Shown here: piece by piece, positions 1 through 37,595 of the stretch | Layout of the letters: every line of letters begins with the position of its first letter | Numbering within the stretch: position 1 is the stretch's first letter | Sequence record: NC_019708.1 | DNA: 37,595 bases | Reading direction: 5' to 3' (one strand) | Source of the DNA: Enterobacteria phage mEp235 | Position numbers and translations under genes: made by a program | The notes under the pieces: generated by a model | Databases searched by the model: none | Told to the model about the DNA's origin: nothing | Seen by the model: the letters and a program-made list of their open reading frames with translations, nothing else

Positions 1-474
1 ATGTCTGGACCACCGAAAACCCCGACCCATCTACGTTTGGTAAGGGGTAACCCATCTAAACGCCCGATCAATGAGAACGAACCAAAACCCCCTTCAGGGG
101 TACCCACAACGCCGAAGCATTTCGACAAGCAGGGGAAATACTGGTTTAAACGGATGGCCGACGAGCTTGATGCTATCGGTGTGATGTCTCAGCTGGACGC
201 CAGAGCCCTTGAGCTGCTGGTTGAGGCTTATACCGAATACCGGCATCACTGCGACACGCTTGAAGTTGAGGGCTACACCTACCGGACCGAAACGCAGAGC
301 GGGGATGTGCTGATCAAGGCTCATCCCGCCGCCATCATGAAAGCTGATGCCTGGAAACGTCTGCGCGCCATGCTTGGTGAGTTCGGCATGACGCCAGCCA
401 GTCGCTCGAAAGTGAATGCAAAAGGCCCTGATGCGGTTGACCCGCTGGCCGAGTTTATGAAAGCGAGGGATTAA
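1..474 (+). CDS. terminase small subunit (P27-like family)
   Basis: 157-aa ORF directly upstream of and overlapping (TAATG) the large terminase; basic N-terminus typical of P27-family TerS; SD aggag lies at window end 37582-37586. Confidence 0.75.
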   Translation: MSGPPKTPTHLRLVRGNPSKRPINENEPKPPSGVPTTPKHFDKQGKYWFKRMADELDAIGVMSQLDARALELLVEAYTEYRHHCDTLEVEGYTYRTETQSGDVLIKAHPAAIMKADAWKRLRAMLGEFGMTPASRSKVNAKGPDAVDPLAEFMKARD

Positions 475-2210
475 TGGCTAAGGTTGCAGAAGGCATCCGC
501 TACGCCGAGAGGGTGGTGGCGGGGGAAATTATTGCCTGTGAGTATGTGCGCCTTGCCTGTCAGCGTTTCCTTGACGATCTGGCACACGGCGAAGAGCGCG
601 GTATTTTCTTCAGTGAGCCGCGCGCACAGCACATTCTGAATTTCTATAATTTTGTGCCTCACGTAAAAGGCGCGCTGGCAGGACAGCCTATTGAGCTGAT
701 GGACTGGCACGTTTTCATCCTGATTAATATTTTTGGTTTCGTTATCCCGCTGGTTAACGAAGAAACGGGAGAAACCGTCCTGCGTAATGACGGCAGCGGT
801 CGTCCAGTAATGGTTAGGCGCTTTCGTACAGCAGATGTTGAGGTAGCCCGTAAAAATGCCAAATCAACGCTTTGCTCCGGCGTGGGGCTTTATATGGCTG
901 GCGCCGACGGCGAGGGCGGTGCTGAGGTTTATTCCGCTGCAACCACCCGTGACCAGGCTCGAATTGTTTTTGAAGACGCGAAGAATATGGTCAAAAAGGC
1001 GAAAGCCACGCTTGGGCGGATCTTCGAATTCAACAAGCTCGCTATCTACCAGGAGCAAACGGCCTCCAAGTTCGAGCCATTATCATCAGATGCGAACAAC
1101 CTCGATGGTCTGAACATCCACTGCGCTATCGTAGACGAGCTGCATGCTCACAAAACCCGTGACGTCTGGGACGTTCTGGAGACGGCAACCGGTGCGCGTC
1201 TGCAATCGCTGCTTTTCGGTATCACCACCGCCGGTTTCAACAAAGAAGGCATCTGCTACGAATTGCGTGATTACGCCATCAAGGTGCTGCGTGGGCTGGT
1301 AAAAGACGATACGTTTTTTGCCATTATCTACACCTTAGATGAAGGTGACGATCCCTTTGATGAAAAAGTCTGGCAGAAGGCGAATCCGGGGCTGGGTATC
1401 TGTAAGCGCTGGGATGACCTGCGCCGCCTGGCTAAAAAGGCGAAAGAGCAAGTTTCGGCCAGAATTAACTTTTTCACCAAGCACATGAATATCTGGGTTA
1501 CCGCTGAGTCAGCCTGGATGGACATGATGAAATGGGAGAAATGTGAGTTTATCGCCCCGCAGCACGAACTTAAAACCTATCCCTCCTGGGTGGGCGTTGA
1601 CCTGTCAAACAAAATTGATATCTGTGCGGCCGCTAAAGTCTGGCGGGCGCCAGATGGCCACGTTCATGCGGATTTCAAATTCTGGCTACCGGAAGGACGC
1701 CTTGAGAAATGTTCACGCCAGATGGCAGAGCTCTATCGTAAGTGGGCCGGGATGGACAAGCTGATCCTTACCGACGGTGATGTAATCGACCATGCTCAGA
1801 TTAAGGAAGAGCTACAGCTGTGGGTTGCTGGCGAGAGCCTGAAAGAAATTGGCTTCGACCCGTGGAGTGCGACGCAGTTCAGCCTTGCGCTGGCAGAAGA
1901 AGGGTTGCCGCTGGTGGAAGTGCCGCAGACGGTTCGCAATTTCTCTGAGGCGATGAAAGAGGTCGAAGCGCTGGTATACGGTGGCCGCTTCCATCACAGC
2001 GATCACCCGGTGATGAACTGGATGATGTCCAACGTAACCGTCAAACCTGACCGGAACGAGAACATTTTCCCGAATAAGTCCACACCAGAGGCCAAAATTG
2101 ATGGCCCTGCGGCCTTGTTCACAGCAATGAGCCGCGTTCTGGTTAACGGTGGCAACGACCAGCAGGATCTCTCCGGATTCTTCAATAATCCCATCATGGT
2201 AGGTTTCTGA
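474..2210 (+). CDS. terminase large subunit
   Basis: 578-aa ORF, ATPase plus nuclease architecture, position between TerS and portal. Confidence 0.9.
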   Translation: MAKVAEGIRYAERVVAGEIIACEYVRLACQRFLDDLAHGEERGIFFSEPRAQHILNFYNFVPHVKGALAGQPIELMDWHVFILINIFGFVIPLVNEETGETVLRNDGSGRPVMVRRFRTADVEVARKNAKSTLCSGVGLYMAGADGEGGAEVYSAATTRDQARIVFEDAKNMVKKAKATLGRIFEFNKLAIYQEQTASKFEPLSSDANNLDGLNIHCAIVDELHAHKTRDVWDVLETATGARLQSLLFGITTAGFNKEGICYELRDYAIKVLRGLVKDDTFFAIIYTLDEGDDPFDEKVWQKANPGLGICKRWDDLRRLAKKAKEQVSARINFFTKHMNIWVTAESAWMDMMKWEKCEFIAPQHELKTYPSWVGVDLSNKIDICAAAKVWRAPDGHVHADFKFWLPEGRLEKCSRQMAELYRKWAGMDKLILTDGDVIDHAQIKEELQLWVAGESLKEIGFDPWSATQFSLALAEEGLPLVEVPQTVRNFSEAMKEVEALVYGGRFHHSDHPVMNWMMSNVTVKPDRNENIFPNKSTPEAKIDGPAALFTAMSRVLVNGGNDQQDLSGFFNNPIMVGF

Positions 2211-3514
2211 TGAAAAAAAACAAACAGCCAGGCAGGGTGAAAAGCGCTCTGCTTAACTGGCTTGGTGTGCCTATCAGCCTGACTACCGGCACGTTCTGGG
2301 AGGAATGGTTTGGTACCAGCAGCAGCGGAAAGGTGGTCACGGCCGATAAAGCCATCCAGCTATCGGCTGTATGGGCATGCGTAAGGCTGTTAAGCGAGTC
2401 TATTTCAACCCTTCCGCTGAAAATATACGTTCGACAGCCTGACGGTTCGCGTAAAGCGGCAACAGATCATCCGGCTTATTCGATACTGTGCCGCCGACCC
2501 AATTCAGAAATGACACCATCACGCTTTATGTTGATGGTGGTCGCCAGTATTTGCCTACGCGGTAATGCCTTTGTCGAGAAGCTGTTTATCGGCAATAAGC
2601 TGGTTTCTCTGGTGCCATTGATGCCCCAGAACATGGTAGTAAAGCGGCTGGATACCGGGAGGCTGGAATACACCTACACCGAGGACGGCAAAAAACGAGT
2701 TATTCCCGAAAAGAACCTGATGCACATCCGGGGATTTGGCCTTGATGGTGTCTGCGGCATGATGCCAATGATGACAGGTCGTGACGTGATCGGCGCGGCG
2801 ATGGCCGTCGAAGAATCCGCTGCAAAGATTTTCGAAAATGGCCTGCAAAGCTCCGGGTTTCTTTCAGCTGACGTGGCGCTTGATAAGGATCAAAGAGAGC
2901 GACTTCGGGGCTATATGCAGGCCTTTACCGGTTCTAAAAACGCCGGAAAAATTATGGTTCTTGAGGGCGGGCTGAAATATCAGAACGTCACTATGAACCC
3001 GGAAGCAGCGCAGATGCTTGAGTCGCGGTCGTTCAGCATCGAGGAAATCTGCAGATGGTTCCGCGTACCGCCATTTATGGTCGGCCACACATCGAAACAG
3101 AGCAGCTGGGCATCGAGTCTTGAGGGTATGAACCTCCAGTTCCTGACGCACACCCTGCGCCCCCTGCTGGTGAACATAGAGCAGGAAATAGGACGGTGCC
3201 TGCTGGACAGCGATGATGAGGTTTTCGCGGAGTTCTCTGTAGAAGGACTGCTGCGCGCCGACAGCGCGGGCCGTGCTGCGTACTATACCAGTGCGCTCCA
3301 GAATGGGTGGATGTCCCGCAATGACGTGCGCCGTCTTGAGAATATGCCACCGATTGAAGGGGGTGACATTTACACCGTTCAGCTCAACCTGACGCAACTG
3401 AAAAATCTCGAAAGCAGCAATCCTGCTGTTCAGGCTCTGGCCCTGAGAGAACTGCATAACCACGTATTCCCCGATATTTCCTTTGAACAATCTCCGCTGA
3501 AACAGGCCGCTTAG
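2210..3514 (+). CDS. portal protein (HK97-family)
   Basis: 434-aa ORF, start overlaps terL stop (ATGA), gene order terL-portal-protease-capsid. Confidence 0.85.
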   Translation: MKKNKQPGRVKSALLNWLGVPISLTTGTFWEEWFGTSSSGKVVTADKAIQLSAVWACVRLLSESISTLPLKIYVRQPDGSRKAATDHPAYSILCRRPNSEMTPSRFMLMVVASICLRGNAFVEKLFIGNKLVSLVPLMPQNMVVKRLDTGRLEYTYTEDGKKRVIPEKNLMHIRGFGLDGVCGMMPMMTGRDVIGAAMAVEESAAKIFENGLQSSGFLSADVALDKDQRERLRGYMQAFTGSKNAGKIMVLEGGLKYQNVTMNPEAAQMLESRSFSIEEICRWFRVPPFMVGHTSKQSSWASSLEGMNLQFLTHTLRPLLVNIEQEIGRCLLDSDDEVFAEFSVEGLLRADSAGRAAYYTSALQNGWMSRNDVRRLENMPPIEGGDIYTVQLNLTQLKNLESSNPAVQALALRELHNHVFPDISFEQSPLKQAA

Positions 3515-3527
3515 GAGCACTTTCCTG

Positions 3528-4382
3528 ATGAGCAAAAAACAACTTCCGGTAGCACCGGCGGGTCGCCCCTGCGCGCGCGTTACCTGTGAACCATTACCGT
3601 CCGCACTGGACCGCTGGGACGGCGGGATCAAAGCTGCGGCCACCGACGACAACAGTATTTCTGTTTTTGATGTGATCGGGCAGGACTACTGGGGTGAAGG
3701 CGTAACAGCCAAACGTATCGCCGGTGCGCTTCGGGCGATGAATGGCGCCGACGTCACGGTCAATATTAACTCCCCTGGCGGGGACATGTTCGAAGGCCTG
3801 GCCATCTACAACCTTCTGCGTGAATACGAAGGCCGTGTGACTGTGAAGGTGCTCGGTATTGCCGCCAGCGCCGCCTCGGTCATTGCGATGGCCGGGGATG
3901 AAATTCAGATCGGCCGTGGTGCCTTCCTGATGATCCACAACTGCTGGGTCTACGCGATGGGTAACCGCCATGACTTTGCGGAACTGGCACAGTCTCTTGA
4001 GCCGTTCGATACCGCTATGGCAGACATCTACGCGGCGCGTTCCGGCCTTGATATGGCAGCCGTTCAGAAACTGATGGACGCCGAGAGTTATATCGGTGGC
4101 AGTGACGCTGTGGCGAAGGGACTGGCAGACAGCCTGCTTTCTGCTGATGCAGTCAGTGATGGCGATGAATCACCTGCGGCCGCGATTCGCAAACTTGATG
4201 CGCTGCTGGCTAAAACCAACACCCCGCGCTCTGAGCGCAGAAAACTCATTAAAGCCTTATCCGGGAGCAAGCCAGGCGCTGCTTCTGACCAAAAAGGCAC
4301 GCCGAGCGCTGCCACCATCGAAAACGAAACCATTGACCGACTGGAAGCCGCACTCAGCGGCCTGAAAGCGGCTGCCCAGTAA
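3528..4382 (+). CDS. head maturation protease, ClpP-like serine protease
   Basis: 284-aa ORF with ClpP-like core (NSPGGDMFEGLAIYN, GIAASAAS) and Ala-rich C-terminal tail. Confidence 0.8.
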   Translation: MSKKQLPVAPAGRPCARVTCEPLPSALDRWDGGIKAAATDDNSISVFDVIGQDYWGEGVTAKRIAGALRAMNGADVTVNINSPGGDMFEGLAIYNLLREYEGRVTVKVLGIAASAASVIAMAGDEIQIGRGAFLMIHNCWVYAMGNRHDFAELAQSLEPFDTAMADIYAARSGLDMAAVQKLMDAESYIGGSDAVAKGLADSLLSADAVSDGDESPAAAIRKLDALLAKTNTPRSERRKLIKALSGSKPGAASDQKGTPSAATIENETIDRLEAALSGLKAAAQ

Positions 4383-4394
4383 AACGGAGATATT

Positions 4395-5615
4395 ATGTCT
4401 GATGTAAATGAGATCCTGAAAAAAGTCAGCGCCAGCATTGAAGAGGCGACCGGAAAATTCAACGCGAAAGCAGAAGACGCACTCAAAGAGGCGCAGAAGT
4501 CAGGCAGGCTGTCAGAAGAAACAAAAGCTGCCGTTGATAAAATGGCTTCTGAGTTCAATGCGCTGCGTGAAGCTGAAAAAACCCTGAAGGCCGCAATGGG
4601 CGAACTGGAGCAACATGTTGCCCAGATGCCACTGGCCAACGCTGCAAATGTGATCGAGACCGTTGGCCAGACAGTCATCAGCAGCGAAGCACTGAAAGCA
4701 TTCGCGGCAAGCGTGGAAGGCGGTAAGCGCGTCAGCGTACCGGTGAACGCCGCGCTTATTTCCACGGATGTCGTCACCGGCGTGGTTGAACCGCAGCGTC
4801 TGCCGGGTATCGACACCGCACCGAAACAGCGCCTTTTCATCCGCGATCTGATCGCGCCTGGCCGCACCTCAGCACCGGCCATCTTCTGGGTGCAGCAAAC
4901 CGGCTTCACCAATGCGGCGAAAGTTGTGCCGGAAGGCACCGCCAAGCCGTACAGCGATATCCAGTTCGCCACGCAGATCACGCCGGTCACCACCATCGCG
5001 CACATGTTCAAGGCGTCCAAACAGATTCTGGATGACTTCGCGCAGCTGCAGTCCACTATCGACGCCGAGATGCGTTACGGACTGAAGTATGTGGAAGAAC
5101 AGGAAATTCTCTTTGGCGACGGTACCGGTGCGCACCTGAAAGGCATCGTTCCGCAGGCCTCGGCATACGAGGCTGCGTTCGCCGTAGAACAACAGAACGG
5201 CATCGACGATCTGCGCCTCGCAATGCTGCAGGCTCAGCTGGCACGCTTCCCGGCTTCCGGCCACGTCCTGCACTTCATCGACTGGGCGAAGATTGAACTC
5301 ACCAAAGACACGCTGGGCCGCTATATCCTGGCGAACCCAGCGGCCCTGACTGGCCCTACCCTTTGGGGCCTGCCGGTGGTAGCAACCGAAGCCGCAGCAT
5401 TCCAGGGCAAGTTCCTGACCGGTGCATTCAACGCTGCGGCACAGCTGTTTGACCGTGAAGACGCCAACGTGGTGATCTCCACTGAGAACGCCGACGACTT
5501 TGAGAAAAACATGATCTCGATTCGCTGTGAAGAGCGTCTGGCCCTGGCGGTGAAACGCCCTGAGGCGTTCATCTACGGCTCCTTCACTGCGCCTTCAGCA
5601 GGTGGCGGCGCGTAA
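4395..5615 (+). CDS. major capsid protein, HK97 fold with N-terminal coiled-coil delta domain
   Basis: 406-aa ORF after protease; N-terminal ~100 aa helical and charged, as in HK97-type delta domains. Confidence 0.85.
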   Translation: MSDVNEILKKVSASIEEATGKFNAKAEDALKEAQKSGRLSEETKAAVDKMASEFNALREAEKTLKAAMGELEQHVAQMPLANAANVIETVGQTVISSEALKAFAASVEGGKRVSVPVNAALISTDVVTGVVEPQRLPGIDTAPKQRLFIRDLIAPGRTSAPAIFWVQQTGFTNAAKVVPEGTAKPYSDIQFATQITPVTTIAHMFKASKQILDDFAQLQSTIDAEMRYGLKYVEEQEILFGDGTGAHLKGIVPQASAYEAAFAVEQQNGIDDLRLAMLQAQLARFPASGHVLHFIDWAKIELTKDTLGRYILANPAALTGPTLWGLPVVATEAAAFQGKFLTGAFNAAAQLFDREDANVVISTENADDFEKNMISIRCEERLALAVKRPEAFIYGSFTAPSAGGGA

Positions 5616-5624
5616 TCCTTAACG

Positions 5625-5656
5625 GCGGCCTGCGGGCCGCTTTTCTTTTTTTCTTT
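5625..5656 (+). terminator. intrinsic terminator just after capsid gene
   Basis: GCGGCC-TGCG-GGCCGC hairpin followed by TTTTCTTTTTTTCTTT. Confidence 0.6.
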
Positions 5657-5668
5657 AAGGAGAAAGTC

Positions 5669-5869
5669 ATGAAGCTGATTGCTATCAAGCCCATCTACTT
5701 TGAAGGCAACGTGCTTACTGAAGGTACTGAGTTCGAAACGCTGGAACAGCATGGTCGCGAGCTCATCAAAAAAGGCTATGCGATGCTCGATGAATCAGAA
5801 AATCCTGCAACGCAGGAACACCAGCAGAAACAGCCGGAATTAAAAGCGGAAAATAAGGCGAAAAAATAA
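5669..5869 (+). CDS. hypothetical small acidic protein (head module)
   Basis: 66-aa ORF with SD aaggag, between capsid terminator and connector gene. Confidence 0.5.
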   Translation: MKLIAIKPIYFEGNVLTEGTEFETLEQHGRELIKKGYAMLDESENPATQEHQQKQPELKAENKAKK

Positions 5870-6195
5870 TGGTCGATCTTGATGTGGTGAAACAGCACTG
5901 CCGCATTGATACCGATTTTTCCGGAGACGATGCCCTGCTGACTTTATACACCGGCGCGGCGGAGCGTTACGTCCAGACATGGACAAGGCGAACGCTCTAT
6001 GAAAACCAAAACTCCCATGGCTACGCAGACGACCCGGACCCGATTCTACTGAATGATGATGTTAAAGCGGCCATGTTATTGCTGATAGGTCACTGGTATG
6101 CCAACAGAGAATCAGTTGCCGTCGGTCAGACCGTTGCAGAGGTCCCGTTTGCAGTTGAAGCGTTGCTGCAGCCGTATCGAATTTACGGGGTGTAA
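5869..6195 (+). CDS. head-tail connector (gp6-like)
   Basis: 108-aa ORF, overlapping start, position and size typical of HK97-like head-tail connector. Confidence 0.6.
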   Translation: MVDLDVVKQHCRIDTDFSGDDALLTLYTGAAERYVQTWTRRTLYENQNSHGYADDPDPILLNDDVKAAMLLLIGHWYANRESVAVGQTVAEVPFAVEALLQPYRIYGV

Positions 6196-6258
6196 TTATG
6201 TCTTGTTCTGGATGCGCGCAACGGCGCGAGTGGATAAAAAAGTGGGCAAAAATAGCTT

Positions 6259-6456
6259 ATGAACGAGCAACTGGTAAACGAACTGATAGCAGTGATACGG
6301 GAACAAATCACAGCGCAGAGGGAGCAGACGGAAGCGATAAGCCGTCTGGCTGAATCAAATATGGCGCTTTGCGATATCATTATCCAGTCGCTGGCTGGTG
6401 AACTAGATGAAACTGCAGAGCAACAAACCTATCTGAGCGGTAAACCCAGGGGGTAA
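6259..6456 (+). CDS. hypothetical small protein
   Basis: 65-aa helical ORF; an alternative 49-aa ORF in another frame starts at 6198, so the call is uncertain. Confidence 0.35.
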   Translation: MNEQLVNELIAVIREQITAQREQTEAISRLAESNMALCDIIIQSLAGELDETAEQQTYLSGKPRG

Positions 6457-6457
6457 C

Positions 6458-6790
6458 ATGCAGGCCGGGAAATTGCGCCACAGGATTACTCTGCAGGAGC
6501 CAGTAAAAGTGCAGAACCCGACAACGGGAGCCGTAATTAATACCTGGCGAGATGTTGCGACTGTCTGGGCCGAAGTTTCACCATTGTCAGCACGTGAATT
6601 TATTGCTGCGCAGGCTTCTCAGGGTGAAATAACCACCCGTATTGTTATTCGCTACCGTGCCGGAGTTACCAGAAAACATCGCATCTTGTTTCGTGGTGCT
6701 GTGTATAACATCCATGGTGTTCTGCCCGATCCAAAAAGCGGACGTGAATACCTGACGCTTCCCTGTTCTGAGGGTGTTAATGATGGCTGA
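6458..6790 (+). CDS. head closure / head-tail adaptor protein
   Basis: 110-aa ORF in conserved position of HK97-like head-tail joining genes. Confidence 0.6.
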   Translation: MQAGKLRHRITLQEPVKVQNPTTGAVINTWRDVATVWAEVSPLSAREFIAAQASQGEITTRIVIRYRAGVTRKHRILFRGAVYNIHGVLPDPKSGREYLTLPCSEGVNDG

Positions 6791-7322
6791 TAGTGTTGAG
6801 GTAAGTCTTACCGGGCTTGAATCACTTCTTGGGAAAATGGAGGCCGTATCAGAAGTCACCCGTAATAAAGCCGGTCGGTTTGCATTGCGTAAGGCGGCAA
6901 ACATTATAAGGGATCGGGCCAGAAGCAACGCGTCACGAGTTGATGATCCTCTGACTAAAGAAGCAATCCACAAAAATATCGTCGCCAGCTTCAGCAGCAA
7001 GCAATTCCGCAGGACAGGTGATCTGGCATTCCGTGTCGGGGTAATGGGCGGTGCCAGGCAGTATGCAAATACAAAGGCAAACGTCAGAAAAGGCAGAGCG
7101 GGTAAAACATACAAAACCTCAGGAGATAAAGGCAATCCAGGAGGAGATACCTGGTACTGGCGTTTTCTTGAGTTTGGTACTGAGCACACATCAGCGCGGC
7201 CTATCCTCCGACCTGCAATGAACGGCGTAGATAATGACGTGATTAATGTTTTTTCTACGGAAATGGGAAAGGCTATTGATCGCGCTATCAGGCTGGCCAC
7301 GAAGAAAGGAACCACTGCATGA
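6774..7322 (+). CDS. HK97 gp10-like tail component
   Basis: 182-aa ORF overlapping neighbours, conserved order. Confidence 0.55.
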   Translation: MLMMADSVEVSLTGLESLLGKMEAVSEVTRNKAGRFALRKAANIIRDRARSNASRVDDPLTKEAIHKNIVASFSSKQFRRTGDLAFRVGVMGGARQYANTKANVRKGRAGKTYKTSGDKGNPGGDTWYWRFLEFGTEHTSARPILRPAMNGVDNDVINVFSTEMGKAIDRAIRLATKKGTTA

Positions 7323-7684
7323 TTGCCCCTATTTTTTCTGTTTGCGCGTCGAGTCCTGAAGTCACTGACTTACTCGGAAGCAATCCGGTAAGAATTTATC
7401 CTTTCGGAATTCAGGACGACAACGTGGTCTATCCCTATGTGGTCTGGCAGAACATCACCGGTTCTCCAGAGAACTACATTGCCCAGCGCCCTGACGCAGA
7501 CTTTTTCACGCTGCAGGTGGATGCATATGCCGACACCGTGGATGAAGTGATTGCCGTGGCTACTGCGCTGCGGGATGCCATTGAGCCGCACGCGCATATC
7601 ACGCGCTGGGGCGGACAGGAAAGAGACCCCGAAACAAAACGCTATCGCTACTCATTCGATGTTGACTGGATAGTCACTCGATAA
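7319..7684 (+). CDS. tail completion protein-like
   Basis: 121-aa ORF overlapping the upstream gene, immediately before major tail protein gene. Confidence 0.5.
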   Translation: MIAPIFSVCASSPEVTDLLGSNPVRIYPFGIQDDNVVYPYVVWQNITGSPENYIAQRPDADFFTLQVDAYADTVDEVIAVATALRDAIEPHAHITRWGGQERDPETKRYRYSFDVDWIVTR

Positions 7685-7699
7685 ACGTATTATTCAACC

Positions 7700-7723
7700 A
7701 CCGGCCTTGAGCCGGTTTTTTTA
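7700..7723 (+). terminator. intrinsic terminator upstream of major tail gene
   Basis: ACCGGC-CTTGA-GCCGGT hairpin followed by seven T. Confidence 0.5.
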
Positions 7724-7738
7724 TGACCGGAGATAACA

Positions 7739-8239
7739 ATGTCTGTATTGACGCAAGGTACGCAGCTCTTTGTGCTCGTAAAAGGCAAGGTGAGCGAAGT
7801 TGAATGTATCACTGCATTTTCACCCGGCAGCAATCCGGCTGACCAGATTGAAGACACCTGTCTTTCTGAGCGCTTTGATCGCAGCTATAAGCGTGGTCTT
7901 CGAACGCCTGGCACAGCATCACTGACGCTTAACGCTGATCCTAAAAATACCAGCCACATCATGCTCTACAACCTGTCCATTTCGGACGACGAAAAGGATC
8001 AGGACCTGACCTTCGCGATTGGATGGTCAGACGGAACCGCATCGCCAACTGCGGCTGAAAATGGTACACCAGGTGCAGTCGATGGCCTGGTGCTACCTGA
8101 TAGCCGCACATGGTTCGTATTCAAAGGCTATGTGTCCGACTTCCCGTTTGATTTTGCAGCAAACACGGTTGTTTCTACTTCTGCATCTATCCAGCGCTCC
8201 GGCTCTGCTGTATGGGTGCCAAAAGTCGTGACCCCATAA
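7739..8239 (+). CDS. major tail (tube) protein
   Basis: 166-aa ORF immediately upstream of the chaperone frameshift pair and tape measure. Confidence 0.6.
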
Positions 8240-8277
8240 AATCAGGGCGGCAACGCCCTTATTAATCAGGATTAATA

Positions 8278-8763
8278 ATGAAATTAACACTTGATGCACT
8301 CAAGGAGTCCGGCGCGTTTACCGGTCGCCCGGTTGAGAAAGAAATCACCTGGACGCAAGGCGATAAAAAAATCACCGCGACCGTGTATGTTCGCCCGATG
8401 GGTTATCACACAGCAACGTCCGATGTGCTGGCTTTTGGTGGTAAGGTCGATGGTGTGGCAGGGCGTATCGCCGCATCCATCTGCGATGAACATGGTAAAC
8501 CCATCTTCACCCCGGCTGACATTACTGGTGAGGCAGATCCTGAACGTGGTGCACTGGATGGCGGCCTGACGGTAGCACTGCTTCTGGCCATTCAGGAAGT
8601 TAACGATCTGGGAAAGACTTCGAGCTCAGCGCCGAAGACGAATTCTGGTGCGAGCTCGTCCTCAACGGAATCGGAGGCAGAACAATCGCCGAAGCGCGGG
8701 AAGTCCTCTCATTCAAAGAGTCCCAACTCTGGGCAAAGTACCGGGAACGATACGGGAGTCTGA
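8278..8763 (+). CDS. tail assembly chaperone (lambda G-like)
   Basis: 161-aa ORF directly before tape measure, contains slippery heptamer. Confidence 0.75.
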   Translation: MKLTLDALKESGAFTGRPVEKEITWTQGDKKITATVYVRPMGYHTATSDVLAFGGKVDGVAGRIAASICDEHGKPIFTPADITGEADPERGALDGGLTVALLLAIQEVNDLGKTSSSAPKTNSGASSSSTESEAEQSPKRGKSSHSKSPNSGQSTGNDTGV

Positions 8764-8939
8764 ACCCTATGTTGCGGGTTGAGTGGGGTGCCGGGCTGGT
8801 GAGCAGCATGATAGCCAACGTTAACAGAGACCCCAAGCGCCCACCATTCAACCCGACCGATTTCACACTTCACTTTACCAAAGTCAAAGCTGCTGATGGA
8901 CCAATCTCGTTAGAGGAAGCCAGAGCCAGCTGGACATAA
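8278..8939 (+). CDS. tail assembly chaperone frameshift product (G-T-like fusion, -1 shift at 8610-8616)
   Basis: -1 frame is open from 8604 to TAA 8937-8939 and reads as plausible protein; slip site G GGA AAG is identical to the lambda G/GT site. Confidence 0.7.
8610..8616 (+). promoter_or_regulatory. programmed -1 ribosomal frameshift slippery heptamer GGGAAAG
   Basis: in-frame as G.GGA.AAG in the chaperone ORF. Confidence 0.7.
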
Positions 8940-8958
8940 TGCCGCCAACGGAGAGTTT

Positions 8959-11379
8959 ATGGCTTCCAAATCACTGGGCACGCTGACGATCGACCTGATT
9001 GCCAAAGTGGGCGGTTTTGTCTCAGGCCTCTCGCAGGCTGAGCGAGCTTCACAAAAATGGCGTAAGCAGGTAAAGGAGGATGCCGCTGCCGCTGCAGCTG
9101 CCATGACCGGATTCGCAACAGCAGTCGGGGCTGCAGCCATCGGAGCCGGAGTGGCGGGGTATAACCTGCTCAAAACCACTTCACGTCAGATTACCGAATC
9201 AGACCGCTGGGCAAAGTCACTTAACATGTCCACGCAGTCCCTGTTAGCCTGGCAATATGCTGCAGAAAAAGCAGGTGTTTCCGGCGATCAGATGGCCGAT
9301 ATCTTTAAAGATGTCGGAGACAAAATCGGTGATGCCGTTCTTAATAAATCTGGTGAGGCGGTCGGTGCGCTGGACGCTCTGGGTTTGTCGGCTAAGAAAC
9401 TGGCCGGAGAATCTCCCGACAAGCAACTCCTGGCTATCAGCGACGCACTGGAGAAAGTTAAGTCCAACGCCGAGAAGACTACCATCCTGGAGAGTCTGGG
9501 TAATGACCTGTCAAAGATGCTGCCGCTCCTGGACAATGGCAGTGAAAAGCTGCGTCAGTATATGGATGCCGCGAAGAAGTTTGGTGTGGCGCCCGATGAC
9601 GCAGATATTGAAAAGCTGGTCAGAGTCAACGCCCTGTTTGAGGATATGGAGACGCAGGTCAACGGCGTCAAAATTGAACTTGCTGCAGGGCTCGCCAGCG
9701 TAGATTTGAGTGGGCTCCAGAAGTCTATTGGAGATATGGGGGATGTATTTAAAGACCCGGATGTTATTCAGGGTCTGACTGATCTGGTTGGTGGGGTAGT
9801 GGACCTTGCCACCTGGCTGGTAAGGGTAGGGGCCGAGGCCGGAAAGCTGATAGACCAGTACAAAGGTGGGAGTTCGGTCGGCCTGAATGCCTCCATTCCA
9901 GAAATTGAACGGCGCATCAAGAACCTGAATGCAGATCTCGATGATAAAGGCATACTGGCGAGTTTCAACAGAATAGGTATGGACGTATCCGGTAAGGAGG
10001 CCGAAAGGGCTGAGCTCCAGAGGCGACTGGCCTTTTTGAGAAACTCCCAATCTACTCTACCGAAAATAAAACTGCCCGAGCCAGTCAAAACAAACTATAC
10101 CCTTGGCGCCGGGGAAACAAACGGTAAGCCGCAAAAAAATACCTCTGGTCAGAAACTGGATTCAGCGTTTAAAAGCGCTGAGCGCAGTTACATGCGTCAG
10201 ATTGAGCTGATCGATACCACCGGCAAAAAAACTGCTGTGGTGACCGAGCAGCAAAAACTGCAGTTCGATATAGCTGACGGCAAGTTGCAGGGGCTTAACG
10301 AAACCCAGAAGAAACGACTTGCGTCTCTGGCTCAGGAAGTTGATCGCCTTAATGCCGTCAAAAAAGCTAATGAAGAAAACGCGAAGGTAGCGGCGTTCGT
10401 GGCAAATCTGCAGGAGCAGAACGAGAATGCACGTGCAGATTTGGGCGTGGATATTCAGGGGGCCGGACTCGGTGACAAGCAGCGTGAAAGGCTGAGGGAA
10501 AGGCTGAGTATAGAGCGCAGTTATCTCGATCAGCAGCGCGATCTGCAAAAGCAGTATCAGTCAGGAGATATCAGCCAGACAGTTTATGACCGCGAAACCC
10601 AGGCATTAAAGGATGCACAAGCTGAGAGGCTGGGCATCCAGGAGGATTATTACAGTCAAATTGATGCGCTGCAATCTGACTGGGTGACTGGCGCCAGAGA
10701 CGGTCTCGCTGACTGGGTAGATGATTCAACTAACTATGCGACGCTGGCGGCGGACGCTATGAAAAGCGCGCTTTCCGGTATCAGCAGCAATATCGTCGAC
10801 ATGCTCAACGGCAATAAAGCGAGCTGGAAAGACTGGGGTGTCAGTGTTCTGAAAATCATCGAACAGGTGATGGTTAACATGATGATCGCCAATGCAGCCA
10901 GCTCGATAGGCTCATTGTTCGGTGGTGCCGCATCGTCTTCCGCCAGCAGCGGTACTGCGATTCAGTCCTACGGGGCGAGCCTGCAATTCAACGCCAAAGG
11001 CGGCGTTTACTCTTCTGCCGATCTCAGTCAGTACAGTAACTCTGTCGTCAGCTCTCCAACACTGTTTGCCTTTGCCAAAGGGGCCGGATTGATGGGGGAG
11101 GCTGGGCCGGAGGCTATTATGCCACTGACCCGCGCCGCTGACGGATCGCTGGGCGTGCGTGCTATGGGAATCTCAGGCTTAACACCGGGTGGTAGTAGTG
11201 CTCCTCAGGTCAGTATTCAGATTGATGGCAATGGGAATACCCAGACTCAGGCTAGCGGTGGATATGAGCAATTCGGGCGGGAGGTAGGTAGTTTTGTTGA
11301 TCGGCGATACCGCGAGTTGATAGGCCGTGACCTTTCACCCGGTGGCGCGGTCTGGAATCTGGCAAAAGGAGGGCGGTGA
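8959..11379 (+). CDS. tail tape measure protein
   Basis: 806-aa ORF, long helical repeats, Ala/Gly-rich N-terminal TM-like segment, position after chaperone. Confidence 0.9.
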   Translation: MASKSLGTLTIDLIAKVGGFVSGLSQAERASQKWRKQVKEDAAAAAAAMTGFATAVGAAAIGAGVAGYNLLKTTSRQITESDRWAKSLNMSTQSLLAWQYAAEKAGVSGDQMADIFKDVGDKIGDAVLNKSGEAVGALDALGLSAKKLAGESPDKQLLAISDALEKVKSNAEKTTILESLGNDLSKMLPLLDNGSEKLRQYMDAAKKFGVAPDDADIEKLVRVNALFEDMETQVNGVKIELAAGLASVDLSGLQKSIGDMGDVFKDPDVIQGLTDLVGGVVDLATWLVRVGAEAGKLIDQYKGGSSVGLNASIPEIERRIKNLNADLDDKGILASFNRIGMDVSGKEAERAELQRRLAFLRNSQSTLPKIKLPEPVKTNYTLGAGETNGKPQKNTSGQKLDSAFKSAERSYMRQIELIDTTGKKTAVVTEQQKLQFDIADGKLQGLNETQKKRLASLAQEVDRLNAVKKANEENAKVAAFVANLQEQNENARADLGVDIQGAGLGDKQRERLRERLSIERSYLDQQRDLQKQYQSGDISQTVYDRETQALKDAQAERLGIQEDYYSQIDALQSDWVTGARDGLADWVDDSTNYATLAADAMKSALSGISSNIVDMLNGNKASWKDWGVSVLKIIEQVMVNMMIANAASSIGSLFGGAASSSASSGTAIQSYGASLQFNAKGGVYSSADLSQYSNSVVSSPTLFAFAKGAGLMGEAGPEAIMPLTRAADGSLGVRAMGISGLTPGGSSAPQVSIQIDGNGNTQTQASGGYEQFGREVGSFVDRRYRELIGRDLSPGGAVWNLAKGGR

Positions 11380-11717
11380 TGGCTATAGAAACATTCAGCT
11401 GGTGTCCGCGCCCGAACGCGGAGCAGGAAGTGACATTCCGACGGCGCACCGCGCAGTTCGGTGACGGATATCAGCAGGTTTCCGGCGACGGGATTAATCC
11501 CCGCTCGCAGAAATGGACTCTCCAGTTTACCGGTACCGAAACGTATATCGGGGCGATTAAAGACTTTCTCGATCGCCATGCGGGCGTGACGGCGTTTCAG
11601 TGGCGCCCGCCGCTTGAGCCTCTCGGGCTTTACCGCTGCGACACCTACACACCAACGCCACTTGGTGCCGGGTTATTTAATCTTTCTGCAACTTTTGAAC
11701 AGGCCTACAAACCATGA
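11379..11717 (+). CDS. minor tail protein M-like
   Basis: ~112 aa, size and position as lambda M. Confidence 0.75.
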   Translation: MAIETFSWCPRPNAEQEVTFRRRTAQFGDGYQQVSGDGINPRSQKWTLQFTGTETYIGAIKDFLDRHAGVTAFQWRPPLEPLGLYRCDTYTPTPLGAGLFNLSATFEQAYKP

Positions 11718-12469
11718 GTCTTAACGCAGATTTTCAGAAGCTCGAACCTGGCGATGTGGTCAGGCTTTTCGAAGTGGATGGCACGGCATTTGGTACAGGT
11801 GATGTGCTGCGATTTCACAGCTACAGTCTTGCGCACTCTGAAGCCGAAATTATCGCTGCTGGCGGTGATGAAAATAAACTGCCAGCAAAATCTATCTGGT
11901 GGCAGGGTGAGGAGTATAAAGCGTGGCCATGCCAGATTGAGGGGATCGAAGCTTCAACCTCGGGAAGTAGTGCCCAGCCAAAACTTTCGGTTGCTAACCT
12001 CGACAGTTCGATCACCGCGCTTTGCCTGGCTTACGACGATATGCTGCAGGCGAAGGTGACGATACATGACACCCTTGGTAAGTATCTCGATGCGAGAAAC
12101 TTCACCGGAGGCAATCCGACAGCCGATCCGACCCAGGAGAAGCTGAAGGTTTTCTACATCGATGCAAAGAGCAGTGAAACCAATGAAGTTGTTGAGTTCA
12201 CACTATCCAGCCCTATGGATCTGCAGGGGCTGATGATACCTACCCGCCAGCTTCATTCTCTGTGCACATGGTGCATCCGGAACAAGTACCGAACCGGCGA
12301 CGGCTGCGACTATGCCGGTACGCGCTATTTCGACAAAAACAACAACCAGGTAAGCGATCCGTCACTGGATGAATGCAACGGAACGCTGACGGCCTGCAAA
12401 CTTCGGTTCGGTGAAAACAACGAACTCTCGTTTGGTGGGTTCCCGGGTACGTCGCTGATCAGGAGTTGA
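11714..12469 (+). CDS. minor tail protein L-like
   Basis: 251 aa, overlaps M stop; C-terminal Cys cluster as in lambda L. Confidence 0.8.
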   Translation: MSLNADFQKLEPGDVVRLFEVDGTAFGTGDVLRFHSYSLAHSEAEIIAAGGDENKLPAKSIWWQGEEYKAWPCQIEGIEASTSGSSAQPKLSVANLDSSITALCLAYDDMLQAKVTIHDTLGKYLDARNFTGGNPTADPTQEKLKVFYIDAKSSETNEVVEFTLSSPMDLQGLMIPTRQLHSLCTWCIRNKYRTGDGCDYAGTRYFDKNNNQVSDPSLDECNGTLTACKLRFGENNELSFGGFPGTSLIRS

Positions 12470-12470
12470 T

Positions 12471-13181
12471 ATGCGTCAGAAAACCATCGATGCGATTATG
12501 GCGCATGCTGCAGCTGAATATCCTCGTGAGTGTTGCGGCGTGGTGGCGCAAAAGAGCCGGGTAGAGAAATATTTTCCATGTAGTAACCTCGCTACCGAGC
12601 CGACAGAACATTTTCACCTGTCGCCAGAAGACTATGCAGCTGCTGAGGACTGGGGTACGGTGATCGCCATCGTTCACAGTCACCCTGACGCCACTACGCA
12701 GCCGAGCGAACTGGATAAAGCGCAATGCGACGCAACGCTTTTACCCTGGCATATTGTGAGCTGGCCGGAGGGGGATTTACGCACCATCCAGCCGCGCGGA
12801 GAACTGCCACTGCTGGAGCGTCCGTTTGTGCTTGGACACTTCGACTGCTGGGGGCTGGTAATGAGCTATTTCCGGCAGACCCACGGTATCGAGCTCCACG
12901 ATTACCGGGTTGATTATCCCTGGTGGGAAAACGACTATCCGGACAACTTCTATCAGGATTGCTGGTATGAGTGCGGATTCCGGGAATTCGACGGGCCACC
13001 GAAACCCGGCGATATGGTGATCATGCAGGTCCAGGCTGATAAGTGGAACCACGCTGGAATTCTGCTGGAGGGCAATATGCTGCTGCACCACCTGTACGGA
13101 CATCTGAGCCAACGCGTGCCGTATGGTGGCTACTGGCAGGAAAGGACGATGAAGATTCTTAGACATCAGAATTTTATTTAA
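12471..13181 (+). CDS. tail assembly protein K-like (MPN/JAMM plus NlpC/P60 domains)
   Basis: 236 aa; N-terminal HSHP motif and C-terminal Cys/His region typical of lambda K. Confidence 0.8.
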   Translation: MRQKTIDAIMAHAAAEYPRECCGVVAQKSRVEKYFPCSNLATEPTEHFHLSPEDYAAAEDWGTVIAIVHSHPDATTQPSELDKAQCDATLLPWHIVSWPEGDLRTIQPRGELPLLERPFVLGHFDCWGLVMSYFRQTHGIELHDYRVDYPWWENDYPDNFYQDCWYECGFREFDGPPKPGDMVIMQVQADKWNHAGILLEGNMLLHHLYGHLSQRVPYGGYWQERTMKILRHQNFI

Positions 13182-13228
13182 CAAACTGTCACTGATACTA
13201 TCGTGTAGTACACGGCAAGGAGAACGAT

Positions 13229-13453
13229 ATGTATACAGTTGGGTTTGGTTGGATCTTCGTCGGTATTTTTATTGGGTTAATTCTCTGGTTTTTCATCAAC
13301 CGCGCCAGCGTCAGAGCGAACAGGCAGGTTGAATTACTTGAGTCTATCGACCAGAAATTATCAAAAATAGTAGATCCAAACTTCGAGGCAAATAACAAAG
13401 ACCAGTCGAAAGAAAACTACCTTGAAGAAGCAAGGAAAAAAGCTGGGCTTTGA
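13229..13453 (+). CDS. small single-pass membrane protein inserted in the tail operon
   Basis: 74 aa; hydrophobic N-terminal helix then charged tail; own SD aaggag and own terminator. Confidence 0.5.
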   Translation: MYTVGFGWIFVGIFIGLILWFFINRASVRANRQVELLESIDQKLSKIVDPNFEANNKDQSKENYLEEARKKAGL

Positions 13454-13467
13454 GAGCGTAAATTAAC

Positions 13468-13492
13468 AAACCACCTACGGGTGGTTTTTTTA
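13468..13492 (+). terminator. intrinsic terminator after the membrane-protein gene
   Basis: AAACCACC-TACG-GGTGG followed by seven T. Confidence 0.7.
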
Positions 13493-13502
13493 TGGGGGCA
13501 GC

Positions 13503-14111
13503 ATGCAAGAGGTAATGACAAGAATTGAGCTAAGTGGCGTGCTAGCTAAGACATATGGAAGGGTTCATCACCGTCTTGTTCGCACTACTGCTGAAGCCAT
13601 TAATGCACTCGCGAAAACCATCAATGGATTCGAGAAATTCTTAAACACAAGCAAAGCCCGAGGGCTGACGTATGCCGTTTATAGAGATAAAAAGAATATT
13701 GGCGTTGATGATCTCGGCTTTCCCGTCACCGGCGAAGTGATCCGGATTGTCCCTGTAGTAATAGGGAGTAAAAAGGCTGGTCTTTTGCAGACGATCTTGG
13801 GGGCCGTGCTTATTACTGCTGCTGTGTTGACTGGCCCCGGCGGTATTGGCGCTGCTTTCGCTGCTGGTGGATTGACGGGGTTTGCTGCTGCCACTGGTGC
13901 CTCGTTGGTCCTCGGTGGGGTTATTCAGCTGCTTTCACCGCAGCCATCAGGCATAGCCAGTAAACAAAGCGCAGATAACCGTGCATCGTATGCGTTTGGC
14001 GGGGTAACCAACACTGCAGCGCAAGGCTACCCGGTGCCTCTGCTTTATGGTAAGCGTCGAATCGGCGGAGCGATTATTTCTGCCGGAATTTATGTCGAAG
14101 ATCAGCAGTAG
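13503..14111 (+). CDS. tail assembly protein I-like
   Basis: 202 aa with Gly/Ala-rich hydrophobic segment as in lambda I. Confidence 0.75.
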   Translation: MQEVMTRIELSGVLAKTYGRVHHRLVRTTAEAINALAKTINGFEKFLNTSKARGLTYAVYRDKKNIGVDDLGFPVTGEVIRIVPVVIGSKKAGLLQTILGAVLITAAVLTGPGGIGAAFAAGGLTGFAAATGASLVLGGVIQLLSPQPSGIASKQSADNRASYAFGGVTNTAAQGYPVPLLYGKRRIGGAIISAGIYVEDQQ

Positions 14112-14128
14112 ATAACTAACCTTTTTTC

Positions 14129-14153
14129 TGGCCACCTTCGGGTGGCTTTTTTA
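14129..14153 (+). terminator. intrinsic terminator between I and J
   Basis: GCCACC-TTCG-GGTGGC with UUCG tetraloop followed by six T. Confidence 0.65.
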
Positions 14154-14163
14154 TGGGCGCAAT

Positions 14164-17100
14164 ATGGCTACAGATAAAGTGTTAAAAGGCCGCAAGGGCG
14201 GCAGCTCAAGTTCCCGAACTCCTACCGAACAGCCTGATGATCTGCAATCTGTAGCGAAGGCAAAAATCCTCGTTGCGCTTGGGGAAGGTGAGTTTGCAGG
14301 GCAGCTCACCGGCAAAGATATCTACCTGGACGGAACAGCGCTGGAGAATGCTGACGGCTCCCAAAACTTCAGCGGGGTAACGTGGGAGTTTCGCGCGGGA
14401 ACTCAGGCGCAAAAATATATTCAGGGTATTCCCGGTACCGAAAACGAGATCAGCGTAGGAACTGAGGTATCAAGTGCCACAGCCTGGACGCGCACGTTTA
14501 CCAATACGCAGCTTTCAGCAGTTCGCCTGCGTCTTAAATGGCCCTCGCTTTTCAAACAGGAAGACGACGGCGATCTGGTGGGTTACTCGGTCAATTATGC
14601 GATTGACCTACAGACGGACGGCGGCACATGGCAGACGGTACTCAATACCAGCGTGACCGGAAAAACGACGTCTGGTTATGAGCGCAGCCACCGTATCGAT
14701 TTACCGCAGGCTGGCAGCACCTGGACAATACGTCTGCGTAAGATTACCTCTGACGCCAACAGCGCGAAGATCGGCGACACGATGATGCTGCAGAGCTTCA
14801 CCGAGGTGATTGACGCCAAACTGCGCTACCCGAACACCGCGCTGCTCTACGTCGAATTCGACTCAAGCCAGTTCAACGGCTCTATTCCTCAAATTTCATG
14901 CGAACCGCGCGGCCGCGTTATCCGCGTTCCAGATACCTACGACCCTGAAACCCGCACTTATAGCGGTACATGGACCGGTGCGTTTAAGTGGGCATGGACG
15001 GATAACCCTGCGTGGATTTTTTACGACCTGGTTGTTTCTGACCGGTTTGGCCTCGGGCACCGTTTGACCGCTGCGAATATTGATAAATGGACTCTTTATC
15101 AGGTTGCTCAGTATTGTGATCAGATGGTACCAGACGGCAAAGGGGGCAACGGTACAGAACCACGTTATACCTGCAACGTGTACATTCAGGACCGGAACGA
15201 CGCCTACACAGTCCTGCGTGATTTTGCCGCTATCTTCCGTGGCATGACCTACTGGGGCGGGGATCAGATTGTGGCCCTGGCTGACATGCCGCGCGATGTT
15301 GATTACAGCTATACGCGCGCTAACGTTGTTGGCGGTCGCTTCACCTATTCGAGCAGCACCACGAAAAGCCGCTACACCACAGCGCTGGTTTCATGGTCAG
15401 ATCCGGGTAACGCTTATGCCGACGCAATGGAGCCGGTATTTGAGCAGGCGCTGGTGGCGCGATACGGCTTCAATCAGCTGGAAATGACAGCCATCGGCTG
15501 CACCAGGCAGTCAGAGGCGAACCGAAAGGGGCGCTGGGGTATTCTCACCAACAACAAGGATCGCGTTGTTTCGTTTGATGTCGGGCTGGACGGAAACATT
15601 CCGCAGCCGGGCTACATCATCGCCGTGGCAGACGAGCTGCTTTCCGGAAAGGTTATGGGCGGCCGCATCAGCGCCGTTAACGGTCGCGTTATCAAACTTG
15701 ACCGCGTAGCTGATGCAGCACCAGGTGATCGCCTTATTCTCAACATGCCTTCCGGAGCGTCGCAGAGCAGGACCATTCAGGCCGTGAACGGGGAATCAGT
15801 CACAGTCACCACGGCATACAGTGAGACGCCACAGGCCGAAGCTGTTTGGGTGGTTGAATCTGACGAGCTTTACGCGCAGCAGTATCGTGTTGTCAGCGTC
15901 TCCGACAACGGTGATGGCACTTTCTCAATCACCGGCGCATGGCACGACCCGGATAAATATGCCCGCATCGATACCGGAGCCATCATTGACCAGCGGCCGG
16001 TGAGCGTGATCCCGCCTGGTAACCAGTCGCCGCCTGCGAACATCGTGATCAGCTCGTTTTCCGTGGTGCAGCAAAATATCAGCGTCGAAACGATGCGCGT
16101 GAGCTGGGACCAGGCGCAGAACGCTATCGCCTATGAAGCGCAATGGCGCCGCAACGACGGGAACTGGGTTAACGTGCCGCGCACCTCCACCACGTCATTC
16201 GACGTCCCGGGGATTTATGCCGGGCGCTACCTGGTGCGGGTGCGCGCAATCAATGCCGCAGAAATTTCATCCGGATGGGGCTATTCAGAAGAGAAAACGC
16301 TGACGGGTAAAGTGGGCAATCCACCGAAGCCGGTTGGCTTTATCGCCTCTGAAAACGTGGTGTTCGGTATCGAGCTGAACTGGGGATTCCCGGCGAATAC
16401 CGACGACACGCTGAAGACGGAAATTCAGTACAGCCTGACCGGTACTGAAGACGATGCCATGCTGCTGGCCGATGTGCCTTACCCGCAGCGCAAATATCAG
16501 CAGATGGGCCTTAAGGCTGGGCAGATTTTCTGGTACCGCGCGCAGCTGGTTGACCGCAGCGGTAACGAGTCAGGTTATACCGGCTGGGTTCGTGGGCAGG
16601 CCAGTATCGATGTTTCTGACATCACAGATGTGATCCTTGAAGACATCAAAGGGGCTGAGACGTTCAAAGACCTGATCGAGAACGCTGTGGACAGCAATGA
16701 AAAAATTGCTGGCATGGCTGACGACATCAAACAGGCCAACGATGAACTTGAACTCCAGGCGCAGGAAATCGCAAAAAACGCGCAGGACATCGGGCAGGTT
16801 CAGACCAGCGTTAATGAGCTTTCTAGCACGGTCGGTGATGTGTCGTCTTCTCTCTCAGATCTTGAGCAGACTGTTGCGACTGCTGATACCGCACTGGGCC
16901 AGCGAATCGACAGCATCAGCGTATCTATGGACGGCATGACGGGCGGGGTGAAGAACTCTGCTATCGCAATTATCCAGAACGGGCTGGCACAAGTGGCTAC
17001 GCGTAAATCGTTGTCAGCTTCGGTCGCAGGGAACAGTGCGCAGCTGGATCGTATTGATGAGGTAATCGTTAACGAGAAGGAGGCAACGGCGCGTTCTCTG

Positions 17101-17715
17101 CTGAGCCTGCAGACGGATGTCAACGGCAACAAGGCATCCATAAACAGCCTGAATCAGACGTTCTCCGACTATCAGCAGGCTACGGCCACGCAGATAAACG
17201 GCATAACGGCGACGGTGAACGGGAATACCTCCGCCATCACCACTAACGCTCAGGCGATAGCCAACGTTAATGGCGACCTCAGCGCGATGTACAACATCAA
17301 GGTTGGCGTTTCCAGCAACGGTCAGTATTACGCCGCGGGGATGGGTATCGGCGTGGAGAATACGCCATCCGGCATGCAGTCGCAGGTTATCTTCCTGGCT
17401 GATCGCTTCGCCGTCACCACGGCAGCCGGTAACAGCGTGGCTTTGCCGTTTGTGATCCAGAATGGACAGACATTCATCCGGGCCAGTTTCATCCAGGACG
17501 GCACTATCAGCAACGCAAAGATTGGTAATTTTATCCAGTCGAACAATTATGTTGCTGGTTCTGCTGGCTGGAAGCTTGATAAAGGGGGGACGTTTGAGAA
17601 CTACGGTTCGACTGCTGGTGAGGGAGCCATGAAACTGACAAATCAGACGATCAGCGTCAAAGATGGCAGTAATGTTCTTAGGGTGCAGGTTGGCCGATTA
17701 ACGGGAGTATTCTGA
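14164..17715 (+). CDS. host specificity / central tail fibre protein J-like
   Basis: 1183-aa ORF, size and position as lambda J. Confidence 0.9.
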   Translation: MATDKVLKGRKGGSSSSRTPTEQPDDLQSVAKAKILVALGEGEFAGQLTGKDIYLDGTALENADGSQNFSGVTWEFRAGTQAQKYIQGIPGTENEISVGTEVSSATAWTRTFTNTQLSAVRLRLKWPSLFKQEDDGDLVGYSVNYAIDLQTDGGTWQTVLNTSVTGKTTSGYERSHRIDLPQAGSTWTIRLRKITSDANSAKIGDTMMLQSFTEVIDAKLRYPNTALLYVEFDSSQFNGSIPQISCEPRGRVIRVPDTYDPETRTYSGTWTGAFKWAWTDNPAWIFYDLVVSDRFGLGHRLTAANIDKWTLYQVAQYCDQMVPDGKGGNGTEPRYTCNVYIQDRNDAYTVLRDFAAIFRGMTYWGGDQIVALADMPRDVDYSYTRANVVGGRFTYSSSTTKSRYTTALVSWSDPGNAYADAMEPVFEQALVARYGFNQLEMTAIGCTRQSEANRKGRWGILTNNKDRVVSFDVGLDGNIPQPGYIIAVADELLSGKVMGGRISAVNGRVIKLDRVADAAPGDRLILNMPSGASQSRTIQAVNGESVTVTTAYSETPQAEAVWVVESDELYAQQYRVVSVSDNGDGTFSITGAWHDPDKYARIDTGAIIDQRPVSVIPPGNQSPPANIVISSFSVVQQNISVETMRVSWDQAQNAIAYEAQWRRNDGNWVNVPRTSTTSFDVPGIYAGRYLVRVRAINAAEISSGWGYSEEKTLTGKVGNPPKPVGFIASENVVFGIELNWGFPANTDDTLKTEIQYSLTGTEDDAMLLADVPYPQRKYQQMGLKAGQIFWYRAQLVDRSGNESGYTGWVRGQASIDVSDITDVILEDIKGAETFKDLIENAVDSNEKIAGMADDIKQANDELELQAQEIAKNAQDIGQVQTSVNELSSTVGDVSSSLSDLEQTVATADTALGQRIDSISVSMDGMTGGVKNSAIAIIQNGLAQVATRKSLSASVAGNSAQLDRIDEVIVNEKEATARSLLSLQTDVNGNKASINSLNQTFSDYQQATATQINGITATVNGNTSAITTNAQAIANVNGDLSAMYNIKVGVSSNGQYYAAGMGIGVENTPSGMQSQVIFLADRFAVTTAAGNSVALPFVIQNGQTFIRASFIQDGTISNAKIGNFIQSNNYVAGSAGWKLDKGGTFENYGSTAGEGAMKLTNQTISVKDGSNVLRVQVGRLTGVF

Positions 17716-17716
17716 A

Positions 17717-18019
17717 ATGGCTTATGGAATACAGACCTGGGATGCTTCAGGAAAACCCAACAACTATGGCATCAAACCCGTTTCCGTCGTTGGGCGAATA
17801 CAGCTGGCTGCCGGGCAAACCTCAGGCAGCTGGTCTTTTACGGTGCCCTCAGGAATGAAAGTTGGTTTTGTTCTTTCACTTGATGAAGGAGGTAACAGCG
17901 TAGGGCGGCGCATTGTCGCGTCAGGGAGCACAATAACCGTAAGCGCTGCATCTTCTGTAGGTCTGGGTAATTATCCGGCCTCAAAGTGTGAAGTGGTCGT
18001 TTTCATGGAGAAAGCATAA
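17717..18019 (+). CDS. hypothetical protein downstream of J
   Basis: 100 aa; shares a WD-x-SGK motif with the next ORF. Confidence 0.5.
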   Translation: MAYGIQTWDASGKPNNYGIKPVSVVGRIQLAAGQTSGSWSFTVPSGMKVGFVLSLDEGGNSVGRRIVASGSTITVSAASSVGLGNYPASKCEVVVFMEKA

Positions 18020-18657
18020 TGGCCGAATTTGGCGCGATGATATTAATGGACAACGGGAACCCATTTGTAACGCCCCAGTCAACGCCTTTTTGTCTTTACG
18101 GCAAGTACACTTTCAACTCCTCTGCTAATGGCAGTTCGCAGCAGGTTGCTCAGAATATTGCATTAAATGCTGACTACCCTGTGATGGTATTTATCAGGAC
18201 CACAAATACCGCCCAGCCCACGCCAGTAATATCTTACCGGAACGGCGGAAATATATATGTCGCGGGGGTTAATCCCTATAACCAGAGCTTCACGTTAACC
18301 GCATATATTTTTGCCATATTTCCCCAGACGTTACCGAAATGGGGGATGGCCATCTGGGATTCGAGCGGGAAGCTGGTACTCACTAATGAGTCCCGCGTGC
18401 TGTCAGACTTGCAGACAATCGGAACGCCTGGAGCAAACGGCGGGATTAACATTGACCAGACGCTTGATGGTTCATGGGCAGTGGCTCCATCAAGGCTGGG
18501 GCAAGTGAACAGAAACGACGCTTACTCATCTTGTAGGTATTCAGGCACAAGTACAAGAATAAACGCCGGTACAGCCGCAAATACACCTGGCGGTGCTGGA
18601 GGGGTGATAAATAATGGAATTATCCTGACAGCAATTAAAACAGACGCCTATGACTGA
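18019..18657 (+). CDS. hypothetical protein downstream of J
   Basis: 212 aa, overlapping start, Gly/Asn/Thr-rich. Confidence 0.5.
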   Translation: MAEFGAMILMDNGNPFVTPQSTPFCLYGKYTFNSSANGSSQQVAQNIALNADYPVMVFIRTTNTAQPTPVISYRNGGNIYVAGVNPYNQSFTLTAYIFAIFPQTLPKWGMAIWDSSGKLVLTNESRVLSDLQTIGTPGANGGINIDQTLDGSWAVAPSRLGQVNRNDAYSSCRYSGTSTRINAGTAANTPGGAGGVINNGIILTAIKTDAYD

Positions 18658-18764
18658 TTGTTTTGAGCGATCAATAACAAATAATTTATCTATCTAATCA
18701 ATTATACCCATCGATTATGTATTGGTATCTTCGAAGCTACTGAATACCTCTGGATACTATCAAA

Positions 18765-18998
18765 ATGAAAAGGCTAATTATCTGCATAGCGGGCGCTTTA
18801 ATGCTGTCTGGTTGCGCTGGTGTACTTGAGAAACAGAAACCGATTTGCAGCGGCACGGCATATATGGGTGGCCATGAGAATACCGTTATGATTTACGCCG
18901 TTCGAAAGCAAAACAACCAGACGCAATACCGGGCCGGATATCCCTTTAACTGGCGCTGGGTAAGTGCGAACACATTCACAAGCACGACATGTAAATAA
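18765..18998 (+). CDS. small lipoprotein, possible Cor-like superinfection exclusion protein
   Basis: 77 aa with signal peptide and lipobox LSGC; located after the J-type tail genes where cor sits in phi80/N15-type phages. Confidence 0.5.
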   Translation: MKRLIICIAGALMLSGCAGVLEKQKPICSGTAYMGGHENTVMIYAVRKQNNQTQYRAGYPFNWRWVSANTFTSTTCK

Positions 18999-19056
18999 CT
19001 CATGATTTTCAATGCAAACCTCGCCTCGGCGGGGTTTTTTATTGCCTGGAGAAAAT

Positions 19057-20157
19057 ATGCTTTATAACACTGGAACCATCGCCATTAACGGAAACAGCGC
19101 CACCGGCACGGGCACGAACTGGACGGCACCCGCCAGCCAGGTTCGCGCTGGCCAGACGATTATCGTGATGTCTAACCCGGTGCAGCTGTTTCAGATTTCA
19201 TCCGTGAACAGCGCCATGTCAATGACGGTTACTCCAGCTGCTTCCCCGGCGCTGAGCGGCCAGAAGTATGGAATTCTTGTGTCGGACATTATCTCGGTTG
19301 ATGGGCTGGCACAGGCCATGTCACAGCTCATCAAAGAGTACGACGAGAATATTGGCGCGTGGGAGACCTTCGCCAGCACCTCAGCAAACCAGCTGGTCAC
19401 TGTGACAATCAACGGCACCAGCCTCAGCATTCCTGCCATCGGTGGTCTCGCCCGGAAAGGGGCAAATAGCGATATCACAGAGCTGAAAGGGCTAAGTACA
19501 GCATTGAGTGTTGCTCAGGGTGGGACAGGTGGCAAAAACGCTACGGACGCAGCAAATAATATTGGTGTTGGGCCTGCCAGTTATCCATTATTTTCTGGAG
19601 CGACCGTTTCGACAACAGGCTATGCAATTCTCGGAGCGCAAAATACTTCGCGAGAAGCAACGGATGTTGGGGCACGCGTTCAGCTTGAAGCGTCTATTGC
19701 TGCAAACGCTCCCGCAGTAATCATACAAAGGAATAATCAGAATAATCAGACAGGACAAATACGCTCAGTACTGCCATCAACATCTGGCACACTTGCTGTG
19801 CAGGGAACATCAGGAAGAGACTATAAAAAGAACATTTCTCCTGCGAATCCAGAAGAGGCTTTAGGAAGAATACTTGCGCTTGAGCTTGTCAATTTTGTTT
19901 ACAAGGATGATGAGAAGGATCGCCAGAGATTTGGGATTATTGCGGAAGACGCAGAAGTTATTGCTCCACAATATATTAAACACAACCAAGAACCGATTCC
20001 AGGAACGGAGGTTTTCAATGAAGATGGACACAAGATAGGAGAGGAGTTCCGTGATCGCCCATCAGTAGACAATAATCCTATTGTGATGGACCTGATTGGG
20101 TGTATTCATGGGTTGCAAAGACAAATTACCGATCTTAGACAGGAGCTTGTTGACTAA
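19057..20157 (+). CDS. tail fibre protein with C-terminal intramolecular chaperone (S74-like) domain
   Basis: SD ggag before ATG 19057; C-terminal ~120 aa resemble the self-cleaving chaperone domain of fibre and tailspike proteins. Confidence 0.65.
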   Translation: MLYNTGTIAINGNSATGTGTNWTAPASQVRAGQTIIVMSNPVQLFQISSVNSAMSMTVTPAASPALSGQKYGILVSDIISVDGLAQAMSQLIKEYDENIGAWETFASTSANQLVTVTINGTSLSIPAIGGLARKGANSDITELKGLSTALSVAQGGTGGKNATDAANNIGVGPASYPLFSGATVSTTGYAILGAQNTSREATDVGARVQLEASIAANAPAVIIQRNNQNNQTGQIRSVLPSTSGTLAVQGTSGRDYKKNISPANPEEALGRILALELVNFVYKDDEKDRQRFGIIAEDAEVIAPQYIKHNQEPIPGTEVFNEDGHKIGEEFRDRPSVDNNPIVMDLIGCIHGLQRQITDLRQELVD

Positions 20158-20475
20158 AGCCTTTTAGTAAAATCTTGATTTCAGGAATCAAAACTTCCAT
20201 TGGTTAGATAGGTTGGATTAGTGAAAAAACCGCAAATCCTAGACCGACAGAGCGAGGAACATTCACGGATTGTTTACAATATGCAATGCTGCAGTCACGC
20301 AATAATTAACGGGCTGCGGCAGCGGCCAGGTTGTTCATGCCCTGGCGAGTGCAGAAAGTATATAATTTAATAATGCGGTCACCACATGTTTTGCCCGATT
20401 TTGGTTGCCGTACTGATAGCCTCAGCCGGTTCTTTGAATAATCTTGCGGTAGCCAGACTCCAACTCCCACTCCTT

Positions 20476-20519
20476 TGACAAAAAATTAGCGCAAGAAGAC
20501 AAAAATCACCTTGCGCTAA
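20476..20519 (-). terminator. tI/sib-like hairpin terminator downstream of int
   Basis: 10-bp perfect inverted repeat TTAGCGCAAG/CTTGCGCTAA with 14-nt loop, U-run on minus strand; same position and near-identical to lambda sib/tI as recalled. Confidence 0.6.
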
Positions 20520-20524
20520 TGCTC

Positions 20525-20760
20525 TGTCTCAGGTCACTAATACTATCTAAGTAGTTGATTCATAGTGACTGGATATGTTGCGTTTTGTCGCATTATGTAG
20601 TCTATCATTTAACCACAGATTAGTGTAATGCGATGATTTTTAAGTGATTAATGTTATTTTGTCATCCTTTAGGTGAATAAGTTGTATATTTAAAATCTCT
20701 TTAATTATCAGTAAATTAATGTAAGTAGGTCATTATTAGTCAAAATAAAATCATTTGTCG
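20525..20760. other. attP: lambda-type arm sites with HK022-type core
   Basis: P1 CAGGTCACTAATAC 20530-20543, P2 20561-20572, core ATCCTTTAGGTGAATAAGTTG 20664-20684, P' arms 20727-20755 overlapping int 3' end. Confidence 0.75.
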
Positions 20761-21824
20761 ATTTCAATTTTGTCCCATTCCCGTCCACGGCTGTCCCTAT
20801 ACCGCGCCGCCATTGAATCTGATTTATGCCCGAGAAGACGTTGAGCAAACTTATCGCCAATCTGGTTCCGGTATAGCCTCGCTGACAGGCTACGCAGTTC
20901 ATGGAATGTTGGCGGGTTTCCATCAAATGAGAGTCCAGATGCATTTCTCGCCTTTGTAAAATACTTTGATACTGTTTTCGGGGAAAGCGGATCGTGATGC
21001 TTTGATGCGATTATAGTTTCACTGCTGCTGGCCTCCCTGCATTGCTGTAGTGTATCAGCCAATGAGATATTGAGCGCGTCAATCGTTAGCGTTAGTGGAA
21101 TGGCGAGTTTAGCCCCTGTTTTACTCTGTTCAATGTGAAGATGGTTGTCGTTTATGTCTGACCATTTCATTCTGCACAAATCGCCTACTCTCTGCCCTGT
21201 AACGACAGCCAAATCCATTGCCAGTCTCAGCCAGATTGGGAGCGGTTCGGCCGCATGGTATATCGCGACATATTCATTAGCTGTCAGTCTTGAACGCCTT
21301 ACTTCTGATTTTGCTGTGCGGGTTGCTGTTACCGGATTCGTAGCCACATGCCCCTCGGCTATTGCCTCACGAAAAACGTCAACAAGGGTTGACCTGATTA
21401 ATTTTGCGGAAGCCGATTTGCCTTCTGCTACGTAGGTGTTTAGCATTGCTGCCACCTCTTTCGTTGATATGTCAGCGAGCGGTTTGTCAGGCAATTTTCT
21501 TCGGATTGCTCTGATTTTGCTGGCGTAGTCGAGTAGAGTTTTCGGCCTGATACCCCTCTCGCTGAGGATTGTTTCATATCGGTCAAGCCACGCATGAAGA
21601 GTGATTGCGTCAGCGCCTTTAATTCTGTCTATCAGTGACTCACGCCTGTTCCCGGATAGCAACTCAATGTTGGCCTGTATAGCTTCAGTGATTGCGATTC
21701 GCCTGTCTCGGCCTAATCCAAACTCTTTACCCGTCCTTGGGTCCCTGTAGCAGTAATATCCATTGTTTCTTATATAAAGGTTAGGGGGTAAATCCCGGCG
21801 CTCATGACTTCGCCTTCTTCCCAT
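20751..21824 (-). CDS. int: integrase, lambda-family tyrosine recombinase
   Basis: 357 aa, N-terminus MGRRRSHERRDLPPNLYIRNNGYYCYRDPRTGKEFGLGRDRR and C-terminus near-identical to lambda Int as recalled. Confidence 0.95.
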   Translation of the reverse strand: MGRRRSHERRDLPPNLYIRNNGYYCYRDPRTGKEFGLGRDRRIAITEAIQANIELLSGNRRESLIDRIKGADAITLHAWLDRYETILSERGIRPKTLLDYASKIRAIRRKLPDKPLADISTKEVAAMLNTYVAEGKSASAKLIRSTLVDVFREAIAEGHVATNPVTATRTAKSEVRRSRLTANEYVAIYHAAEPLPIWLRLAMDLAVVTGQRVGDLCRMKWSDINDNHLHIEQSKTGAKLAIPLTLTIDALNISLADTLQQCREASSSETIIASKHHDPLSPKTVSKYFTKARNASGLSFDGNPPTFHELRSLSARLYRNQIGDKFAQRLLGHKSDSMAARYRDSRGREWDKIEIDK

Positions 21825-22020
21825 TTCTGATCCTCTTCAAAAGGCTATCTGTTACTGGTCGATTTAAGTCAACCTTTACCGCTGATTCGTGGAACAGATA
21901 CTCTCTTCCATCCTTAACCGGAGGAGGGAATATCCTGCACTCGCGTACCCATCGACGAACTGTTTCAAGGCTTCTTGGGCGTCGCTGGCGAGCGTTCCAC
22001 TCCTGAAGTGTCAAGTACAT
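21802..22020 (-). CDS. xis: excisionase
   Basis: 72 aa, matches lambda Xis as recalled, overlaps int start by 23 nt. Confidence 0.9.
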   Translation of the reverse strand: MYLTLQEWNARQRRPRSLETVRRWVRECRIFPPPVKDGREYLFHESAVKVDLNRPVTDSLLKRIRNGKKAKS

Positions 22021-22045
22021 CGCAAAGTCTCCGCAATTACACGCA

Positions 22046-22068
22046 AGAAAAAGCCGCATTGATGCGGC
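22046..22068 (-). terminator. intrinsic terminator upstream of xis
   Basis: GCCGCA-TTGA-TGCGGC hairpin with U-run on minus strand. Confidence 0.45.
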
Positions 22069-22205
22069 GATGGTAGGTCTGGATATCATTGAGCAATGAA
22101 CAGGCCTCATCGAGTGTGAGGCGTTAGTCATTGCGTAGCTCGCTGATTATTCTGTAAGTCTCTGGTGCTTTGCTATCTCACGCAGTGCCTGATAGTCAAT
22201 CTTGT

Positions 22206-22391
22206 TCACTGCTTGCCTCCTTTGCGCCACATCGCATTCAGATATTTGTTGTCATTAACAGAACCGAAACTATTTCTCTTAAGCAATTCCTCTCTCGATG
22301 GCATTGGCTTTACGCGTTGGCGAATAATCATTTCTGCCGGAAGAATGCCGGGATTGTATGCAAGTCCTCTCATGGTAAATTCCTCAGTCAT
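22206..22391 (-). CDS. hypothetical small protein
   Basis: 61 aa; start overlaps stop of upstream ORF (TAATG), suggesting translational coupling. Confidence 0.4.
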
Positions 22392-22680
22392 TACTGATAG
22401 CGCCATAGCGTGAGCGGTAATTACGCAGGCGCGGGTCGATATATTCAGGGAAGTGGGTATATGTTGCTTTGCGGAATGGTCGGATTGATGTCTGGTAAAT
22501 TCGCTCGCGTTCTTCTTTCTCTGCAAGCCATATACAGTGGCGAAATTCCTTTTCCTCTTTCGTTTCCTGCGGTAGAGACATTATTCGATCGTAGTTTTTT
22601 CTGAATTTATCCAGCACCTCCGATACGGAATTGCCGGAACAGCGGCGTGGGTCATCCGCACCATACAGAGGCGCTGGCAT
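22384..22680 (-). CDS. hypothetical protein
   Basis: 98 aa with SD aggag. Confidence 0.5.
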
Positions 22681-22696
22681 GGTTTTCTCCTGTTGA

Positions 22697-23245
22697 TTAT
22701 TTAGCTAACTTTTTCCAGATCGCTGAAACGTATTTGGCTTGGTGGATGGCATCATCAAGCGCGTTGTGGCGAGTTCCTTTGAATGGCATATCTCGCTTAG
22801 GGTCGAATCCTATTGCCTTCCCAAGTTCGACGATTGTTCTTACGTCGCGGTCATTCCACCACTGCCACGGAACTGGCTGCCCTGTCAGCGAATAACTGTT
22901 GCGGAGAATAACGCAGTCAAATGATGCTCCATTCCCCCAAACCTGAACGAGTTTGTGGTTGGCGTTCTTTATGATGAATTCAGATAACCATGAAAGAGCC
23001 GTTGAAAGCTCTTGAGTGTTGCTGGTTAGCGATTTTCTGGCTTCTTCACTCTGTTCCATCCACCATAAAATCGTTGAAGCGTCAGGACGCGCCCGATATC
23101 GCATTGATGACTCAAGCGAGATATTTACCGAGAACTCTTCTCCTGTTTCTCCGGTATTCGGGTCAAAGAATACCGCCCCAATAGAAATAACTGGCGCATA
23201 TGGCCCGTTGCCCATTGTTTCAAGGTCAACCATTAAGTGATTCAT
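22697..23245 (-). CDS. DnaQ-like 3'-5' exonuclease (DEDDh)
   Basis: 182 aa with DLET and H-x4-D (HNALDDA) motifs. Confidence 0.7.
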   Translation of the reverse strand: MNHLMVDLETMGNGPYAPVISIGAVFFDPNTGETGEEFSVNISLESSMRYRARPDASTILWWMEQSEEARKSLTSNTQELSTALSWLSEFIIKNANHKLVQVWGNGASFDCVILRNSYSLTGQPVPWQWWNDRDVRTIVELGKAIGFDPKRDMPFKGTRHNALDDAIHQAKYVSAIWKKLAK

Positions 23246-23253
23246 GTAAGTCC

Positions 23254-23760
23254 TTAAATTGCGTGAATAGCGTGACGAGGGAAGGGGAGAGTTACTGGTG
23301 CAAAGGGTATATCGTCGTCAAAATCCATCGGAGGTTCGTTGTGTTGTGCTGGTGATGATTGCTGCTGTGGCTTCTGTGATTGCCTGCTGGCTGCTTGTTG
23401 TTTGCTGTCGCCAATTCCGCCAAGCATTTGCATCACGCCATTAATTCCGACATGAACCTCGGTTGTGTAACGGTCTTGCCCTGACTGGTCTTTCCACTTT
23501 CTGGTTCTCAGCATTCCCTCGAAATAAATCTGATCACCTTTTTTCACATACTGCCCCACGACCTCAGCCAGTTTCCCGGATACAGCAACACGATGCCATT
23601 CAGTCAATTCCTTTTGCTCGCCAGTATTTTTATCTCGCCATTGTTCTGACGTGGCTATTGTCAGGTTAGCGAACGCTGTACCTGATGGTGAGTATCGAAC
23701 TTCCGGGTCTTGTCCTACCCGACCAAGGATAATCACCTTATTTACGCCTCTGCTTGCCAT
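23254..23760 (-). CDS. ssb: single-stranded DNA-binding protein
   Basis: 168 aa, OB-fold N-terminus, Gln/Pro-rich linker, C-terminal DFDDDIPF tail. Confidence 0.9.
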
Positions 23761-24468
23761 TTATGCCGCCTGTTTTAGTTCGTTAACTCTGATGTTCATT
23801 ACCTGAACGCATTTAGCCTGCGCCTCCTCATTGCCAGCCATTAATTGCCAGTCACGCTGATAACGCTCGATGAGTTTTTTCTTGTCAGTTTCTGTTGACG
23901 CATAATCGCTGAAGTCTTTCAGGATTTGTTCGCAGTCAACCGATGGAGATTTCTGGTTGGTATTTTCTGGTGATGGTTTGTTATCTGATGCTGGTATTGC
24001 CCATCCCGGCAGCGATGGAGGGAGCCAGTAAAATCCTGTTCCATCCTTGAGTTTTGCCCTGTGCCATCCCTGCTTTTTATCGAGAGATGTTTGTGCGAAA
24101 CCTTCCTCAAGGTTATACAGATACCGACCGATTCCCCACTGAACGGCAGCGCGCTTCATTGCACCGGAACGACCACCTTTGACGGCTTCTACCTGCGTGT
24201 TTTCAGCAGCATCCCATTTGGTTACCCATTCGGAATCAATCTTTATTGATATGCCGCATTCAACGCCGCCGTTGTTGGGAATATCGCGGTATTCATTGCG
24301 CCATCCTGCTTTGCCGCAAACATCGTCCAGGCGTTTCATGATTGCCCTGTTCGTGACATAAGCCAGCACCATAGCCCACACCTTGCCATCGCGTGTTTTA
24401 CCGCTTTGCTGTATTCGCCATTCGATATCTTCAGGGCTGAATGGCTCATCGAATTTATTCAAATCCAT
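23761..24468 (-). CDS. Erf/Rad52-superfamily single-strand annealing protein
   Basis: 235 aa with WGIGRYLY motif; adjacent to ssb and exonuclease. Confidence 0.6.
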   Translation of the reverse strand: MDLNKFDEPFSPEDIEWRIQQSGKTRDGKVWAMVLAYVTNRAIMKRLDDVCGKAGWRNEYRDIPNNGGVECGISIKIDSEWVTKWDAAENTQVEAVKGGRSGAMKRAAVQWGIGRYLYNLEEGFAQTSLDKKQGWHRAKLKDGTGFYWLPPSLPGWAIPASDNKPSPENTNQKSPSVDCEQILKDFSDYASTETDKKKLIERYQRDWQLMAGNEEAQAKCVQVMNIRVNELKQAA

Positions 24469-24555
24469 AATTCACCTCAGAATGGACATGGACCAAGGAA
24501 ATAACGCTGATTTAATACTTCGGTCTTTGCCGCATTTAAAAAGACGCGAACACCT

Positions 24556-24726
24556 TCACGATCTCCCTTCTGGCGATACATTAACGCCTGCTGCGTGTAC
24601 ATGCGTCTCTGTAACTTGCTCTCCTTCACTGTGGTTGCAAGTGACATGAATATCTCCTTCGTTACCGATTAATTCTTTCATCTGACGAATGAATTCTTCG
24701 TCTGACCAGTTATCTGTAAAACTCAT
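24556..24726 (-). CDS. hypothetical small acidic protein
   Basis: 56 aa; start overlaps stop of kil-like ORF. Confidence 0.4.
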   Translation of the reverse strand: MSFTDNWSDEEFIRQMKELIGNEGDIHVTCNHSEGEQVTETHVHAAGVNVSPEGRS

Positions 24727-24845
24727 TTCCTGCGATACCACGGATGGTTGATAGCTGATTTCATCGCTTTATTTGCTTCAAGCCACATTTTTGAATCACC
24801 AATAAATCTGGCTATTACTGCTTTGTTCTGTGCAGCACGAAGCAT
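24723..24845 (-). CDS. Kil-like small protein (tentative)
   Basis: 40-aa ORF directly downstream of cIII; loose resemblance to lambda Kil from memory only. Confidence 0.3.
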   Translation of the reverse strand: MLRAAQNKAVIARFIGDSKMWLEANKAMKSAINHPWYRRK

Positions 24846-24859
24846 CTGGTGATTAATGG

Positions 24860-24994
24860 CTATTTCATTGCGCATAACGCCTCCAGTTGTTTCTTTGCTG
24901 CTCTGATTAATTGTTTAACTCGGCGTGATAATTCAGATTCGTGCGGGTAGAAAGCGGACATGACGCCGCTACCCGCGAGCTGAAAGTGCATCAT
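24860..24994 (-). CDS. cIII: CIII-like FtsH inhibitor
   Basis: 44 aa with SD aaggag; central helix PHESELSRRVKQLIRAAKKQL resembles lambda CIII core. Confidence 0.6.
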   Translation of the reverse strand: MMHFQLAGSGVMSAFYPHESELSRRVKQLIRAAKKQLEALCAMK

Positions 24995-25060
24995 GGGTAA
25001 CTCCTTATATTTGATTGCATAACGAAAACGCCTCGAGTGAAGCGTTATTGGTATGCATAT

Positions 25061-25084
25061 AAAAAGGCCCTCACATCGGAGGGC
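25061..25084 (-). terminator. intrinsic terminator in pL operon
   Basis: GCCCTC-ACATCG-GAGGGC hairpin with U-run on minus strand. Confidence 0.5.
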
Positions 25085-25202
25085 AAAGAAGATTTCCAAT
25101 AATCAGAACAAGTCGGCTCCTGTTTAGTTACGAGCGACATTGCTCCGTGTATTCACTCGTTGGAATGAATACACAGTGCTGTGTTTATTCTGTTGTTTAT
25201 GC

Positions 25203-25228
25203 CAAAAATAAAGGCCGACTATGCGGCC
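25203..25228 (-). terminator. intrinsic terminator at 3' end of the 207-aa gene
   Basis: GGCCG-ACTATG-CGGCC hairpin followed by UUUAUUUUU on minus strand. Confidence 0.5.
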
Positions 25229-25842
25229 TCGGAAGGAAGTCCAATCATCTTATTCAAATCTTCTACCCGTAAAGCAGGAAGTGCTGTACTTGCTTTATCT
25301 GCTTCTTTTGGTAGCAACTCTTTGCTTTCAGGCCAAACTTCAATAAGTCGCTTAACTGTTGTGACTGAGTTCAAAGCAGCCCATACATTTGATTCGATAT
25401 CCTTTTTCTTGGCTTCAAGTTTTTGTTGCAATGCGCAGATTTCATCAAACCTTTTTGTTATTTCGTGTTCTGCATCAAACATGCATTTATCTTTGGTTGG
25501 AGTAGGGAGCAATATATCTTCGCCGTTGCCGTCTTTCCCATATGAATGCCATCCAACCCTTCTGCCAGATACAGTCAGATAAATTGAAGTAGAACGAACA
25601 TCGTATGAGTAAAATGAACATCCCATCTTTTCAAGTTCTTCACTTATAGCTACTAACCTGGATGATAACTGATCCACTTCCTCAGTTTTCTTTTTACCGC
25701 CAAACGCAATAACTCTGGCGTCAAGTGCAAGCTGGTTCTTTAACTTTGTTACTTCTTCAAGTTCAGTGAAAACCCCAGACTTAATTAAAGCGTTACGAGC
25801 GATTTTCTCTTTCATTCTCGTAGTTAAGCGGATTGATGACAT
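25219..25842 (-). CDS. uncharacterised soluble 207-aa protein (accessory gene in the N-cIII interval)
   Basis: SD GAGAGGAA before ATG 25842; no family recognised; bracketed by terminators. Confidence 0.6.
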   Translation of the reverse strand: MSSIRLTTRMKEKIARNALIKSGVFTELEEVTKLKNQLALDARVIAFGGKKKTEEVDQLSSRLVAISEELEKMGCSFYSYDVRSTSIYLTVSGRRVGWHSYGKDGNGEDILLPTPTKDKCMFDAEHEITKRFDEICALQQKLEAKKKDIESNVWAALNSVTTVKRLIEVWPESKELLPKEADKASTALPALRVEDLNKMIGLPSEAA

Positions 25843-25955
25843 ATTAATTCCTCTCAAATAAGTGGTTTGCTGCCTAATTTCATTTTCTGGCGACCAACAC
25901 AAGTCACACCCATTTCACTGCGTGGCTTGCTGTAATAAATTAGGTTAGTTCAGAC

Positions 25956-25980
25956 AATAAAAAACCCACCGAAGTGGGCT
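25956..25980 (-). terminator. intrinsic terminator after nun
   Basis: CCCAC-CGAA-GTGGG hairpin followed by U-run on minus strand. Confidence 0.6.
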
Positions 25981-26308
25981 ATGACCATTTTTTATTTGGA
26001 TTTCGTTGGTGAGCGTGATTAACAACTCTGTGCATTACATCCTCATATTTTTCATCTTCAATTTTTTCGACATCGCGAGGAAATGGTGTTGCTAATGCTT
26101 TGTCAACTTTGTCCATTGGTTCTTCATTAATCTTATATTCAGGACCGTCATCTATAGCATTAAATCCAGGTGTTACACCGTTTTTTAATGCATATGCTAT
26201 CCTTTTTTCCCATCTCGCTATTCTCCTCCTGTCTCGAGATGTAAGACCTCTATCAGATACTTTTCTGTTTTGTCCGCGGTCAGGATTAACATAAATAGTC
26301 TTTTTCAC
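25979..26308 (-). CDS. nun: Nun-like transcription termination/exclusion factor
   Basis: 109 aa; arginine-rich motif SRDRRRIARWEKRIAYALKN and C-terminal KKWS match HK022 Nun as recalled. Confidence 0.75.
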   Translation of the reverse strand: MKKTIYVNPDRGQNRKVSDRGLTSRDRRRIARWEKRIAYALKNGVTPGFNAIDDGPEYKINEEPMDKVDKALATPFPRDVEKIEDEKYEDVMHRVVNHAHQRNPNKKWS

Positions 26309-26319
26309 CATAAGCATAC

Positions 26320-26625
26320 TCAACAAGCACCGTACGGTAGTTTACTGTACAATTTTATTTTTTGGACTGCATGTATTTTGTTTCCTAACGGGTTTGAATC
26401 TTTGTAATAAATACTTCTATTTTTTCGAACGACTTCTTCTTTCTTCTTGCAGCAAAGGCTTCCTAGTGATGCTGCTTTGTCTGCTCTGACGCAACCAGAG
26501 AGCTTTAGCGCAATTTTTCGCGCCAGTGCTTCATTACTGCGTCGCTCGGCAATAAGTTCTGCTCTGCGAGCTTTGTAGCGGCTTTTTGCCGTACCTTTGG
26601 ATTCTTTCCAGACAATGGTTACCAT
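26320..26625 (-). CDS. N-like antitermination protein (ARM resembles phage 21 N)
   Basis: ~101 aa basic protein, first gene after pL/nutL; ARM GTAKSRYKARRAELIAERR. Confidence 0.6.
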   Translation of the reverse strand: MVTIVWKESKGTAKSRYKARRAELIAERRSNEALARKIALKLSGCVRADKAASLGSLCCKKKEEVVRKNRSIYYKDSNPLGNKIHAVQKIKLYSKLPYGAC

Positions 26626-26735
26626 GATGGTCTCCTTTAAGTGGCTTTGGCGCATGACGCGTCGAGGTGCTTATCTTCTCGATCGCTGTCTTGCAGCTGC
26701 AATTCGCGCCATCCCCAAAACCACTCAAGTTCTGG

Positions 26736-26775
26736 TCTCAACGGTTAGGTTGAGAGTCCGTCGATGTTAAAGAGC
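26736..26775 (-). promoter_or_regulatory. nutL (boxA plus boxB)
   Basis: minus-strand boxA GCTCTTTAACA (26765-26775) and boxB hairpin TCTCAAC-CTAACC-GTTGAGA (26736-26755). Confidence 0.6.
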
Positions 26776-26819
26776 CTGCCAATCTGTTCCGTTTGGCTTC
26801 CAGCGTCCTGCTGATGGCT

Positions 26820-26875
26820 TAAATTTAAGACTTCTTAATTTATTGGTCAAGTGCATTTTTGAAGAAAACTTAATT
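26820..26875 (-). promoter_or_regulatory. pL promoter with OL operators
   Basis: 18-bp operator ATTTAAGACTTCTTAATT 26823-26840 and a second at 26856-26873; minus-strand -35 TTGACC (26844-26849) and -10 TAAATT. Confidence 0.55.
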
Positions 26876-26918
26876 TTATGGGCGTGAATTTAGTTTGTCT
26901 TTGATTTTTAACGGGAAA

Positions 26919-26940
26919 TAAAAAAGGGGCGAAAGCCCCT
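26919..26940 (-). terminator. intrinsic terminator after repressor gene
   Basis: GGGGC-GAAA-GCCCC hairpin with U-run on minus strand. Confidence 0.6.
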
Positions 26941-27590
26941 TAAGGAAGGTTTGCTAGCTTGGCATCAACGACAACGCCAATGATTTTACAGTTCCCATTG
27001 ATTTCAATCATTGGGTATTGTGGATTGAGTGGTTTCAGGAATTTTCTCCCGGCATCAATAACTAACTTTTTGAATGTCGCCTCGTTTTCTCCTTCAAGTT
27101 TGGCGACTACCAGCTTTCCATTACGTGGTTCGACTTCTGGGTCGACGAGAATAATCATCCCCTCAGGAATACTCAGTCCTGCCGGGGCAGTCATTGAGTC
27201 GCCTTTAACGTCGAGCCAAAAAGAGTCTTCAGAACAATCTACCGTTGTGTCGTACCAGTTATCTATTGCACGCCTATGATATGGCTCTACAGCTTCCATC
27301 CAACATCCTGCGCTTACCCAACTAATTAGAGGATACGAACCTCTTGGATCATGCCTGCTGTGATAGGCAATGTTTGAAAGACTATCCTCTCCTTTCAACA
27401 GGTAATCAGGGGAGCACTGCAAAGCCTTGGCTAAGGCCAATAGGTTTTCGCCATTGGGCTCAGTTTCAGATCGCTCCCATTGGGAAATAGCAACATTAGA
27501 CACGCCAACCATCTTGCCAAGGGCAGCCTGCCTAATCTTGAGTTCTTTTCTGCGAGCGCGAATACGCTCACCCATCAGTTGTGTATTCAT
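26940..27590 (-). CDS. cI: CI-type repressor (P22 c2-like), HTH plus S24 LexA-like autopeptidase domain
   Basis: 216 aa; N-terminus MNTQLMGERIRARRK...QWERSETEPNGENLLAL matches P22 c2 as recalled. Confidence 0.9.
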   Translation of the reverse strand: MNTQLMGERIRARRKELKIRQAALGKMVGVSNVAISQWERSETEPNGENLLALAKALQCSPDYLLKGEDSLSNIAYHSRHDPRGSYPLISWVSAGCWMEAVEPYHRRAIDNWYDTTVDCSEDSFWLDVKGDSMTAPAGLSIPEGMIILVDPEVEPRNGKLVVAKLEGENEATFKKLVIDAGRKFLKPLNPQYPMIEINGNCKIIGVVVDAKLANLP

Positions 27591-27591
27591 A

Positions 27592-27656
27592 GTTAAGACA
27601 TCTTAAATAAACTTGACTTAAGATTCCTTTGGTGGATAATTTAAGTGTTCTTTAAT
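27592..27656. promoter_or_regulatory. OR operators with PR/PRM promoters
   Basis: three 18-bp sites fitting ANTNAAGNNNNCTTNANT at 27592-27609, 27616-27633, 27639-27656; PR -35 TTGACT 27613-27618, -10 GATAAT 27635-27640. Confidence 0.7.
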
Positions 27657-27670
27657 TTCGGAGCGAGTCT

Positions 27671-27856
27671 ATGTACAAAAAAGATGTTATTGACCACTTC
27701 GGAACCCAGCGTGCTGTTGCTAAAGCACTAGGCATTAGCGATGCAGCAGTCTCTCAGTGGAAAGAAGTTATCCCAGAGAAAGACGCCTATCGATTGGAAA
27801 TCGTTACAGCTGGCGCCCTGAAGTATCAAGAAAGTGCTTACCGCCAAGCGGCATAA
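27671..27856 (+). CDS. cro: Cro
   Basis: 61 aa HTH protein immediately right of PR; resembles P22 Cro. Confidence 0.85.
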   Translation: MYKKDVIDHFGTQRAVAKALGISDAAVSQWKEVIPEKDAYRLEIVTAGALKYQESAYRQAA

Positions 27857-27862
27857 GCAAAT

Positions 27863-27903
27863 TGCTCTTTAACAGTTCTGGCCTTTCACCTCTAACCGGG
27901 TGA
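27863..27903 (+). promoter_or_regulatory. nutR (boxA plus boxB)
   Basis: boxA TGCTCTTTAACA 27863-27874 and boxB TCACCT-CUAACC-GGGTGA 27886-27903, same loop as nutL. Confidence 0.65.
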
Positions 27904-27971
27904 GCAAACATCAGCGGCAAATCCATTGGGTGTGCCGCTATAACTCAATATCAATATAGGAAAATTAACAA

Positions 27972-28268
27972 ATGGCACAAGCAAGCTACAGCAAGCCAAC
28001 ACAGCGAGAAATTGATCGCGCTGAAACTGATTTACTCATCAACCTGTCAACGCTTACCCAGCGCGGTCTGGCAAAGATGATTGGCTGTCATGAATCGAAG
28101 ATAAGCAGAACGGACTGGAGATTTATTGCTTCGGTCTTGTGTGCTTTCGGAATGGCATCAGACATCAGTCCGATTAGCAGGGCTTTTAAGTATGCGCTTG
28201 ATGAAATCACAAAGAAAAAATCCCCGGCCGCCACCGAGGATTTTAAGCAAATTGATATGCAATTCTGA
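27972..28268 (+). CDS. cII: CII-like transcriptional activator
   Basis: 98 aa; C-terminus [18 protein letters not shown] resembles lambda CII C-terminus. Confidence 0.65.
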
Positions 28269-28300
28269 GGGAATTACTGGATCAATCCACAGGAGTCATT

Positions 28301-28447
28301 ATGACAAAACAACTCAGTCCTTACCAGGACAAAATTCACAAACACATACTACGTGATCGCTTCCTGTCCAGCTTCAAGCAGCCTGGTCGATTCCGGGCTG
28401 AGTTGGAAAAAGTGAAGCTGATGCAGAAGGAGAAAGGTCATGAGTAA
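28301..28447 (+). CDS. hypothetical 48-aa protein
   Basis: SD aggag 5 nt before ATG; stop overlaps start of the O-like gene; below the ORF-track size cutoff. Confidence 0.35.
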
Positions 28448-29339
28448 CATATCTAATCTAGCCGAAGCCAGAGAGGCCAGAAGGCTACAACAACCGCATC
28501 AAAGCAGCGGTAAGGGGTATGCCTTGCTGCACCGTAAAATTATGGATGTGCCGTTTTACAAGGACGCAGAAGCAGCGCATCTGTGGGTTCACTTAATCCT
28601 CAAAGCAAAGCATACGCCTGAGTATGTAATGACTGACGCAGGAGAAATTCTGGTAGGCAGAGGGAAGCTACTTGGCGGTAGAAACTCTCTGGCGTTTGAA
28701 ACAGGACTCAAACCAGATCGCGTTCAGTACCTGCTTAGAAAGTTCAAAAAACTCGGCATGATTGACTGGGTTTCACACGGTAAATTCTCAGTTTTCTCGG
28801 TAGAGAAATATGACGATTATCAGTCAAATTTTGTACCAGCAGATTACCAGCAAATTACCACCTCAAAGCCAGCAATACCAATGCCTGCAAGCAATACTGT
28901 ACCAGCAGATTACCAGCAAATTACCACAGATAAAGAATATAATAATATTATCTCTAATACTGACGTATTAGAGAGTACCGCAGCAGACAAAAAGTCTGAC
29001 AAGAAAAAACCTTCCGTTAGCTGTCAGGATGTTGTCGATGCTTACCACGAAATCCTTCCTGAAGCGCCAAGAATCCGCGCACTGAATGACAAGCGTAAAA
29101 ACCAGATCCGAACGTTCTGGCGCAAAGCCGGAGTGATAACCCGCCAGCTTGACGGGCATGGGTTCACGATGCAGGACTGGAGAAATTATTTGAGCTACGT
29201 AGGCGAAAATTGCCGATGGATGTTCGAAGAGCGCCCAAACCATCAACGCGGAACCGTCTGGCACAAAAAGGGATTTGATTTCCTGCTTAACGATAATACC
29301 TACCTGAAAGTTCGTGAGGGTGAACACGATGACCGATAA
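28440..29339 (+). CDS. replication initiator, O-like
   Basis: 299 aa; internal iteron repeats; followed by overlapping helicase gene. Confidence 0.75.
28833..28927. repeat. origin iterons inside the O-like gene
   Basis: two 29-bp direct repeats GTACCAGCAGATTACCAGCAAATTACCAC at 28833-28861 and 28899-28927, followed by an AT-rich tract. Confidence 0.65.
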
Positions 29340-30765
29340 TTTTTATGCGCCGCCCCATAGTATCGAGGCAGAGCAGGCGGTGATTGGTGGATTGCTTCTG
29401 GATGATGACAGCAGTGAGCGCGTCCAGAAAGTTCTGGCGATGCTGAAGCCTGATTCATTTTACAGCCGACCACACAAAATCCTTTTCGAAGAAATAACCA
29501 GAATGCACCGTGAGCAAAAGCCAGTAGATGGCCTGACGCTTTTCGATGAACTGGAGCGTAAATCGTTAACGGCGTCTGTTGGCGGTTTTGCTTATATCGC
29601 TGAGATCGCAAAGAACACGCCAAGCGCAGCAAACATCGTTGCTTATGCAATGCAGGTTCGTGAAACCGCAATGGAACGCTACGCCATCAACCGCATGACT
29701 GAAGCGACGGAATTGCTCTATTCCCGCAACGGAATGACTGCAACGCAGAAGTACGAAGCTATTCAGGCGATTTTCACGCAACTGACAGACCATGCAAAAA
29801 CCGGATCGCGTCGCGGCCTTCGCTCATTTGGTGAGGTCATGGAAGACTGGGTTAGCGACCTTGAGAAGCGATTTGACCCGTCAGGCGAACAACGAGGAAT
29901 GAGCACAGGGATCCCATCTCTGGACAGGATGCTGTCACCGAAAGGTCTGGTGAAAGGCTCTCTGTTCGTCATTGGCGCTCGCCCTAAGATGGGGAAAACG
30001 ACGCTATACAGCCAGATGGCAATCAACTGCGCAGTGCATGAGAAAAAGCCCGCTCTGATGTTCAGTCTTGAAATGCCAGGCGACCAGATACTGGAAAAGC
30101 TGGTAGGACAGAAGTCAGGTGTTAACCCGAATATTTTTTACCTTCCGGCGACAAATGACGCTGATGACGGCTATCAGGGTGATTACGATGGTGACTTCAA
30201 CAGGGCGATAGAAACAGCAAATCGCTTGAGTGAAATCGACATGCTTTACATCGACGACACGCCGGGATTATCTCTGGCTCAAATCGTCAGCGAAAGCCGT
30301 CGAATCAAGCGAGAAAAAGGATGTGTTGGCATGATTCTGGTCGATTACCTGACACTAATGACCGCTGAGAAGGCCGATCGCAACGACCTTGCTTACGGCA
30401 TGATCACCAAAGGACTGAAGAACCTTGCCAAAGAGCTTGATTGCGTTGTTGTGCTTCTGACGCAGCTTAACCGCGCACTGGAAAGCCGAACCAATAAACG
30501 CCCATTACCAAGTGACTCACGAGATACAGGGCAGATTGAACAGGATTGCGATTATTGGGTTGGGATCCATCGTGAAGGCGCTTTTGATGACAGTGTTCCA
30601 CCTGGTGAAACCGAACTAATCCTTCGTCTCAATCGTCATGGCAATACCGGCACGGTGTATTGCATTCAGGCAAATGGCGCTATTTATGACACAGACCAAC
30701 AGTCTGCTGAAATGCGCCGACGTGAACGCGAGGAACCGCAGTCCAAGAAGAAAGGAGGATTCTGA
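29329..30765 (+). CDS. DnaB-like replicative helicase
   Basis: N-terminal SIEAEQAVIGGLL motif, Walker A GARPKMGKT; start overlaps O stop. Confidence 0.9.
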   Translation: MTDNFYAPPHSIEAEQAVIGGLLLDDDSSERVQKVLAMLKPDSFYSRPHKILFEEITRMHREQKPVDGLTLFDELERKSLTASVGGFAYIAEIAKNTPSAANIVAYAMQVRETAMERYAINRMTEATELLYSRNGMTATQKYEAIQAIFTQLTDHAKTGSRRGLRSFGEVMEDWVSDLEKRFDPSGEQRGMSTGIPSLDRMLSPKGLVKGSLFVIGARPKMGKTTLYSQMAINCAVHEKKPALMFSLEMPGDQILEKLVGQKSGVNPNIFYLPATNDADDGYQGDYDGDFNRAIETANRLSEIDMLYIDDTPGLSLAQIVSESRRIKREKGCVGMILVDYLTLMTAEKADRNDLAYGMITKGLKNLAKELDCVVVLLTQLNRALESRTNKRPLPSDSRDTGQIEQDCDYWVGIHREGAFDDSVPPGETELILRLNRHGNTGTVYCIQANGAIYDTDQQSAEMRRREREEPQSKKKGGF

Positions 30766-30793
30766 TGAACATCTACGTCACTGAGCTAATAAC

Positions 30794-30825
30794 AGGCCTG
30801 CTGGTAATCGCAGGCCTTTTTATTT
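30794..30825 (+). terminator. intrinsic terminator after helicase gene
   Basis: AGGCCTGC-TGGTAATC-GCAGGCCT hairpin followed by TTTTTATTT. Confidence 0.65.
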
Positions 30826-30840
30826 GGGGGAGAGTAAATC

Positions 30841-31047
30841 GTGGTTGAGTTGATTTTCTCTGCATTGAGGCTTCTCGGTGCGTCGTGGATGGTGGTGACG
30901 TTCATTGTGGTGGCCAGCAGTTTTATCCGGTTGGTAGGTGAAGGTAAAGACATGGTGGGTGTGCTTTTCGGTAGCATTCTCATGTGGGTGATTATCGGTG
31001 TTGCGCCTGTCGCTGTAGCAAAAATGGCGTGGCGTTTTGTGAGTTGA
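30841..31047 (+). CDS. small two-helix membrane protein (GTG start)
   Basis: 68 aa, two hydrophobic segments; start codon uncertain. Confidence 0.35.
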   Translation: MVELIFSALRLLGASWMVVTFIVVASSFIRLVGEGKDMVGVLFGSILMWVIIGVAPVAVAKMAWRFVS

Positions 31048-31064
31048 ACTGAGGGTAAGTATCG

Positions 31065-31379
31065 ATGGACGAATCAAGAAAGCAGTTTGAGGAATACGTT
31101 GCCAAAAAATTGAGATTACCATTCGAGATGATAACCGAGGCAAGAAATGGTGATAGGTACTTCGCATTTTCAAGCATGGATATTCGTCACTCCTTAAATG
31201 AGTGGTGGACTTTATGGCAGGCATCGCGAGCAGATATTGAAATAACCGCGCCAAAGTTTATCGACAGCAGAGAAGCATTAGCCAAAGGGTTTACCGTTGA
31301 TTATTCCAATGGCTTCGGTGATGCAATGGATGCTTATGAGGAAAACATCCGCTCTGCTGGAGTCAAAGTGAAGGAGTAA
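31065..31379 (+). CDS. hypothetical protein (nin region)
   Basis: 104-aa ORF. Confidence 0.45.
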   Translation: MDESRKQFEEYVAKKLRLPFEMITEARNGDRYFAFSSMDIRHSLNEWWTLWQASRADIEITAPKFIDSREALAKGFTVDYSNGFGDAMDAYEENIRSAGVKVKE

Positions 31380-31381
31380 CG

Positions 31382-31792
31382 ATGAAGCAAACAATCTTCC
31401 TCCGAAGTAAGCAACAACAGCAAGCCGCAATCAACGCCATCCTCGAAACTCCTCTCGATAAAGACAAGCCAGTCACCATCCGCATTACTGACTACAAGCG
31501 CAACCTTGACCAGAACGCAAAATTTCACGCGATGCTGGCGGATATCGCTCGTCAGGTTCAATGGTGCGGCAAATGGTTAAAACCGGAACAATGGAAGGTT
31601 TTGTTGATCAGCGGTCATTCAGTGGCAACAAAGCAGGAAGCTGATGTTTTGCCCGGCCTTGAAGGCGAATACGTCAACATTAGGGAGAGCAGCGCACAGA
31701 TGAGCGTGAAGCGTATGGCAAGTCTGATCGAGTACACAACAGCATGGGCTATTGGTCAGGGTGTCAGATTTACCGACAGGAGGTACGAATGA
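31382..31792 (+). CDS. ninB: NinB-like recombination protein
   Basis: 136 aa; resembles lambda NinB (RSLDQN-like motif, similar length). Confidence 0.75.
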
Positions 31793-31971
31793 GACGACAG
31801 CGACGAAGTTTCACCGACATCATCTGCGAAAACTGCAAATACCTTCCAACGAAACGCTCCAGAAATAAACGCAAGCCAATCCCGAAAGAATCTGACGTAA
31901 AAACCTTCAACTACACGGCTCACCTGTGGGATATCCGGTGGCTTAGAGAACGTGCGAGGAAAACAAGGTGA
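31789..31971 (+). CDS. NinD-like small basic protein
   Basis: 60 aa, start overlaps ninB stop (ATGA). Confidence 0.45.
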
Positions 31972-32138
31972 TTGACCCAAATCGAAGTTACGAACAAGAA
32001 AGCGTCGAGCGGGCTTTAACGTGCGCTAACTGCGGTCAGAAGCTGCATGTGCTGGAAGTTCACGTGTGCTCCGATTGCTGCGCAGAACTGATGAGCGATC
32101 CGAATAGCTCAATGTACGAGGAAGAAGACGATGAGTGA
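31968..32138 (+). CDS. NinF-like Cys-rich small protein (GTG start)
   Basis: ~56 aa with [24 protein letters not shown] motif resembling lambda NinF. Confidence 0.55.
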
Positions 32139-32400
32139 TTTCTCTGAGCTTATTTCCTTCAAAAAAGACAGAGAAGAAATGCGGACTGAATCTGTCTATT
32201 ACGTTCAACACCGGAATAAACGCTCAGTGCTTGATCAGGAGTTGGTTATTACCGGAGACCTGGCATTCAGAACATATAAGGCCAGCATGGAAATGAAGGA
32301 TTTCCCTAAATGTGGTTCTGAAAGAGAAGCCGCGTTAAAGCTGGCTGAGTGGATGCAGAGAATGGCTGCTGCAATTGAGAATTACTGGAGTGAACCATAA
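32131..32400 (+). CDS. hypothetical protein (nin region)
   Basis: 89-aa ORF with overlapping start. Confidence 0.5.
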   Translation: MSDFSELISFKKDREEMRTESVYYVQHRNKRSVLDQELVITGDLAFRTYKASMEMKDFPKCGSEREAALKLAEWMQRMAAAIENYWSEP

Positions 32401-32690
32401 TGGCTAACCTACGCAAAGAAGCACGCGGCAGAGAATGCCAGGTACGTATTTACGGCGTATGCAATGGCAACCCTGAAACTACAGTTCTGGCACATTACCG
32501 GATGGCTGGAATTTGCGGAACGGGAATGAAGCCTGACGACCTGATCGGCGCATGGGCTTGTAGCGCGTGTCACGATGAAATCGACCGACGCACCCATAAT
32601 CTCGACAACAAAGACGCCAGACTTTACCACCTCGAAGGCGTGATCAGGACGCAGGCGATACTGCTGAAGGAGGGGAAGATTAAGCCATGA
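32400..32690 (+). CDS. hypothetical Cys-rich protein (nin region)
   Basis: 96 aa with several Cys/His pairs. Confidence 0.5.
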   Translation: MANLRKEARGRECQVRIYGVCNGNPETTVLAHYRMAGICGTGMKPDDLIGAWACSACHDEIDRRTHNLDNKDARLYHLEGVIRTQAILLKEGKIKP

Positions 32691-33049
32691 ACGAATATCA
32701 GTTTGTGCTTCCATATCCGCCGTCGCTGAATACTTACTGGCGAAGACGAGGAAGCCAATACTACATCAGCGATAAAGGCCAGAAATACCGAAAAGACGTT
32801 CAGCAAATCATTCGCCAACTCAAGTTAGACATTTTCACCAAATCACGACTCCGTATCAAAGTCATCGCAGACGTTCCAGACTCCCGCCGCCGCGACCTCG
32901 ACAACATCCTGAAAGGTTTACTCGACTCCCTTATCCACGCCGGATTTGCGGAAGACGACGAGCAATTCGATGACATTCGCGTAATTCGTGGTGTGAAAGT
33001 ACCAGGCGGAAGGCTTGGAATAAAAATCACCGAACTGGAGAACGCATGA
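32687..33049 (+). CDS. rusA: RusA Holliday junction resolvase
   Basis: 120 aa with RusA motifs (LPxPPS, DxDN, GGRL). Confidence 0.85.
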   Translation: MNEYQFVLPYPPSLNTYWRRRGSQYYISDKGQKYRKDVQQIIRQLKLDIFTKSRLRIKVIADVPDSRRRDLDNILKGLLDSLIHAGFAEDDEQFDDIRVIRGVKVPGGRLGIKITELENA

Positions 33050-33234
33050 ACGCCACAATTCAAACGATACCAGAGCTTCTTATCCAGACACGAGGCAATC
33101 AGACCGAAGTGGCAAGGATGCTTTCCTGCGCAAGAGGAACAGTGCTCAAGTACAACCGAGACAGTAAAGGCGAGCGTCACGTAATAGTTAACGGCGTCCT
33201 GATGGTCAAACAGGGAAAAAGGGGAAGGCCATGA
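33046..33234 (+). CDS. NinH-like small DNA-binding protein
   Basis: 62 aa; GNQTEVARxLxCxRGTVxKY resembles lambda NinH. Confidence 0.55.
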   Translation: MNATIQTIPELLIQTRGNQTEVARMLSCARGTVLKYNRDSKGERHVIVNGVLMVKQGKRGRP

Positions 33235-33854
33235 GACTCGAAAGCGTAGCTAAATTTCATTCGCCAAAAAGCCCGATGATGAGCGACTCACCACGGGCTA
33301 CGGCTTCCGACTCTCTTTCCGGTACTGATGTGATGGCTGCTATGGGGATGGCGCAATCACAAGCCGGATTCGGAATGGCTGCATTCTGCGGTAAGCATGA
33401 ACTCAGCCAGAACGACAAACAAAAGGCTATCAACTATCTGATGCAATTTGCACACAAGGTATCGGGGAAATACCGTGGTGTGGCAAAGCTTGAAGGAAAT
33501 ACTAAGGCAAAGGTACTGCAAGTGCTCGCAACATTCGCTTATGCGGATTATTGCCGTAGTGCCGCGACGCCGGGGGCAAGATGCAGAGATTGCCACGGTA
33601 CAGGCCGTGCGGTTGATATAGCCAAAACGGAGCAGTGGGGGAGAGTTGTTGAGAAAGAGTGCGGAAGATGCAAAGGTGTCGGCTATTCAAGAATGCCAGC
33701 AAGCGCCGCATATCGCGCTGTAACGATGCTAATCCCAAACCTTACTCAACCCACCTGGTCACGCACTGTTAAGCCGCTGTATGACGCTCTGGTGGTGCAA
33801 TGCCACAAAGAAGAGTCAATCGCAGACAACATTTTGAATGCGGTCACACGTTAG
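33231..33854 (+). CDS. Q: late antiterminator Q
   Basis: 207 aa, appears near-identical to lambda Q as recalled. Confidence 0.9.
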   Translation: MRLESVAKFHSPKSPMMSDSPRATASDSLSGTDVMAAMGMAQSQAGFGMAAFCGKHELSQNDKQKAINYLMQFAHKVSGKYRGVAKLEGNTKAKVLQVLATFAYADYCRSAATPGARCRDCHGTGRAVDIAKTEQWGRVVEKECGRCKGVGYSRMPASAAYRAVTMLIPNLTQPTWSRTVKPLYDALVVQCHKEESIADNILNAVTR

Positions 33855-33896
33855 CAGCATGATTTCCACGGATGGCAACATATTAACGGCATGATA

Positions 33897-33990
33897 TTGA
33901 CTTTTTGAATAAAGTTGGGTAAATTTGACTCAACGATGGATAAATGCACTCGTTAAATAAAGCCCTGAGTTAATAGCTCGGGGCTTTTTG
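33897..33990 (+). promoter_or_regulatory. late promoter pR' with qut region and tR' terminator (6S RNA unit)
   Basis: -35 TTGACT 33897-33902, -10 TAAATT 33920-33925, hairpin 33961-33985 followed by TTTTT, as in lambda. Confidence 0.7.
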
Positions 33991-34216
33991 CGTTTTAATC
34001 ACGACCTTTCTGAAAGCACATCAAACCAAATACCAGACAGACAAAAATAATCACCTTATCCGCTGTGGCTACGGTGCGGTGTGCTTTGCATAAAAGAAAA
34101 CCAGCACAATGGCTGGCTTCGTGAAAGCGGGTGGCAAGAGGTTGCGCTAACAACCTCCTGCCGTTTTGCCCTTATTCCTAATTAAATAGAGCAAATCCCC
34201 TTATTGGGGCTAAGAC

Positions 34217-34540
34217 ATGAAGATGCCAGAAAAACATGACCTGTTAGCCGCCATTCTCGCGGCAAAGGAACAAGGCATCGGGGCAATCCTTGCGTTTGCA
34301 ATGGCGTACCTTCGCGGCAGATATAATGGCGGTGCGTTTACAAAAACAGTAATCGACGCAACGATGTGCGCCATTATCGCCTGGTTCATTCGTGACCTTC
34401 TCGACTTCGCCGGACTAAGTAGCAACCTCGCTTATATAACGAGCGTGTTCATCGGCTACATCGGTACTGACTCGATTGGTTCGCTTATCAAACGCTTCGC
34501 TGCTAAAAAAGCCGGAATAGAAGATGGTGGAAATCAATAA
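34217..34540 (+). CDS. S: holin S (dual-start)
   Basis: 107 aa starting MKMPEK, three TM segments. Confidence 0.9.
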
Positions 34541-35000
34541 TCAACGTAAGGCGTTCCTCGATATGCTGGCATGGTCAGAGGGAACTGATAACGGACGTCA
34601 GAAAACCAGAAATCATGGTTATGACGTCATTGTAGGCGGAGAGCTATTCACTGATTACTCCGATCACCCTCGCAAACTTGTCACGCTAAACCCCAAACTC
34701 AAATCAACAGCAGCCGGACGTTACCAGCTTCTTTCCCGTTGGTGGGACGCCTACCGTAAGCAGCTTGGCCTGAAAGACTTCTCTCCTAAAAGCCAGGATG
34801 CTGTTGCATTGCAGCAGATTAAGGAGCGTGGCGCTTTGCCGATGATTGATCGCGGTGATATCCGTCAGGCAATCGACCGTTGCAGCAATATCTGGGCTTC
34901 ACTGCCTGGCGCTGGTTATGGTCAGTTCGAGCATAAGGCTGACAGCCTGATTGCAAAATTCAAAGAAGCAGGCGGAACGGTCAGAGAGATTGAGGTATGA
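34524..35000 (+). CDS. R: endolysin R (lytic transglycosylase)
   Basis: 158 aa starting [24 protein letters not shown]. Confidence 0.9.
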
Positions 35001-35455
35001 GCAGAGTCACCGCGATTATCTCCGCTCTGGTTATCTGCATCATCGTCTGTCTGTCATGGGCTGTTAATCATTACCGTGATAACGCCATCGCCTACAAAGA
35101 ACAGCGAGATAAAAAAGTCAGTGAGCTGAAGCAGGCGACCGCCACCATCGCTGACATGCGGAAGCGTCAACGTGATGTAGCAGAACTCGACGCAAGATAC
35201 ACAAAGGAGCTTGCTGATGCTAACGCGACTATCGAAAGTCTCCGTGCTGATGTTTCTGCTGGTCGTAAGCGCCTGCAAGTCGCCGCCACCTGTGCAAAGT
35301 CAACGACCGGAGCCAGCAGCATGGGCGATGGAGAAAGCCCAGGACTTACAGCAGATGCTGAACTCAATTATTACCGTCTCCGAAGTGGAATCGACAGGAT
35401 AACCGCGCAGGTTAACTACCTGCAGGAATACATCAGGACGCAATGCCTGAAATAA
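34997..35455 (+). CDS. Rz: spanin inner-membrane subunit Rz
   Basis: 152 aa, N-terminal TM helix then coiled coil. Confidence 0.85.
35211..35402 (+). CDS. Rz1: spanin outer-membrane lipoprotein Rz1 (embedded in Rz, +1 frame)
   Basis: lipobox VVSAC and Pro-rich mature region; exact start codon (35211 or 35217) uncertain. Confidence 0.65.
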
Positions 35456-35486
35456 TTTTTTTGCAAATCACAAAGTCAATTTAATG

Positions 35487-35511
35487 AGCCTCGCGATGCG
35501 GGGCTTTTTTA
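35487..35511 (+). terminator. intrinsic terminator after lysis cassette
   Basis: AGCCTCGC-GAT-GCGGGGCT hairpin followed by six T. Confidence 0.6.
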
Positions 35512-35660
35512 TGTCCGCAGTAAACGCGCATTCTCGTGCGCATATCAACCAAGAGCTTTTCGGGATATGAGACAGAGACAGGACGGTGGCTTACATCGTG
35601 CCGCTCTTGGGCTGTCCATGTCTGCGAGAACTGGCTCATATCACCAAAAAGGTAAATACG

Positions 35661-36389
35661 ATGTCCAATATCATCCCGATTGATTTCGAAGGCCATCCCA
35701 TGCGTTTTTCTGACGATGGCTGGTTTGACGCGACTGCGGCAGCTGACAAGTTCAACAAGGAGCCGGCTCAGTGGCTTAGGCTTCCTGAGACTGTCCGTTA
35801 CATCGAGGCGTTAAAGAGTAGATATGGGAATATCACATATGTAAAAACCAGCCGCGCTCGCAAAGACCGTGGCGGCGGAACATGGCTTCACCCAAAACTG
35901 GCGGTCAGATTTGCTCGATGGCTTTCTGTAGATTTTGAGATCTGGTGTGATGAGCAAATTGACGCAATCATTCAGGGTTCCGTTCATCATATCGACGATG
36001 AAAGAATAAAGGCTATTTTCCTTCTGGATAAATCTCAGCCATGGGAAAAGAGGTTTAGCGATCCGTTTTATTCTGCGATGTTCAAAATGTCAGGGCTGCC
36101 CCGTCATCGACCAGGTCGTCGCCCCGCACTATTTGGGATGATCAGTGCCAAGTGGGTATATGGCCAGGTATTACCACCAGAAGTATATGCAGAGGTTAAA
36201 AGACGGCTGGCTGCGGGAGACAAAATCCATCAGCACCTTAAACCTGACGCGCTGACATTGGTTGAGCGACAGATCATTGCCGTTACCAGCATTGCCAATG
36301 GGTGCTCTGATTATCGTGATTTCGAAGCGCGTTGCATGTCGGCATTCCCGGTGAAAGGGCAGATGAAATTGCTCTATGCGGCGGCCTGA
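35661..36389 (+). CDS. KilA-N domain protein
   Basis: 242 aa from ATG 35661; N-terminal motif GTWLHPKLAVRFARWLS typical of KilA-N. Confidence 0.55.
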   Translation: MSNIIPIDFEGHPMRFSDDGWFDATAAADKFNKEPAQWLRLPETVRYIEALKSRYGNITYVKTSRARKDRGGGTWLHPKLAVRFARWLSVDFEIWCDEQIDAIIQGSVHHIDDERIKAIFLLDKSQPWEKRFSDPFYSAMFKMSGLPRHRPGRRPALFGMISAKWVYGQVLPPEVYAEVKRRLAAGDKIHQHLKPDALTLVERQIIAVTSIANGCSDYRDFEARCMSAFPVKGQMKLLYAAA

Positions 36390-36391
36390 TC

Positions 36392-36649
36392 ATGAGCACC
36401 CGAATAATAGAATGCGCCTCCAGAGCGGGGCGCGACTTCTCAGAGTTCATGAAAGGCGAGAAGGGCATGATGGAAGCATTGGCCTCGGTGGATGAGTTTG
36501 GCGAGCAACTCCGTATTAACGGTTGCGTCAACCATCACTTTGTCAGCTACATGATGCGGAACTCGATCATGCAGGCATTCATGGACATGGCAAAAGCCGA
36601 GAGGAAAGAAGAGCGCCGGCGTAAGCGAGCGGAAGCAAAAGCGAAGTAA
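36392..36649 (+). CDS. hypothetical protein with basic C-terminal tail
   Basis: 85 aa, start 2 nt after KilA-N gene stop. Confidence 0.45.
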   Translation: MSTRIIECASRAGRDFSEFMKGEKGMMEALASVDEFGEQLRINGCVNHHFVSYMMRNSIMQAFMDMAKAERKEERRRKRAEAKAK

Positions 36650-37044
36650 CCATTACAAAGCTCATCTGCGGGTGGGCTTGATAATGAAACCGGAGTTAAT
36701 TTCTGGTCACTAATTAACGGCAGCACCGCGAAACAACCCAAGCCAGAAAGTGGGGAAATAACACTGGCAGCCACTGAAAGATAAACCTCCTGCCTTATGG
36801 CAAAAAAGATTCTTTGTGGTGGCGGACTGATGGAAAGACATCGGTTATTGCAGAGGCCATTCAATGAGTGGTCTCGACAATGGCTTATACCCTACACGGG
36901 ATAACTTAACTGATATCCCTTTTAACGGATAAACGGAGCCAACAATGGCAGAGATTATTCTCATGACTGAAGAACAGAAATTCCAGTTAGAGATTTATAA
37001 ACTGGTCATGAACCAGAACGCCGTCTGGCGTGGAGGTTAGCCTG

Positions 37045-37395
37045 ATGCCTGCGTTAATACCGAGAGCATGCCGCAAGCGTGGCTGCCCTGGCACAACCAC
37101 TGACCGCTCAGGCTATTGTGATAAACACCGCAATGAAGGCTGGCAACAGCATCAACGAGGTCAGAGCCGACAGCAACGGGGATATGGTAGCAAATGGGAT
37201 GTTCTAAGAGCCACCGTGCTTACTCGGGACAAACATTTGTGCCAGAACTGCAAGCGCAACAATCTGATCTCTCCCGCAAAGACCGTTGACCACATCATCG
37301 CTAAGGCCAATGGTGGCACGGACGACATGAGCAACCTCGAATCTCTTTGCTGGCCCTGTCATAGGTCGAAGACTGGCCGCGAACGGTTCAAATGA
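37045..37395 (+). CDS. HNH endonuclease (terminase-associated)
   Basis: SD ggagg 8 nt before ATG 37045; Cys4 zinc site and HNH motif; position immediately upstream of terS. Confidence 0.85.
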   Translation: MPALIPRACRKRGCPGTTTDRSGYCDKHRNEGWQQHQRGQSRQQRGYGSKWDVLRATVLTRDKHLCQNCKRNNLISPAKTVDHIIAKANGGTDDMSNLESLCWPCHRSKTGRERFK

Positions 37396-37595
37396 GAATC
37401 AATATCAAATATTTGATTTCAAATGCAATCATTTCATATTTAATGAAAACGATTATCATTTGCTGGGGGGGGGCGGGTCAAAAGTTCAGACCCCATGCTG
37501 CTAAGGACCGCCGCCTAGCCTCTTTTCACATCGCCGCAGGTTAGAAAACTTTTTTATGGGGTCCCCCATTCGATGATTAATAGGAGTTTTCGATT
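37396..37595. other. candidate cos region with terS ribosome-binding site
   Basis: AT-rich repeats, G-tract CTGGGGGGGGGCGGGTC 37473-37489, palindrome ATGGGGTCCCCCAT, SD aggag 37582-37586. Confidence 0.3.

Follow-up and report, generated by a model that had tools for sequence, protein, structure and literature searches.

A putative Rho-independent terminator closing the major capsid gene of phage mEp235, with a hairpin conserved more widely than its U-tract

The window analysed here is the whole stretch of 37,595 nucleotides from the genome of Enterobacteria phage mEp235 (NC_019708.1). It is 100% identical over the query to record PV340540.1, in which the same DNA is circularly permuted (position 4395 here corresponds to 21326 in the record). 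The gene content is that of a temperate lambdoid phage: int/xis, N, cI, cro, cII, O, a helicase and nin genes are present, and the late part comprises Q, S-R-Rz, terminase, portal, a ClpP-type prohead protease, an HK97-fold capsid, head-tail joining genes and lambda-like tail genes. The order is Q-S-R-Rz-terminase-portal-protease-capsid, with everything from S through the tail fibres on the + strand. The capsid gene sits in a portal / ClpP-type protease / capsid / head-tail adaptor module and is separated from the following small gene, which encodes a DUF7210 protein, by a gap of 53 nt (5616-5668). The features of this junction are listed below.

4395..5615, + strand: major capsid gene, HK97 fold, 406 aa (PF05065, E 8.6e-55; 100% identical to the mEp235 'major capsid protein')
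5613-5615, + strand: capsid stop codon, TAA
5616..5623, + strand: spacer of 8 nt, UCCUUAAC, from stop codon to hairpin
5624..5641, + strand: terminator-type hairpin (-14.6 kcal/mol in isolation; top of the terminator scans; conserved with covariation), composed of the 5' arm GGCGGCC (5624-5630), the loop UGCG (5631-5634) and the 3' arm GGCCGCU (5635-5641)
5642..5656, + strand: U-rich tract, UUUCUUUUUUUCUUU, 13 U in 15 nt
5657..5671, + strand: Shine-Dalgarno sequence AAGGAG (5657-5662), 6-nt spacer and ATG at 5669
5669..5869, + strand: downstream small gene, DUF7210, 66 aa (PF23843, E 4.5e-10)

An earlier, sequence-only reading of this DNA had proposed an intrinsic terminator right after the major capsid gene and had placed it at 5616-5668. 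The observation is borne out, as is each part of its interpretation that sequence can address. The coordinates are exactly the gap between the capsid gene and the next open reading frame, and the identity given to the upstream gene is confirmed by the PF05065 match, the HK97 fold and the head-module context. Read from the TAA, the gap consists of uccuuaac, GGCGGCC-UGCG-GGCCGCU, UUUCUUUUUUUCUUU, AAGGAG and aaaguc, followed by the AUG. The hairpin that was said to follow the stop codon directly does so after the 8-nt spacer, and the GC-rich hairpin with a long U-tract proved to be a stem of 7 bp (six G-C pairs and one G-U) with a UNCG-type tetraloop closed by a C-G pair, followed by the tract with 13 U in 15 nt; counted from the last G-C pair, the first 9 nt include 8 U (UUUUCUUUU). 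The sequence hallmarks expected of an intrinsic terminator (a G+C stem of roughly 5-14 bp, a loop of 3-8 nt and a U-tract of about 7-9 nt adjoining the stem) are all present on the transcribed strand, and the hairpin lies in non-coding sequence between two + strand genes of the late operon. On the - strand, the tail of the hairpin is poor in U (GUUAAGGAUU), and the structure does not resemble a terminator. A terminating polymerase would be expected to release its transcript within the U-rich tract at 5642-5656, and the DUF7210 gene is the first whose expression termination at 5624-5656 would lower.

A consensus scan of positions 1-20000 ranked the site first among 32 terminator-like sites. When all 37.6 kb were scanned on both strands, a strict setting (dG <= -12, at least 8 U in 10) returned 3 sites where 0.025 were expected (sd 0.16), and a medium setting (dG <= -10, at least 7 U) returned 10 where 0.38 were expected, the expectation in each case being taken from 40 dinucleotide-preserving block shuffles; both counts are well above what chance would give. 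By RNA folding, the hairpin has a pair probability of 0.83-0.97 depending on context. Folding of 5600-5675 gave an alternative in which the 3' arm pairs with GGCGGC of the last capsid codons; in the contexts 5560-5641, 5500-5641, 5560-5700 and 5500-5760 (82 to 261 nt) this alternative reached at most 0.08, against a mean pair probability of 0.83-0.92 for the canonical hairpin, indicating that it is an artefact of the segment's cut point. Given its composition, the 76-nt segment is unremarkable in total folding energy (z = -0.96), and so the evidence for the element lies in the hairpin-plus-U-tract pattern and in its conservation, not in bulk folding energy. A search of the entire 37.6-kb sequence against the Rfam families gave no match at the gathering score.

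Other terminator-like hairpins were seen in intergenic gaps of the late operon: at 7700-7716, before the major tail gene; at 13469-13486; at 14130-14147, before a J-like gene; at 19016-19037, after cor; and at 35486-35506, after Rz.

The sequence-only reading had also assumed that the site would be read through under Q antitermination. The window contains the components on which this premise depends:

33231..33854, + strand: lambda-type antiterminator Q gene, 207 aa (PF03589, E 1.3e-57; 'antitermination protein Q' in PV340540.1)
33897..33987, + strand: late promoter pR', qut/pause region and tR' hairpin (~97% identical to lambda 44480-44610)
33897-33902 and 33920-33925, + strand: pR' -35 (TTGACT) and -10 (TAAATT) elements
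33959-33987, + strand: tR' hairpin (-18.6 kcal/mol, U-rich tail)

The presence of a lambda-type Q, of pR'/qut and of tR' places the capsid-end hairpin, ~9.3 kb downstream of pR' along a path through cos, within a late operon under Q antitermination. Identity to lambda is ~97% over a stretch comprising the 3' end of Q and pR'/qut, making read-through by Q-modified polymerase plausible. A consensus scan for sigma-70-like promoters on the + strand found none in 1-20000, and the essential head-tail and tail genes lie downstream of the site with no recognisable promoter between. Since processive antitermination is known for lambda Q and essential genes follow, we infer that Q-modified polymerase mostly passes the site.

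We then turned to the conservation of the element among relatives of the mEp235 capsid gene. The sample comprised 160 fetched loci with 2-kb flanks (80 from viral contigs and 80 from bacterial genomes) together with phage records, of which 161 loci were scoreable; the loci span Enterobacterales, Pseudomonas and Halomonas, and their capsids are 72-100% identical to that of mEp235 at the amino acid level. A perfect-stem hairpin with dG <= -10 was found shortly 3' of the capsid stop codon in 158/161 relatives, against 5.7% of 919 windows drawn at random from these loci and searched with the same hairpin finder. The spacer between stop codon and hairpin has a median of 8 nt over the 161 relatives, many of which are closely related.

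The sequence of the stem varies among these relatives with its pairing kept: GGCGGCC/GGCCGCY predominates in most Enterobacterales, GGGCCGCC/GGCGGCCC occurs in Pseudomonas and GGCAUGGGGGC/GCCCCCAUGCU in Halomonas, and there are single compensated transitions within the stem (e.g. AGCAGCC/GGCUGCU). Among 106 distinct loops, 59 are of the UNCG type. When 92 distinct hairpins are aligned, pairing is seen in 96% of cells, a percentage that is partly circular because the alignment was made from hairpins already detected, the independent statistic being the 98% against 5.7%; double-sided changes affect 4/7 pairs (54 cells). The covariation score of the alignment is 0.287, compared with 0.145 after shuffling (0/500 shuffles reach 0.287), and slid controls score much lower. 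Within the first 7 pairs, G·U/U·G combinations outnumber A·C/C·A by 35:2 among the relatives, which argues for a constraint on the sense-strand RNA rather than on a DNA palindrome or on the opposite strand.

These observations bear on the idea that the palindrome acts at the level of DNA, as a recombination or module-boundary site, or is there by chance, which we regard as highly improbable. The alignment of mEp235 with its relative, phage Fraca, does diverge exactly at the 3' edge of the hairpin, forming a mosaic junction, and one E. coli prophage match stops at 5643, at the same edge. However, mosaic phages would be expected to have junctions at intergenic boundaries in any case, and both the strand-specific excess of G·U over A·C and the replacement of stem sequences with pairing kept speak against a DNA-level role. 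Chance is excluded by the 98% versus 5.7% comparison and by the shuffle controls.

The U-tract behaves differently. The number of U in the 9 nt after the stem ranges from 1 to 8 across the relatives, as it does within the Enterobacterales, where loci with other downstream alleles have a median of 5. In the 21 Pseudomonas prophages the median is 2 U in 9 nt, the hairpin adjoining the Shine-Dalgarno site (1-3 nt), and relatives in both Pseudomonas and Halomonas lack a U-tract behind the hairpin. Where the downstream gene is of the mEp235-type allele, 7-8 U are present in 55/55 loci, and 6-8 U are also found with many unrelated downstream genes, e.g. in Proteus, Providencia, Xenorhabdus, Pantoea, Citrobacter and Enterobacter. 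The capsid of Fraca is 98.8% identical to that of mEp235 and its hairpin is the same, but the run of U behind the hairpin is just UUU, after which comes CACAGGUGGG (its tail 3' of the hairpin reads UUUCACAGGUGGGAAA); in Pantoea phage AH07 the hairpin is followed by UUUCCGGGAG. The conserved core is thus the hairpin, with the terminator-defining tail being lineage-specific. Because the U-tract is absent or short in many relatives, termination cannot be the function that conserves the hairpin family-wide. Moreover, the U-tract travels with the mEp235-type allele and the Fraca junction falls at the hairpin's 3' edge, and on these grounds the tract may be as much part of the downstream translation-initiation region as of a terminator. 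The pair formed by mEp235 and Fraca would amount to a natural experiment, in which the same capsid and hairpin occur with and without the U-tract.

This pattern raises the question of whether the hairpin is only a barrier that protects or processes the 3' end of the mRNA, a stabiliser-type 'retroregulator', with a U-tract that is not selected for termination and instead forms a single-stranded leader of the downstream gene, either S1-binding or RNase E-accessible. Such a role would account for a hairpin present in 158/161 relatives whatever their U content, including the Pseudomonas and Halomonas loci without a U-tract, for the co-segregation of the tract with the downstream allele and for the recombination junction at the hairpin's 3' edge; in addition, Q-modified polymerase is expected to ignore a terminator. 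Against it, 6-8 of the 9 nt adjoining the stem are U in many independent lineages of the Enterobacterales whose downstream genes differ, and HK97 and lambda have U-rich tails too, suggesting that the U-tract has been repeatedly maintained in enteric hosts. Furthermore, 8 U in 9 nt beside a hairpin of -14.6 kcal/mol would be a near-certain stop for unmodified polymerase, whatever was selected. We consider it rather unlikely that protection and a leader function, taken jointly, are all that the element provides.

A mainly translational role, in which the hairpin and a helix between the U-tract and the Shine-Dalgarno sequence control initiation at the DUF7210 gene (by sequestering the Shine-Dalgarno sequence or by uncoupling it from capsid translation), is very unlikely. 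In read-through RNA, 5642-5650 is predicted to pair with 5657-5665, leaving the Shine-Dalgarno sequence with an unpaired probability of <0.1; in one relative (L029) the corresponding helix is the strongest local structure, at -12.1 kcal/mol, and in the Pseudomonas relatives the hairpin ends 1-3 nt 5' of the Shine-Dalgarno sequence. Yet the mEp235 helix, made of A-U and G-U pairs, is weak (-4.7 kcal/mol) and a near-automatic result of placing a pyrimidine tract beside a purine-rich Shine-Dalgarno sequence; it is absent in Fraca, in Pantoea AH07 and in many others that have the hairpin, and in HK97 a hairpin also precedes a different downstream gene, the head-tail adaptor.

It is hardly credible that the hairpin is a recoding stimulator that, through -1 frameshifting or stop-codon read-through, yields a C-terminally extended minor form of the capsid protein, as in T7 10B or Lactobacillus phage A2. 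The distance of 8 nt from the stop codon is typical of frameshift stimulators, and in mEp235 the -1 frame, which holds the downstream open reading frame, stays open as far back as 5564, a position within the capsid gene. Nevertheless, no slippery heptamer of the form X XXY YYZ precedes the stop codon (GGU GGC GGC GCG UAA), and in-frame read-through would add only 18 residues, ending at 5670-5672. The downstream open reading frame has evenly distributed frame offsets across 116 distinct relatives (40/39/37), and the alternative frame is closed before the capsid open reading frame in 77. On the basis of the missing slippery site, the even offsets and the closed frames, a frameshift or read-through stimulator was rejected.

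Taken together, the data suggest that the element is probably a Rho-independent terminator-type RNA element of canonical build, closing the capsid gene on its 3' side within a single Q-antiterminated late operon. Polymerase lacking the Q modification, whether from spurious initiation, in the prophage state or before Q has accumulated, would stop in the U-tract at about 5648-5652. Q-modified polymerase arriving from pR' would mostly continue, although a minority may stop and produce a step down in mRNA after the capsid gene. In transcripts ending or cut just downstream, the hairpin would block 3'-to-5' exonucleases, and the portal-protease-capsid message would then be longer-lived than the message for the minor proteins downstream. 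In read-through RNA the U-tract could fold onto the Shine-Dalgarno site of the next gene, modestly damping its translation. The net outcome of these steps would be an increase in capsid protein relative to the minor head and neck proteins encoded downstream, together with insulation of the late operon from transcription that lacks Q licence.

Insulation might be the whole of its function, the element being purely a safeguard against polymerase without Q, in the prophage or from spurious or moron promoters, with no measurable effect on the ratio of lytic products. The several further terminator-like hairpins in gaps of the late operon fit a general policing role of this kind, which is among the possible roles given for such terminators in PMC8022706. 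Nonetheless, the hairpin is kept at this boundary in relatives without a U-tract, hence unable to terminate, and insulation would leave unexplained why such an element recurs right after the most abundant structural gene in HK97, lambda and P22/L; we judge this explanation unlikely. T7, too, has an element right after its most abundant structural gene, which counts in the same direction.

With regard to the terminator-type element proposed here, two components can be graded separately. In mEp235 the U-tract is full, and real termination of unmodified polymerase is accordingly very likely from the sequence. As to the conserved function, we weight stabilisation of the mRNA at least as heavily as termination, since the hairpin persists without a U-tract in many relatives; what is found is a stable stem-loop 3' of a cistron, with selection at the RNA level irrespective of the U-tract, as is characteristic of stabiliser hairpins. 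The sequence-only reading had offered two possibilities, that the hairpin could raise the stability of the capsid mRNA or that termination could set stoichiometry relative to downstream genes. The conservation of the hairpin, but not of the U-tract, among relatives favours the first of these as the conserved function.

A possible extension of this, which we put forward tentatively, is that the hairpin alone serves as a 3' protection or processing signal for capsid mRNA at the boundary of HK97-type capsid genes, with head modules of this type keeping it across Enterobacterales, Pseudomonas, Halomonas and beyond while the U-tract is gained and lost by lineage. Such gain and loss would perhaps be tied to whether a processive antiterminator drives the late operon. 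Were this to be the case, differential mRNA decay, not termination, would be the general means of boosting capsid in late operons with a single promoter. For lambda, Sampson, Hendrix, Huang and Casjens reportedly described in PNAS in 1988 that differences in the output of late proteins come mainly from translation initiation; in that case the contribution of a transcriptional step may be small.

Taken alone, the finding is of little importance: the element is of an ordinary, already recognised kind, its activity is putative, and mEp235 follows the usual lambdoid/HK97 layout, in which a terminator-type hairpin closes the procapsid gene block of a Q-driven late operon. A modestly new point is that evolution seems to have kept the hairpin, and not the entire terminator, at these capsid gene ends. 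Looking forward, a near-universal, covarying hairpin combined with an optional U-tract and with close natural variants that differ in the tail only offers an inexpensive means of telling termination and mRNA stabilisation apart by experiment. PV340540.1 lists CDS features only, which makes the site useful for annotation, and it is also relevant to the engineering of expression cassettes into mEp235.

The closest precedents are found in the records of HK97 and mEp234. HK97 has a 'putative terminator' annotated at 5192-5213 of NC_002167, between gene 5 (major head) and gene 6, and mEp234 a 'rho-independent terminator' at 5143-5164 of NC_019715, after the major head gene; the HK97 RefSeq record also annotates putative terminators before and after the major tail gene. 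Both sites resemble that of mEp235 in their position, after an HK97-fold capsid gene and before the head-tail adaptor region of a lambdoid late operon, and in their make-up, with a short G+C stem, a stable tetraloop and U residues running into the next ribosome-binding site. The sequences themselves, GGGCGGG-GAAA-CCCGCCC-UUUU in HK97/mEp234 and GGCGGCC-UGCG-GGCCGCU in mEp235, are unrelated, and the capsid of HK97/mEp234 is only ~39% identical to that of mEp235. Only 4 U follow the stem in HK97, whereas mEp235 has 13 U in 15 nt, and mEp235, unlike HK97/mEp234, has the extra small DUF7210 gene after the site. A GC hairpin after the capsid gene is also present in a D3-like Pseudomonas phage, in Vibrio phage Her and in a Stenotrophomonas phage.

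In lambda, the gap between E and FI (NC_001416, ~7163-7180) contains AUGGCCC-UUCG-GGGCCAU, 2 nt after the E stop codon. As in mEp235, this hairpin belongs to a Q/pR' system and has a 7-bp G+C stem, a C(UUCG)G tetraloop and a pyrimidine-rich stretch that leads into a Shine-Dalgarno sequence. Its tail, UGUUUCUCU, differs in being only moderately U-rich, which would make it a poor terminator. The hairpin is unannotated in the lambda record, and the lambda capsid gene has no detectable DNA similarity to that of mEp235.

Two systems outside the HK97-like and lambda group are also comparable. T7 has a leaky hairpin-plus-U terminator, Tphi, right after gene 10 (major capsid), the activity of which is experimentally established; the downstream mRNA, for tail and internal proteins, is less abundant than capsid mRNA, which is stabilised by the 3' hairpin. 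Tphi acts on the single-subunit RNA polymerase of the phage, whereas the mEp235 site would face Q-modified host polymerase. In malEFG, REP elements provide an intergenic stem-loop after the most expressed cistron, shielding the upstream RNA from 3' exonucleases and giving differential expression. Stabilisers of the REP type resemble those relatives of mEp235 that have the hairpin without a U-tract. REP elements are, however, repeated host sequences with their own consensus, and the mEp235 hairpin is single-copy, phage-borne and equipped with a full U-tract.

Of the 26 papers that mention mEp235, the 15 listed include none on its transcription, and for experimental 3'-end mapping at capsid-proximal terminators of lambdoid or HK97-like phages the literature gave only a discussion of phages L and P22 and general statements on leaky terminators. 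In P22/L, a Rho-independent terminator is predicted after the coat-protein module, in a late operon with a single promoter under processive antitermination (PMC8022706). The authors consider two roles for it, partial termination that lowers downstream mRNA or the stopping of transcription that has not been antiterminated, and state that the roles 'are not known' (PMC8022706). By this description P22/L is like mEp235 in having a terminator after the coat module for which the same two roles are proposed, and unlike it in having a P22-type coat protein and head module and, in phage L, a type-3 (phage 21-like) Q. More generally, leaky terminators are widely used by phages to tune expression, T7 being cited for the balancing of its expression via inefficient terminators (PMC9163698).

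A mosaic recombination junction (window 5641-5643; Fraca locus L002 4246-4262) falls at the exact 3' edge of the terminator-type hairpin that follows the major capsid gene (the capsid-3' hairpin, 5624-5641). The capsid gene together with the hairpin is common to mEp235, phage Fraca and one E. coli prophage (NZ_CP054407.1), while both relatives diverge from mEp235 beginning with the first bases of the adjoining U-rich tail and as far as the 5' half of the small downstream DUF7210 gene. Beyond this divergent stretch near-identity between Fraca and mEp235 resumes.

The DUF7210 gene follows the capsid gene in each of three phages.

Positions of the DUF7210 gene
5669-5869, mEp235 (window)
4263-4511, Fraca locus L002
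3257-3544, Pantoea phage AH07 locus L003

Its product combines a conserved N-terminal domain of 38 residues with a highly variable low-complexity tail. In mEp235 this tail is short and rich in lysine and glutamine; in Fraca it consists of Glu-Gln repeats (encoded by (GCAGGAACAGCA)n) and in AH07 of Glu-Pro repeats (encoded by (GCCAGA)n). The capsid family is common in prophages of Pantoea, Erwinia, Enterobacter-group genera, Proteus/Providencia and Pseudomonas; within E. coli the region surrounding the hairpin (5480-5780) is rare, being present in 4 of 5426 complete genomes.

Five further terminator-like hairpins with U tails were found on the plus strand, in the gaps between late-operon genes, and two strong terminator motifs were found on the minus strand. 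One of the latter occupies the position of an oop-RNA-like terminator (28244-28217). A search of the whole 37.6-kb genome against Rfam returned no family at the gathering score.

Terminator-like features elsewhere in the genome
7700-7716, plus strand, hairpin with U tail, 5' of the major tail gene
13469-13486, plus strand, hairpin with U tail, gap between gp20 and the I-like gene; palindromic on both strands
14130-14147, plus strand, hairpin with U tail, 5' of the J-like gene
19016-19037, plus strand, hairpin with U tail, 3' of cor
35486-35506, plus strand, hairpin with U tail, 3' of Rz
28244-28217, minus strand, strong motif, antisense inside the 3' end of cII
26941-26924, minus strand, strong motif, directly 3' of cI

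The matching public record, PV340540.1, is 4 bases longer than the window (37599 versus 37595). It labels the gene at 3528-4382 "major head subunit protein (Mup34, T)". Because the gene matches the Clp protease family (PF00574, E 4.3e-25) and occupies the place expected of a prohead protease, this label is probably a misannotation.

HK97 lacks a gene at the position of the mEp235 DUF7210 gene, and a putative terminator is annotated 5' of its major tail gene, the counterpart position of the mEp235 hairpin at 7700-7716. At window 33825-33987, identity to lambda is ∼97% over the Q 3' end, pR' and the qut/pause region. The mEp235 leader from the pause site to tR' is much shorter than the 6S RNA region of lambda, and the tR' hairpin differs in sequence.

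What the first reader, a model, noticed from the sequence alone, without database searches (positions are those of the whole stretch)
13182..14160. Small membrane-protein gene inserted between tail genes K and I, with a duplicated terminator junction
In lambda, K and I abut. Here a 74-aa single-pass membrane protein gene with its own SD and a strong terminator sits between them. A near-identical ~25-nt element (CGGGTGG-T/C-TTTTTTATGGG-G/C-GCA) occurs at 13476-13500 and 14137-14160, so gene I is flanked by two copies of the same terminator-plus-start junction. That looks like a recombination scar, and the small gene could be a lysogen-expressed exclusion or membrane-acting factor.
Basis: seen in the sequence. 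Interest (0 to 1): 0.55.

Follow-up and report, generated by a model that had tools for sequence, protein, structure and literature searches.

The report
Known YebO-like moron between tail genes
The small membrane-protein gene between tail genes K and I is the already described "gene 20 moron" of HK022/HK97-type phages, a relative of a known phage-exclusion protein, and the repeated sequence around gene I is two copies of a standard terminator-plus-ribosome-site junction, not a local insertion scar.

Summary
The window is phage mEp235, an HK97-like lambdoid phage. ORF 13229-13453 (74 aa) is 100% identical to HK022 gp20, annotated "moron gene product" since 2000. It belongs to Pfam YebO and to the same PHROG as HK97 gp15, an experimentally shown superinfection-exclusion protein. 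It has low GC, a strong SD, an extended -10-like element conserved in divergent relatives, and a hairpin/T-run terminator.

It is not structural. It is absent from lambda and HK225, replaced by other cargo in most relatives, and amber-truncated in viable HK97.

The two similar junctions (30/35 identical) are real, but the one before J is present in 76/77 relatives whether or not cargo is there. I- and J-upstream hairpins are no more alike within genomes than between genomes. So this is not a local duplication scar. It reflects a shared pool of terminator-RBS boundary modules at moron slots.

Most likely function, inferred and untested: a prophage-expressed inner-membrane protein that blocks phage DNA entry, with the terminators insulating I and J until Q antitermination. 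The finding is already known and of low to moderate interest.

The parts
12471..13181 (+). Tail tip gene K (JAB + NlpC/P60), left border of the slot
   Evidence: Pfam PF14464 and PF00877. Homology to phages with other K-I cargo ends at about 13157-13159.
13193..13201 (+). Predicted extended -10 promoter element TGATACTAT (TG-n-TACTAT), 27 nt upstream of the gene 20 ATG. Predicted TSS about 13208-13210.
   Evidence: TGnTAnnnT lies 24-31 nt before the start in 7 of 11 independent, otherwise unalignable upstream regions of YebO-like morons. Expected 0.18; 0 of 20000 shuffles reach 7. The strict -35/-10 scan found nothing. Not experimentally verified.
13217..13222 (+). Shine-Dalgarno AAGGAG of gene 20
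   Evidence: Read directly from the sequence.
13229..13453 (+). Gene 20 moron ORF: 74-aa YebO-family single-pass membrane protein (TM residues 5-23, conserved NRASVRANRQVELLESID, C-terminal LEEARKKAGL)
   Evidence: Pfam PF13974 at 47.7 bits against a cut-off of 27. PHROG 5031, shared with HK97 gp15. Identical to HK022 gp20, annotated 'moron gene product'. GC about 40% against 52-60% in the flanks. Predicted long helix 3-48. K/R count is 0 before and 3 after the TM in all homologues.
13468..13494 (+). Intrinsic-terminator-like hairpin AAACCACC-TACG-GGTGGTTT plus T-run, ending 11 nt before the start of I. Right border of the K-I slot.
   Evidence: A hairpin and T-run precedes I in 61/76 cargo-bearing relatives and 0/3 without cargo. 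The detector's background rate is about 1%.
13471..13505 (+). Repeat copy 1 (hairpin 3' part, T-run, ATGGGGGCAGC, ATG of I)
13503..14111 (+). Tail assembly gene I
   Evidence: Pfam PF06805. Forms one near-identical mosaic block with gene 20 (about 13113-14111) in all gene-20 phages.
14130..14152 (+). Intrinsic-terminator-like hairpin GGCCACC-TTCG-GGTGGCT plus T-run, 11 nt before the start of J. Border of the I-J slot, which is empty in this phage.
   Evidence: Present in 76/77 relatives, and cargo when present (16 loci) always lies upstream of it. 97.6% of cells are paired, with a few compensatory changes.
14132..14166 (+). Repeat copy 2 (hairpin 3' part, T-run, ATGGGCGCAAT, ATG of J)
14164..17715 (+). 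Central tail fibre gene J (context)
33231..33854 (+). Q-type late antiterminator (context for read-through of the two terminators in lytic growth)
   Evidence: Pfam PF03589, E 1.3e-57.

Best explanation
This is the HK022-type 'gene 20' moron, a small autonomous transcription unit in the K-I junction of an HK97-like tail operon. Shown: the insert is foreign in composition and absent or replaced in relatives. It encodes a 74-aa YebO-family protein with one N-terminal hydrophobic helix. It ends in a GC-rich hairpin and T-run 11 nt before gene I, and a similar hairpin precedes J. Inferred: in a lysogen, sigma-70 RNA polymerase starts at an extended -10 promoter (TGATACTAT, 13193-13201). It transcribes gene 20 and stops at the hairpin at 13468-13494, so I and J stay silent. 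The protein inserts into the inner membrane N-out/C-in, with a roughly 50-residue cytoplasmic tail. By analogy with its homologue HK97 gp15, it protects the lysogen by blocking genome entry of superinfecting siphophages. In lytic growth, Q-modified polymerase from the late promoter reads through both hairpins. The two alike junctions are members of a shared family of terminator-plus-RBS boundary modules that mark moron slots (GT|TMP, TMP|M, K|I, I|J, cor|next gene). They are not a duplication created by this insertion.
For: Identity and prior annotation: window = mEp235 at 100% identity, and the ORF = HK022 gene 20 'moron gene product'. Family: PF13974 YebO; PHROG 5031 holds both gp20 and gp15; gp20 vs gp15 43% over 44 aa, E 5e-9; gp20 vs E. 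coli YebO 73% over 30 aa. gp15 is prophage-expressed, in the inner membrane, and blocks genome injection of HK97 and HK75 (PMC3594210). Non-structural: K and I overlap in lambda and HK225; 76 of 79 I-gene loci have K-I cargo but gp20 is the cargo in only 5 of the 80 loci, and a lipobox family is the usual cargo; HK97's copy has an amber at codon 33. Foreign composition: GC 39-45%. Promoter: TGnTAnnnT at a fixed distance in 7 of 11 divergent upstreams, 0 of 20000 shuffles. Terminators. Q antiterminator present. Selection on the protein: 54-76% identical copies in Serratia, Pantoea and metagenomes keep the TM, NRASVRANRQ and LEEARKKAGL. All 34 gp20-like genes in IMG/VR lie in tail-operon slots: 26 K|I, 6 TMP|M, 2 GT|TMP. 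Topology.
Against: No expression or phenotype data exist for gp20 in what I could search. Deleting or overexpressing chromosomal YebO had no effect on HK97 (PMC3594210), and gp20 is closer to YebO than gp15 is. Seven phages carry both gp15 and intact gp20, so the two are not simple alternatives. The predicted topology leaves only about 4 residues in the periplasm, which is awkward for direct contact with an incoming tail. The strict promoter scan found no -35/-10 pair. PADLOC has no model hit. About 20% of cargo-bearing relatives lack a detectable hairpin before I.
Confidence: 0.6

Rival explanations
1. gp20 is a lysogenic-conversion factor that acts on host membrane physiology in the way chromosomal YebO does (function unknown), not on incoming phages.
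For: gp20 shares 73% identity with E. coli YebO over the TM-juxtamembrane core, more than gp15 does at 38%. Most of the protein is predicted to be cytoplasmic. The YebO family is widespread in Enterobacterales chromosomes (PMC3594210).
Against: All 34 phage copies sampled sit among the tape-measure and tail-tip genes rather than in the usual accessory regions. The phage subfamily has its own conserved C-terminal LEEARKKAGL, which E. coli YebO lacks. The only tested phage member, gp15, is an exclusion protein.
Confidence: 0.22
2. gp20 serves the phage's own lytic cycle, as a late-expressed membrane protein that helps tail-tip assembly or injection, or protects the infected cell late in infection. 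It would be transcribed only as part of the Q-dependent late operon.
For: It lies in the late operon in the same orientation. Its position next to tail-tip genes is conserved across genera. Gene 20 and I form one near-identical mosaic block.
Against: HK97 is viable with an amber at codon 33. Lambda, HK225 and most relatives lack the gene. A conserved extended -10-like element and a dedicated terminator argue for independent transcription.
Confidence: 0.1
3. The two junction copies flanking gene I are a local duplication or recombination scar left by insertion of gene 20.
For: 30/35 identity, and these are the only two of five late-operon terminators in the window that share a stem. In LMessi, Fraca and mEp390 the K-I hairpin is 93-100% identical over 22-28 nt to the I-J hairpin.
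Against: The J copy exists in 76/77 relatives regardless of K-I or I-J cargo, and lambda has a related hairpin there. Within-genome I/J hairpin identity equals between-genome identity (0.669 vs 0.671). The K-I hairpin occurs with unrelated cargo, and homology to those phages resumes at its 5' foot.
Confidence: 0.08
4. The hairpins act mainly as mRNA 3'-end stabilisers or processing barriers, or as translational regulators of I and J, rather than as terminators.
For: They sit 11 nt from the start codons. The stretch from the T-run to the J start (TTTTTTATGGGCGCAATATG) is nearly invariant in 41 distinct sequences, more so than a weak SD would seem to need. An out-of-frame ATG lies inside both junctions.
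Against: The GC-rich stem plus a 6-7 T run is the canonical intrinsic-terminator form. The hairpin before I tracks the presence of cargo (61/76 vs 0/3), as expected for a unit that must be terminated. GenBank depositors annotated both as terminators.
Confidence: 0.1

Closest known systems
HK022 gene 20 moron (Juhala et al. 2000; GenBank AF069308, HK022_20)
   Same: Identical protein, same K|I position, same hairpin and junction. The 321-bp insert is 99.1% identical.
   Different: Nothing of substance; it is the same element in another phage (mEp235). Its function has never been reported in what I could search.
HK97 gp15 superinfection-exclusion moron (Cumby et al. 2012; PMC3594210)
   Same: YebO-like, same PHROG 5031, single N-terminal TM, and a tail-operon moron ending in a hairpin, T-run and ATGGG just before the next gene's start.
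   Different: Different slot (GT|TMP rather than K|I). Only 43% identity over 44 aa. gp15 is 62 aa and lacks the C-terminal LEEARKKAGL motif. gp15 has been tested experimentally; gp20 has not.
E. coli YebO (b1825), Pfam PF13974
   Same: TM plus juxtamembrane core IGLILWFFINRAS.R.N.Q.ELLE, 73% identical over 30 aa.
   Different: Chromosomal, 95 aa, with an N-terminal extension and an unrelated C-terminus. It had no effect on HK97 when deleted or overexpressed (PMC3594210).
Other lambdoid exclusion and conversion morons (Cor, lambda Lom/Bor, P22 SieA)
   Same: Prophage-expressed envelope proteins carried as promoter-gene-terminator units. This window also carries cor at 18765-18998 with its own terminator.
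   Different: No sequence relationship. Cor acts on the outer-membrane receptor FhuA, whereas the gp15 type acts after adsorption.
Intrinsic terminators inside Q-antiterminated lambdoid late operons
   Same: GC-rich stem and T-run inside an operon read through by Q-modified polymerase. Lambda has a related hairpin just upstream of J.
   Different: Here they directly abut the next gene's RBS and serve as the fixed right-hand border of cargo slots.

Membership tests
Moron (Juhala et al. 2000) | Extra DNA between two genes that are adjacent in related phages | tested here: met
   K and I overlap in lambda and HK225, and in 3 of 80 IMG/VR loci. The insert is 321 nt here.
Moron (Juhala et al. 2000) | Own promoter | tested here: inconclusive
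   No -35/-10 pair in the strict scan. An extended -10-like TGnTAnnnT lies at a conserved distance in 7 of 11 divergent upstreams, with 0 of 20000 shuffles reaching that. No transcript data.
Moron (Juhala et al. 2000) | Own factor-independent terminator | tested here: met
   Hairpin 13468-13487 plus T-run, -14.9 kcal/mol. Annotated as a terminator in the HK97, mEpX1 and HK633 records. Termination activity itself is untested.
Moron (Juhala et al. 2000) | Base composition different from the surrounding genes | tested here: met
   GC 39-45% across 13125-13724, against 52-60% in K and the rest of I and J.
Moron (Juhala et al. 2000) | Expressed from the repressed prophage | not testable with these tools
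   Needs lysogen RNA data; none was found.
YebO family (Pfam PF13974) | Score above Pfam's gathering threshold | tested here: met
   47.7 bits against a cut-off of 27, E 1.8e-12. RefSeq labels identical prophage copies 'YebO family protein'.
gp15-type superinfection exclusion protein | Sequence homology to HK97 gp15 | tested here: met
   BLASTP E 5e-9, 43% over 44 aa. Both fall in PHROG 5031.
gp15-type superinfection exclusion protein | Inner-membrane localisation | tested here: inconclusive
   Prediction only: one hydrophobic helix at residues 5-23, and a positive-inside pattern in all 24 homologues.
gp15-type superinfection exclusion protein | Blocks phage genome entry independently of repressor immunity | not testable with these tools
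   Requires plating and DNA-entry assays.
Local duplication / insertion scar | The two copies arose together with the insert, so the J copy should be absent where gene 20 is absent, and copies within a genome should be each other's closest relatives | tested here: not met
   The J copy is present in 76/77 loci irrespective of cargo. Within-genome and between-genome identity are equal.

The most novel reading that the evidence does not exclude
The roughly 35-45-nt terminator-plus-RBS modules are a shared, exchangeable set of boundary elements that define the moron slots of Hendrixvirinae tail operons. They supply the short homology by which cargo is swapped between slots and between phages. The YebO-like gene sits in three slots, and the L244 gp20-I junction is about 91% identical to the cor-downstream junction of this window. 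In addition, gp20 would be a second DNA-entry blocker with a specificity different from gp15, acting through its conserved cytoplasmic LEEARKKAGL tail.
Probability: 0.2. Interest if true: 0.5.

Novelty: already known. Interest (0 to 1): 0.25.

Why it matters
The element is a textbook moron, so its presence changes nothing. What remains open is what gp20 does. It is closer to the uncharacterised host YebO family than the one studied phage member (gp15) is, it often sits in the same genome as gp15, and it is always found beside tape-measure or tail-tip genes. Testing it would show whether YebO-like morons form a family of entry blockers with different specificities. It could also give a first handle on YebO function. 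The slot-border terminators also offer a concrete, testable picture of how tail-operon morons are kept silent in one direction and exchanged.

Tried and rejected
- **Promoter scan:** the strict sigma-70 scan found no promoter in 11000-19500. I relied instead on a conserved extended -10 motif.
- **Database searches with no result:** PADLOC gave no hit for gp20 or gp15. Rfam gave only a sub-threshold hit (STnc130, 24.5 bits against a gathering score of 55) on the terminator hairpin. Pfam gave no hit for ten other cargo families.
- **Papers not held:** the primary papers (Juhala 2000; Cumby 2012) were unavailable, so I used the authors' addendum, PMC3594210. Searches for HK022 gp20 studies and for YebO function found nothing relevant. 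The HK022-lysogen paper has no prophage expression data.
- **gp15 and gp20 as mutually exclusive alternatives:** rejected, because seven phages carry both.
- **Gene 20 moving alone as a cassette between the K stop and the hairpin:** rejected. In gene-20 phages the near-identical block runs from about 13113 through gene 20 and I.
- **Cargo families shared between the K-I and I-J slots:** none found.
- **Strong covariation in the J-upstream stem:** only modest, with 2 of 5 pairs showing changes on both sides.
- **Intragenomic conversion between the I- and J-upstream hairpins:** rejected by permutation test.
- **Hairpin origin:** whether the hairpin belongs to the cargo or to the slot remains unresolved. 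Hairpin types after YebO-like genes vary within and between slots.

Full report
**What is there.** The window is phage mEp235: PV340540.1 matches at 100% over 12900-14400. It is an HK97-like lambdoid phage.
- K is 12471-13181, the small ORF is 13229-13453, I is 13503-14111 and J is 14164-17715.
- The small ORF has an AAGGAG Shine-Dalgarno at 13217-13222.
- Hairpin/T-run elements lie at 13468-13487 and 14130-14147. They fold at -14.9 and -16.1 kcal/mol, z about -2.7.
- The repeat is 30/35 identical (13471-13505 vs 14132-14166), and its 22-nt core is unique to these two places (0 expected).
- Among the five terminator-RBS junctions of the + strand late operon, only these two share the CCACC/GGTGG stem.

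**What the gene is.** The 321-bp insert is 99-100% identical in 13 distinct E. coli phages.
- In HK022 it is gene 20, annotated by the depositors as "moron gene product".
- In HK97 the same DNA carries an amber at codon 33 (window position 13325), which is why HK97 has no annotated gene 20.
- The protein matches Pfam YebO (47.7 bits against a cut-off of 27). It falls in PHROG 5031 together with HK97 gp15, to which it is 43% identical over 44 residues.
- According to its discoverers, gp15 is expressed from the prophage, sits in the inner membrane and blocks genome injection by HK97 and HK75. They also noted its YebO relationship, and that E. coli YebO itself has no effect on HK97 (PMC3594210).
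- gp20 is closer to E. coli YebO than gp15 is: 73% over 30 residues against 38% over 48.
- A Klebsiella prophage protein bridges the two, with a gp15-like middle and gp20's C-terminal LEEARKKAGL.
- RefSeq already names identical prophage copies "YebO family protein". Only 7 of 5,426 complete E. coli genomes carry the moron.

**It is an accessory gene, not a tail component.**
- K and I overlap in lambda and HK225.
- I sampled 80 IMG/VR loci by their I gene, so the sample is not biased by the motif. Of these, 76 have K-I cargo of 321-2807 nt, 3 have none, and in 1 K was not found.
- gp20 is the cargo in only five of the 80. A lipobox-bearing family is the usual occupant (57 loci).
- The insert has 39-45% GC, against 52-60% around it.
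- HK97 is viable with the truncated copy.

**Independent transcription.** The strict promoter scan found nothing. However, gp20-like genes at 54-76% identity in Serratia, Pantoea and metagenomic prophages occupy the same slot. Their upstream regions are unalignable except for a TGnTAnnAT element 25-30 nt before the ATG, plus the SD. Across 11 independent YebO-like morons, TGnTAnnnT lies 24-31 nt upstream in 7. The expected number is 0.18, and none of 20,000 shuffles reached 7. Here the element is TGATACTAT at 13193-13201. This is comparative evidence for an extended -10 promoter, not proof. The window encodes a Q antiterminator, so late transcription should override the hairpins.

**The protein.**
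- All homologues have one hydrophobic segment (residues 5-23 here), no K/R before it and three K/R just after it. That predicts an N-out/C-in topology.
- AlphaFold gives one long helix at 3-48, and a low-confidence C-terminal helix at 52-72.
- The conserved features are the TM segment, NRASVRANRQ(V/I)ELLESI(D/N) and the C-terminal LEEARKKAGL.

**The junctions.**
- The hairpin-T-run-ATGGGCGCAAT-ATG junction before J is present in every relative examined, whether the I-J gap is 52 nt or holds 500-700 nt of morons. Lambda has a related hairpin there.
- In the I-gene sample it is present in 76/77 loci: 60/61 with an empty slot and 16/16 with cargo. Cargo always lies upstream of it.
- Its stem is mostly sequence-conserved, with a few compensatory changes.
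- A hairpin and T-run within 30 nt of the start of I occurs in 61/76 cargo-bearing loci and 0/3 cargo-free loci. Stems fall into at least eight sequence families.
- The same detector fires at about 1% of random or shuffled positions and at 0/75 K starts.
- Against phages with other K-I cargo, homology to the window stops at 13157-13159 and resumes at 13466-13469, the 5' foot of the hairpin.
- Within genomes, the I- and J-upstream hairpins are no more alike than between genomes (0.669 vs 0.671; 2833 of 5000 permutations reach the observed mean).

So the pair in mEp235 is not a local duplication or an insertion scar. Both positions draw on a common pool in which the CCACC/GGTGG stem is frequent.

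**Wider pattern.**
- YebO-like morons occupy three tail-operon slots. GT|TMP holds HK97 gp15, Klebsiella P7641, L140 and L226/L227. TMP|M holds L224, L225 and L228. K|I holds the rest.
- Of 34 gp20-like genes in IMG/VR, 26 are in K|I, 6 in TMP|M and 2 in GT|TMP, and none lies elsewhere.
- Each copy, or the second cargo gene that follows it in some loci, ends in a hairpin and T-run 10-15 nt before the next gene.
- In L244, a 91%-identical gp20 is joined to I by a module about 91% identical to the one downstream of cor in this window, although the neighbouring genes differ.

This suggests that junction modules are exchanged between slots. It does not show that they mediate the exchange.

**Verdict.** This is a correct rediscovery of a known moron. 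The membrane-protein and exclusion reading is reasonable and rests on homology to gp15. The scar reading is not supported. The function of gp20 is still untested.

Noticed in passing
window 18765-19058: A Cor superinfection-exclusion lipoprotein gene (PHROG 1119, E 2e-37) is followed by a hairpin and T-run at 19017-19036 and the start of the next gene at 19057. This junction is about 91% identical to the gp20-to-I junction of metagenomic locus L244 (3238-3281), although the flanking genes differ.
   Followed up: partly
L001 (HK97) 1830-1928; window position 13325: HK97's copy of gene 20 has a C-to-T change that makes codon 33 an amber. Only the 32-residue membrane segment could be made unless the host suppresses amber. 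This explains the missing 'gene 20' in HK97's numbering.
   Followed up: yes
L224, L225, L228 (TMP|M); L140, L226, L227, L015, L006 (GT|TMP); window, L136, L139, L141 (K|I): The same YebO-like gene family is found in three different junctions of the tail operon, always beside tape-measure or tail-tip genes. It is never elsewhere in the 34 viral contigs sampled.
   Followed up: yes
L143-L222, K-I gaps (e.g. L003 1076-1522, L004 1112-1453): The commonest K-I cargo (57 of 80 loci) is a family of roughly 110-150-aa proteins with lipoprotein-type signal peptides (PHROG 890 'lipoprotein' and PHROG 914). It has no Pfam match. Several other cargo families also carry lipoboxes.
   Followed up: partly
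window 13492-13502 and 14153-14163: Both junctions contain an out-of-frame ATG (13493, 14154) that opens 7- and 10-codon reading frames overlapping the starts of I and J. The stretch from the T-run to the J start (TTTTTTATGGGCGCAATATG) is nearly invariant in 41 distinct sequences, which is more conserved than a weak Shine-Dalgarno would seem to require.
   Followed up: no
window 13503-13724: The low-GC tract (39-45%) continues into the first ~220 nt of gene I. HK225's I gene shows DNA homology only from 13658 onward. The N-terminal domain of I therefore belongs to the same mosaic, variable block as the cargo.
   Followed up: no
L162, L184, L188, K-I gaps of 2.7-2.8 kb: Some relatives carry multi-gene cargo in the K-I slot, including 222- and 247-aa proteins and a reverse-strand 147-aa gene. 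I did not examine them further.
   Followed up: no
window 5624-5641 and 7700-7716: Two more terminator-like hairpins with T-runs lie directly upstream of late-gene ribosome sites (one is just before the major tail gene at 7739). Terminator-RBS junctions are therefore a general feature of this late operon.
   Followed up: no
L001 2745-3245, L002 2734-3054, L005 2033-2347: In HK97, HK022 and mEp506 the I-J slot, which is empty in this window, holds pairs of convergent moron genes (gp22/gp23; gp22/srb; a DUF2594 protein). They are inserted upstream of the same J-proximal hairpin.
   Followed up: partly

Follow-up and report, generated by a model that had tools for sequence, protein, structure and literature searches.

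The gene cluster downstream of J

The window, that is, the whole 37,595-nucleotide stretch of Enterobacteria phage mEp235 DNA that was analysed (NC_019708.1), carries the tail tip gene J at positions 14164–17715, followed on the same plus strand by four open reading frames. These frames, listed in a first-pass annotation of the sequence, were borne out at 17717–18019, 18019–18657, 18765–18998 and 19012–20157 and encode 100, 212, 77 and 381 aa, respectively. Bases 17500–20400 matched genes 24–28 of phage HK022 almost exactly in one gap-free alignment over the full 2,901 bases. Because this near-exact match covers HK022 genes 25–28 in full length, the mEp235 cluster has already been published. 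It is HK022 sequence and ordinary apart from one modest new link, which concerns the products of genes 25 and 26. Searches of the window identified no Rfam family and no relevant repeats.

The 77-aa protein is the product of HK022 gene 27, cor (18765–18998), an outer-membrane lipoprotein of superinfection exclusion. The first-pass annotation had noted a lipoprotein in the usual position of the Cor type and had proposed an alignment with Cor proteins as a check. The protein turned out to be 100% identical to HK022 Cor. It matched the NCBIfam equivalog NF047972 'phage exclusion lipoprotein Cor' with 138.8 bits (cutoff 31; aa 1–76 on profile positions 1–76 of 78) and phrog_1119 at 2.4e-37, and its residues G16, C17, C28 and C76 recur unchanged in Cor of T1 and of ES18. 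The lipobox LSGC (L14-S15-G16-C17, nt 18804–18815), read directly from the sequence, is MKRLIICIAGALMLSG/C with Ala at position +2, a residue that would be compatible with sorting to the outer membrane. The hydrophobic maximum lies at aa 4–22, and the signal peptide is the sole strongly hydrophobic stretch of the protein. As in mEp235, cor adjoins the J/receptor-recognition locus in HK022, HK544, T1 and ES18, whose FhuA dependence is taken from the literature (PMC13164509, PMC3594210). Exclusion of FhuA-dependent phages and inactivation of FhuA have been reported for Cor of HK022, N15, phi80 and mEp167 (PMC3594210, citing Uc-Mass et al. 2004). Cor has been described as inactivating FhuA and as having a predicted fold in common with Llp (PMC3594210; preprints 10.64898/2026.03.26.714494 and PMC13164509). 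By analogy with these identical or orthologous proteins, mEp235 Cor would inactivate FhuA. A lysogen or infected cell would then exclude FhuA-dependent phages, and progeny would not be wasted on cell debris. A search of solved structures with the Cor sequence gave nothing meaningful. Alignments of a three-sequence Cor profile to T5 Llp (8a60_B, E 1.1) and Rtp45 (9rps_D, E 0.73) covered the signal peptide only, were not significant and were discarded.

The AT-rich spacer noticed ahead of the lipoprotein gene measures 107 bp (18658–18764) and has a GC content of 30%, compared with about 50% for the window; cor itself has 47% GC versus 55% for J. The terminator-like hairpin seen behind the gene also held up. 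It consists of a nine-pair stem (hairpin 19016–19037) followed by a T-run and forms a Rho-independent terminator at 19016–19043, which folded as RNA with −16.1 kcal/mol (z −2.8). The HK544 annotation has a terminator at the corresponding site, and in ES18 another one is annotated nearby. Klebsiella weberviruses lack cor, and T1 and ES18 have it in inverted orientation. With its own terminator, its deviant composition and its absence or inversion in relatives, cor shows features of a moron (Juhala et al. 2000), and the HK022 record labels it 'moron gene product'. Since it has an AT-rich upstream spacer and a terminator of its own, cor could be expressed from the prophage without the fibre gene. 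No consensus promoter was found upstream of cor; the best sigma-70-like site in the spacer (TTGTTT, 16 nt, AATAAT at 18658–18685) is weak and agrees at 8 of 12 positions. The promoter of the moron would probably lie in this spacer, and anti-terminated late transcription may read through the cor terminator.

The last gene of the cluster encodes the side tail fibre gp28 (19057–20157, 366 aa, as annotated in HK022), which combines an N-terminal anchor similar to lambda Stf with a distal tip of the T5 type. The first ATG of the 381-aa reading frame, at 19012, lies inside the cor terminator. A start at 19057 is supported by the HK022 record, by a ribosome binding site (GGAG, 19047–19050) and by homologues that begin at MLYNTG. 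Most likely, the fibre therefore starts at 19057 and not at 19012. The protein matched the tail-fibre families phrog_1980, phrog_1591 and phrog_12714. Its residues 2–97 matched the N-termini of Klebsiella phage depolymerases (7lzj/7vyv), and residues 197–362 matched the solved chain 8hqz_d ('L-shaped tail fiber assembly') with an E-value of 4.8e-46. The chaperone-domain fibre predicted in the first-pass annotation was confirmed by a Peptidase_S74 match (PF13884) within the last 115 aa (1.1e-9; 38.9 bits versus a gathering score of 22; profile positions 3–56 of 58). This domain begins at Ser252 and extends over 19810–20154. The gp28 motif SGRDYKK aligned with SGIEYKK of 8hqz_d, which places Lys257 five residues past Ser252. 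As in endosialidase and T5 pb1, this Ser/Lys pair would be catalytic. Judged by the close match to 8hqz_d, the C-terminus of gp28 would have the chaperone fold. By analogy, gp28 would form a trimeric side fibre in which the S74 domain first assists folding and is then released by self-cleavage at Ser252. Such self-chaperoning would account for the fact that no separate fibre-assembly gene follows gp28. The GC content at third codon positions drops from 0.60 in the N-terminal half of the gene to 0.34 in the C-terminal half, and near 19540 the gene ceases to resemble HK544-type phages at the nucleotide level; consequently, the fibre gene is a mosaic. Both the Cor exclusion gene and the chaperone-tipped side fibre are well known, and there is nothing new about them.

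A repeated module in gp25 and gp26

The two genes directly behind J encode gp25 (17717–18019, 100 aa) and gp26 (18019–18657, 212 aa). The ATG of gene 25 lies 1 nt past the J stop codon, and the stop codon of gene 25 overlaps the start of gene 26. gp25 matched phrog_557 at 2.4e-36 and had 157 homologues. [quoted passage not shown] Pfam and NCBIfam contained no family for either protein, and sequence searches of solved structures with gp25, gp26 and a gp26 profile gave nothing meaningful. A sub-threshold match of gp25 to Tailspike_C (15.8 bits versus 27) was not relied on.

The first-pass annotation had pointed to a WD-(A/S)-SGK motif common to the 100-aa and the 212-aa protein and had suggested divergent duplication. 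The motif occurs as YGIQTWDASGK at aa 3–13 of gp25 (17723–17755) and as WGMAIWDSSGK at aa 108–118 in the middle of gp26 (18340–18372). Such a short match might be a product of chance or convergence between two unrelated proteins. The pairwise BLASTP E-value is 0.018, shallow first alignments (A1, A2) aligned only the 12–13 columns of the motif and gave E 0.4 for the N-terminal versus the C-terminal half of gp26, and a Foldseek search of BFVD with gp25 was empty at E ≤ 0.001. Against this stands a permutation test, in which the score of 40 for the best ungapped 11-mer of gp25 and gp26 (BLOSUM62) was reached by 17 of 20,000 shuffled gp26 sequences. Moreover, neither protein family shows any change in the motif residues across distant phages; in gp25, for instance, G4, W8, D9 and G12 are unchanged in HK022, T1, ES18 and a Klebsiella phage. 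Thus the match between the motifs is genuine.

With a diverse gp26 alignment, built from an exhaustive search of representatives, hhalign extended the similarity beyond the motif. Full-length gp25 aligned with the N-terminal half of gp26 over 90 columns (probability 74%, E 2.9e-5), and with the C-terminal half the alignment of gp25 was confined to the motif (86%, E 4.7e-6). The N-terminal half of gp26 aligned with its own C-terminal half (63%, E 7e-5) and thereby revealed a third, weaker copy of the motif at aa 3–15 (EFGAMILMDNGNP, 18025–18063), which matches the mid-protein copy and is conserved across the family. Reversed or column-shuffled controls of these comparisons reached E-values of 0.025–0.56. 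The predicted architectures of the two proteins are also alike and comprise a disordered motif followed by a seven-strand sandwich; in the AF2 model of gp25 the beta-sandwich comprises aa 23–99 and aa 1–19 are of low confidence. Taken together, we regard a chance resemblance between unrelated proteins as most improbable. Judged by these alignments, gp25 and gp26 are three copies of one module, a motif strand [YFW]G-x-x-I-W-D-x-x-G followed by a variable beta-sandwich, with one module in gp25 and two in gp26. The proposed duplication was consequently borne out, with three module copies instead of two.

A link to solved receptor-binding proteins was obtained for gp26. An hhalign comparison with the Rtp44/DUF6453 family aligned gp26 aa 55–135 with Rtp44 aa 156–234 (73 columns, E 1e-6, probability 91%), and reversed and shuffled controls gave E-values of at least 0.19; the hhalign probabilities for the module repeats and for this link are moderate (63–91%). 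An earlier register, in which modules 1 and 2 of gp26 lay on modules 1 and 2 of Rtp44, had a probability of 15% in the first hhalign run and was replaced by the register of the diverse alignment. In a fold comparison the gp26 model showed the same predicted fold as the solved DUF6453 receptor-binding protein. The Pfam model DUF6453 (PF20051), carried by all Rtp44 homologues, did not match gp25, gp26 or ten distant gp26 relatives at E-values up to 0.1. Therefore, gp26 is a remote homologue only and does not count as DUF6453 by Pfam standards. P0386, a distant relative of 307 aa, was tried as a bridge to DUF6453 and had no Pfam match. For gp25, hhalign against the Rtp44 family gave no signal (E 0.22). 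Within these bounds, gp26 can be grouped, by structure and by descent, with the solved LptD-binding receptor-binding protein of the small siphophages Oekolampad and Rtp.

Proposed receptor binding and docking on the J tip

In T1, ES18 and Klebsiella weberviruses, too, J is followed by a gp25-like and then a gp26-like gene, and the cassette has been reported in the FhuA-dependent phages T1, HK022, N15, ES18 and phi80 (PMC13164509). Receptor specificity is tracked by loci downstream of gpJ (PMC8594841; preprint 10.64898/2026.04.02.716166), and for the LptD type a structure exists of the receptor in complex with the protein whose gene lies downstream of J (PMC12685063). From their gene positions, gp25 and gp26 would be late structural proteins that are translationally coupled to J. 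Most likely, as far as can be judged from sequence comparison, they form the FhuA-binding module, with Cor as the cognate exclusion protein. The term 'accessory', under which the first-pass annotation had filed the two small proteins, is thus probably wrong for what is likely the primary receptor-binding module. The same annotation had named the fibre as the usual host-range determinant. Since primary receptor binding is likely the task of gp25 and gp26, receptor specificity in mEp235 probably does not depend mainly on the side fibre; gp28 probably mediates reversible binding to surface glycans rather than receptor-triggered DNA ejection.

Alternatively, gp25 and gp26 might be absent from the virion and act as membrane-associated helpers of Cor-mediated superinfection exclusion. 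Such a function would agree with the PHROG names, with the tight genomic linkage to cor in FhuA-dependent phages, and with a published proposal of a superinfection-exclusion-related role, made after no Foldseek or HHpred match had been found for either protein (PMC13164509). The linkage is visible in the numbers of phage records: we found 348 with a gp26 homologue and 235 with Cor, and outside Klebsiella the two counts are nearly equal (178 versus 175 for Escherichia, 20 versus 20 for 'Enterobacteria'). In Klebsiella phages, however, 111 records with a gp26 homologue face a single one with cor, and the webervirus SegesCirculi has the gp25-like/gp26-like pair after J without cor. Signal peptides, lipoboxes and transmembrane or otherwise hydrophobic segments are absent from both proteins (maximum Kyte-Doolittle hydropathy over 19 residues 1.27 for gp25 and 0.82 for gp26), which argues further against membrane-associated helpers. 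Translation of genes 25 and 26 is coupled to that of J within the late operon; cor, by contrast, is set apart by a spacer and a terminator of its own and in T1 and ES18 is even encoded by the other strand. Finally, gp26 is homologous to a solved receptor-binding protein by structure and by profile. The helper function is accordingly very unlikely.

The second alternative assigns FhuA binding to the C-terminus of J itself and leaves gp25 and gp26 to assist assembly as chaperones or to decorate the tail tip without being essential. This would follow the classical lambda paradigm, in which J binds LamB, and several papers name the J homologue as the receptor-binding protein of T1-like phages (PMC11447400, PMC10373560). 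In mEp235, J has Pfam matches to FNIII-A_GpJ and to Phage_Tail_Tip, the latter at aa 1024–1158, and a 2026 preprint also ties features of the GpJ C-terminal tip to specificity. A receptor-specific J tip should differ between phages with different receptors, but the opposite was observed. The last 90 aa of J (17443–17712) are 48–66% identical to those of T1, ES18, a Klebsiella webervirus and the LptD-dependent phage Rtp. The J tip is thus conserved whatever the receptor. In addition, it is the protein encoded downstream of J that was solved on the receptor in the LptD type, and gp26 is its homologue. Direct binding of FhuA by J is therefore rather unlikely, and we favour gp25 and gp26 as the receptor-binding module.

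How this module could be attached to the tail is suggested by the pattern of conservation. In both gp25 and gp26, conservation is highest in the motif segments (44–82% identity versus 13–58% for the sandwich bodies), and within gp26 the segment aa 96–134 is the most conserved (51–82% versus 13–37% for aa 28–95). Despite this conservation, the motif segments have pLDDT values below 50 in the monomer models. We infer that gp25 and gp26 use these segments to attach non-covalently to the J trimer at its conserved C-terminal tip, where the last 90 aa of J would provide the platform. gp25 might then serve as the tail-proximal adaptor, and the variable sandwiches of gp26 would present the FhuA-binding surface. 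In the cryo-EM structure of T1, J residues 821–1172 or anything attached to them were not resolved (PMC11945409). An apparent J-gp26 fusion protein (P0303) was recognized as a chimera in which J residues 713 to about 860 are joined to gp26 from residue 55 onwards. It is consistent with a deletion derivative and hence no evidence for a physical association of J and gp26.

Altogether, the cluster is quite probably the end of the tail operon devoted to host recognition in an FhuA-dependent lambdoid phage of the HK022 type. The chances are about even for a more specific proposal, namely that gp25 and gp26 are a split three-module FhuA receptor-binding protein, which has its ancestry in common with the single-chain LptD-binding DUF6453 proteins and docks on the conserved J tip via its [YFW]G-x-x-I-W-D-x-x-G strand motifs. 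If the proposal is true, the long-sought FhuA-binding protein of T1, phi80, N15 and HK022 has been identified, and the families downstream of J, described as 'unrelated' in a recent preprint, have diverged from one plug-in receptor-binding protein. The new link itself is that two 'hypothetical' proteins, which one recent paper could not place, are three repeats of one module, and that gp26 is remotely homologous to a solved receptor-binding protein. It opens a cheap route to what binds FhuA in T1, phi80 and HK022-type phages. It also suggests that J serves as a common platform on which the receptor cassettes encoded behind it can be exchanged for one another; if so, this would be relevant to the re-targeting of siphophages.

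Comparison with known systems

The closest counterpart of the cluster is formed by genes 25, 26, 27 (cor) and 28 of HK022 (GenBank AF069308; Juhala et al. 2000). Both phages have these genes in identical order with attP and int behind them, and there is no difference between the two in this region. Elsewhere mEp235 departs from HK022, which covers 68% of the first 25 kb.

Like T5 Llp (PDB 8A60), Cor is a small lipoprotein encoded beside the receptor-recognition genes of FhuA-dependent phages. In contrast to Cor, the mechanism of T5 Llp has been solved experimentally, and the relation between the two is below sequence detection here (E 1.1). The fibre gp28 resembles T5 pb1 (chain 8hqz_d) and the endosialidase-type proteins in its C-terminal S74 domain with a Ser/Lys pair. 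At 366 aa it is far shorter than the T5-type L-shaped fibre (1076 aa), and unlike there its tip is grafted onto an N-terminal anchor of the lambda Stf/N15 gp25 type, with the junction near nt 19540.

The receptor-binding proteins of Rtp and Oekolampad (Rtp44; PDB 9RPT/9RQI) have the repeated organisation of motif plus sandwich in common with gp25 and gp26. In Rtp44, three motif-like stretches can be recognized by eye. As in the Rtp44 type, the mEp235 genes directly follow a J homologue with a conserved C-terminal tip and adjoin an exclusion lipoprotein, which is Rtp45 in Rtp. In Rtp both of these genes, for the receptor-binding protein and for the lipoprotein, lie on the strand opposite to J. 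The receptor is LptD for Rtp44 and the Oekolampad protein and FhuA for the HK022 type. Finally, a single gene encodes the 311-aa receptor-binding protein of Rtp, whereas in mEp235 the corresponding protein is apparently distributed over two genes of 100 and 212 aa.

Locus identity and the cor moron

HK022 (AF069308) aligned with window positions 17500-20400 in one gap-free alignment of all 2,901 bases, and the 2025 GenBank record for mEp235, PV340540.1, gave a 100% match to the first 25 kb of the window. In this stretch the HK022 record names a J-like minor tail protein (gene 24), two hypothetical genes (25 and 26), "cor protein; moron gene product; phage exclusion" (gene 27) and "minor tail protein, lambda stf-like" (gene 28); attP and the integrase gene come next. 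Thus, the genes concerned were published in 2000, cor was also studied experimentally, and the gene cluster, taken as a whole, was known before. The four open reading frames claimed by the first-pass annotation were present at exactly the positions it had proposed. Overall, its observations were confirmed, and the analysis supported its interpretation.

The 77-aa protein (18765-18998), previously suggested to be a Cor-type lipoprotein, was 100% identical to HK022 Cor. It matched the NCBIfam equivalog "phage exclusion lipoprotein Cor" with 138.8 bits (cutoff 31) and phrog_1119 with 2.4e-37. The lipobox LSGC was present with Cys17, and Cys17, Cys28, Cys76 and the motif RAGYPF were invariant in Cor of T1 and ES18. 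Cor of HK022, N15 and phi80 reportedly inactivates FhuA and thereby protects lysogens from FhuA-dependent phages (PMC3594210). HK022 Cor is predicted to have a fold in common with T5 Llp, whose structure in complex with FhuA was solved (preprint 10.64898/2026.03.26.714494; PMC13164509). Sequence comparison did not confirm the Cor-Llp relationship (E 1.1).

The AT-rich spacer before cor (18658-18764, 30% GC) was also recovered, as was the terminator-like hairpin on its 3' side (19016-19037; nine pairs, then a T-run; -16.1 kcal/mol, z -2.8). A terminator is annotated at the equivalent position in HK544. Terminator and spacer fit the description of cor as a moron. A promoter search for cor revealed only a weak promoter-like site with an 8/12 match. 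In T1 (locus L004, 3715-3942) and ES18 (locus L005, 3336-3578) cor occupies the same place on the strand opposite to genes 25 and 26. Such inversion with retained linkage fits independent moron mobility together with selection for co-inheritance with the putative FhuA-binding genes.

Two further features were observed nearby. A 74-aa YebO-like protein (13229-13453; Pfam PF13974, 1.8e-12; phrog_5031) is encoded between tail genes K and I within a local GC dip (0.45) and looks like a further moron inside the tail operon. At 20472-20533 (minus strand) the arms of an inverted repeat, TTAGCGCAAG and CTTGCGCTAA, are separated by 14 nt and precede a T-run on that strand; the loop is too long to be reported by the terminator scan. 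The repeat borders the annotated attP (about 20531-20757), with a small overlap, at the end distal to int (20751-21824, minus strand). It is reminiscent of a terminator or of a sib-like hairpin for retroregulation of int.

A mosaic side fibre

The fibre gene had been proposed to start at 19012. Its open reading frame was present, and the start was corrected, the ATG at 19012 lying inside the terminator. We assign the gene (gp28) to 19057-20157, encoding 366 aa, because of the HK022 annotation, a GGAG located six bases before this ATG and homologues starting with MLYNTG. The anticipated chaperone-like C-terminus was identified as Pfam Peptidase_S74 ("chaperone of endosialidase"; 38.9 bits, threshold 22). 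Residues 197-362 matched the solved chain 8hqz_d of an "L-shaped tail fiber assembly" (E 4.8e-46), and the alignment of SGRDYKK with SGIEYKK of 8hqz_d places the presumed Ser252/Lys257 pair. A fibre that includes its own chaperone is expected to lack a separate assembly gene, and none follows gp28.

The N-terminal 97 residues were similar to anchor domains of Klebsiella phage depolymerases. The fibre gene is a mosaic. Near 19540 it loses its nucleotide similarity to HK544, HK106 and mEpX-type phages, and its GC3 decreases from 0.60 to 0.34. The distal part (19540-20157) had its nearest match in the C-terminus of 8hqz_d, which suggests that fibre tip and chaperone originated in a low-GC phage lineage.

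A repeated module in gp25 and gp26

Gene 25 (17717-18019, 100 aa) starts one base past the stop codon of the tail-tip gene J (14164-17715), and gene 26 (18019-18657, 212 aa) overlaps the stop codon of gene 25. Both therefore look like products of the late tail operon. [quoted passage not shown] PV340540.1 carries two short coding sequences instead of gp25 (34655-34950, equal to window 17717-18019): an ORF of 44 aa that is read in a different frame (window 17724-17858) and a fragment of gp25 without its N-terminus (window 17855-18019). Faulty gene calling is the probable cause, because the 100-aa gene is backed by the HK022 annotation and 157 homologues.

The reported shared motif was found as YGIQTWDASGK in gp25 (aa 3-13) and WGMAIWDSSGK in gp26 (aa 108-118); BLASTP of the two proteins gave E 0.018. 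AF2 models contained one beta-sandwich in gp25 (aa 23-99) and two in gp26 (aa 23-100 and 131-212), each preceded by approximately 20 very-low-confidence residues that include the motif. Among HK022, T1, ES18 and a Klebsiella phage, conservation in both families was highest in these segments (44-82% identity vs 13-58% in the sandwich bodies).

Profile comparison with shallow alignments was limited to the motif. In an exhaustive profile search the family proved small, with 128 cluster representatives, and from these a 50-sequence alignment was built. With it, gp25 aligned to the N-terminal half of gp26 over 90 columns (74%, E 2.9e-5) and to the C-terminal half at the motif (86%, E 4.7e-6), and the two halves of gp26 aligned with each other (63%, E 7e-5), compared with E 0.025-0.56 for reversed or column-shuffled templates. 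A chance likeness is excluded by these controls and by shuffling, in which the motif score of 40 (ungapped 11-mer) was equalled or exceeded in 17 of 20,000 cases. Thus, the analysis supports the postulated divergent duplication and brings the number of module copies to three.

Several homologues deserve mention. In the Klebsiella phage vB_KpnS_SegesCirculi (locus L007, 2687-3660) gp25-like and gp26-like genes lie directly 3' of J, and cor is absent. Recognisable similarity of gp26 from Klebsiella T1-like phages is limited to aa 1-163 (about 34% identity). Eight "Campylobacter phage" records (e.g., MG065688, MG065637, MG065687) contain homologues of both gp26 and Cor of the kind usual in T1-like coliphages and may be mislabelled or contaminant sequences. 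In two database proteins, P0303 (337 aa) and P0106 (188 aa), a central portion of J (residues 713 to about 860 of the J encoded in the window) is joined directly to gp26 from approximately residue 55. We rejected them as functional fusions; they look like decayed-prophage deletion derivatives or assembly artefacts.

A putative FhuA-recognition module

Profile alignment linked the gp26 family to the receptor-binding protein (RBP) family Rtp44 (Pfam DUF6453) of the LptD-dependent phage Rtp with 91% probability (E 1e-6; controls ≥0.19). No significant link to Rtp44 was obtained for gp25 (E 0.22). The Rtp44 gene directly follows the J homologue of Rtp and adjoins the gene for the exclusion lipoprotein Rtp45.

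The last 90 residues of J showed 48-66% identity among this phage, T1, ES18, a Klebsiella webervirus and Rtp, which argues for a common platform rather than a receptor-specific part. Direct binding of FhuA by J is weakened accordingly, since its tip is conserved independently of the receptor. In the phage collection 348 records contained a gp26 homologue and 235 contained Cor; Klebsiella phages contributed 111 of the gp26 records vs one of the cor records, and outside Klebsiella the counts were nearly equal. The webervirus examined, SegesCirculi, had the gp25-like/gp26-like pair behind J and lacked cor.

The Rtp44 profile match, the architecture, the J tip and the co-occurrence, considered alongside comparative-genomics papers (PMC8594841; preprint 10.64898/2026.04.02.716166; PMC13164509), are best read as pointing to gp25 and gp26 as a putative FhuA-recognition module. 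The pair would dock on the J tip via the conserved motif segments, gp26 would bear the receptor-binding surface and Cor would be the cognate exclusion factor. An alternative role as helpers of Cor-mediated exclusion (PMC13164509) is contradicted, because neither protein has an export signal, their genes are coupled to J, the pair persists where cor is missing and gp26 is homologous to an RBP.

The cryo-EM study of T1 left the gp25/gp26 region unresolved (PMC11945409). What the present analysis adds is limited to two placements: gp25 and gp26 consist of repeats of a single module, and gp26 is a distant homologue of a solved RBP, the one of Oekolampad. These placements sharpen an existing hypothesis on the FhuA binder of T1, phi80 and HK022-type phages and make it easy to test. 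By eye, Rtp44 contains three motif-like stretches in 311 aa, compared with 100 + 212 aa in gp25 and gp26. The docking mode on J, an adaptor role for gp25 and the idea of a "split RBP" are our inferences.

Follow-up and report, generated by a model that had tools for sequence, protein, structure and literature searches.

Among members of the Nmad5 protein family, genetic data are available only from the Dhillonviruses, virulent phages in which the gene is phiSMS22 CDS6 or phiSMA8 CDS7 (gp07 in Oekolampad). In these phages, escape from Tmn maps to the substitution K216E or K296E in Nmad5 and reversion brings sensitivity back; deletion of nmad5 yields no escape and leaves Tmn sensitivity unchanged, and the gene was found not to be clonable, apparently due to toxicity (PMC11846954). 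Because deletion leaves Tmn sensitivity unchanged, wild-type Nmad5 is neither the trigger of Tmn nor an anti-Tmn factor. One paper counts Nmad5 among the components of the M6/SN1 thymidine-modification cassette (PMC9476957). The M6 5-NedU pathway has been rebuilt in vitro from the gp51 transferase, the gp52 PLP enzyme, the gp53 radical-SAM enzyme and the gp54 kinase (PMC8989533), none of which is Nmad5. In a further setting, the replication module of Enc34 reportedly includes a "putative transcription factor" and four hypothetical proteins, the gene next to the single-stranded DNA-binding protein (SSB) not being identified in the paper on that SSB (PMC5686142). A literature search on mEp235 and defence returned no functional study of its Nmad5 gene.

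The gene examined in the current study lies in Enterobacteria phage mEp235 and compares with each of these systems in a different way. It is essentially the same gene as that of E. coli prophages and phage Kapi1, with 96–100% amino-acid identity in Stx1 phages, Kapi1 and many prophages and with no structural difference, except that the mEp235 GenBank record calls the product only "hypothetical". The Dhillonvirus protein shares with it a full-length match to PF18757 as well as the C-terminal module (34% identity over 101 residues), but it has 254 aa in Oekolampad and a divergent N-terminal half, and its gene stands alone on the opposite strand amid the head genes of a virulent phage rather than within a pL operon. 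The Nmad5 of M6-like Yuaviruses belongs to the same Pfam family and is an early/middle gene near a DNA polymerase; unlike the mEp235 gene, it is set among genes resembling 5-hmdU kinases, thymidylate synthases and HD phosphohydrolases, none of which mEp235 carries, and BLAST aligns only the C-terminal 42% with the mEp235 protein. In position, the mEp235 gene resembles ral and sieB of lambda and gene 17 of P22, with which it shares placement in the pL operon and a tendency to be swapped in and out between related phages, but no sequence or family kinship.

A cargo gene in the leftward early operon

The window analysed here is the whole 37,595-nucleotide stretch of mEp235 DNA (NC_019708.1), of which the 2.1 kb surrounding the gene is 100% identical by BLAST to Escherichia phage mEp235 PV340540.1 (37,599 bp). 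As annotated in PV340540.1, the leftward operon on the minus strand comprises cI, N, a Nun-like gene, the "hypothetical protein" corresponding to the Nmad5 open reading frame (ORF), cIII and kil, with a Rad52/Erf-type annealase, an SSB, an exonuclease (DEDD), Abc2 (PF11043), xis and int beyond kil. At the head of this operon, between the cI terminator and N, a consensus scan detected a putative pL promoter (26822–26850, minus strand; TTGACC, a 17-nt spacer and TAAATT; 9/12). Between pL and N, the boxA-like sequence GGCTCTTTAACA can be read at 26766–26777 (minus strand) as a candidate nutL boxA; its counterpart in the mEpX1 record carries the label "putative Nut boxA". A search for the exact lambda boxA gave chance-level matches only, and the candidate boxB hairpin following the boxA-like site folds no better than shuffled sequence. 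An Rfam scan of 24000–27800 at E<=1 yielded two chance-level matches and nothing else.

The neighbours of the gene are readily classified. An N-like antitermination gene (26320–26625, minus strand; phrog_271, E=1.2e-31) is called N in PV340540.1, and an HK022-type Nun-like gene (25979–26311, minus strand; phrog_5632, E=9.3e-71) lies directly upstream of the gene, HK022 itself matching the nun DNA at 96.6% over 25962–26437 of the window. On the other side, cIII (24860–24994, minus strand; PF08134, E=7.9e-30; a CDS in PV340540.1) forms the conserved downstream flank. A reading of the window made earlier from the letters alone, hereafter the sequence-only reading, had placed the gene next to nun and in the N-to-cIII interval, and this is borne out by both flanks. 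The gene itself occupies 25219–25842 on the minus strand and encodes a protein of 207 aa (23.2 kDa, pI 7.65) that is predicted to be soluble, with no membrane segment. Its ATG (25842–25840) is preceded at a distance of 7 nt by the Shine-Dalgarno sequence GAGAGG (25850–25855, minus strand), which agrees with the strong ribosome-binding site noted earlier for this ORF. Since every orthologue begins with MSSxRL, this ATG is taken as the start in preference to the TTG further upstream, at 25902, from which the gene begins in the Kapi1 record. Among related prophages, 78 of 79 full-length copies are intact, with a median dN/dS of approximately 0.3, and the ORF is thus an intact gene under purifying selection. 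ORFs on the antisense plus strand, such as 25181–25582, were considered as genes and rejected because it is the minus-strand frame that is conserved and under purifying selection.

Relative to HK022, the insert measures 763 bp (25199–25961, minus strand; BLAST) and consists of a leader, the Shine-Dalgarno sequence, the gene and a terminator. Homology to HK022 ends at 25198 and restarts at 25962, two points that are separated by only 11 bp in HK022, which has IS903 nearby and no other cargo. BLAST breakpoints further show that mEpX1 carries two tiny ORFs in place of 25235–25884, while PA28 carries an exclusion gene of the P22 gp17 type together with a 156-aa ORF in place of 25181–25852. These comparisons support the earlier suggestion of a slot for variable cargo between N/nun and cIII. 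Among 80 IMG/VR loci in which the gene has 96–100% amino-acid identity, homology covers at least 25189–25862 in all 80, and the Shine-Dalgarno sequence, the ORF and the terminator therefore travel jointly. On the upstream side, homology ends at points ranging from 25862 to 25963, except in four of the 80 loci, where it runs into the flanking genes. The gene immediately upstream is an N-type antiterminator in 72 of these loci and Nun in only six.

The sequence-only reading had also described terminators at the nun stop, at the gene's own stop and ahead of cIII, and hairpins were indeed found at all three places. The first, a hairpin with a T-tract that overlaps the nun stop codon (25963–25980, minus strand; -11 kcal/mol), is present in HK022 as well and is thus not part of the cargo. 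The second (25211–25230, minus strand) overlaps the Nmad5 stop, holds the TAG in its loop and travels with the gene. Ahead of cIII, hairpin scanning and folding revealed two more on the minus strand (25084–25067 and 25046–25027, spanning 25027–25084), the former of which is annotated as a rho-independent terminator in the mEpX1 record. Folding energies for each of the four hairpins are approximately -11 kcal/mol with modest individual z-scores (-1.6 to -3.6), while the surrounding 5.5-kb region contains 13 terminator-like hairpins with T-tracts versus 5.3 +/- 2.3 in shuffled sequences. As for the leader (25853–25961, minus strand; delimited by BLAST breakpoints), it is shared by phages carrying other cargo, from 25885 in mEpX1 and from 25853 in PA28, and is absent from HK022.

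In part, this arrangement resembles a Hendrix-type moron. There are 763 bp of extra DNA between genes adjacent in HK022, the terminator at 25230–25211 is co-inherited in 80 of 80 loci and the GC content of the gene is 39.9% versus 50% in the window. The arrangement differs in that no promoter of its own was found: a scan for sigma-70 consensus sites across 25843–26010 detected no site of at least 8/12, the best reaching 7/12 even when relaxed. Since the gene sits behind pL, N, nun and the nun terminator, it is probably a delayed-early lytic gene that requires N; N would allow RNA polymerase from pL to pass the nun terminator and thereby transcribe Nmad5. In a lysogen, the gene is presumably silent, being repressed along with the rest of the pL operon. 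In N-less prophages of Klebsiella, Serratia and Providencia, homologues with 43–58% identity are the first gene after a cI-like repressor, which argues that the early leftward position is conserved.

The sequence-only reading had proposed a defence or anti-defence function for the gene, and these two halves of the proposal fare differently. One form of it would be a prophage defence or superinfection exclusion protein expressed in the lysogen, much like sieB/rex of lambda or gp17 of P22. Certainly, the same slot holds a gp17-type exclusion gene in PA28, and the gene's own terminator and low GC content are moron-like. However, exclusion genes are expressed from the prophage, whereas the mEp235 gene lies behind a terminator in a repressed operon with no promoter detected. 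The encoded protein is soluble, it has no match in PADLOC, and full-length homologues occur inside the replication modules of strictly virulent phages. Defence of the lysogen is therefore highly improbable; anti-defence is less so and is considered below together with the gene neighbourhoods.

Family membership and predicted structure

The sequence-only reading had recognised no signature in the protein, a statement that must be revised, as it matches the entire Nmad5 profile of Pfam (PF18757; residues 4–203 against profile positions 1–206 of 206, 243.2 bits versus a cut-off of 27, E=3.7e-72). Its sole PHROG match is phrog_1965, a family of unknown function, and RefSeq already names the family: all 71 close homologues are Nmad5, under the title "Nmad5 family putative nucleotide modification protein". 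The full cassette is carried by 200 of 5426 complete E. coli genomes, again under the Nmad5 family name. A search of NCBIfam with the 207-aa protein returned no match, and PADLOC-DB 2.0 yielded 0 defence families at E<=1; across the PHROG, PADLOC and NCBIfam searches, there was no match to a known exclusion family of the SieB or P22 gp17 type. Among 1.84 billion representatives, a profile search found 2296 at E<=0.001 (representatives at 50% identity), and nearly all of the best 150 listed of these 2296 are stand-alone proteins of approximately 200 aa. Judged by such matches, Nmad5 is an already catalogued and widespread phage family, and the mEp235 gene does not represent a new one. As a genomic feature, the gene is accordingly ordinary: its family is catalogued, and the variable slot that it occupies is well known.

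The family as a whole is large, and its carriers, Shiga-toxin phages among them, infect many Proteobacteria and include both temperate and virulent types. By tblastn, it is present in 377 phage records, with carriers among Stx phages, the P22-like Kapi1, N4-like phages, Yuavirus, Dhillonvirus, and Vibrio and Bordetella phages; the virulent N4-like, Yuavirus and Dhillonvirus phages encode full-length homologues. Knowledge of what Nmad5 does would allow thousands of genes to be re-annotated. A potential lead from DefensePredictor, the "NMAD" defence component, was dropped since the supplement shows this to be Nmad2 (PF18753) rather than Nmad5.

AlphaFold modelling with 82 aligned sequences gave a mean pLDDT of 90.6 and a pTM of 0.80, an earlier model from 18 sequences having reached a mean pLDDT of 84.5. 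In the N-terminal part, three long helices (residues 8–72), a beta-hairpin (86–100) and some short strands are predicted. The C-terminal part is predicted to contain a long helix (127–158) and short helices bearing a WPE..ELLP motif, ending in a tail in which a linker (185–191, pLDDT <50) leads to a terminal helix (194–200, pLDDT ~60–69). Searches of PDB sequences with the single protein and with a 40-sequence profile found nothing credible. Despite the confidence of the model, no similar solved structure was detected and it resembled no known enzyme fold. The sequence-only reading had recommended profile and structure-prediction searches, and had named a confident match to a housekeeping phage family as evidence against its proposal; the searches produced a confident match, to PF18757, but to a family of unknown function.

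The conserved residues direct attention to the C-terminus. In a set of 142 sequences, consisting of the mEp235 protein and 141 diverse relatives at approximately 30% identity, the family-wide invariant residues are all present in the mEp235 protein, each being kept in 82–100% of the 142. Conserved positions of the N-terminal part are R5, R43, G48-G49 and G93, while the near-invariant positions cluster at the C-terminus. Among the latter, the WPE..ELLP region contributes L166 (141 of 142), W170 (141), P171 (137), E172 (139), E175 (127), L176 (140) and P178 (142), and the region of the terminal helix contributes L196 (140), N197 (142), G201 (134), L202 (131) and P203 (125). T162 likewise ranks among the family-wide invariant residues.

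The N-terminal 75 residues of the mEp235 protein are basic (pI 9.25), and R5 and R43 are among them. This feature raises the alternative that the protein binds phage DNA directly in a regulatory or structural capacity, for instance as a factor for early transcription or for the replication origin. The early position of the gene would suit such a role, as would the "putative transcription factor" in the Enc34 module (PMC5686142). Against this, neither Pfam nor a fold search detected a helix-turn-helix or other DNA-binding domain, the carrier phages share no obvious common DNA target and the gene is dispensable. On balance, we regard a DNA-binding factor of this kind as unlikely.

Gene neighbourhoods and a possible role of Nmad5

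To place the gene in the context of its family, 80 diverse IMG/VR loci, a sample biased towards relatives of one seed (P0084), were reduced to 25 clusters, in which the two genes on each side were scanned against Pfam. The recurring order in diverse clusters is a DUF2800 PD-(D/E)XK nuclease, an Enc34-type SSB, Nmad5 and a family-A DNA polymerase (PolA); BLAST placed PolA within 4 kb of Nmad5 in 13 of the 25 clusters, and likewise DUF2800 in 12 and the Enc34-type SSB in 11. Other arrangements occur elsewhere. In Providencia, Nmad5 is followed at a distance by DUF2800-SSB-PolA; in Pseudomonas phage Amjad_SA, it lies between a DUF3799 nuclease and an AAA_24 ATPase; and in Salmonella phage SPN3UB, it is found within the nin region. 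A replication/recombination module is the commonest context in the diverse sample and the dominant one for the family, the base-modification context from which Nmad5 takes its name being in the minority.

The family name implies an alternative in which Nmad5 would modify the bases of phage DNA or the nucleotide pool, either as an enzyme or as a specificity subunit. Apart from its Pfam and RefSeq naming and its invariant Glu, Arg and Asn residues, this role would fit the gene order in Yuavirus Aergia, where Nmad5 has a 5-hmdU DNA kinase-like gene on one side and, on the other, a thymidylate-synthase-like gene followed by an HD hydrolase, as well as the M6/SN1 cassette (PMC9476957). It would likewise fit the N4-like phage Pollock, in which the order is thymidylate synthase, Nmad5, a PD-(D/E)XK gp42-like gene and primase. 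However, no thymidylate synthase was found near the gene by BLAST in any of the 25 diverse clusters (0/25, two seeds), and the M6 pathway was reconstituted without Nmad5 (PMC8989533). Moreover, the predicted fold is unlike that of any known enzyme, and the Nmad system validated with DefensePredictor is Nmad2. The mEp235 genome offers no partner enzymes either, as its 64-gene annotation contains no thymidylate synthase, hydroxymethylase, DNA kinase or transferase. The last observation concerns genomic context, and the assignment of the protein to the Nmad5 family therefore stands. Whereas the family name hints at DNA modification, the evidence gathered here points against such a role, and we consider it very unlikely.

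Taken together, the gene neighbourhoods and the structure prediction lead us to favor a different explanation, to which we assign a probability of roughly 40%: the mEp235 Nmad5 may be a non-catalytic, delayed-early factor that acts via its C-terminal module as an accessory in lytic DNA metabolism or in taking over the host. In such a scheme, the protein, predicted to be compact and helical and to include a small beta-sheet, would serve phage replication/recombination or host takeover; it would neither modify bases nor act as an exclusion protein of the lysogen. Its C-terminal module (T162, L166, W170-P-E172, E175-L176 and P178, the linker, and the helix with L196-N197 and G201-L-P203) would engage a partner common to all hosts of the family, which could be a conserved host protein of DNA metabolism, DNA itself or another Nmad5 subunit, as opposed to an enzyme specific to phages. 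Presumably, this partner is not a phage-encoded PolA, DUF2800 or Enc34-type SSB, since mEp235 has no homologue of any of the three. An active site of a new enzyme fold, built from the invariant Glu, Arg and Asn residues, is just as conceivable.

The same evidence also bears upon a dedicated counter-defence function, in which an early protein would block a host immune system or nuclease, either Tmn-type or DNA-targeting, and the ral/gp17 slot would hold the cargo of an arms race. Precedents for such an arrangement exist. Inhibitors of host nucleases, such as lambda Gam, P22 Abc2 and T7 gp5.9, sit inside phage replication/recombination modules. All three are early proteins, small and dispensable, whose genes are interspersed with those for exonucleases, annealases, SSBs and polymerases, and mEp235 itself carries Abc2 in the very same operon. 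The analogy would be purely functional, as none is homologous to Nmad5. The patchy presence of Nmad5 among close relatives, its low GC content, its promoter-proximal early position and its non-essential character, with a copy split by an insertion sequence in Stx2a phages, are all consistent with counter-defence. A further argument comes from the Dhillonviruses, where K216E or K296E confers escape from Tmn and the gene appears toxic to clone (PMC11846954). If the Oekolampad numbering applies to the published phages, K216 aligns with R165 of the mEp235 protein, just before WPE, a position that is basic in 104 of the 142 sequences. Several features speak against this function: deletion of the Dhillonvirus gene leaves Tmn sensitivity as it was (PMC11846954), the uniformity of the family (~200 aa, with invariant residues across 142 sequences) is atypical of fast-evolving inhibitors, and a fixed place in SSB-PolA modules is similarly atypical of inhibitors directed at variable defence proteins. 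A dedicated counter-defence role is accordingly the main rival explanation, but one we view with some doubt.

A broader version may also be conceived, again tentatively and with no greater expectation of its being correct. Nmad5 could be a general host-takeover/counter-defence factor with an unseen fold, in which the WPE...ELLP core together with the tethered DLN..IGLP helix would disable a conserved host component of DNA processing or immunity, the R165-aligned Tmn-escape substitution then serving to retune that contact. Should this be true, mEp235 in E. coli K-12 would provide the first genetically easy system for its study. Under any of the explanations, the function of Nmad5 would also have to account for Tmn escape by a single substitution.

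The Nmad5 gene is dispensable, as it is absent from close relatives, deletable in Dhillonvirus and disrupted in a Stx2a phage. Among Stx2a-converting phages, 48 records contain a match, and in the one examined, an IS3-family element of approximately 1.3 kb splits the gene near codon 35. Dispensability of this kind fits a replication accessory no better than it fits a gene for counter-defence or host range. For the accessory factor that we favor, as for the family in general, the most tractable entry to function would be such a dispensable copy, carried by a lambda-like phage that grows on E. coli K-12.

A minor observation concerns the DNA between the gene and cIII. A 31-aa ORF at 25045–25140 (minus strand) is the 5' remnant of a 354-aa coiled-coil gene, with which it shares the N-terminus MSLVTKQEPTCSDYWKSSLPS... 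The intact coiled-coil gene starts 82 nt after Nmad5 in the IMG/VR locus L013 and in 12 other loci, and in 27 loci homology to mEp235 stops within the remnant, at 25057–25061.

A former second cargo gene and insertions in the N/nun-to-cIII interval

The variable cargo interval between N/nun and cIII in the pL operon also contains a 31-aa ORF (MSLVTKQEPTCSDYWKSSLPS...; 25045-25140, minus strand), which is the 5' remnant of a 354-aa gene encoding a highly charged coiled-coil protein. In 13 loci of related prophages (L013, for example), this gene is intact and lies directly 3' of Nmad5. The 31-aa ORF is a deletion scar of the 354-aa gene, and the interval therefore formerly held a second cargo gene. 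In phage HK022, the same interval carries IS903 (L007:2069-3127; window equivalent ~25160-25168), with an insertion site located only a few tens of bases from the junction of the mEp235 Nmad5 cassette. The interval seems to be tolerant of, or attractive to, insertions.

Integrity and start codon of Nmad5 orthologs

In Stx2a-converting phages, represented by 48 matching records, the Nmad5 gene itself is split. In the record examined, Stx2_06E050, an insertion of ~1.3 kb (L174:696-2004) is located near codon 35, equivalent to ~25736-25739 of the window, and encodes an IS3-family OrfA (HTH_Tnp_1) together with OrfB (rve). The size of the insertion is consistent with IS629. In the Kapi1 record (L002:3325-4008), the ortholog is annotated as a 227-aa protein initiating from an upstream TTG (window equivalent 25902). 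Both the ortholog alignment and the Shine-Dalgarno site favor the ATG (25842) of the 207-aa protein, so the Kapi1 annotation probably carries 20 extra codons.

Placement of Nmad5 in other phages

In the Dhillonvirus Oekolampad (L093:3033-3797), Nmad5 is a solitary gene of opposite orientation, flanked by spanin genes on one side and head genes on the other. This position within a late operon of a virulent phage resembles that of a moron. In a Providencia prophage (L181:4001-8621), a single early leftward operon encodes Nmad5 next after a cI-like repressor, followed by two unknown ORFs, a DUF2800 nuclease, an Enc34-type SSB, one opposite-strand ORF, and PolA. This prophage joins the "first gene after repressor" and "PolA replication module" contexts of Nmad5 within one phage.

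Neighboring modules of mEp235

Upstream of Nmad5, mEp235 encodes two tandem minus-strand genes, an N-like antiterminator (26320-26625) and an HK022-type Nun (25979-26311), whereas HK022 encodes Nun alone. The same pairing is found in mEpX1, Kapi1, and PA28, while Nun is present in only 6 of the 80 related Nmad5-bearing loci. Between the pL-like promoter and N lies a boxA-like site, GGCTCTTTAACA (26766-26777, minus strand), which is nearer to the rrn-type boxA than to that of lambda, CGCTCTTA; the candidate boxB hairpin following it folds no better than shuffled sequence. The recombination module (22384-24468, minus strand) is a mixed gene set comprising a Rad52/Rad22 family annealase annotated as Erf, an SSB, the anti-RecBCD protein Abc2 of P22 (PF11043), and an Rv2179c-like DEDD 3'-5' exonuclease (PF16473, E=1e-73), the latter replacing a lambda-Exo-type nuclease.

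What the first reader, a model, noticed from the sequence alone, without database searches (positions are those of the whole stretch)
25979..26775. N-like antiterminator and Nun-like excluder on the same pL transcript
The first ORF after nutL has an arginine-rich motif resembling phage 21 N, and both nutL and nutR carry boxA plus a boxB hairpin with a CUAACC loop. The next ORF is a 109-aa HK022 Nun-like protein with its arginine-rich motif and penultimate Trp. As I recall it, HK022 itself lacks N and uses put RNAs, so a phage carrying both would have to keep its own nut sites from being targeted by Nun.
Basis: partly seen in the sequence, partly recalled or inferred. Interest (0 to 1): 0.55.

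Follow-up and report, generated by a model that had tools for sequence, protein, structure and literature searches.

The report
Phage-21 N plus HK022 Nun module
This lambda-like phage (mEp235) carries the phage-21 type N antiterminator with its own nut sites. Directly after it sits a near-identical copy of the HK022 Nun protein that blocks rival lambda phages; the pairing is real, common and self-compatible, so it is ordinary.

Summary
The window is Escherichia phage mEp235 (100% match to PV340540.1).

- **N and nut sites.** On the minus strand, pL is followed by a phage-21 nutL and an N gene. N residues 1-57 are identical to phage 21 N.
- **Nun.** Nine bases after the N stop comes a Nun gene, 107/109 identical to HK022 Nun. 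Its RNA-binding motif and its polymerase-arresting tail are both intact.
- **The self-targeting worry.** Both nut sites carry phage-21 boxB hairpins with a CUAACC hexaloop. The genome holds no lambda-type boxB and no put RNA. From the literature, Nun targets lambda boxB.
- **Own promoter and terminator.** The 29-bp HK022 PNun promoter lies, unchanged, inside the 3' end of N, and an intrinsic terminator follows nun.
- **How the cassette arrived.** An 87-nt fossil of the phage-21 N 3' end lies downstream, so the nun cassette was inserted into an N21-type gene.
- **How common it is.** The pairing is the majority context of nun: 20 of 28 phage records, about 58 IMG/VR loci and 213 of 5,426 complete E. 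coli genomes. RefSeq already labels both genes in mEpX1 and PA28.
- **HK022 is the derived form.** It keeps a start-less N 3' fragment upstream of nun.

Low interest as posed. The side finding, a wider family of Nun-tail proteins with variable RNA-binding motifs placed after N genes, is more interesting.

The parts
26940..27590 (-). cI repressor of the phage-21 immunity type, followed by an intrinsic terminator at 26941-26916
   Evidence: Peptidase_S24 plus HTH_3 domains. The region is 99% identical to phage 21 (565/571). Terminator found.
26822..26850 (-). pL promoter (TTGACC, 17-nt spacer, TAAATT)
   Evidence: Promoter scan. Identical to the phage 21 pL/OL region annotated in OL657228.
26736..26775 (-). 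nutL: boxA GCTCTTTAAC (26775-26766) and boxB hairpin with a CUAACC loop (26755-26736)
   Evidence: identical to the annotated phage 21 boxA-L and nutL.
26320..26625 (-). N antiterminator, 101 aa. The phage-21 motif and residues 1-57 are followed by a variant but homologous C-terminal half.
26344..26372 (-). PNun, the nun promoter (-35 ATGCAG 26372-26367; -10 TACAGT 26349-26344), lying inside N codons ~85-94
   Evidence: The 29-mer is identical to the HK022/O276 sequence whose hexamers are annotated 'nun gene promoter'. It is unchanged in most of the related loci scanned; variants differ only in the spacer. The generic sigma-70 scan does not detect it.
25979..26311 (-). nun: transcription arrest and exclusion factor (109-112 aa depending on start codon)
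   Evidence: 107/109 identical to 6ALG_N and 26/26 to 1HJI_B. phrog_5632 at 4e-69. dN/dS 0.07-0.25 in 14 of 15 pairwise comparisons; the one higher value rests on four differences.
25956..25980 (-). tNun: intrinsic terminator (7-bp stem, UUCG loop, T run)
   Evidence: free energy -10.3 kcal/mol, z = -2.7.
25962..26437 (-). Segment shared with HK022 (96.6% identical): N 3' end, PNun, nun and tNun. This is the mobile nun cassette.
25854..25940 (-). Fossil of the phage-21 N 3' end (28 codons plus stop: ...YYSKPRSEMGVTCVGRQKMKLGSKPLI*), displaced downstream of nun
   Evidence: 86/88 identical to the end of phage 21 N. A 10-bp direct repeat ATTTATTACA lies at 26412-26403 and 25940-25931.
27864..27904 (+). 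nutR: boxA (27864-27873) and boxB hairpin with a CUAACC loop (27885-27904), downstream of cro
   Evidence: identical to the phage 21 boxA-R and nutR.

Best explanation
This is the early-left control region of the temperate phage mEp235. It combines a phage-21 type N/nut antitermination system for the phage's own delayed-early genes with a self-contained nun cassette that excludes rivals using lambda-type nut sites.

In the lysogen, cI shuts off pL and pR. The weak constitutive promoter PNun, embedded in the last third of the N coding sequence, transcribes only nun up to tNun. Nun's arginine-rich helix binds lambda-type boxB RNA on the nascent transcripts of a superinfecting (or co-induced) lambda-type phage. 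Its C-terminal tail (H93...H98...K106 K107 W108) then wedges into RNA polymerase and blocks translocation.

The resident phage is untouched because both of its boxB hairpins are the phage-21 type: a 6-7 bp stem with a CUAACC hexaloop, bound by N's different motif. After induction, pL transcripts pass nutL, N is made, and N-modified polymerase reads through tNun into the recombination and integration genes.

Shown here: the sequence identities, nut types, promoter and terminator placement, absence of lambda boxB and put, purifying selection, and the cassette structure. Inferred from HK022, lambda and phage-21 work: PNun activity, lambda exclusion, and Nun not binding phage-21 boxB.
For: - Window = phage mEp235.
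- Nun is 107/109 identical to the HK022 Nun used for the cryo-EM structure. The motif peptide of the Nun-lambda boxB NMR complex is identical, and the two substitutions (S12R, D64E by position in the alignment, which starts at the Val after the initiator Met) lie outside the motif and the tail.
- The tail residues that the eLife 2017 paper shows contacting polymerase, DNA and RNA (H93, R94, N97, H98, H100, R102, K106, K107, W108) are all present.
- The N motif is identical to the phage-21 N peptide in 1NYB. nutL and nutR are identical to phage 21.
- No lambda boxB at 3 mismatches or fewer and no put sequence.
- The PNun 29-mer is identical to the annotated HK022/O276 nun promoter. A terminator follows nun.
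- nun dN/dS is 0.07-0.25 in 14 of 15 pairwise comparisons; the exception, 0.76, rests on four differences.
- The module occurs in 213 of 5,426 complete E. coli genomes, 20 phage records and about 58 IMG/VR loci under at least three different cI types. No close Nun sits behind a lambda-type N or boxB.
- Co-lysogen experiments report strongly reduced lambda titres with the nun carriers HK022 and mEpX1, and in triple lysogens containing mEp235, with the mechanism left open (PMC3442831).
Against: - Nothing was measured for mEp235 itself. PNun activity, Nun protein level and lambda exclusion are extrapolated from HK022.
- PNun has a poor -35 and was not picked up by the generic promoter scan.
- That Nun ignores phage-21 boxB rests on literature I could not open (Robert et al. 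1987; Chattopadhyay et al. 1995; look-ups failed), not on a test here.
- The lack of lambda-N/nun combinations is confounded by physical linkage. Most loci are copies of one inherited module, not independent events.
- N's C-terminal half differs from phage 21 N, and its function is assumed from homology and from the phage being viable.
Confidence: 0.8

Rival explanations
1. Nun also acts on the phage's own phage-21 type nut sites. It would serve as a safety catch that arrests leaky pL/pR transcription in the lysogen, and N outcompetes it after induction.
For: Nun and N are adjacent and co-transcribed from pL (no terminator between them). In some distant relatives the Nun-like motif closely resembles the neighbouring N's motif (L075). 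Nun has measurable non-specific affinity for elongation complexes (Kd about 300 nM, PMC5386594).
Against: The window's two motifs are unrelated (GTAKSRYKARRAELIAERR vs SRDRRRIARWEKRIAYALK). The boxB loops are CUAACC hexaloops, not the lambda GAAAA/GAAGA pentaloop. The literature describes Nun's action as specific to lambda. HK022 nun mutants grow and lysogenise normally (PMC4124055).
Confidence: 0.07
2. nun is an inert passenger, a leftover of recombination with an HK022-like phage and no longer functional in this context.
For: The region is visibly mosaic and contains a dead N fragment. The mEp235 record itself only calls the gene 'hypothetical protein'.
Against: The ORF is intact, every functionally mapped residue is conserved, and the promoter and terminator are conserved. 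dN/dS is 0.07-0.25 in 14 of 15 pairwise comparisons. The representative cluster holds 556 member sequences on 860 contigs.
Confidence: 0.05
3. The hybrid N is non-functional, and the phage reaches its delayed-early genes some other way (RNA-based antitermination or terminator-free operons).
For: The C-terminal 45 or so residues differ from phage 21 N, and the Pfam N_peptide score is below threshold.
Against: The variant C-terminus aligns with the N proteins of lambda and phage 21 and keeps the RKN-R-YY...G...QKIK..SK.P pattern. The reading frame is intact in dozens of loci. No put sequence and no Rfam element were found. tNun lies between pL and the recombination genes, so antitermination is needed.
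Confidence: 0.03

Closest known systems
HK022 Nun (transcription arrest / lambda exclusion factor; PDB 6ALG, 1HJI)
   Same: 98% identical protein. Same motif, same arrest tail, same PNun promoter sequence, same position as an early gene of the pL operon.
   Different: In HK022 the gene follows putL and no N gene exists. Here it follows a complete N and nutL. The terminator sequence differs slightly and a phage-21 N fossil follows it. HK022 keeps only a start-less N 3' fragment upstream of nun.
Phage 21 N / nutL / nutR antitermination system (PDB 1NYB; record OL657228)
   Same: cI, pL, boxA, both boxB hairpins and N residues 1-57 are identical or 99% identical.
   Different: Phage 21 has no nun, and ral follows N directly. 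From about codon 54 the window's N carries a different C-terminal allele, and the nun cassette (window 26429-25941) replaces only about 15-17 nt of the phage-21 sequence.
mEpX1, Kapi1, PDP110P1, PA28, 06-3462 and Stx1a-converting phages
   Same: The same nutL-N-nun-fossil module at 90-99% identity. RefSeq labels the two genes 'anti-termination protein N-like' and 'Nun-like transcription termination factor'.
   Different: Different immunity (cI) regions and different virion modules.
Phage 434 'Nun C-terminal peptide-containing protein' (CPT_434_48; phrog_12139)
   Same: It lies immediately after N on the pL operon and ends in ...VNHAHQRNPNKKWS.
   Different: 289-293 aa with an unrelated N-terminal domain and no arginine-rich motif. 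The host phage uses lambda-type N and boxB. Function unknown.
Prophage 'morons' (independent promoter-gene-terminator units)
   Same: Own promoter, single gene, own terminator, expressed from a repressed prophage, benefits the lysogen.
   Different: The promoter is not in an intergenic gap. It lies within the coding sequence of the essential upstream gene N, whose 3' end travels with the cassette.

Membership tests
Nun (HK022-type transcription arrest factor) | N-terminal arginine-rich motif that binds lambda boxB (residues ~20-44) | tested here: met
   26/26 identical to the peptide in PDB 1HJI. Binding itself was not measured.
Nun (HK022-type transcription arrest factor) | C-terminal RNA polymerase-arrest tail (H93, R94, N97, H98, H100, R102, K106, K107, penultimate W108) | tested here: met
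   Residues 65-109 are identical to 6ALG_N. Residue roles are from PMC5386594. The tail is invariant across 57 family representatives.
Nun (HK022-type transcription arrest factor) | Constitutive prophage promoter PNun just upstream, and a terminator downstream | tested here: met
   The 29-mer with both annotated hexamers is identical. Terminator. Promoter activity not testable here.
Nun (HK022-type transcription arrest factor) | Excludes lambda by arresting transcription downstream of lambda nut sites, sparing the resident phage | not testable with these tools
   Indirect only: no lambda boxB in the window, and reduced lambda titres in co-lysogens (PMC3442831).
Lambdoid N antiterminator (phage-21 specificity class) | N-terminal arginine-rich motif cognate to phage-21 boxB | tested here: met
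   22/22 identical to the 1NYB peptide.
Lambdoid N antiterminator (phage-21 specificity class) | Cognate nut sites (boxA plus boxB) just downstream of both pL and pR | tested here: met
   nutL 26775-26736 and nutR 27864-27904 are identical to the phage 21 annotation.
Lambdoid N antiterminator (phage-21 specificity class) | First gene of the pL operon | tested here: met
Lambdoid N antiterminator (phage-21 specificity class) | Central and C-terminal regions that engage NusA and RNA polymerase | tested here: inconclusive
   Residues 1-57 are identical to N21. The C-terminal segment is a divergent allele that still aligns with lambda and phage-21 N. The Pfam N_peptide score is below the cut-off, while phrog_271 gives 5e-31. 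Function not tested.
HK022-type put RNA antitermination | putL/putR RNA elements downstream of pL/pR | tested here: not met
   No match to the putL core at 3 mismatches or fewer. The HK022 put region does not align with the window.
Moron (autonomous prophage-expressed unit) | Own promoter and terminator flanking an accessory gene absent from close relatives | tested here: met
   Absent from phage 21 at the same site and flanked by duplicated N 3' sequence.

The most novel reading that the evidence does not exclude
Nun is not an HK022 curiosity. It is one member of a broad Enterobacterales family (at least 57 cluster representatives). All members share an invariant polymerase-arrest tail (D..M..VNHAH-QR..KKW). 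Their N-terminal RNA-binding motifs are swapped among classes copied from N proteins, including a true lambda N36 motif in Hafnia and Pantoea.

In all 12 N-dependent contexts inspected, the gene starts 3-9 nt after the stop codon of an N gene. On this reading the cassettes spread by inserting into or behind N genes, leaving N fossils. They form a combinatorial anti-N arms race in which each prophage shuts down rivals of a particular nut specificity. HK022's N-less put system would be a late derivative of an N21::nun ancestor. A few members (L075, L092) carry a motif like that of an N gene in the same locus, so self-targeting or self-regulation may occur elsewhere in the family.
Probability: 0.4. 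Interest if true: 0.55.

Novelty: already known. Interest (0 to 1): 0.28.

Why it matters
For the finding as posed, little changes. Both proteins and their RNA targets are textbook systems. The genome is a deposited phage, and sister records already name the two genes side by side. The value is corrective.

- The 'paradox' of N plus Nun dissolves once the boxB types are read.
- The N-plus-nun arrangement turns out to be the norm, with HK022 as the derivative.
- nun's promoter sits inside the coding sequence of the essential N gene.

If the family-level picture holds, it offers a natural library of arginine-rich motif and boxB specificities. It also offers a simple explanation for unexplained interference between co-resident lambdoid prophages, including Stx1 phages.

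Tried and rejected
**Searches that found nothing**
- Rfam scans of the whole window and of the control region.
- Lambda-type boxB and put RNA in the window.
- Pfam and NCBIfam have no Nun model, so PHROGs and PDB were used instead.

**Literature**
- King et al. 2000 (PNun), Chattopadhyay et al. 1995 and Vitiello et al. 2014 could not be opened. PNun placement therefore rests on the O276 GenBank annotation. Nun's indifference to phage-21 nut rests on my knowledge of Robert et al. 1987.
- Seven full-text searches found no paper discussing N21 plus Nun co-occurrence.
- The announcement of the phage 21 and 434 genomes does not mention Nun.

**Other limits**
- The genome-contig scan returned only 6 confirmed loci, because that collection holds one genome per species.
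- In a 56-nt context the minimum-energy fold of nutL is an alternative hairpin, not boxB. I do not read anything into this, because boxB is defined by identity to phage 21 and by the 1NYB complex.

**Ideas rejected**
- That N here is a frameshifted or scrambled chimera: its C-terminus aligns in frame with other N proteins.
- That absence of lambda-N/nun combinations proves incompatibility: the loci are mostly one linked module.

Full report
**Identity of the window.** A 1,061-nt query spanning cI's end to beyond nun matches Escherichia phage mEp235 (PV340540.1) at 100%. The window is a circular permutation of that 37,599-bp record. mEp235 is a temperate lambdoid siphovirus kept as a prophage in E. 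coli K-12 MG1655. Everything below is on the minus strand unless stated.

**Anatomy.**
- cI: 27590-26940, with a terminator at 26941-26916.
- pL: TTGACC, 17-nt spacer, TAAATT at 26850-26822.
- nutL: boxA GCTCTTTAAC at 26775-26766; boxB TCTCAAC/CTAACC/GTTGAGA at 26755-26736.
- N: Shine-Dalgarno AAGGAG, then ATG 26625 to TGA 26320 (101 aa).
- nun: ATG at 26311 (alternative starts ATG 26317 and GTG 26308), TAG ending at 25979.
- tNun: intrinsic terminator at 25980-25956, free energy -10.3 kcal/mol, z = -2.7.
- nutR (plus strand, after cro): boxA 27864-27873; boxB TTCACCT/CTAACC/GGGTGAG at 27885-27904.

These two hairpins are the only CTAACC-loop hairpins with a stem of at least 5 bp in the window. 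They are identical to the nutL and nutR annotated in the phage 21 genome OL657228.

**The two proteins.**
- N residues 1-57 equal phage 21 N, and overall identity is 80%.
- N's arginine-rich motif equals the 22-mer in the phage-21 N-boxB NMR complex 1NYB.
- N hits phrog_271 'anti-termination protein N-like' at 5e-31.
- The next ORF is 107/109 identical to HK022 Nun as used for the cryo-EM structure 6ALG (E = 1.3e-70).
- It is 26/26 identical to the Nun peptide in the Nun-lambda boxB complex 1HJI.
- It hits phrog_5632 'Nun-like transcription termination factor' at 4e-69.
- The two substitutions (S12R, D64E, positions as in the alignment, which starts at the Val after the initiator Met) lie outside the motif and outside the tail. 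Kang et al. describe the tail's contacts with polymerase, DNA and RNA: H93, R94, N97, H98, H100, R102, K106, K107, W108 (PMC5386594).

**The self-targeting question.** According to the literature I could read, Nun achieves specificity by binding the boxB hairpin of lambda nut RNA through its motif. It competes with lambda N and has no other known biological function. The window contains no lambda-type boxB (GCCCTGAARAAGGGC) even with three mismatches. It also contains no put sequence.

Its own boxB elements have 6-7 bp stems and a six-base CUAACC loop, against lambda's five-base GAAAA/GAAGA loop. They are read by a different motif. That Nun does not act on phage 21 nut sites is, to my knowledge, what Robert et al. 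(Cell 1987) reported. I could not open that paper, so this step is established knowledge recalled from memory, not tested here. On this basis the pair is compatible by construction: N21 serves the phage's own transcripts, and Nun attacks lambda-specificity rivals.

**nun is an autonomous cassette sitting in the N gene.** A three-way alignment with phage 21 and HK022 and local alignments show three segments.
- 27000-26430 matches phage 21 (565/571). The few mismatches cluster from about 26466 onward.
- 26437-25962 matches HK022 (460/476).
- 25940-25853 matches the last 88 nt of phage 21 N (86/88). This is a displaced fossil encoding ...YYSKPRSEMGVTCVGRQKMKLGSKPLI*.

Only about 15-17 nt of the phage-21 N sequence are missing. 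A 10-bp direct repeat, ATTTATTACA, marks both the N gene (26412-26403) and the start of the fossil (25940-25931).

The HK022-like segment supplies N with a new C-terminus. That C-terminus is a homologous N allele, not a scramble. It aligns in frame with lambda and phage-21 N and keeps the RKN-R-YY...G...QKIK..SK.P pattern.

Inside this segment, at 26372-26344, lies a 29-mer identical to the HK022/O276 sequence, whose hexamers ATGCAG and TACAGT are annotated as the nun promoter -35 and -10. nun therefore has its own promoter, inside N codons ~85-94, and its own terminator. No terminator separates N from nun, so pL transcripts also include nun. The promoter is weak by consensus and the generic scan does not find it. 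Its activity is inferred from HK022 (King et al. 2000, cited; not readable).

**Selection and distribution.**
- nun shows dN/dS of 0.07-0.25 in 14 of the 15 pairwise comparisons against HK022 and seven other alleles. The one higher value, 0.76, rests on only four differences.
- The nutL-N-nun-fossil module is present at 80% coverage or more in 213 of 5,426 complete E. coli genomes.
- Among deposited phages, 28 records encode Nun. Twenty have the N21-nun arrangement: mEp235, mEpX1, PDP110P1, Kapi1, PA28, 06-3462 and eleven Stx1a phages. Seven are put-type: HK022, O276 and HK75. One is a distant Hafnia relative.
- RefSeq already labels the adjacent genes of mEpX1 and PA28 'anti-termination protein N-like' and 'Nun-like transcription termination factor'.
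- In IMG/VR, about 58 of some 66 close-Nun loci have the phage-21 N motif with boxA and boxB upstream. Five have putL, two have another N motif class, and none has a lambda N or boxB.
- At least three cI types flank the module.
- Linkage makes these counts non-independent, so I do not use them as proof of incompatibility.

**HK022 is the derived state.**
- HK022 carries, between putL and nun, a start-less in-frame remnant of the same N 3' end (EVVRKNRSIYCKDSNPLGNKIHAVQKIKLYSKLPYGA...). In it the N stop codon is mutated.
- Two put-type loci (L017, L051) still carry the phage-21 N fossil downstream of tNun.
- A gene fragment cannot precede the gene. The put-nun arrangement therefore descends from an N21::nun ancestor in which nutL and the 5' part of N were replaced by putL.

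I found no paper stating this, but could not read the older HK022 literature.

**Experimental hint.** Refardt (PMC3442831) reported that induction of double lysogens of lambda with HK022, mEp213 or mEpX1 strongly reduced the titres of both phages. Lambda also stayed strongly reduced in triple lysogens containing mEp235, and the mechanism 'remains to be explained'. HK022 and mEpX1 both carry nun. This is consistent with Nun acting during co-induction but is not decisive.

**Wider family (beyond the window).**
- A profile search found 73 clusters. In an alignment of 57 representatives, D93, V99, N100, H101, A102, H103 and W111 are invariant. Q104, R105, K109 and K110 are nearly so. The N-terminal motifs fall into unrelated classes.
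- All 57 hit phrog_5632, and 20 also hit the N family phrog_271 in their N-terminal part.
- Hafnia and Pantoea members carry a genuine lambda N36 motif (Pfam 44 bits against a cut-off of 25).
- In all 12 N-dependent contexts inspected, the Nun-like gene starts 3-9 nt after an N stop codon. These are the window and L008, L049, L065, L073-L076, L088-L090 and L092.
- Klebsiella L092 has a second N downstream whose motif resembles that of the Nun-like protein. In L075 the N motif resembles that of its own Nun-like protein.
- Wild-type phage 434 has, right after its lambda-type N, a 289-293 aa protein ending in VNHAHQRNPNKKWS. It is annotated 'Nun C-terminal peptide-containing protein'.

**Verdict.** A correct observation of a known, publicly annotated and widespread arrangement. 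The apparent paradox is resolved by nut-site specificity. Novelty of the finding as posed: already known. Modest added value comes from the cassette anatomy (promoter inside N, N fossil), the polarity of HK022's origin, and the outline of a modular Nun-tail family.

Noticed in passing
L004 (HK022) 1500-1626; L017 and L051, ~3330-3480: HK022 keeps a start-less in-frame remnant of an N 3' end between putL and nun. Two put-type relatives still carry the phage-21 N fossil downstream of nun. This implies the N-less put system descends from an N21::nun ancestor.
   Followed up: partly
Proteins P0001-P0073; loci L070, L073-L076, L085-L092: A family of 80-145 aa Nun-like proteins in Escherichia, Citrobacter, Yersinia, Providencia, Proteus, Photorhabdus, Hafnia, Pantoea, Klebsiella, Serratia and Enterobacter. 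The arrest tail VNHAHQR..KKW is invariant and the arginine-rich motifs are hypervariable. Some members carry a true lambda N36 motif, and some have an N-like middle region. In all N-dependent contexts inspected the gene lies directly after an N gene.
   Followed up: partly
L094 (phage 434, OL657226) 1213-2082; L077-L081: Classical phage 434 and relatives encode, right after a lambda-type N and nutL, a 289-293 aa protein of unknown function (phrog_12139). It ends in the Nun arrest tail NPVNHAHQRNPNKKWS and is annotated 'Nun C-terminal peptide-containing protein'. The genome announcement does not discuss it.
   Followed up: partly
L075 2700-3288; L092 2632-3798: In L075 the N motif (TNSKMRRYIARGELMARKALEE) closely resembles that of its own Nun-like protein (RNSKARRYIRRGEYLARKALEY). 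In Klebsiella L092 a second complete N gene lies after the Nun-like gene and its terminator, and its motif resembles the Nun-like one. These may be cases of self-targeting, or traces of module takeover.
   Followed up: no
window 26412-26403 and 25940-25931 (-): A 10-bp direct repeat, ATTTATTACA (encoding the conserved IYY of N), brackets the inserted part of the nun cassette. An analogous duplication of the N 3' end flanks the Nun-like gene in E. coli locus L090. This suggests a recurrent insertion or recombination mode at N's 3' end.
   Followed up: partly
window 25219-25842 (-): The gene after the N fossil encodes a 207-aa Nmad5 (nucleotide modification associated domain 5) protein (Pfam 3.7e-72). 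The mEp235 record annotates it only as hypothetical. The same domain sits a few genes after the Nun-like gene in Hafnia locus L088.
   Followed up: no
window 26725-26780 (-): In a 56-nt context the predicted minimum-energy fold of nutL RNA is not the boxB hairpin. It is an overlapping alternative (UCGACGG/CCGUUGA with a 13-nt loop). The nutR context folds into the expected boxB hairpin.
   Followed up: no
window 25979-26311 (-) / PV340540.1 5315-5647: In the mEp235 GenBank record nun is 'hypothetical protein; Transcriptional regulator'. The identical protein in mEpX1 (PV340543.1, NC_019709) is named Nun or Nun-like. NCBI names for the cluster are just 'transcriptional regulator'. Pfam and NCBIfam have no Nun model.
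   Followed up: yes
PMC3442831 (Refardt 2012), mEp235 / mEpX1 / HK022 co-lysogens with lambda: Published interference between co-resident prophages: lambda titres were strongly reduced, and adding mEp235 rescued the partner phage. The mechanism was left unexplained. nun in HK022, mEpX1 and mEp235 is an obvious candidate that the paper does not mention.
   Followed up: partly

Follow-up and report, generated by a model that had tools for sequence, protein, structure and literature searches.

The site that follows the helicase gene of phage mEp235 very probably marks the point at which the replication module of a lambdoid phage meets the nin region, and here the terminator tR2, the mini-gene ninA, and a 68-codon gene, here called orf68, lie nested in an arrangement that has been described before. 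Lambda tR2, NinA, and PHROG 1165, the protein family of orf68, are all already public in sequence records and catalogues. The window is the whole stretch of DNA that was analysed, 37,595 nucleotides of Enterobacteria phage mEp235 (NC_019708.1), and positions below refer to it unless another record is named. A 331-nt query around the site was 100% identical over its full length to PV340540.1 (Escherichia phage mEp235), for which the window coordinate is the PV340540.1 coordinate plus 20664, and the same query also matched 395 other lambdoid phage records. Genes of the early-right operon are arranged in the order cro, cII, an O-like initiator, a DnaB-type helicase, NinB, NinE, NinF, YbcO, RusA, NinH, and Q. 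The features with which this work is concerned are as follows.

29329 to 30765, plus strand: DnaB-like replicative helicase gene (Pfam DnaB_C and DnaB N-terminal domains; CDS 8665..10101 of PV340540.1).
30765 to 30848, plus strand: ninA, a 27-codon hydrophobic mini-ORF, MNIYVTELITGLLVIAGLFIWGRVNRG (PHROG 5907; annotated in HK630, HK620, and SPN9CC).
30786 to 30953, minus strand: ORF judged to be a shadow ORF (CDS 10122..10289 of PV340540.1).
30794 to 30817, plus strand: tR2 hairpin (terminator scan, fold, identity with lambda, annotation in HK620, stem pairing across variants, and low diversity).
30818 to 30825, plus strand: T-tract of tR2, TTTTATTT (sequence, terminator scan, and diversity).
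30826 to 30834, plus strand: Shine-Dalgarno region, GGGGGAGAG (sequence, alignment with lambda, and retention upstream of the ORF in all loci).
30841 to 31047, plus strand: orf68, encoding a 68-aa protein predicted to be a two-helix inner-membrane hairpin (PHROG 1165, conservation, dN/dS, mosaic borders, and AlphaFold).

The hairpin, AGGCCTGC-TGGTAATC-GCAGGCCT, has an 8-bp stem with six G-C pairs and an 8-nt loop, and the T-tract follows directly on its 3' side, on the strand of the pR operon. A sequence-only reading of this DNA had described an 8-bp GC-rich stem with a U-tract and had likened it to a tR2-type terminator; the stem and the tract are present as described, and the likeness proved to be one of identity, since from the hairpin through GGGGGAGAG the sequence is base-for-base that of lambda (NC_001416) over at least 41 nt, and the same hairpin sequence is labelled "terminator tR2" in HK620 and "terminator" in HK75. 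The same reading had put the terminator right after the helicase gene, which is correct in that it lies 3' of that gene, but it begins 28 nt past the stop codon, inside ninA. As a bare pattern, the hairpin is not rare: 10 terminator-like sites were detected in the 6 kb scanned versus 6.2 +/- 2.9 in shuffled sequences, and the z-score of the hairpin fold was -1.85. Its conservation is more telling. An identical 39-nt core was found in 75 of 83 related loci, and nucleotide diversity across the 83 loci was 0.007 for the hairpin and 0.003 for the T-tract versus 0.065 for the adjacent ORF, placing the hairpin about nine-fold below the ORF. Each stem substitution seen among the related loci retains its pair through a G-U wobble, and in a more divergent copy, from a Pantoea prophage, one pair of the stem has undergone a compensatory change, from C-G to G-C. 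Across eight variants, all 64 of 64 stem cells were paired, and 61 of 500 shuffles reached the observed score in this control, which has low power with so few variants. Taken together, the identity with lambda, the annotation in HK620 and HK75, and the conservation identify the hairpin by its sequence as lambda tR2, a known element. The T-tract is the expected place of transcript 3' ends, and tR2 would stop most pR transcripts that do not carry the N antiterminator modification. For lambda tR2, a maximal termination efficiency of ~0.9 was the value used in PMC4824070. Phages lambda and mEp235 have in common the hairpin, the T-tract, the Shine-Dalgarno element, the position at the start of the nin region, and the embedding in ninA, whereas the upstream gene is ren in lambda and encodes a DnaB-type helicase in mEp235, and the Shine-Dalgarno element serves ninB in lambda and orf68 in mEp235.

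The tR2 hairpin lies wholly within the frame of ninA, a mini-ORF that overlaps both neighbouring genes and that was overlooked in the first reading. Its ATG shares one base with the TGA stop codon of the helicase gene at 30763-30765 (TGATG, 30763-67), and its own TGA (30846-48) overlaps the GTG start codon of the next gene (GTGGTTGA). The frame matched PHROG 5907 over residues 1-26 of 27 with an E value of 4.4e-17, and the same ORF is found in lambda, between ren and ninB. The NinA peptides of lambda, P22, and HK620 are near-identical to the mEp235 copy, which differs by T2N and I5V and by the overlap of its stop codon with a GTG, compared with the ATGA overlap with ninB in lambda. ninA was intact in 82 of 87 loci, with eight starting with GTG rather than ATG. 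Five unrelated upstream genes each join ninA exactly at its start codon; in the HK022 type, the junction is instead at the foot of the hairpin, which makes the terminator, and not the NinA peptide, the indispensable core. It has been reported that the NinA start in lambda precedes tR2 by 30 bp and the NinA stop follows it by 16 bp, that lambda transcripts ended at tR2 are non-stop messages for the NinA frame, and that silencing of the NinA start changed termination efficiency by only about 10% (PMC4824070). NinA is credited there to Kroger and Hobom 1982 and to lambda ribosome profiling. In mEp235, ninA may keep the nin genes translationally interlinked across the terminator.

Downstream of tR2, the GGAG core of the Shine-Dalgarno region (30829-32) is located 8 nt before the GTG at 30841, which opens orf68. 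Judged from its pattern of conservation, orf68 is a real, protein-coding gene, and the family to which it belongs is conserved and already catalogued. The predicted protein matched PHROG 1165, a family of unknown function, over its full length (residues 1-68 of 68, E 1.6e-35). Among 84 DNA copies, 39 of them distinct, the frame was intact, the GTG was invariant, and there were zero indels. The 39 close variants had 18, 12, and 22 variable sites by codon position, and their dN/dS was 0.50 in the ORF frame versus 0.30 in a stop-ridden frame, with two antisense frames mostly open. More divergent copies were detected by tblastn, with 55-58% identity in HK620, H-19B, and mEp213 and 46% identity in Salmonella P22-like phages. 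Between mEp235 and diverged alleles there were 77-86 differences per 201 nt (~40% of nucleotides) and no indel; the differences were distributed 25/18/34 and 29/17/40 by codon position, and among the six frames, dN/dS was lowest in that of the ORF (0.24-0.33). Furthermore, the Salmonella allele has an ATG exactly where the E. coli alleles have the GTG, and the ninA stop codon overlaps the start codon there too. The sequence-only reading had proposed a 68-aa hydrophobic protein with a likely GTG start at this position, and the protein is there (30841-31047), with a GRAVY of 1.47 and two hydrophobic segments; that reading had also named a lack of conservation of the hydrophobic frame as evidence against it, and the frame is kept down to 29-38% identity.

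Two other interpretations of this stretch have to be weighed against a coding orf68. One is that the 207 nt are non-coding, a spacer or an RNA element in which the frame is open simply through a G/T-rich composition. The composition is indeed strongly skewed (GC +0.43, AT -0.37), two antisense frames are also largely open, and dN/dS among close relatives is uninformative. However, the ORF survives ~40% nucleotide divergence without an indel and with the lowest dN/dS of the six frames, its start alternates between GTG and ATG at a single position, homologues at 29-38% identity match it in length and have seven invariant residues, mosaic junctions directly abut its start and stop codons, and the whole window had zero Rfam matches. 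This interpretation is already largely refuted, and we consider it extremely unlikely. In 30800-31100, the skew is confined to orf68, and it can be attributed to the G/T-rich codons for Val, Gly, Phe, Leu, and Trp. The other interpretation is that the real gene is the minus-strand ORF at 30786-30953, the hypothetical CDS that PV340540.1 annotates in place of ninA and orf68, neither of which is annotated in that record. This frame is open in 38 of the 39 close variants, which may result from codon geometry, because the sense protein has no Tyr, His, or Gln codons. In contrast, it is interrupted by stop codons in the alleles of HK620 and SPN9CC, has lost its start codon in HK75 and HK022, has no family match, and is oriented antisense to the pR operon as a whole, crossing both the tR2 hairpin and ninA; the chance that it is the real gene is practically negligible. 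Annotations of the sense gene also differ. For instance, orf68 is annotated to start at Met17 in HK630, which would drop residues that align in distant homologues, and in HK620 (NC_002730.1) the gap between ninA and ninB, which is unannotated in RefSeq, holds an intact GTG-start 68-codon homologue with ~55% identity to orf68 (record ~12379-12585; ~1196-1402 of the extracted locus L092).

Many lambdoid phages of E. coli and Salmonella have a gene of the orf68 family. PHROG 1165 includes HK75_43, HK022_58, SPN9CC_0027, and orf70 of Stx2 phage 86, with a match over the full length, and mEp235 carries one allele of this family. The mEp235 protein is 82-99% identical to hundreds of prophage proteins of E. 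coli, Salmonella, and E. albertii, all described as "hypothetical". When 5.8 billion proteins were searched, 193 clusters were obtained, which came from E. coli, E. albertii, and Salmonella and were all named "hypothetical protein", and among the orf68 matches listed, 114 of 120 were exactly 68 aa long. A match to orf68 was present in 419 of 5426 complete E. coli genomes (~8%), and the gene is carried by many Stx2a-converting phages. When 1.84 billion cluster representatives were searched exhaustively with a profile, 17 matches were obtained, including full-length proteins of 63-66 aa with 29-38% identity; relatives at this level were found in prophages of Pantoea, Erwinia, Enterobacter, and Izhakiella. 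In the distant homologues, W16, M17, W49, G53, P56, K61, and W64 are invariant, and D37 is nearly so. A scan of 185,579 species genomes with a degenerate DNA motif gave nine hits, all of which were true members of the orf68 family; the genera represented are Escherichia, Enterobacter, Izhakiella (two), Erwinia, and Pantoea. Another two contigs, binned into a Cellvibrionaceae MAG (L099) and a Collinsella MAG (L102), carry an orf68 of the E. coli type, the former together with ninA and tR2, and these alleles are likely due to bin contamination. One 68-aa candidate for a distant homologue, P0131 (L091, 4001-4207), was rejected. Nearly all of its differences from the Salmonella allele (L>F, A>V, T>M, R>C, and P>L/F) are those that C-to-T conversion would produce, and it is probably an assembly of bisulfite-type reads and not a natural variant.

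The distant members are located in tightly packed arrays of small early genes on the same strand, with NinX, NinF, YbcO, O, and DnaC-like neighbours, and they usually overlap the upstream stop codon and lack a terminator. Upstream sequence was examined for six distant loci; one of these, in a Pantoea sp. 1.19 prophage, has the order O-like gene, helicase gene, two extra ORFs, ninA-like/tR2-like sequence, a 63-aa homologue, and ninB; its helicase is 74% identical to that of mEp235, and the 63-aa homologue is 36% identical to orf68. This gene order indicates that the order ninA/tR2-orf68-ninB is old. In the same locus (L100, 5304-5583), the ninA-like frame has 56 codons, overlaps the upstream gene by TAATG, and overlaps the orf68 homologue out of frame by ~80 nt.

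A comparison of the sequences flanking orf68 revealed breaks exactly at the gene borders in no fewer than five contexts on the upstream side and no fewer than four on the downstream side. Mosaic junctions fall directly after the orf68 stop codon in at least four contexts, one of which is a direct join to ninB. Lambda is without orf68, and there the Shine-Dalgarno unit is joined directly to ninB. Since the borders are flush with the start and stop codons and lambda joins the Shine-Dalgarno unit to ninB, orf68 behaves as a cassette, an optional one placed precisely where the tR2/Shine-Dalgarno unit would otherwise join the nin genes that follow. The absence of the gene from lambda, a stop codon in the H-19B copy, and the several truncated forms present in databases indicate that orf68 is dispensable, and its product may be an accessory protein. 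In the H-19B record (AF034975.3; locus L094, ~1195-1401), a TGA replaces the TGG codon of the invariant Trp16, and this copy is a pseudogene unless the TGA stems from an old sequencing error.

Mosaicism was also observed within genes. In orf68, it affects the last 63 nt (30985-31047): HK620 and H-19B have the C-terminal third in common with the mEp235 type, and the N-terminal two-thirds are ~45% identical. Among the matching E. coli genomes, 306 of 419 cover at least 80% of the query and about a quarter are not full-length; the weakest among the E. coli matches listed cover only nt 145-207 of the query, with 90-100% identity. The gene after orf68 (31065-31379) encodes a 104-aa protein of PHROG 343, and its first ~10 codons (MDESRKQFE) are common to at least three different continuations in other phages, indicating an intragenic mosaic junction.

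The orf68 protein has hydrophobic segments at residues ~11-33 and 38-60, which are separated by the short loop RLVGEGKD. Its charges are E3 and R10 near the N-terminus and K61 and R65 near the C-terminus, and the loop is net-neutral; by the positive-inside rule, this distribution favours a location of both termini in the cytoplasm, which is probably where they are. AlphaFold, with a diverse alignment, predicted helices at residues 2-33 and 38-67 with a mean pLDDT of 91, and the protein is thus confidently predicted to be a helical hairpin. The possibility that the first hydrophobic segment is a cleavable signal peptide, with the motif V23-V24-A25, was rejected, because the motif is not conserved in the homologues and the hydrophobic stretch would be too long. 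Searches for known relatives of orf68 returned zero matches in Pfam and NCBIfam, zero PADLOC families at E <= 1, and zero sequence matches in the PDB; a Foldseek comparison with viral and PDB structures returned generic helical hairpins only, the best with E values of 0.87 and 2.2, and nothing relevant on the function of a nin-region membrane protein was found in the literature.

As for its expression, the plus strand of the scanned region (28000-34000) showed no promoter-like site ahead of orf68 and no terminator-like site from orf68 to 33959; the next gene starts 17 nt after the orf68 stop codon. Since it has no promoter or terminator of its own, orf68 is not an autonomous moron and should be expressed only on N-antiterminated pR transcripts. 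The protein would therefore be made only in lytic growth, from pR transcripts that pass tR2 after N acts. Translation from the GTG at 30841 would depend on the GGAG element, on re-initiation by ribosomes that have terminated at the end of ninA, or on both; the ninA stop codon lies 5 nt downstream of the GTG and would thus allow termination-reinitiation. Further downstream, just 3' of Q, a promoter-like sequence (TTGACT-17-TAAATT, 33897-33925) is followed by a terminator with a 13-bp stem (33959-33987), and 33897-33996 resembles the late leader of lambdoid phages with its pR' and tR'.

With regard to function, our best guess, which is tentative and weakly held, is that orf68 may use its conserved Trp/Gly/Pro/Lys face to contact an inner-membrane protein of the host and not act by pore formation, with a helix-helix contact to a host membrane component in the delayed-early phase. 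An exclusion factor and a pore-forming toxin are both less likely than such a host-membrane partner. The sequence-only reading had noted that small membrane proteins at this place can be toxins or exclusion factors, a speculative suggestion for which none of the tools applied gave support. T4 Imm and HK97 gp15 are small early phage inner-membrane exclusion proteins, and by analogy orf68 could serve in superinfection exclusion or as an anti-phage factor, by blocking the entry of DNA or aborting infection by other phages: it is a small predicted two-helix inner-membrane protein encoded in an accessory region, by an optional cassette that is absent from lambda. It resembles the two proteins in small size, helical membrane-anchored architecture, and dispensable accessory status, but PADLOC, PDB, and Foldseek comparisons showed no sequence, profile, or fold similarity of orf68 to them, and PADLOC gave no match at all. 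To our knowledge, there is no exclusion phenotype known for orf68. In addition, without a promoter and terminator of its own, the gene should be silent in a repressed prophage, so that expression from a repressed prophage, as needed for exclusion of the lysogen type, is unlikely. The family is also found behind at least five different upstream modules and together with unrelated virion and injection modules, in the siphoviruses HK022, HK75, and mEp235, the P22-like podoviruses HK620 and SPN9CC, and Stx2 phages, and this occurrence across unrelated virion types argues against exclusion tuned to one entry route. On the whole, we consider exclusion unlikely.

The other alternative is that orf68 is a membrane-damaging toxin or a holin-like pore former that depolarises the host membrane. 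With two predicted transmembrane helices in 68 aa, it is near the size of class II holins and pinholins, and the second helix has a GxxxG-like spacing (G40-x3-G44). Class II holins and pinholins have a charged hydrophilic C-terminal tail and a dual-start motif; orf68 has a C-terminal tail of only 8 aa with two positive charges (KMAWRFVS), no dual-start motif, and no second start near the N-terminus, and zero holin matches were obtained in Pfam or PHROG. Moreover, the location does not fit, because such holins are encoded in the lysis cassette beside the endolysin, under late Q-dependent control, whereas orf68 is in the delayed-early nin region, upstream of Q and far from the lysis cassette, and the phage already has a holin of the lambda S type (PF05106, 34217-34540) and Rz (34997-35455). 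A pore formed so early would probably kill the host before progeny were made. A pore-forming role is accordingly very unlikely, and a host inner-membrane partner is the reading that we prefer.

The value of the site for discovery is small, as tR2 and ninA are classic lambda features and the orf68 protein belongs to a catalogued family. Its practical value lies in annotation, since the CDS annotated for mEp235 is on the wrong strand and the homologous gene is missing from the HK620 RefSeq annotation. Because it is small, dispensable, and directly behind tR2, orf68 is also an easy target for knockout and expression. Beyond this, two wider readings, which we regard as distinctly improbable, have conservation and position as the full extent of their support. 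The orf68 family might be a delayed-early effector with a specific host inner-membrane target, which could be, for example, a component of DNA entry, transport, or quality control. In addition, ribosome traffic on ninA might tune how much transcription continues beyond tR2 to reach orf68, the nin genes, and Q.

Follow-up and report, generated by a model that had tools for sequence, protein, structure and literature searches.

Directly downstream of its lysis genes, Enterobacteria phage mEp235 (sequence record NC_019708.1) carries a small cassette made up of an intrinsic terminator, a structured leader and two co-oriented genes (Table 1). The 37,595 nucleotides analyzed here, hereafter the window, match Escherichia phage mEp235 at 100% identity and, across the cassette stretch, HK97 at 97.8%. 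The gene order is Rz/Rz1, terminator, KilA-N + P63C gene and 85-aa ORF; Rz lies immediately upstream of the cassette (Pfam Phage_lysis, 2.7e-39) and has the Rz1 ORF embedded in its own sequence. All four elements that the initial annotation had placed at this locus (terminator, KilA-N gene, 85-aa ORF and Rz/Rz1) were recovered where it had placed them.

Table 1. Cassette features in mEp235, with positions in the window.
Feature	Position	Strand	Evidence
Intrinsic terminator (stem-loop 35486-35506 and U run), 5′ edge of the mobile unit	35486..35512	+	Pattern scan, MFE fold
H2, short GC hairpin (GCGCA-UUCUCG-UGCGC), followed by the A-rich linker AUAUCAAC	35526..35541	+	MFE fold
ALT helix, 5′ strand CCAAGAGC, directly upstream of and overlapping the anti-SD	35549..35556	+	Complementarity
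Long imperfect leader hairpin, ~100 nt	35555..35653	+	Covariance model R1, covariation
ALT helix, 3′ strand GCUCUUGG, apical part of the long hairpin	35603..35610	+	Complementarity
KilA-N + P63C protein, 242 aa, HK97 gp73 homologue (ATG 35661, stop 36387-36389)	35661..36389	+	Pfam, phrog_1136
85-aa partner, three helices and a basic C-terminal tail	36392..36649	+	phrog_875, AF2, alignment A1
Two-tier 3′ stem-loop lacking a U tract, right boundary of the unit	36651..36686	+	Conservation, fold

The gp73-Type Gene Pair

The mEp235 cassette is a gene pair already known from HK97-like phages, the gp73-type KilA-N pair, which is uncharacterised and dispensable. The same two genes are found in HK97 as gp73 (NP_037755, GenBank AF069529) and the ORF downstream of it (NP_597908), although the partner protein there is truncated (77 aa, with similarity confined to residues 1-54). 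In HK620, where the pair is named hkbK/hkbL, hkbL codes for the 85-aa protein (~95% identity) and likewise follows a KilA-N gene; the upstream protein, however, is a 165-aa KilA-N+ORF11CD3 protein, in contrast to the KilA-N+P63C architecture of mEp235. Both proteins are old unknowns of the much-studied phages HK97, HK022, HK620 and the Stx phages, and a literature search found no study on HK97 gp73, P63C, ORF11CD3 or the cassette of the mEp phages.

The domain search proposed in the initial annotation was carried out for both proteins. It confirmed the KilA-N domain of the first one (Pfam PF04383, 80.2 bits for a cut-off of 23.8, residues 8-105) and added a P63C domain (PF10546, 43.9 bits for a cut-off of 26.1, residues 117-192), an architecture common to 1133 homologous clusters. 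These were the only two Pfam domains of the 242-aa protein, in which the ANT, P22_AR_N and AntA domains of phage antirepressors, and the Rha domain, were searched for and not found. The pair could have the antirepressor or host-takeover role that the initial annotation associated with KilA-N proteins, but its first protein has none of these domains and no defence system was matched. Its AF2 model (mean pLDDT 84) gave weak Foldseek matches to the APSES domains of Mbp1 and PCG2 (probability 0.66-0.84, E 0.05-0.13, target TM 0.4-0.47), and Foldseek searches of PDB and BFVD with the models of both proteins returned no match with E < 0.001. Neither protein has an NCBIfam family, and a sequence search of the PDB had no match.

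The 85-aa protein matches phrog_875, a family of unknown function, and has no Pfam family. It is modeled with confidence (AF2 mean pLDDT 90.7), its residues Cys8, Cys45 and His49 are invariant in alignment A1, and its Lys/Arg-rich C-terminus, also pointed out in the initial annotation, has K or R at 10 of the last 19 residues. The family is narrow, a deep profile search having reached only 21 clusters, and its gene sits directly 3′ of a KilA-N gene in 80 of 80 viral loci, with the two genes either overlapping by 4 nt or lying 2 nt apart. In mEp235, the ORF begins 2 nt past the TGA of the KilA-N gene, and the tight coupling of the two genes that had been noticed from this spacing proves to be that of a conserved, translationally coupled pair. 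Distant KilA-N+P63C genes occur without the partner gene. A scan of genome contigs retrieved only four loci.

The pair probably consists of a DNA-binding regulator of the Bro network, or Bro family, and its partner; the Bro/KilA-N network was reportedly described by Iyer and colleagues in 2002. The two proteins would probably act late, in a Rha-like manner, on the DNA or the regulators of the host or of a competitor.

An Accessory Cassette Within the Late Operon

The slot between Rz and the packaging genes had been likened to the one occupied by cargo such as bor in lambda, and comparison with related phages bears out this reading. HK75 lacks the stretch corresponding to 35880-36815 of the window, and in HK620, Stx phage 1717 and PhiR49_1 the same slot is filled by another KilA-N protein (KilA-N+ORF11CD3). 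In Klebsiella phage vB_Kpn_RAH1, the cassette lies between the major-tail and tape-measure genes, where it is preceded by the same terminator and by a leader 88.8% identical to that of mEp235 and contains a different KilA-N coding sequence. The absence of the pair from HK75 and its different site in RAH1 both speak against conserved late structural or packaging factors. Mosaic joints are located at the edges of the leader/cassette unit. Its right boundary is a stem-loop that lies directly past the stop codon and represents the only downstream bases common to nearly all loci; its fold is maintained across 27 sequence variants, and two loci (L047 and L090) show compensatory versions of it.

The intrinsic terminator that had been noted past Rz/Rz1 is indeed present, as a stem-loop and T run. 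The stem-loop, GAGCCTCGC-GAT-GCGGGGCTT, comprises nine pairs, six of them G-C, and a loop of 3 nt, is followed by TTTTTT and appears in the MFE fold of positions 35456-35530; its folding energy by itself is unexceptional (z = -0.31), and as a GC-rich stem-loop followed by a U run it is a predicted Rho-independent terminator. It does not mark the close of the lysis genes; it constitutes the 5′ edge of the cassette and travels with it. In RAH1, the same hairpin and T run lie 5′ of the unit amid tail genes; a crude scan of 94 distinct leader contexts found a terminator preceding at least 81 of them, and 52 distinct versions of the stem with compensatory changes were collected upstream of related units.

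The description of the cassette as separately terminated does not hold, as no promoter was found behind the terminator and a U tract is missing from the 3′ stem-loop. No sigma-70-like promoter was found 3′ of the terminator in the mEp235 window, RAH1, HK620 or P22, a result that is still compatible with a weak or activator-dependent promoter. Since there is no promoter-like site, transcription must enter from upstream, and the lack of both a promoter and a 3′ U tract places the cassette within the late transcript antiterminated by Q, unlike the independently expressed bor of lambda. By analogy with lambda biology, from which the strength of the terminator and its read-through are assumed, only a Q-modified polymerase coming from pR′ would pass the terminator, and the two genes would be silent in the lysogen and expressed late. 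A boxA/nut-like element (CGCTCTT, type A leader) was considered and rejected: this stretch is the 3′ strand of the ALT helix described below and covaries away in other leader types.

In lambdoid phages, morons are usually expressed independently by means of their own promoter and a downstream terminator (definition of Juhala et al., 2000, cited through PMC2629481 and PMC4104026). The cassette resembles them as a set of extra late-operon genes that is present or absent among close relatives, being lost from HK75 and differently positioned in RAH1. However, its terminator is located upstream, and since neither an own promoter nor a 3′ terminator was found, it is not a classical moron. A moron or defence cargo that a promoter of its own keeps expressed in the lysogen, where it would protect the host through BstA-like abortive infection or act as a bor-like fitness factor, would nevertheless suit the accessory nature of the cassette and its location in the Rz-cos slot, which is that of bor in lambda; moreover, the prophage defence protein BstA has a KilA-N-like N-terminal domain (PMC8585504). 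We consider such a role distinctly unlikely, given that no promoter-like site follows the terminator in four unit types, that a terminator and a hairpin pairing with the Shine-Dalgarno sequence (SD) at the start of the unit are contrary to constitutive expression, and that the cassette is co-oriented with the late operon and found within tail genes as well. PADLOC returned no real defence-system match, the best being a 30-residue, 19.6-bit partial match to candidate PDC-S22, and the C-terminal domain of the 242-aa protein is P63C, that of BstA being absent.

We rather favor the explanation that HK97-like phages carry the pair in their late operon as a mobile cargo module of two genes, which is dispensable and has its own control elements at both ends. 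The status of dispensable mobile unit narrows what the two proteins can be.

Predicted Folds of the Leader RNA

Downstream of the terminator, the leader contains H2, which recurs in other units with other stems (UGCGU/ACGCA, GCGCUU/AAGCGU and UGCA/UGCA), and the long imperfect hairpin. In the basal helix of the latter, positions 35555-35560 (GCUUUU) pair with positions 35648-35653 (AAAGGU), which include the SD of the KilA-N gene. A site for IHF in the A-rich linker was rejected by eye, the WATCAANNNNTTR consensus not being kept across leader types. Most helices escaped RNAalifold when its input was a plain MAFFT alignment of four leader types, since this alignment is not structural, and the structure was instead derived from folding each type separately and from a covariance model. 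This model, R1, was built from leader types B and D only, the mEp235 leader being of type A; it recognized the mEp235 leader with 51.4 bits (E ~8e-12) and found leader types A and C at 47-51 bits.

Independent MFE folds of types B, C and D display the same architecture with the SD inside the basal helix, and the SD is paired in the MFE folds of types B, C, E, F, G and H. In the type A leader of mEp235, the SD-paired fold (-63.3 kcal/mol) lies 2.8 kcal/mol above the MFE fold (-66.1 kcal/mol), in which 3 of the 10 bases of the SD region are paired. In alignment A6, 94.7% of the cells are paired vs. 72.5% in shuffles, compensatory changes affect 23 of 29 pairs and the covariation score is 0.643, compared with 0.250 in shuffles and 0.05-0.14 when the partners are slid; in alignment A7 (61 distinct sequences), 93.8% are paired and 16 pairs are compensatory, none of 500 shuffles reaching as high, and all of these counts come from related sequences in alignments fitted to the model, which overstates their independence. 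The pairs of the basal helix themselves vary (CG/UG/UA, CG/GC/UA and UA/CG), and compensation thus extends to the anti-SD and the SD.

A leader that is not an RNA element would be either coding (as a uORF or an N-terminal extension) or a DNA palindrome (recombination site, homing site or MITE). The KilA-N ORF has an in-frame GTG at 35586, and mEpX1 gp61, P22 rha and phi80 rha are annotated in RefSeq from starts located inside their leaders; units adjoin homing-endonuclease-like genes and, as mentioned above, mosaic joints coincide with unit edges. Yet the upstream frame is stopped in RAH1 (a 23-aa ORF) and, judging by the sequences, also in types B, C and D; being closed in some types and fused in frame in others, it reveals no conserved reading frame. 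The substitutions are compensatory across helices, and the frequent G-U pairs together with the R1 scores of the two strands (130-140 bits for the plus strand vs. 19-24 bits for the minus strand) point to a plus-strand RNA rather than to DNA. Unlike a MITE, the leader has a fixed orientation and a fixed distance to the ATG. A non-RNA nature of the leader is thus very unlikely. The start of the longer ORF beginning at GTG-35586 falls inside the non-coding leader, and a conserved upstream ORF was rejected, frames and stops differing among leader types. Also rejected was a minus-strand sRNA or 71-aa antisense ORF (35481-35696), on account of the G-U pairs, the strand-specific R1 scores and the absence of any U tract on the minus strand.

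The leader RNA has a second predicted helix, ALT, formed by a perfect 8-bp complement between its two strands. ALT and the long hairpin are mutually exclusive as their helices cross. Nine sequence versions of ALT, of 6-8 bp, occupy the same position in other units, with shuffling P values of 0.006-0.14 per version and of 1.5e-7 when combined. In MFE folds of the nascent transcript, ALT appears in 10 of 10 leader types, with all pairs in eight and partially in two type C leaders, and in the full-length RNA stability favors the long hairpin by 8-20 kcal/mol. These computed energies suggest that ALT would form first on the nascent RNA and that the more stable long hairpin would afterwards pair the anti-SD with the SD. 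Folding of the leader may in this way gate or limit translation, possibly through a trans-acting factor, a short kinetic window on the nascent RNA or an RNase III-type cut within the long helix.

The long hairpin could chiefly be an element of RNA processing or stability, i.e., an RNase III site that frees the cargo mRNA from the late transcript, with a secondary effect on translation and with ALT as a mere folding intermediate. The R sites of T7 and the lambda N leader are RNase III sites, and sites of the T7 type are cut where a conserved purine-rich 3′-side bulge (GUGAGA, GUGCGA or GCGAGAA) lies in the leader, near 35625-35632 in the window. The helices are long and nearly continuous, with a run of 18 bp in type C, and processed ends would be shielded by the terminator hairpin on the 5′ side and by the stem-loop on the 3′ side. 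The type A helix of mEp235 is interrupted, however, and a role confined to the final hairpin can hardly account for the conservation of ALT in nine versions; processing as the main role is in our view rather unlikely. Most likely, the cassette is a doubly locked late-operon cargo module, the terminator stopping polymerase unmodified by Q and the leader gating translation. If this mechanism is true, it accounts for the silence of late-operon cargo in lysogens and for its dosage during lysis, and the RefSeq starts of P22 rha, phi80 rha and mEpX1 gp61 are probably too far upstream.

The Leader Unit in Front of Other Cargo Genes

Searches with R1 found the same unit 5′ of Rha, ANT, P22_AR_N, T5orf172, HNH, GT2 and unknown genes. 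As it precedes many other accessory genes, the unit would be a general adaptor for cargo that needs a tight off-state. The unit, composed of a terminator and a structured RNA, is portable and apparently has not been described previously: Rfam 15 gave no gathering-score match in the whole window, the only match in 35400-37100 being at chance level (E 0.65), and a literature search found no RNA motif tied to Rha or antirepressor genes. We tentatively propose that lambdoid phages of Enterobacterales could possess a new family of mobile RNA cassettes with cis-regulatory function, made up of the terminator, H2 and the two-state leader, i.e., adaptors that block transcription that is not antiterminated and gate translation. 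Such an adaptor, if real, would allow potentially toxic cargo, such as Bro-network regulators (KilA-N, Rha, Ant), T5orf172 proteins and homing endonucleases, to be inserted anywhere in a Q-antiterminated late operon; its RNA switch would be kinetic or factor-dependent, and recombination would also use its conserved sequence as a handle by which cargo is exchanged.

Some known systems come close to this unit. Leaders that sequester the ribosome-binding site precede the homing-endonuclease genes of the I-TevI type in T4 and the maturation gene of MS2, to which the lambda N leader with its RNase III site may be added; in these, the SD is held in a stable hairpin of read-through transcripts, and translation needs a metastable early fold or processing. 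The mEp235 leader shares with them the SD-pairing hairpin, and units of its type also precede HNH homing-endonuclease-like genes, but it has no sequence relation to them and no Rfam family. On the other hand, the PeSL cassettes of T4-type phages combine an early promoter and a stem-loop (Arbiol et al., 2010, PMC2839356). Like the unit of mEp235, PeSLs are short conserved regulatory cassettes with a terminator stem-loop, repeated beside non-essential ORFs in plastic regions, and both have been proposed as drivers of modular shuffling. Unlike PeSLs, which have a strong sigma-70 promoter, the unit has no promoter-like site and contains a translational leader of ~100 nt with two alternative folds; lacking the strong early promoter, it resembles PeSLs in function only.

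Beyond the gene pair itself, the control unit is the more useful outcome, being an RNA leader whose two exclusive folds are backed by covariation, and which is absent from Rfam and found before many accessory genes including rha. Should the proposed mechanism be true, it would provide a compact natural part (a terminator and a translational gate) and a marker for cargo genes in prophages. It would also open the way to direct tests of KilA-N, Rha and Ant gene expression by simple reporter constructs.

The late-operon gene rha codes for a product that, according to a summary of the literature, blocks phage growth in IHF-deficient hosts (PMC4936722). The rha genes of P22 and phi80 resemble the mEp235 cassette in their slot (past Rz and before the packaging genes), in belonging to the Bro-network class and in being preceded by the terminator, H2 and leader, but they have the DNA-binding domain Phage_pRha instead of KilA-N and are devoid of the 85-aa partner. 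The regulation of rha, a gene with a harmful product in IHF-deficient hosts, has long gone unexplained, and the adaptor may lie behind it. The P22 terminator is visible by eye and absent from the pattern-scan listing; the rha leaders of P22 and phi80 score 45 and 135.7 bits with R1, respectively.

Locus and mobility of the gene pair

The window represents the genome of Escherichia phage mEp235, one of the HK97-like lambdoid phages; over bases 35400-36950 its identity is 100% with PV340540.1, 98.3% with HK022 and 97.8% with HK97. The genes run in the order Q, a tR'-like terminator, S, R, Rz with the embedded Rz1, the cassette, a truncated DUF2560 ORF, a gp74-type HNH endonuclease gene and cos. 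The terminator behind the lysis genes, the KilA-N protein and the tightly coupled 85-aa protein with its Lys/Arg-rich C-terminus all lie where the initial annotation had placed them, and a Pfam search of the 242-aa protein returned KilA-N at 80.2 bits and P63C at 43.9 bits. The gene pair is already present in databases as uncharacterised genes, i.e., NP_037755 (Gp73 in GenBank AF069529) and NP_597908 (85-aa type) in HK97, and hkbK and hkbL in HK620. Downstream, the DUF2560 ORF ends early at the start of the HNH endonuclease gene; the PV340540 record leaves the latter unannotated and calls small minus-strand ORFs across the same stretch instead.

Features of the cassette and its downstream flank (window coordinates)
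Feature	Position	Remarks
Terminator hairpin	35486-35506	9 pairs, then a T run
ALT helix, 5' strand	35549-35556	CCAAGAGC
ALT helix, 3' strand	35603-35610	GCUCUUGG
KilA-N + P63C protein gene	35661 (ATG) to 36389	242 aa; Pfam domains
85-aa ORF	36392-36649	starts two bases after the KilA-N gene; Lys/Arg at 10 of the last 19 residues
Two-tier 3' stem-loop	36651-36686	without U tract; conserved in 27 variants
Truncated DUF2560 ORF	36945-37040	31 aa; first 22 positions of DUF2560 only; HK620 hkbM-like
gp74-type HNH endonuclease gene	37030-37395	

The initial annotation had proposed that the pair is cargo, and the comparison of related phages bears this out: the pair is lost in HK75, has another KilA-N member in HK620, Stx2 phage 1717 and PhiR49_1 and is found elsewhere in RAH1, and therefore does not behave as a set of conserved structural or packaging factors. 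HK75, a plaque-forming relative, still has terminator and leader as well as 73 codons from the start of the KilA-N gene; window 35880-36815 is missing from it, and with this stretch the remainder of the KilA-N gene, the 85-aa gene and the 3' flank. A 165-aa KilA-N+ORF11CD3 protein replaces the 242-aa type before the same 85-aa gene in HK620, Stx2 phage 1717 and PhiR49_1; among 80 IMG/VR loci bearing the 85-aa gene, the upstream neighbour is of the 165-aa type in 69 (with an ATGA overlap) and of the 242-aa type in 11 (with a 2-nt gap). Klebsiella phage vB_Kpn_RAH1 carries the pair between its major-tail and tape-measure genes, and there the unit opens with the same kind of terminator (AGCCTCGGCATAGTCCGGGGCT followed by T6). 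The terminator thus belongs to the cassette, and the initial picture of a separately terminated, bor-like cassette does not hold. These comparisons show the anatomy, mobility and dispensability of the unit.

Two exclusive folds of the leader

The RAH1 leader is 88.8% identical to window 35499-35663, and the KilA-N coding sequence that follows it is of the other type. A stop codon in RAH1 closes the in-frame GTG extension (window 35586), so that the leader is conserved as nucleic acid and not as protein. Across loci, leaders sort into several sequence types, the window having type A. Folded independently to minimum free energy (MFE), type B (HK620), type C (Stx phages, PhiR49_1) and type D leaders yield a single common architecture: a long imperfect hairpin whose basal helix pairs a CCUUU-like upstream anti-SD with the Shine-Dalgarno (SD) of the KilA-N gene, on the 3' side an asymmetric, purine-rich bulge with CUGUG conserved, and three more helices above it. 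No consensus promoter is found behind the terminator in four unit types.

Types B and D alone went into a covariance model of 29 pairs (R1), which also detects type A, with 51.4 bits, and type C, with about 47 bits; it scores 130-140 bits on the plus strand vs. 19-24 bits on the minus strand, and frequent G-U pairs point to a plus-strand RNA. R1 matches exactly once in the whole window and once in P22, with no match in the right end of lambda. In leader alignment A6 (22 distinct sequences), paired cells amount to 94.7% (72.5% when shuffled), both sides change in 23 of the 29 pairs and covariation reaches 0.643 (0.250 when shuffled; 0.05-0.14 with partners slid). The corresponding values for A7, whose 61 distinct sequences come from loci retrieved by the pattern ACAGGCTCAN{1,9}CTAAAAGG, are 93.8% (86.4%), 16 of 29 and 0.229 (0.105). 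The observed values were reached in 0/500 shuffles of each alignment; since both were fitted to R1 and their sequences are related, the covariation counts suggest more independence than there is.

The strand directly 5' of the anti-SD has a perfect complement higher up, in the apical part of the hairpin. This second helix (ALT) occurs at the same place in nine sequence versions (CCAAGAGC, CCCGAGAG, CGAGAG, CCACCGA, CCCCGAG, CCAAGAA, CAAGAG, GAAAGU, and CCAAAGA); shuffles of the apical region gave P values of 0.006-0.14 per version and a combined 1.5e-7, the versions being not fully independent. Because ALT crosses the long hairpin and abuts its base, both folds cannot coexist. When the nascent transcript ends at the ALT 3' strand, the ALT helix is in the MFE fold of all 10 leader types tested, with all of its pairs in eight and with 4/6 and 5/7 pairs in two type C leaders. 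Once the leader is complete, the long hairpin exceeds ALT in stability by 8-20 kcal/mol; in the type A leader of the window, a span of about 5 kcal/mol covers three states, namely a register-shifted MFE fold (-66.1), the fold with the SD paired (-63.3) and ALT (-61.0). Two alternative folds, one of which pairs the SD, are thus conserved.

Like window GTG 35586, the annotated starts of P22 rha (L214 39575), phi80 rha (L221 2240) and mEpX1 gp61 (L005 1190) are GTGs that fall into the structured leader, either in its apical loop or in its 3' bulge. An SD-preceded ATG lies 36-75 nt downstream of each, so that the annotation probably makes these proteins too long. Other leader types have a stop that overlaps the SD and closes the frame of the leader GTG.

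The same control unit before other genes

R1 finds copies of the unit before other genes, each again preceded by a terminator and a short GC hairpin (H2). The cargo includes HNH_3(-AP2) homing-endonuclease-like genes, P22_AR_N+ORF11CD3, ANT and Phage_pRha proteins, T5orf172 proteins with an 85-aa-like N-terminal domain, a GT2 glycosyltransferase, a tail-tip-fibre-like protein and several proteins of unknown function. In 81 of 94 distinct contexts, a crude scan found a terminator hairpin and T run no further than 90 nt upstream; among the other 13, at least five have imperfect terminator-like hairpins and six have none by eye. P22 rha carries the unit (L214 39528-39646, 45 bits), with terminator and H2 visible in the sequence, and phi80 rha has a type B leader that scores the same as that of HK620 (135.7 bits), a second copy preceding ORF x171.28. 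Leaders resembling type A are present as well in phages of Erwinia, Hafnia and Salmonella and in Yersinia prophages.

Some late regions hold two or three copies with unrelated genes behind them, among these an N15 gp59-like ORF, a 155-aa unknown and HNH-AP2 genes (phi80, L221 3756-3855; L012/L014/L016 4422-4521; L059 613-726; L086 515-628). By analogy with the PeSLs of T4-type phages, such repeats could mediate cargo exchange. In phage Dewey (L091 1330-2009), an HNH_3+AP2 homing-endonuclease-like gene has its place precisely where a full leader (1330-1443) would meet the KilA-N gene, and the last ~40 nt of a type B leader (3' arm and SD) are duplicated before the KilA-N ATG (weak match, 1897-2009), a layout that suggests insertion or recombination within the leader.

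No Rfam family matches the leader, and no description of the unit was found in the searchable literature. The nearest concept is the PeSL cassette, which differs in consisting of a promoter and a terminator stem-loop. As a portable control unit, the combination of terminator, H2 and two-state leader appears to be new and merits experimental follow-up.

The encoded proteins and their possible control

The KilA-N+P63C architecture is broad (1133 clusters across Enterobacterales, Alcaligenes, Delftia and Acinetobacter), and distant members, e.g., in Yersinia prophages, occupy the same post-lysis slot without the 85-aa partner. A fold search with the AlphaFold2 (AF2) model (mean pLDDT 84) gave only weak matches, namely to DdrC and to the DNA-binding APSES domains found in Mbp1 and PCG2; the latter fit the established relationship between KilA-N and APSES domains and have no bearing on P63C.

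The 85-aa family is narrow, with 137 clusters at 90% identity and only 21 at 50% among 1.84 billion proteins, and all members with a source name are from Enterobacterales (Escherichia, Enterobacter, Klebsiella, Citrobacter, Salmonella, and Rouxiella). Its alignment holds the invariant motifs ECASRxGRDFSxF..GEK and GCxNxHF, and its AF2 model (mean pLDDT 90.7) has three helices, the C-terminal one long and basic; a structure search with the model found no fold match. Distantly related sequence occurs solely as an N-terminal domain joined to T5orf172/MUG113, which is GIY-YIG-like and belongs to the Bro network (P0132, P0134, and the L148 and L125 cargo proteins), and some of these proteins lie directly behind the terminator, H2 and leader. 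The 85-aa protein may have arisen from such a gene by loss of the nuclease part. The HK97 copy (L002 3497-3730; 77 aa) is family-like over residues 1-54 only and stops ~25 nt ahead of the usual stop, probably through a frameshift; the reference phage thus lacks the basic tail.

Of all steps in our explanation, the one on protein function is the weakest. A defence-model search linked neither protein to a defence or anti-defence family, and no functional study of either was found in the literature searched. Rha, Ant and further members of the Bro network stand behind the same control unit, and the analogy makes gp73 a probable regulator that binds DNA, or an interference protein, acting late in infection; it may be harmful when mis-expressed, and the 85-aa protein would be its co-translated partner. 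GenBank PV340539-PV340569, a 2025 resequencing series covering mEp235, mEpX1/2, mEp234, mEp506, PhiR49_1 and PhiR49_1_star, uses the labels 'KilA-N-P63C' and 'KilA-N-ORF11CD3'; these specific labels and the '_star' variant suggest an unpublished study in which KilA-N proteins matter, and no paper belonging to the series was found in the literature searched.

As judged from lambda biology, the unit would be transcribed solely within the pR' late transcript, because only Q-modified polymerase would ignore the terminator, which in a lysogen would shield the cargo from stray upstream transcription. The RNA folds suggest that translation could be confined to the time before the long hairpin displaces ALT, much as the leader of the MS2 maturation gene allows translation before its final fold forms. 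Alternatively, translation might require a trans-acting factor or processing of the long helix, as at the RNase III sites of T7 or the lambda N leader.

The 3' stem-loop is probably a 3' stabiliser or a processing boundary. The 295-nt gap that it opens (window 36650-36944) folds at -96.8 kcal/mol vs. -71.8 kcal/mol when shuffled (z = -5.0), and contains neither an Rfam match nor a second leader copy. Only its first ~37 nt, the stem-loop, are common to nearly all related loci; the rest is mosaic, 36687-36867 being missing in many of them.
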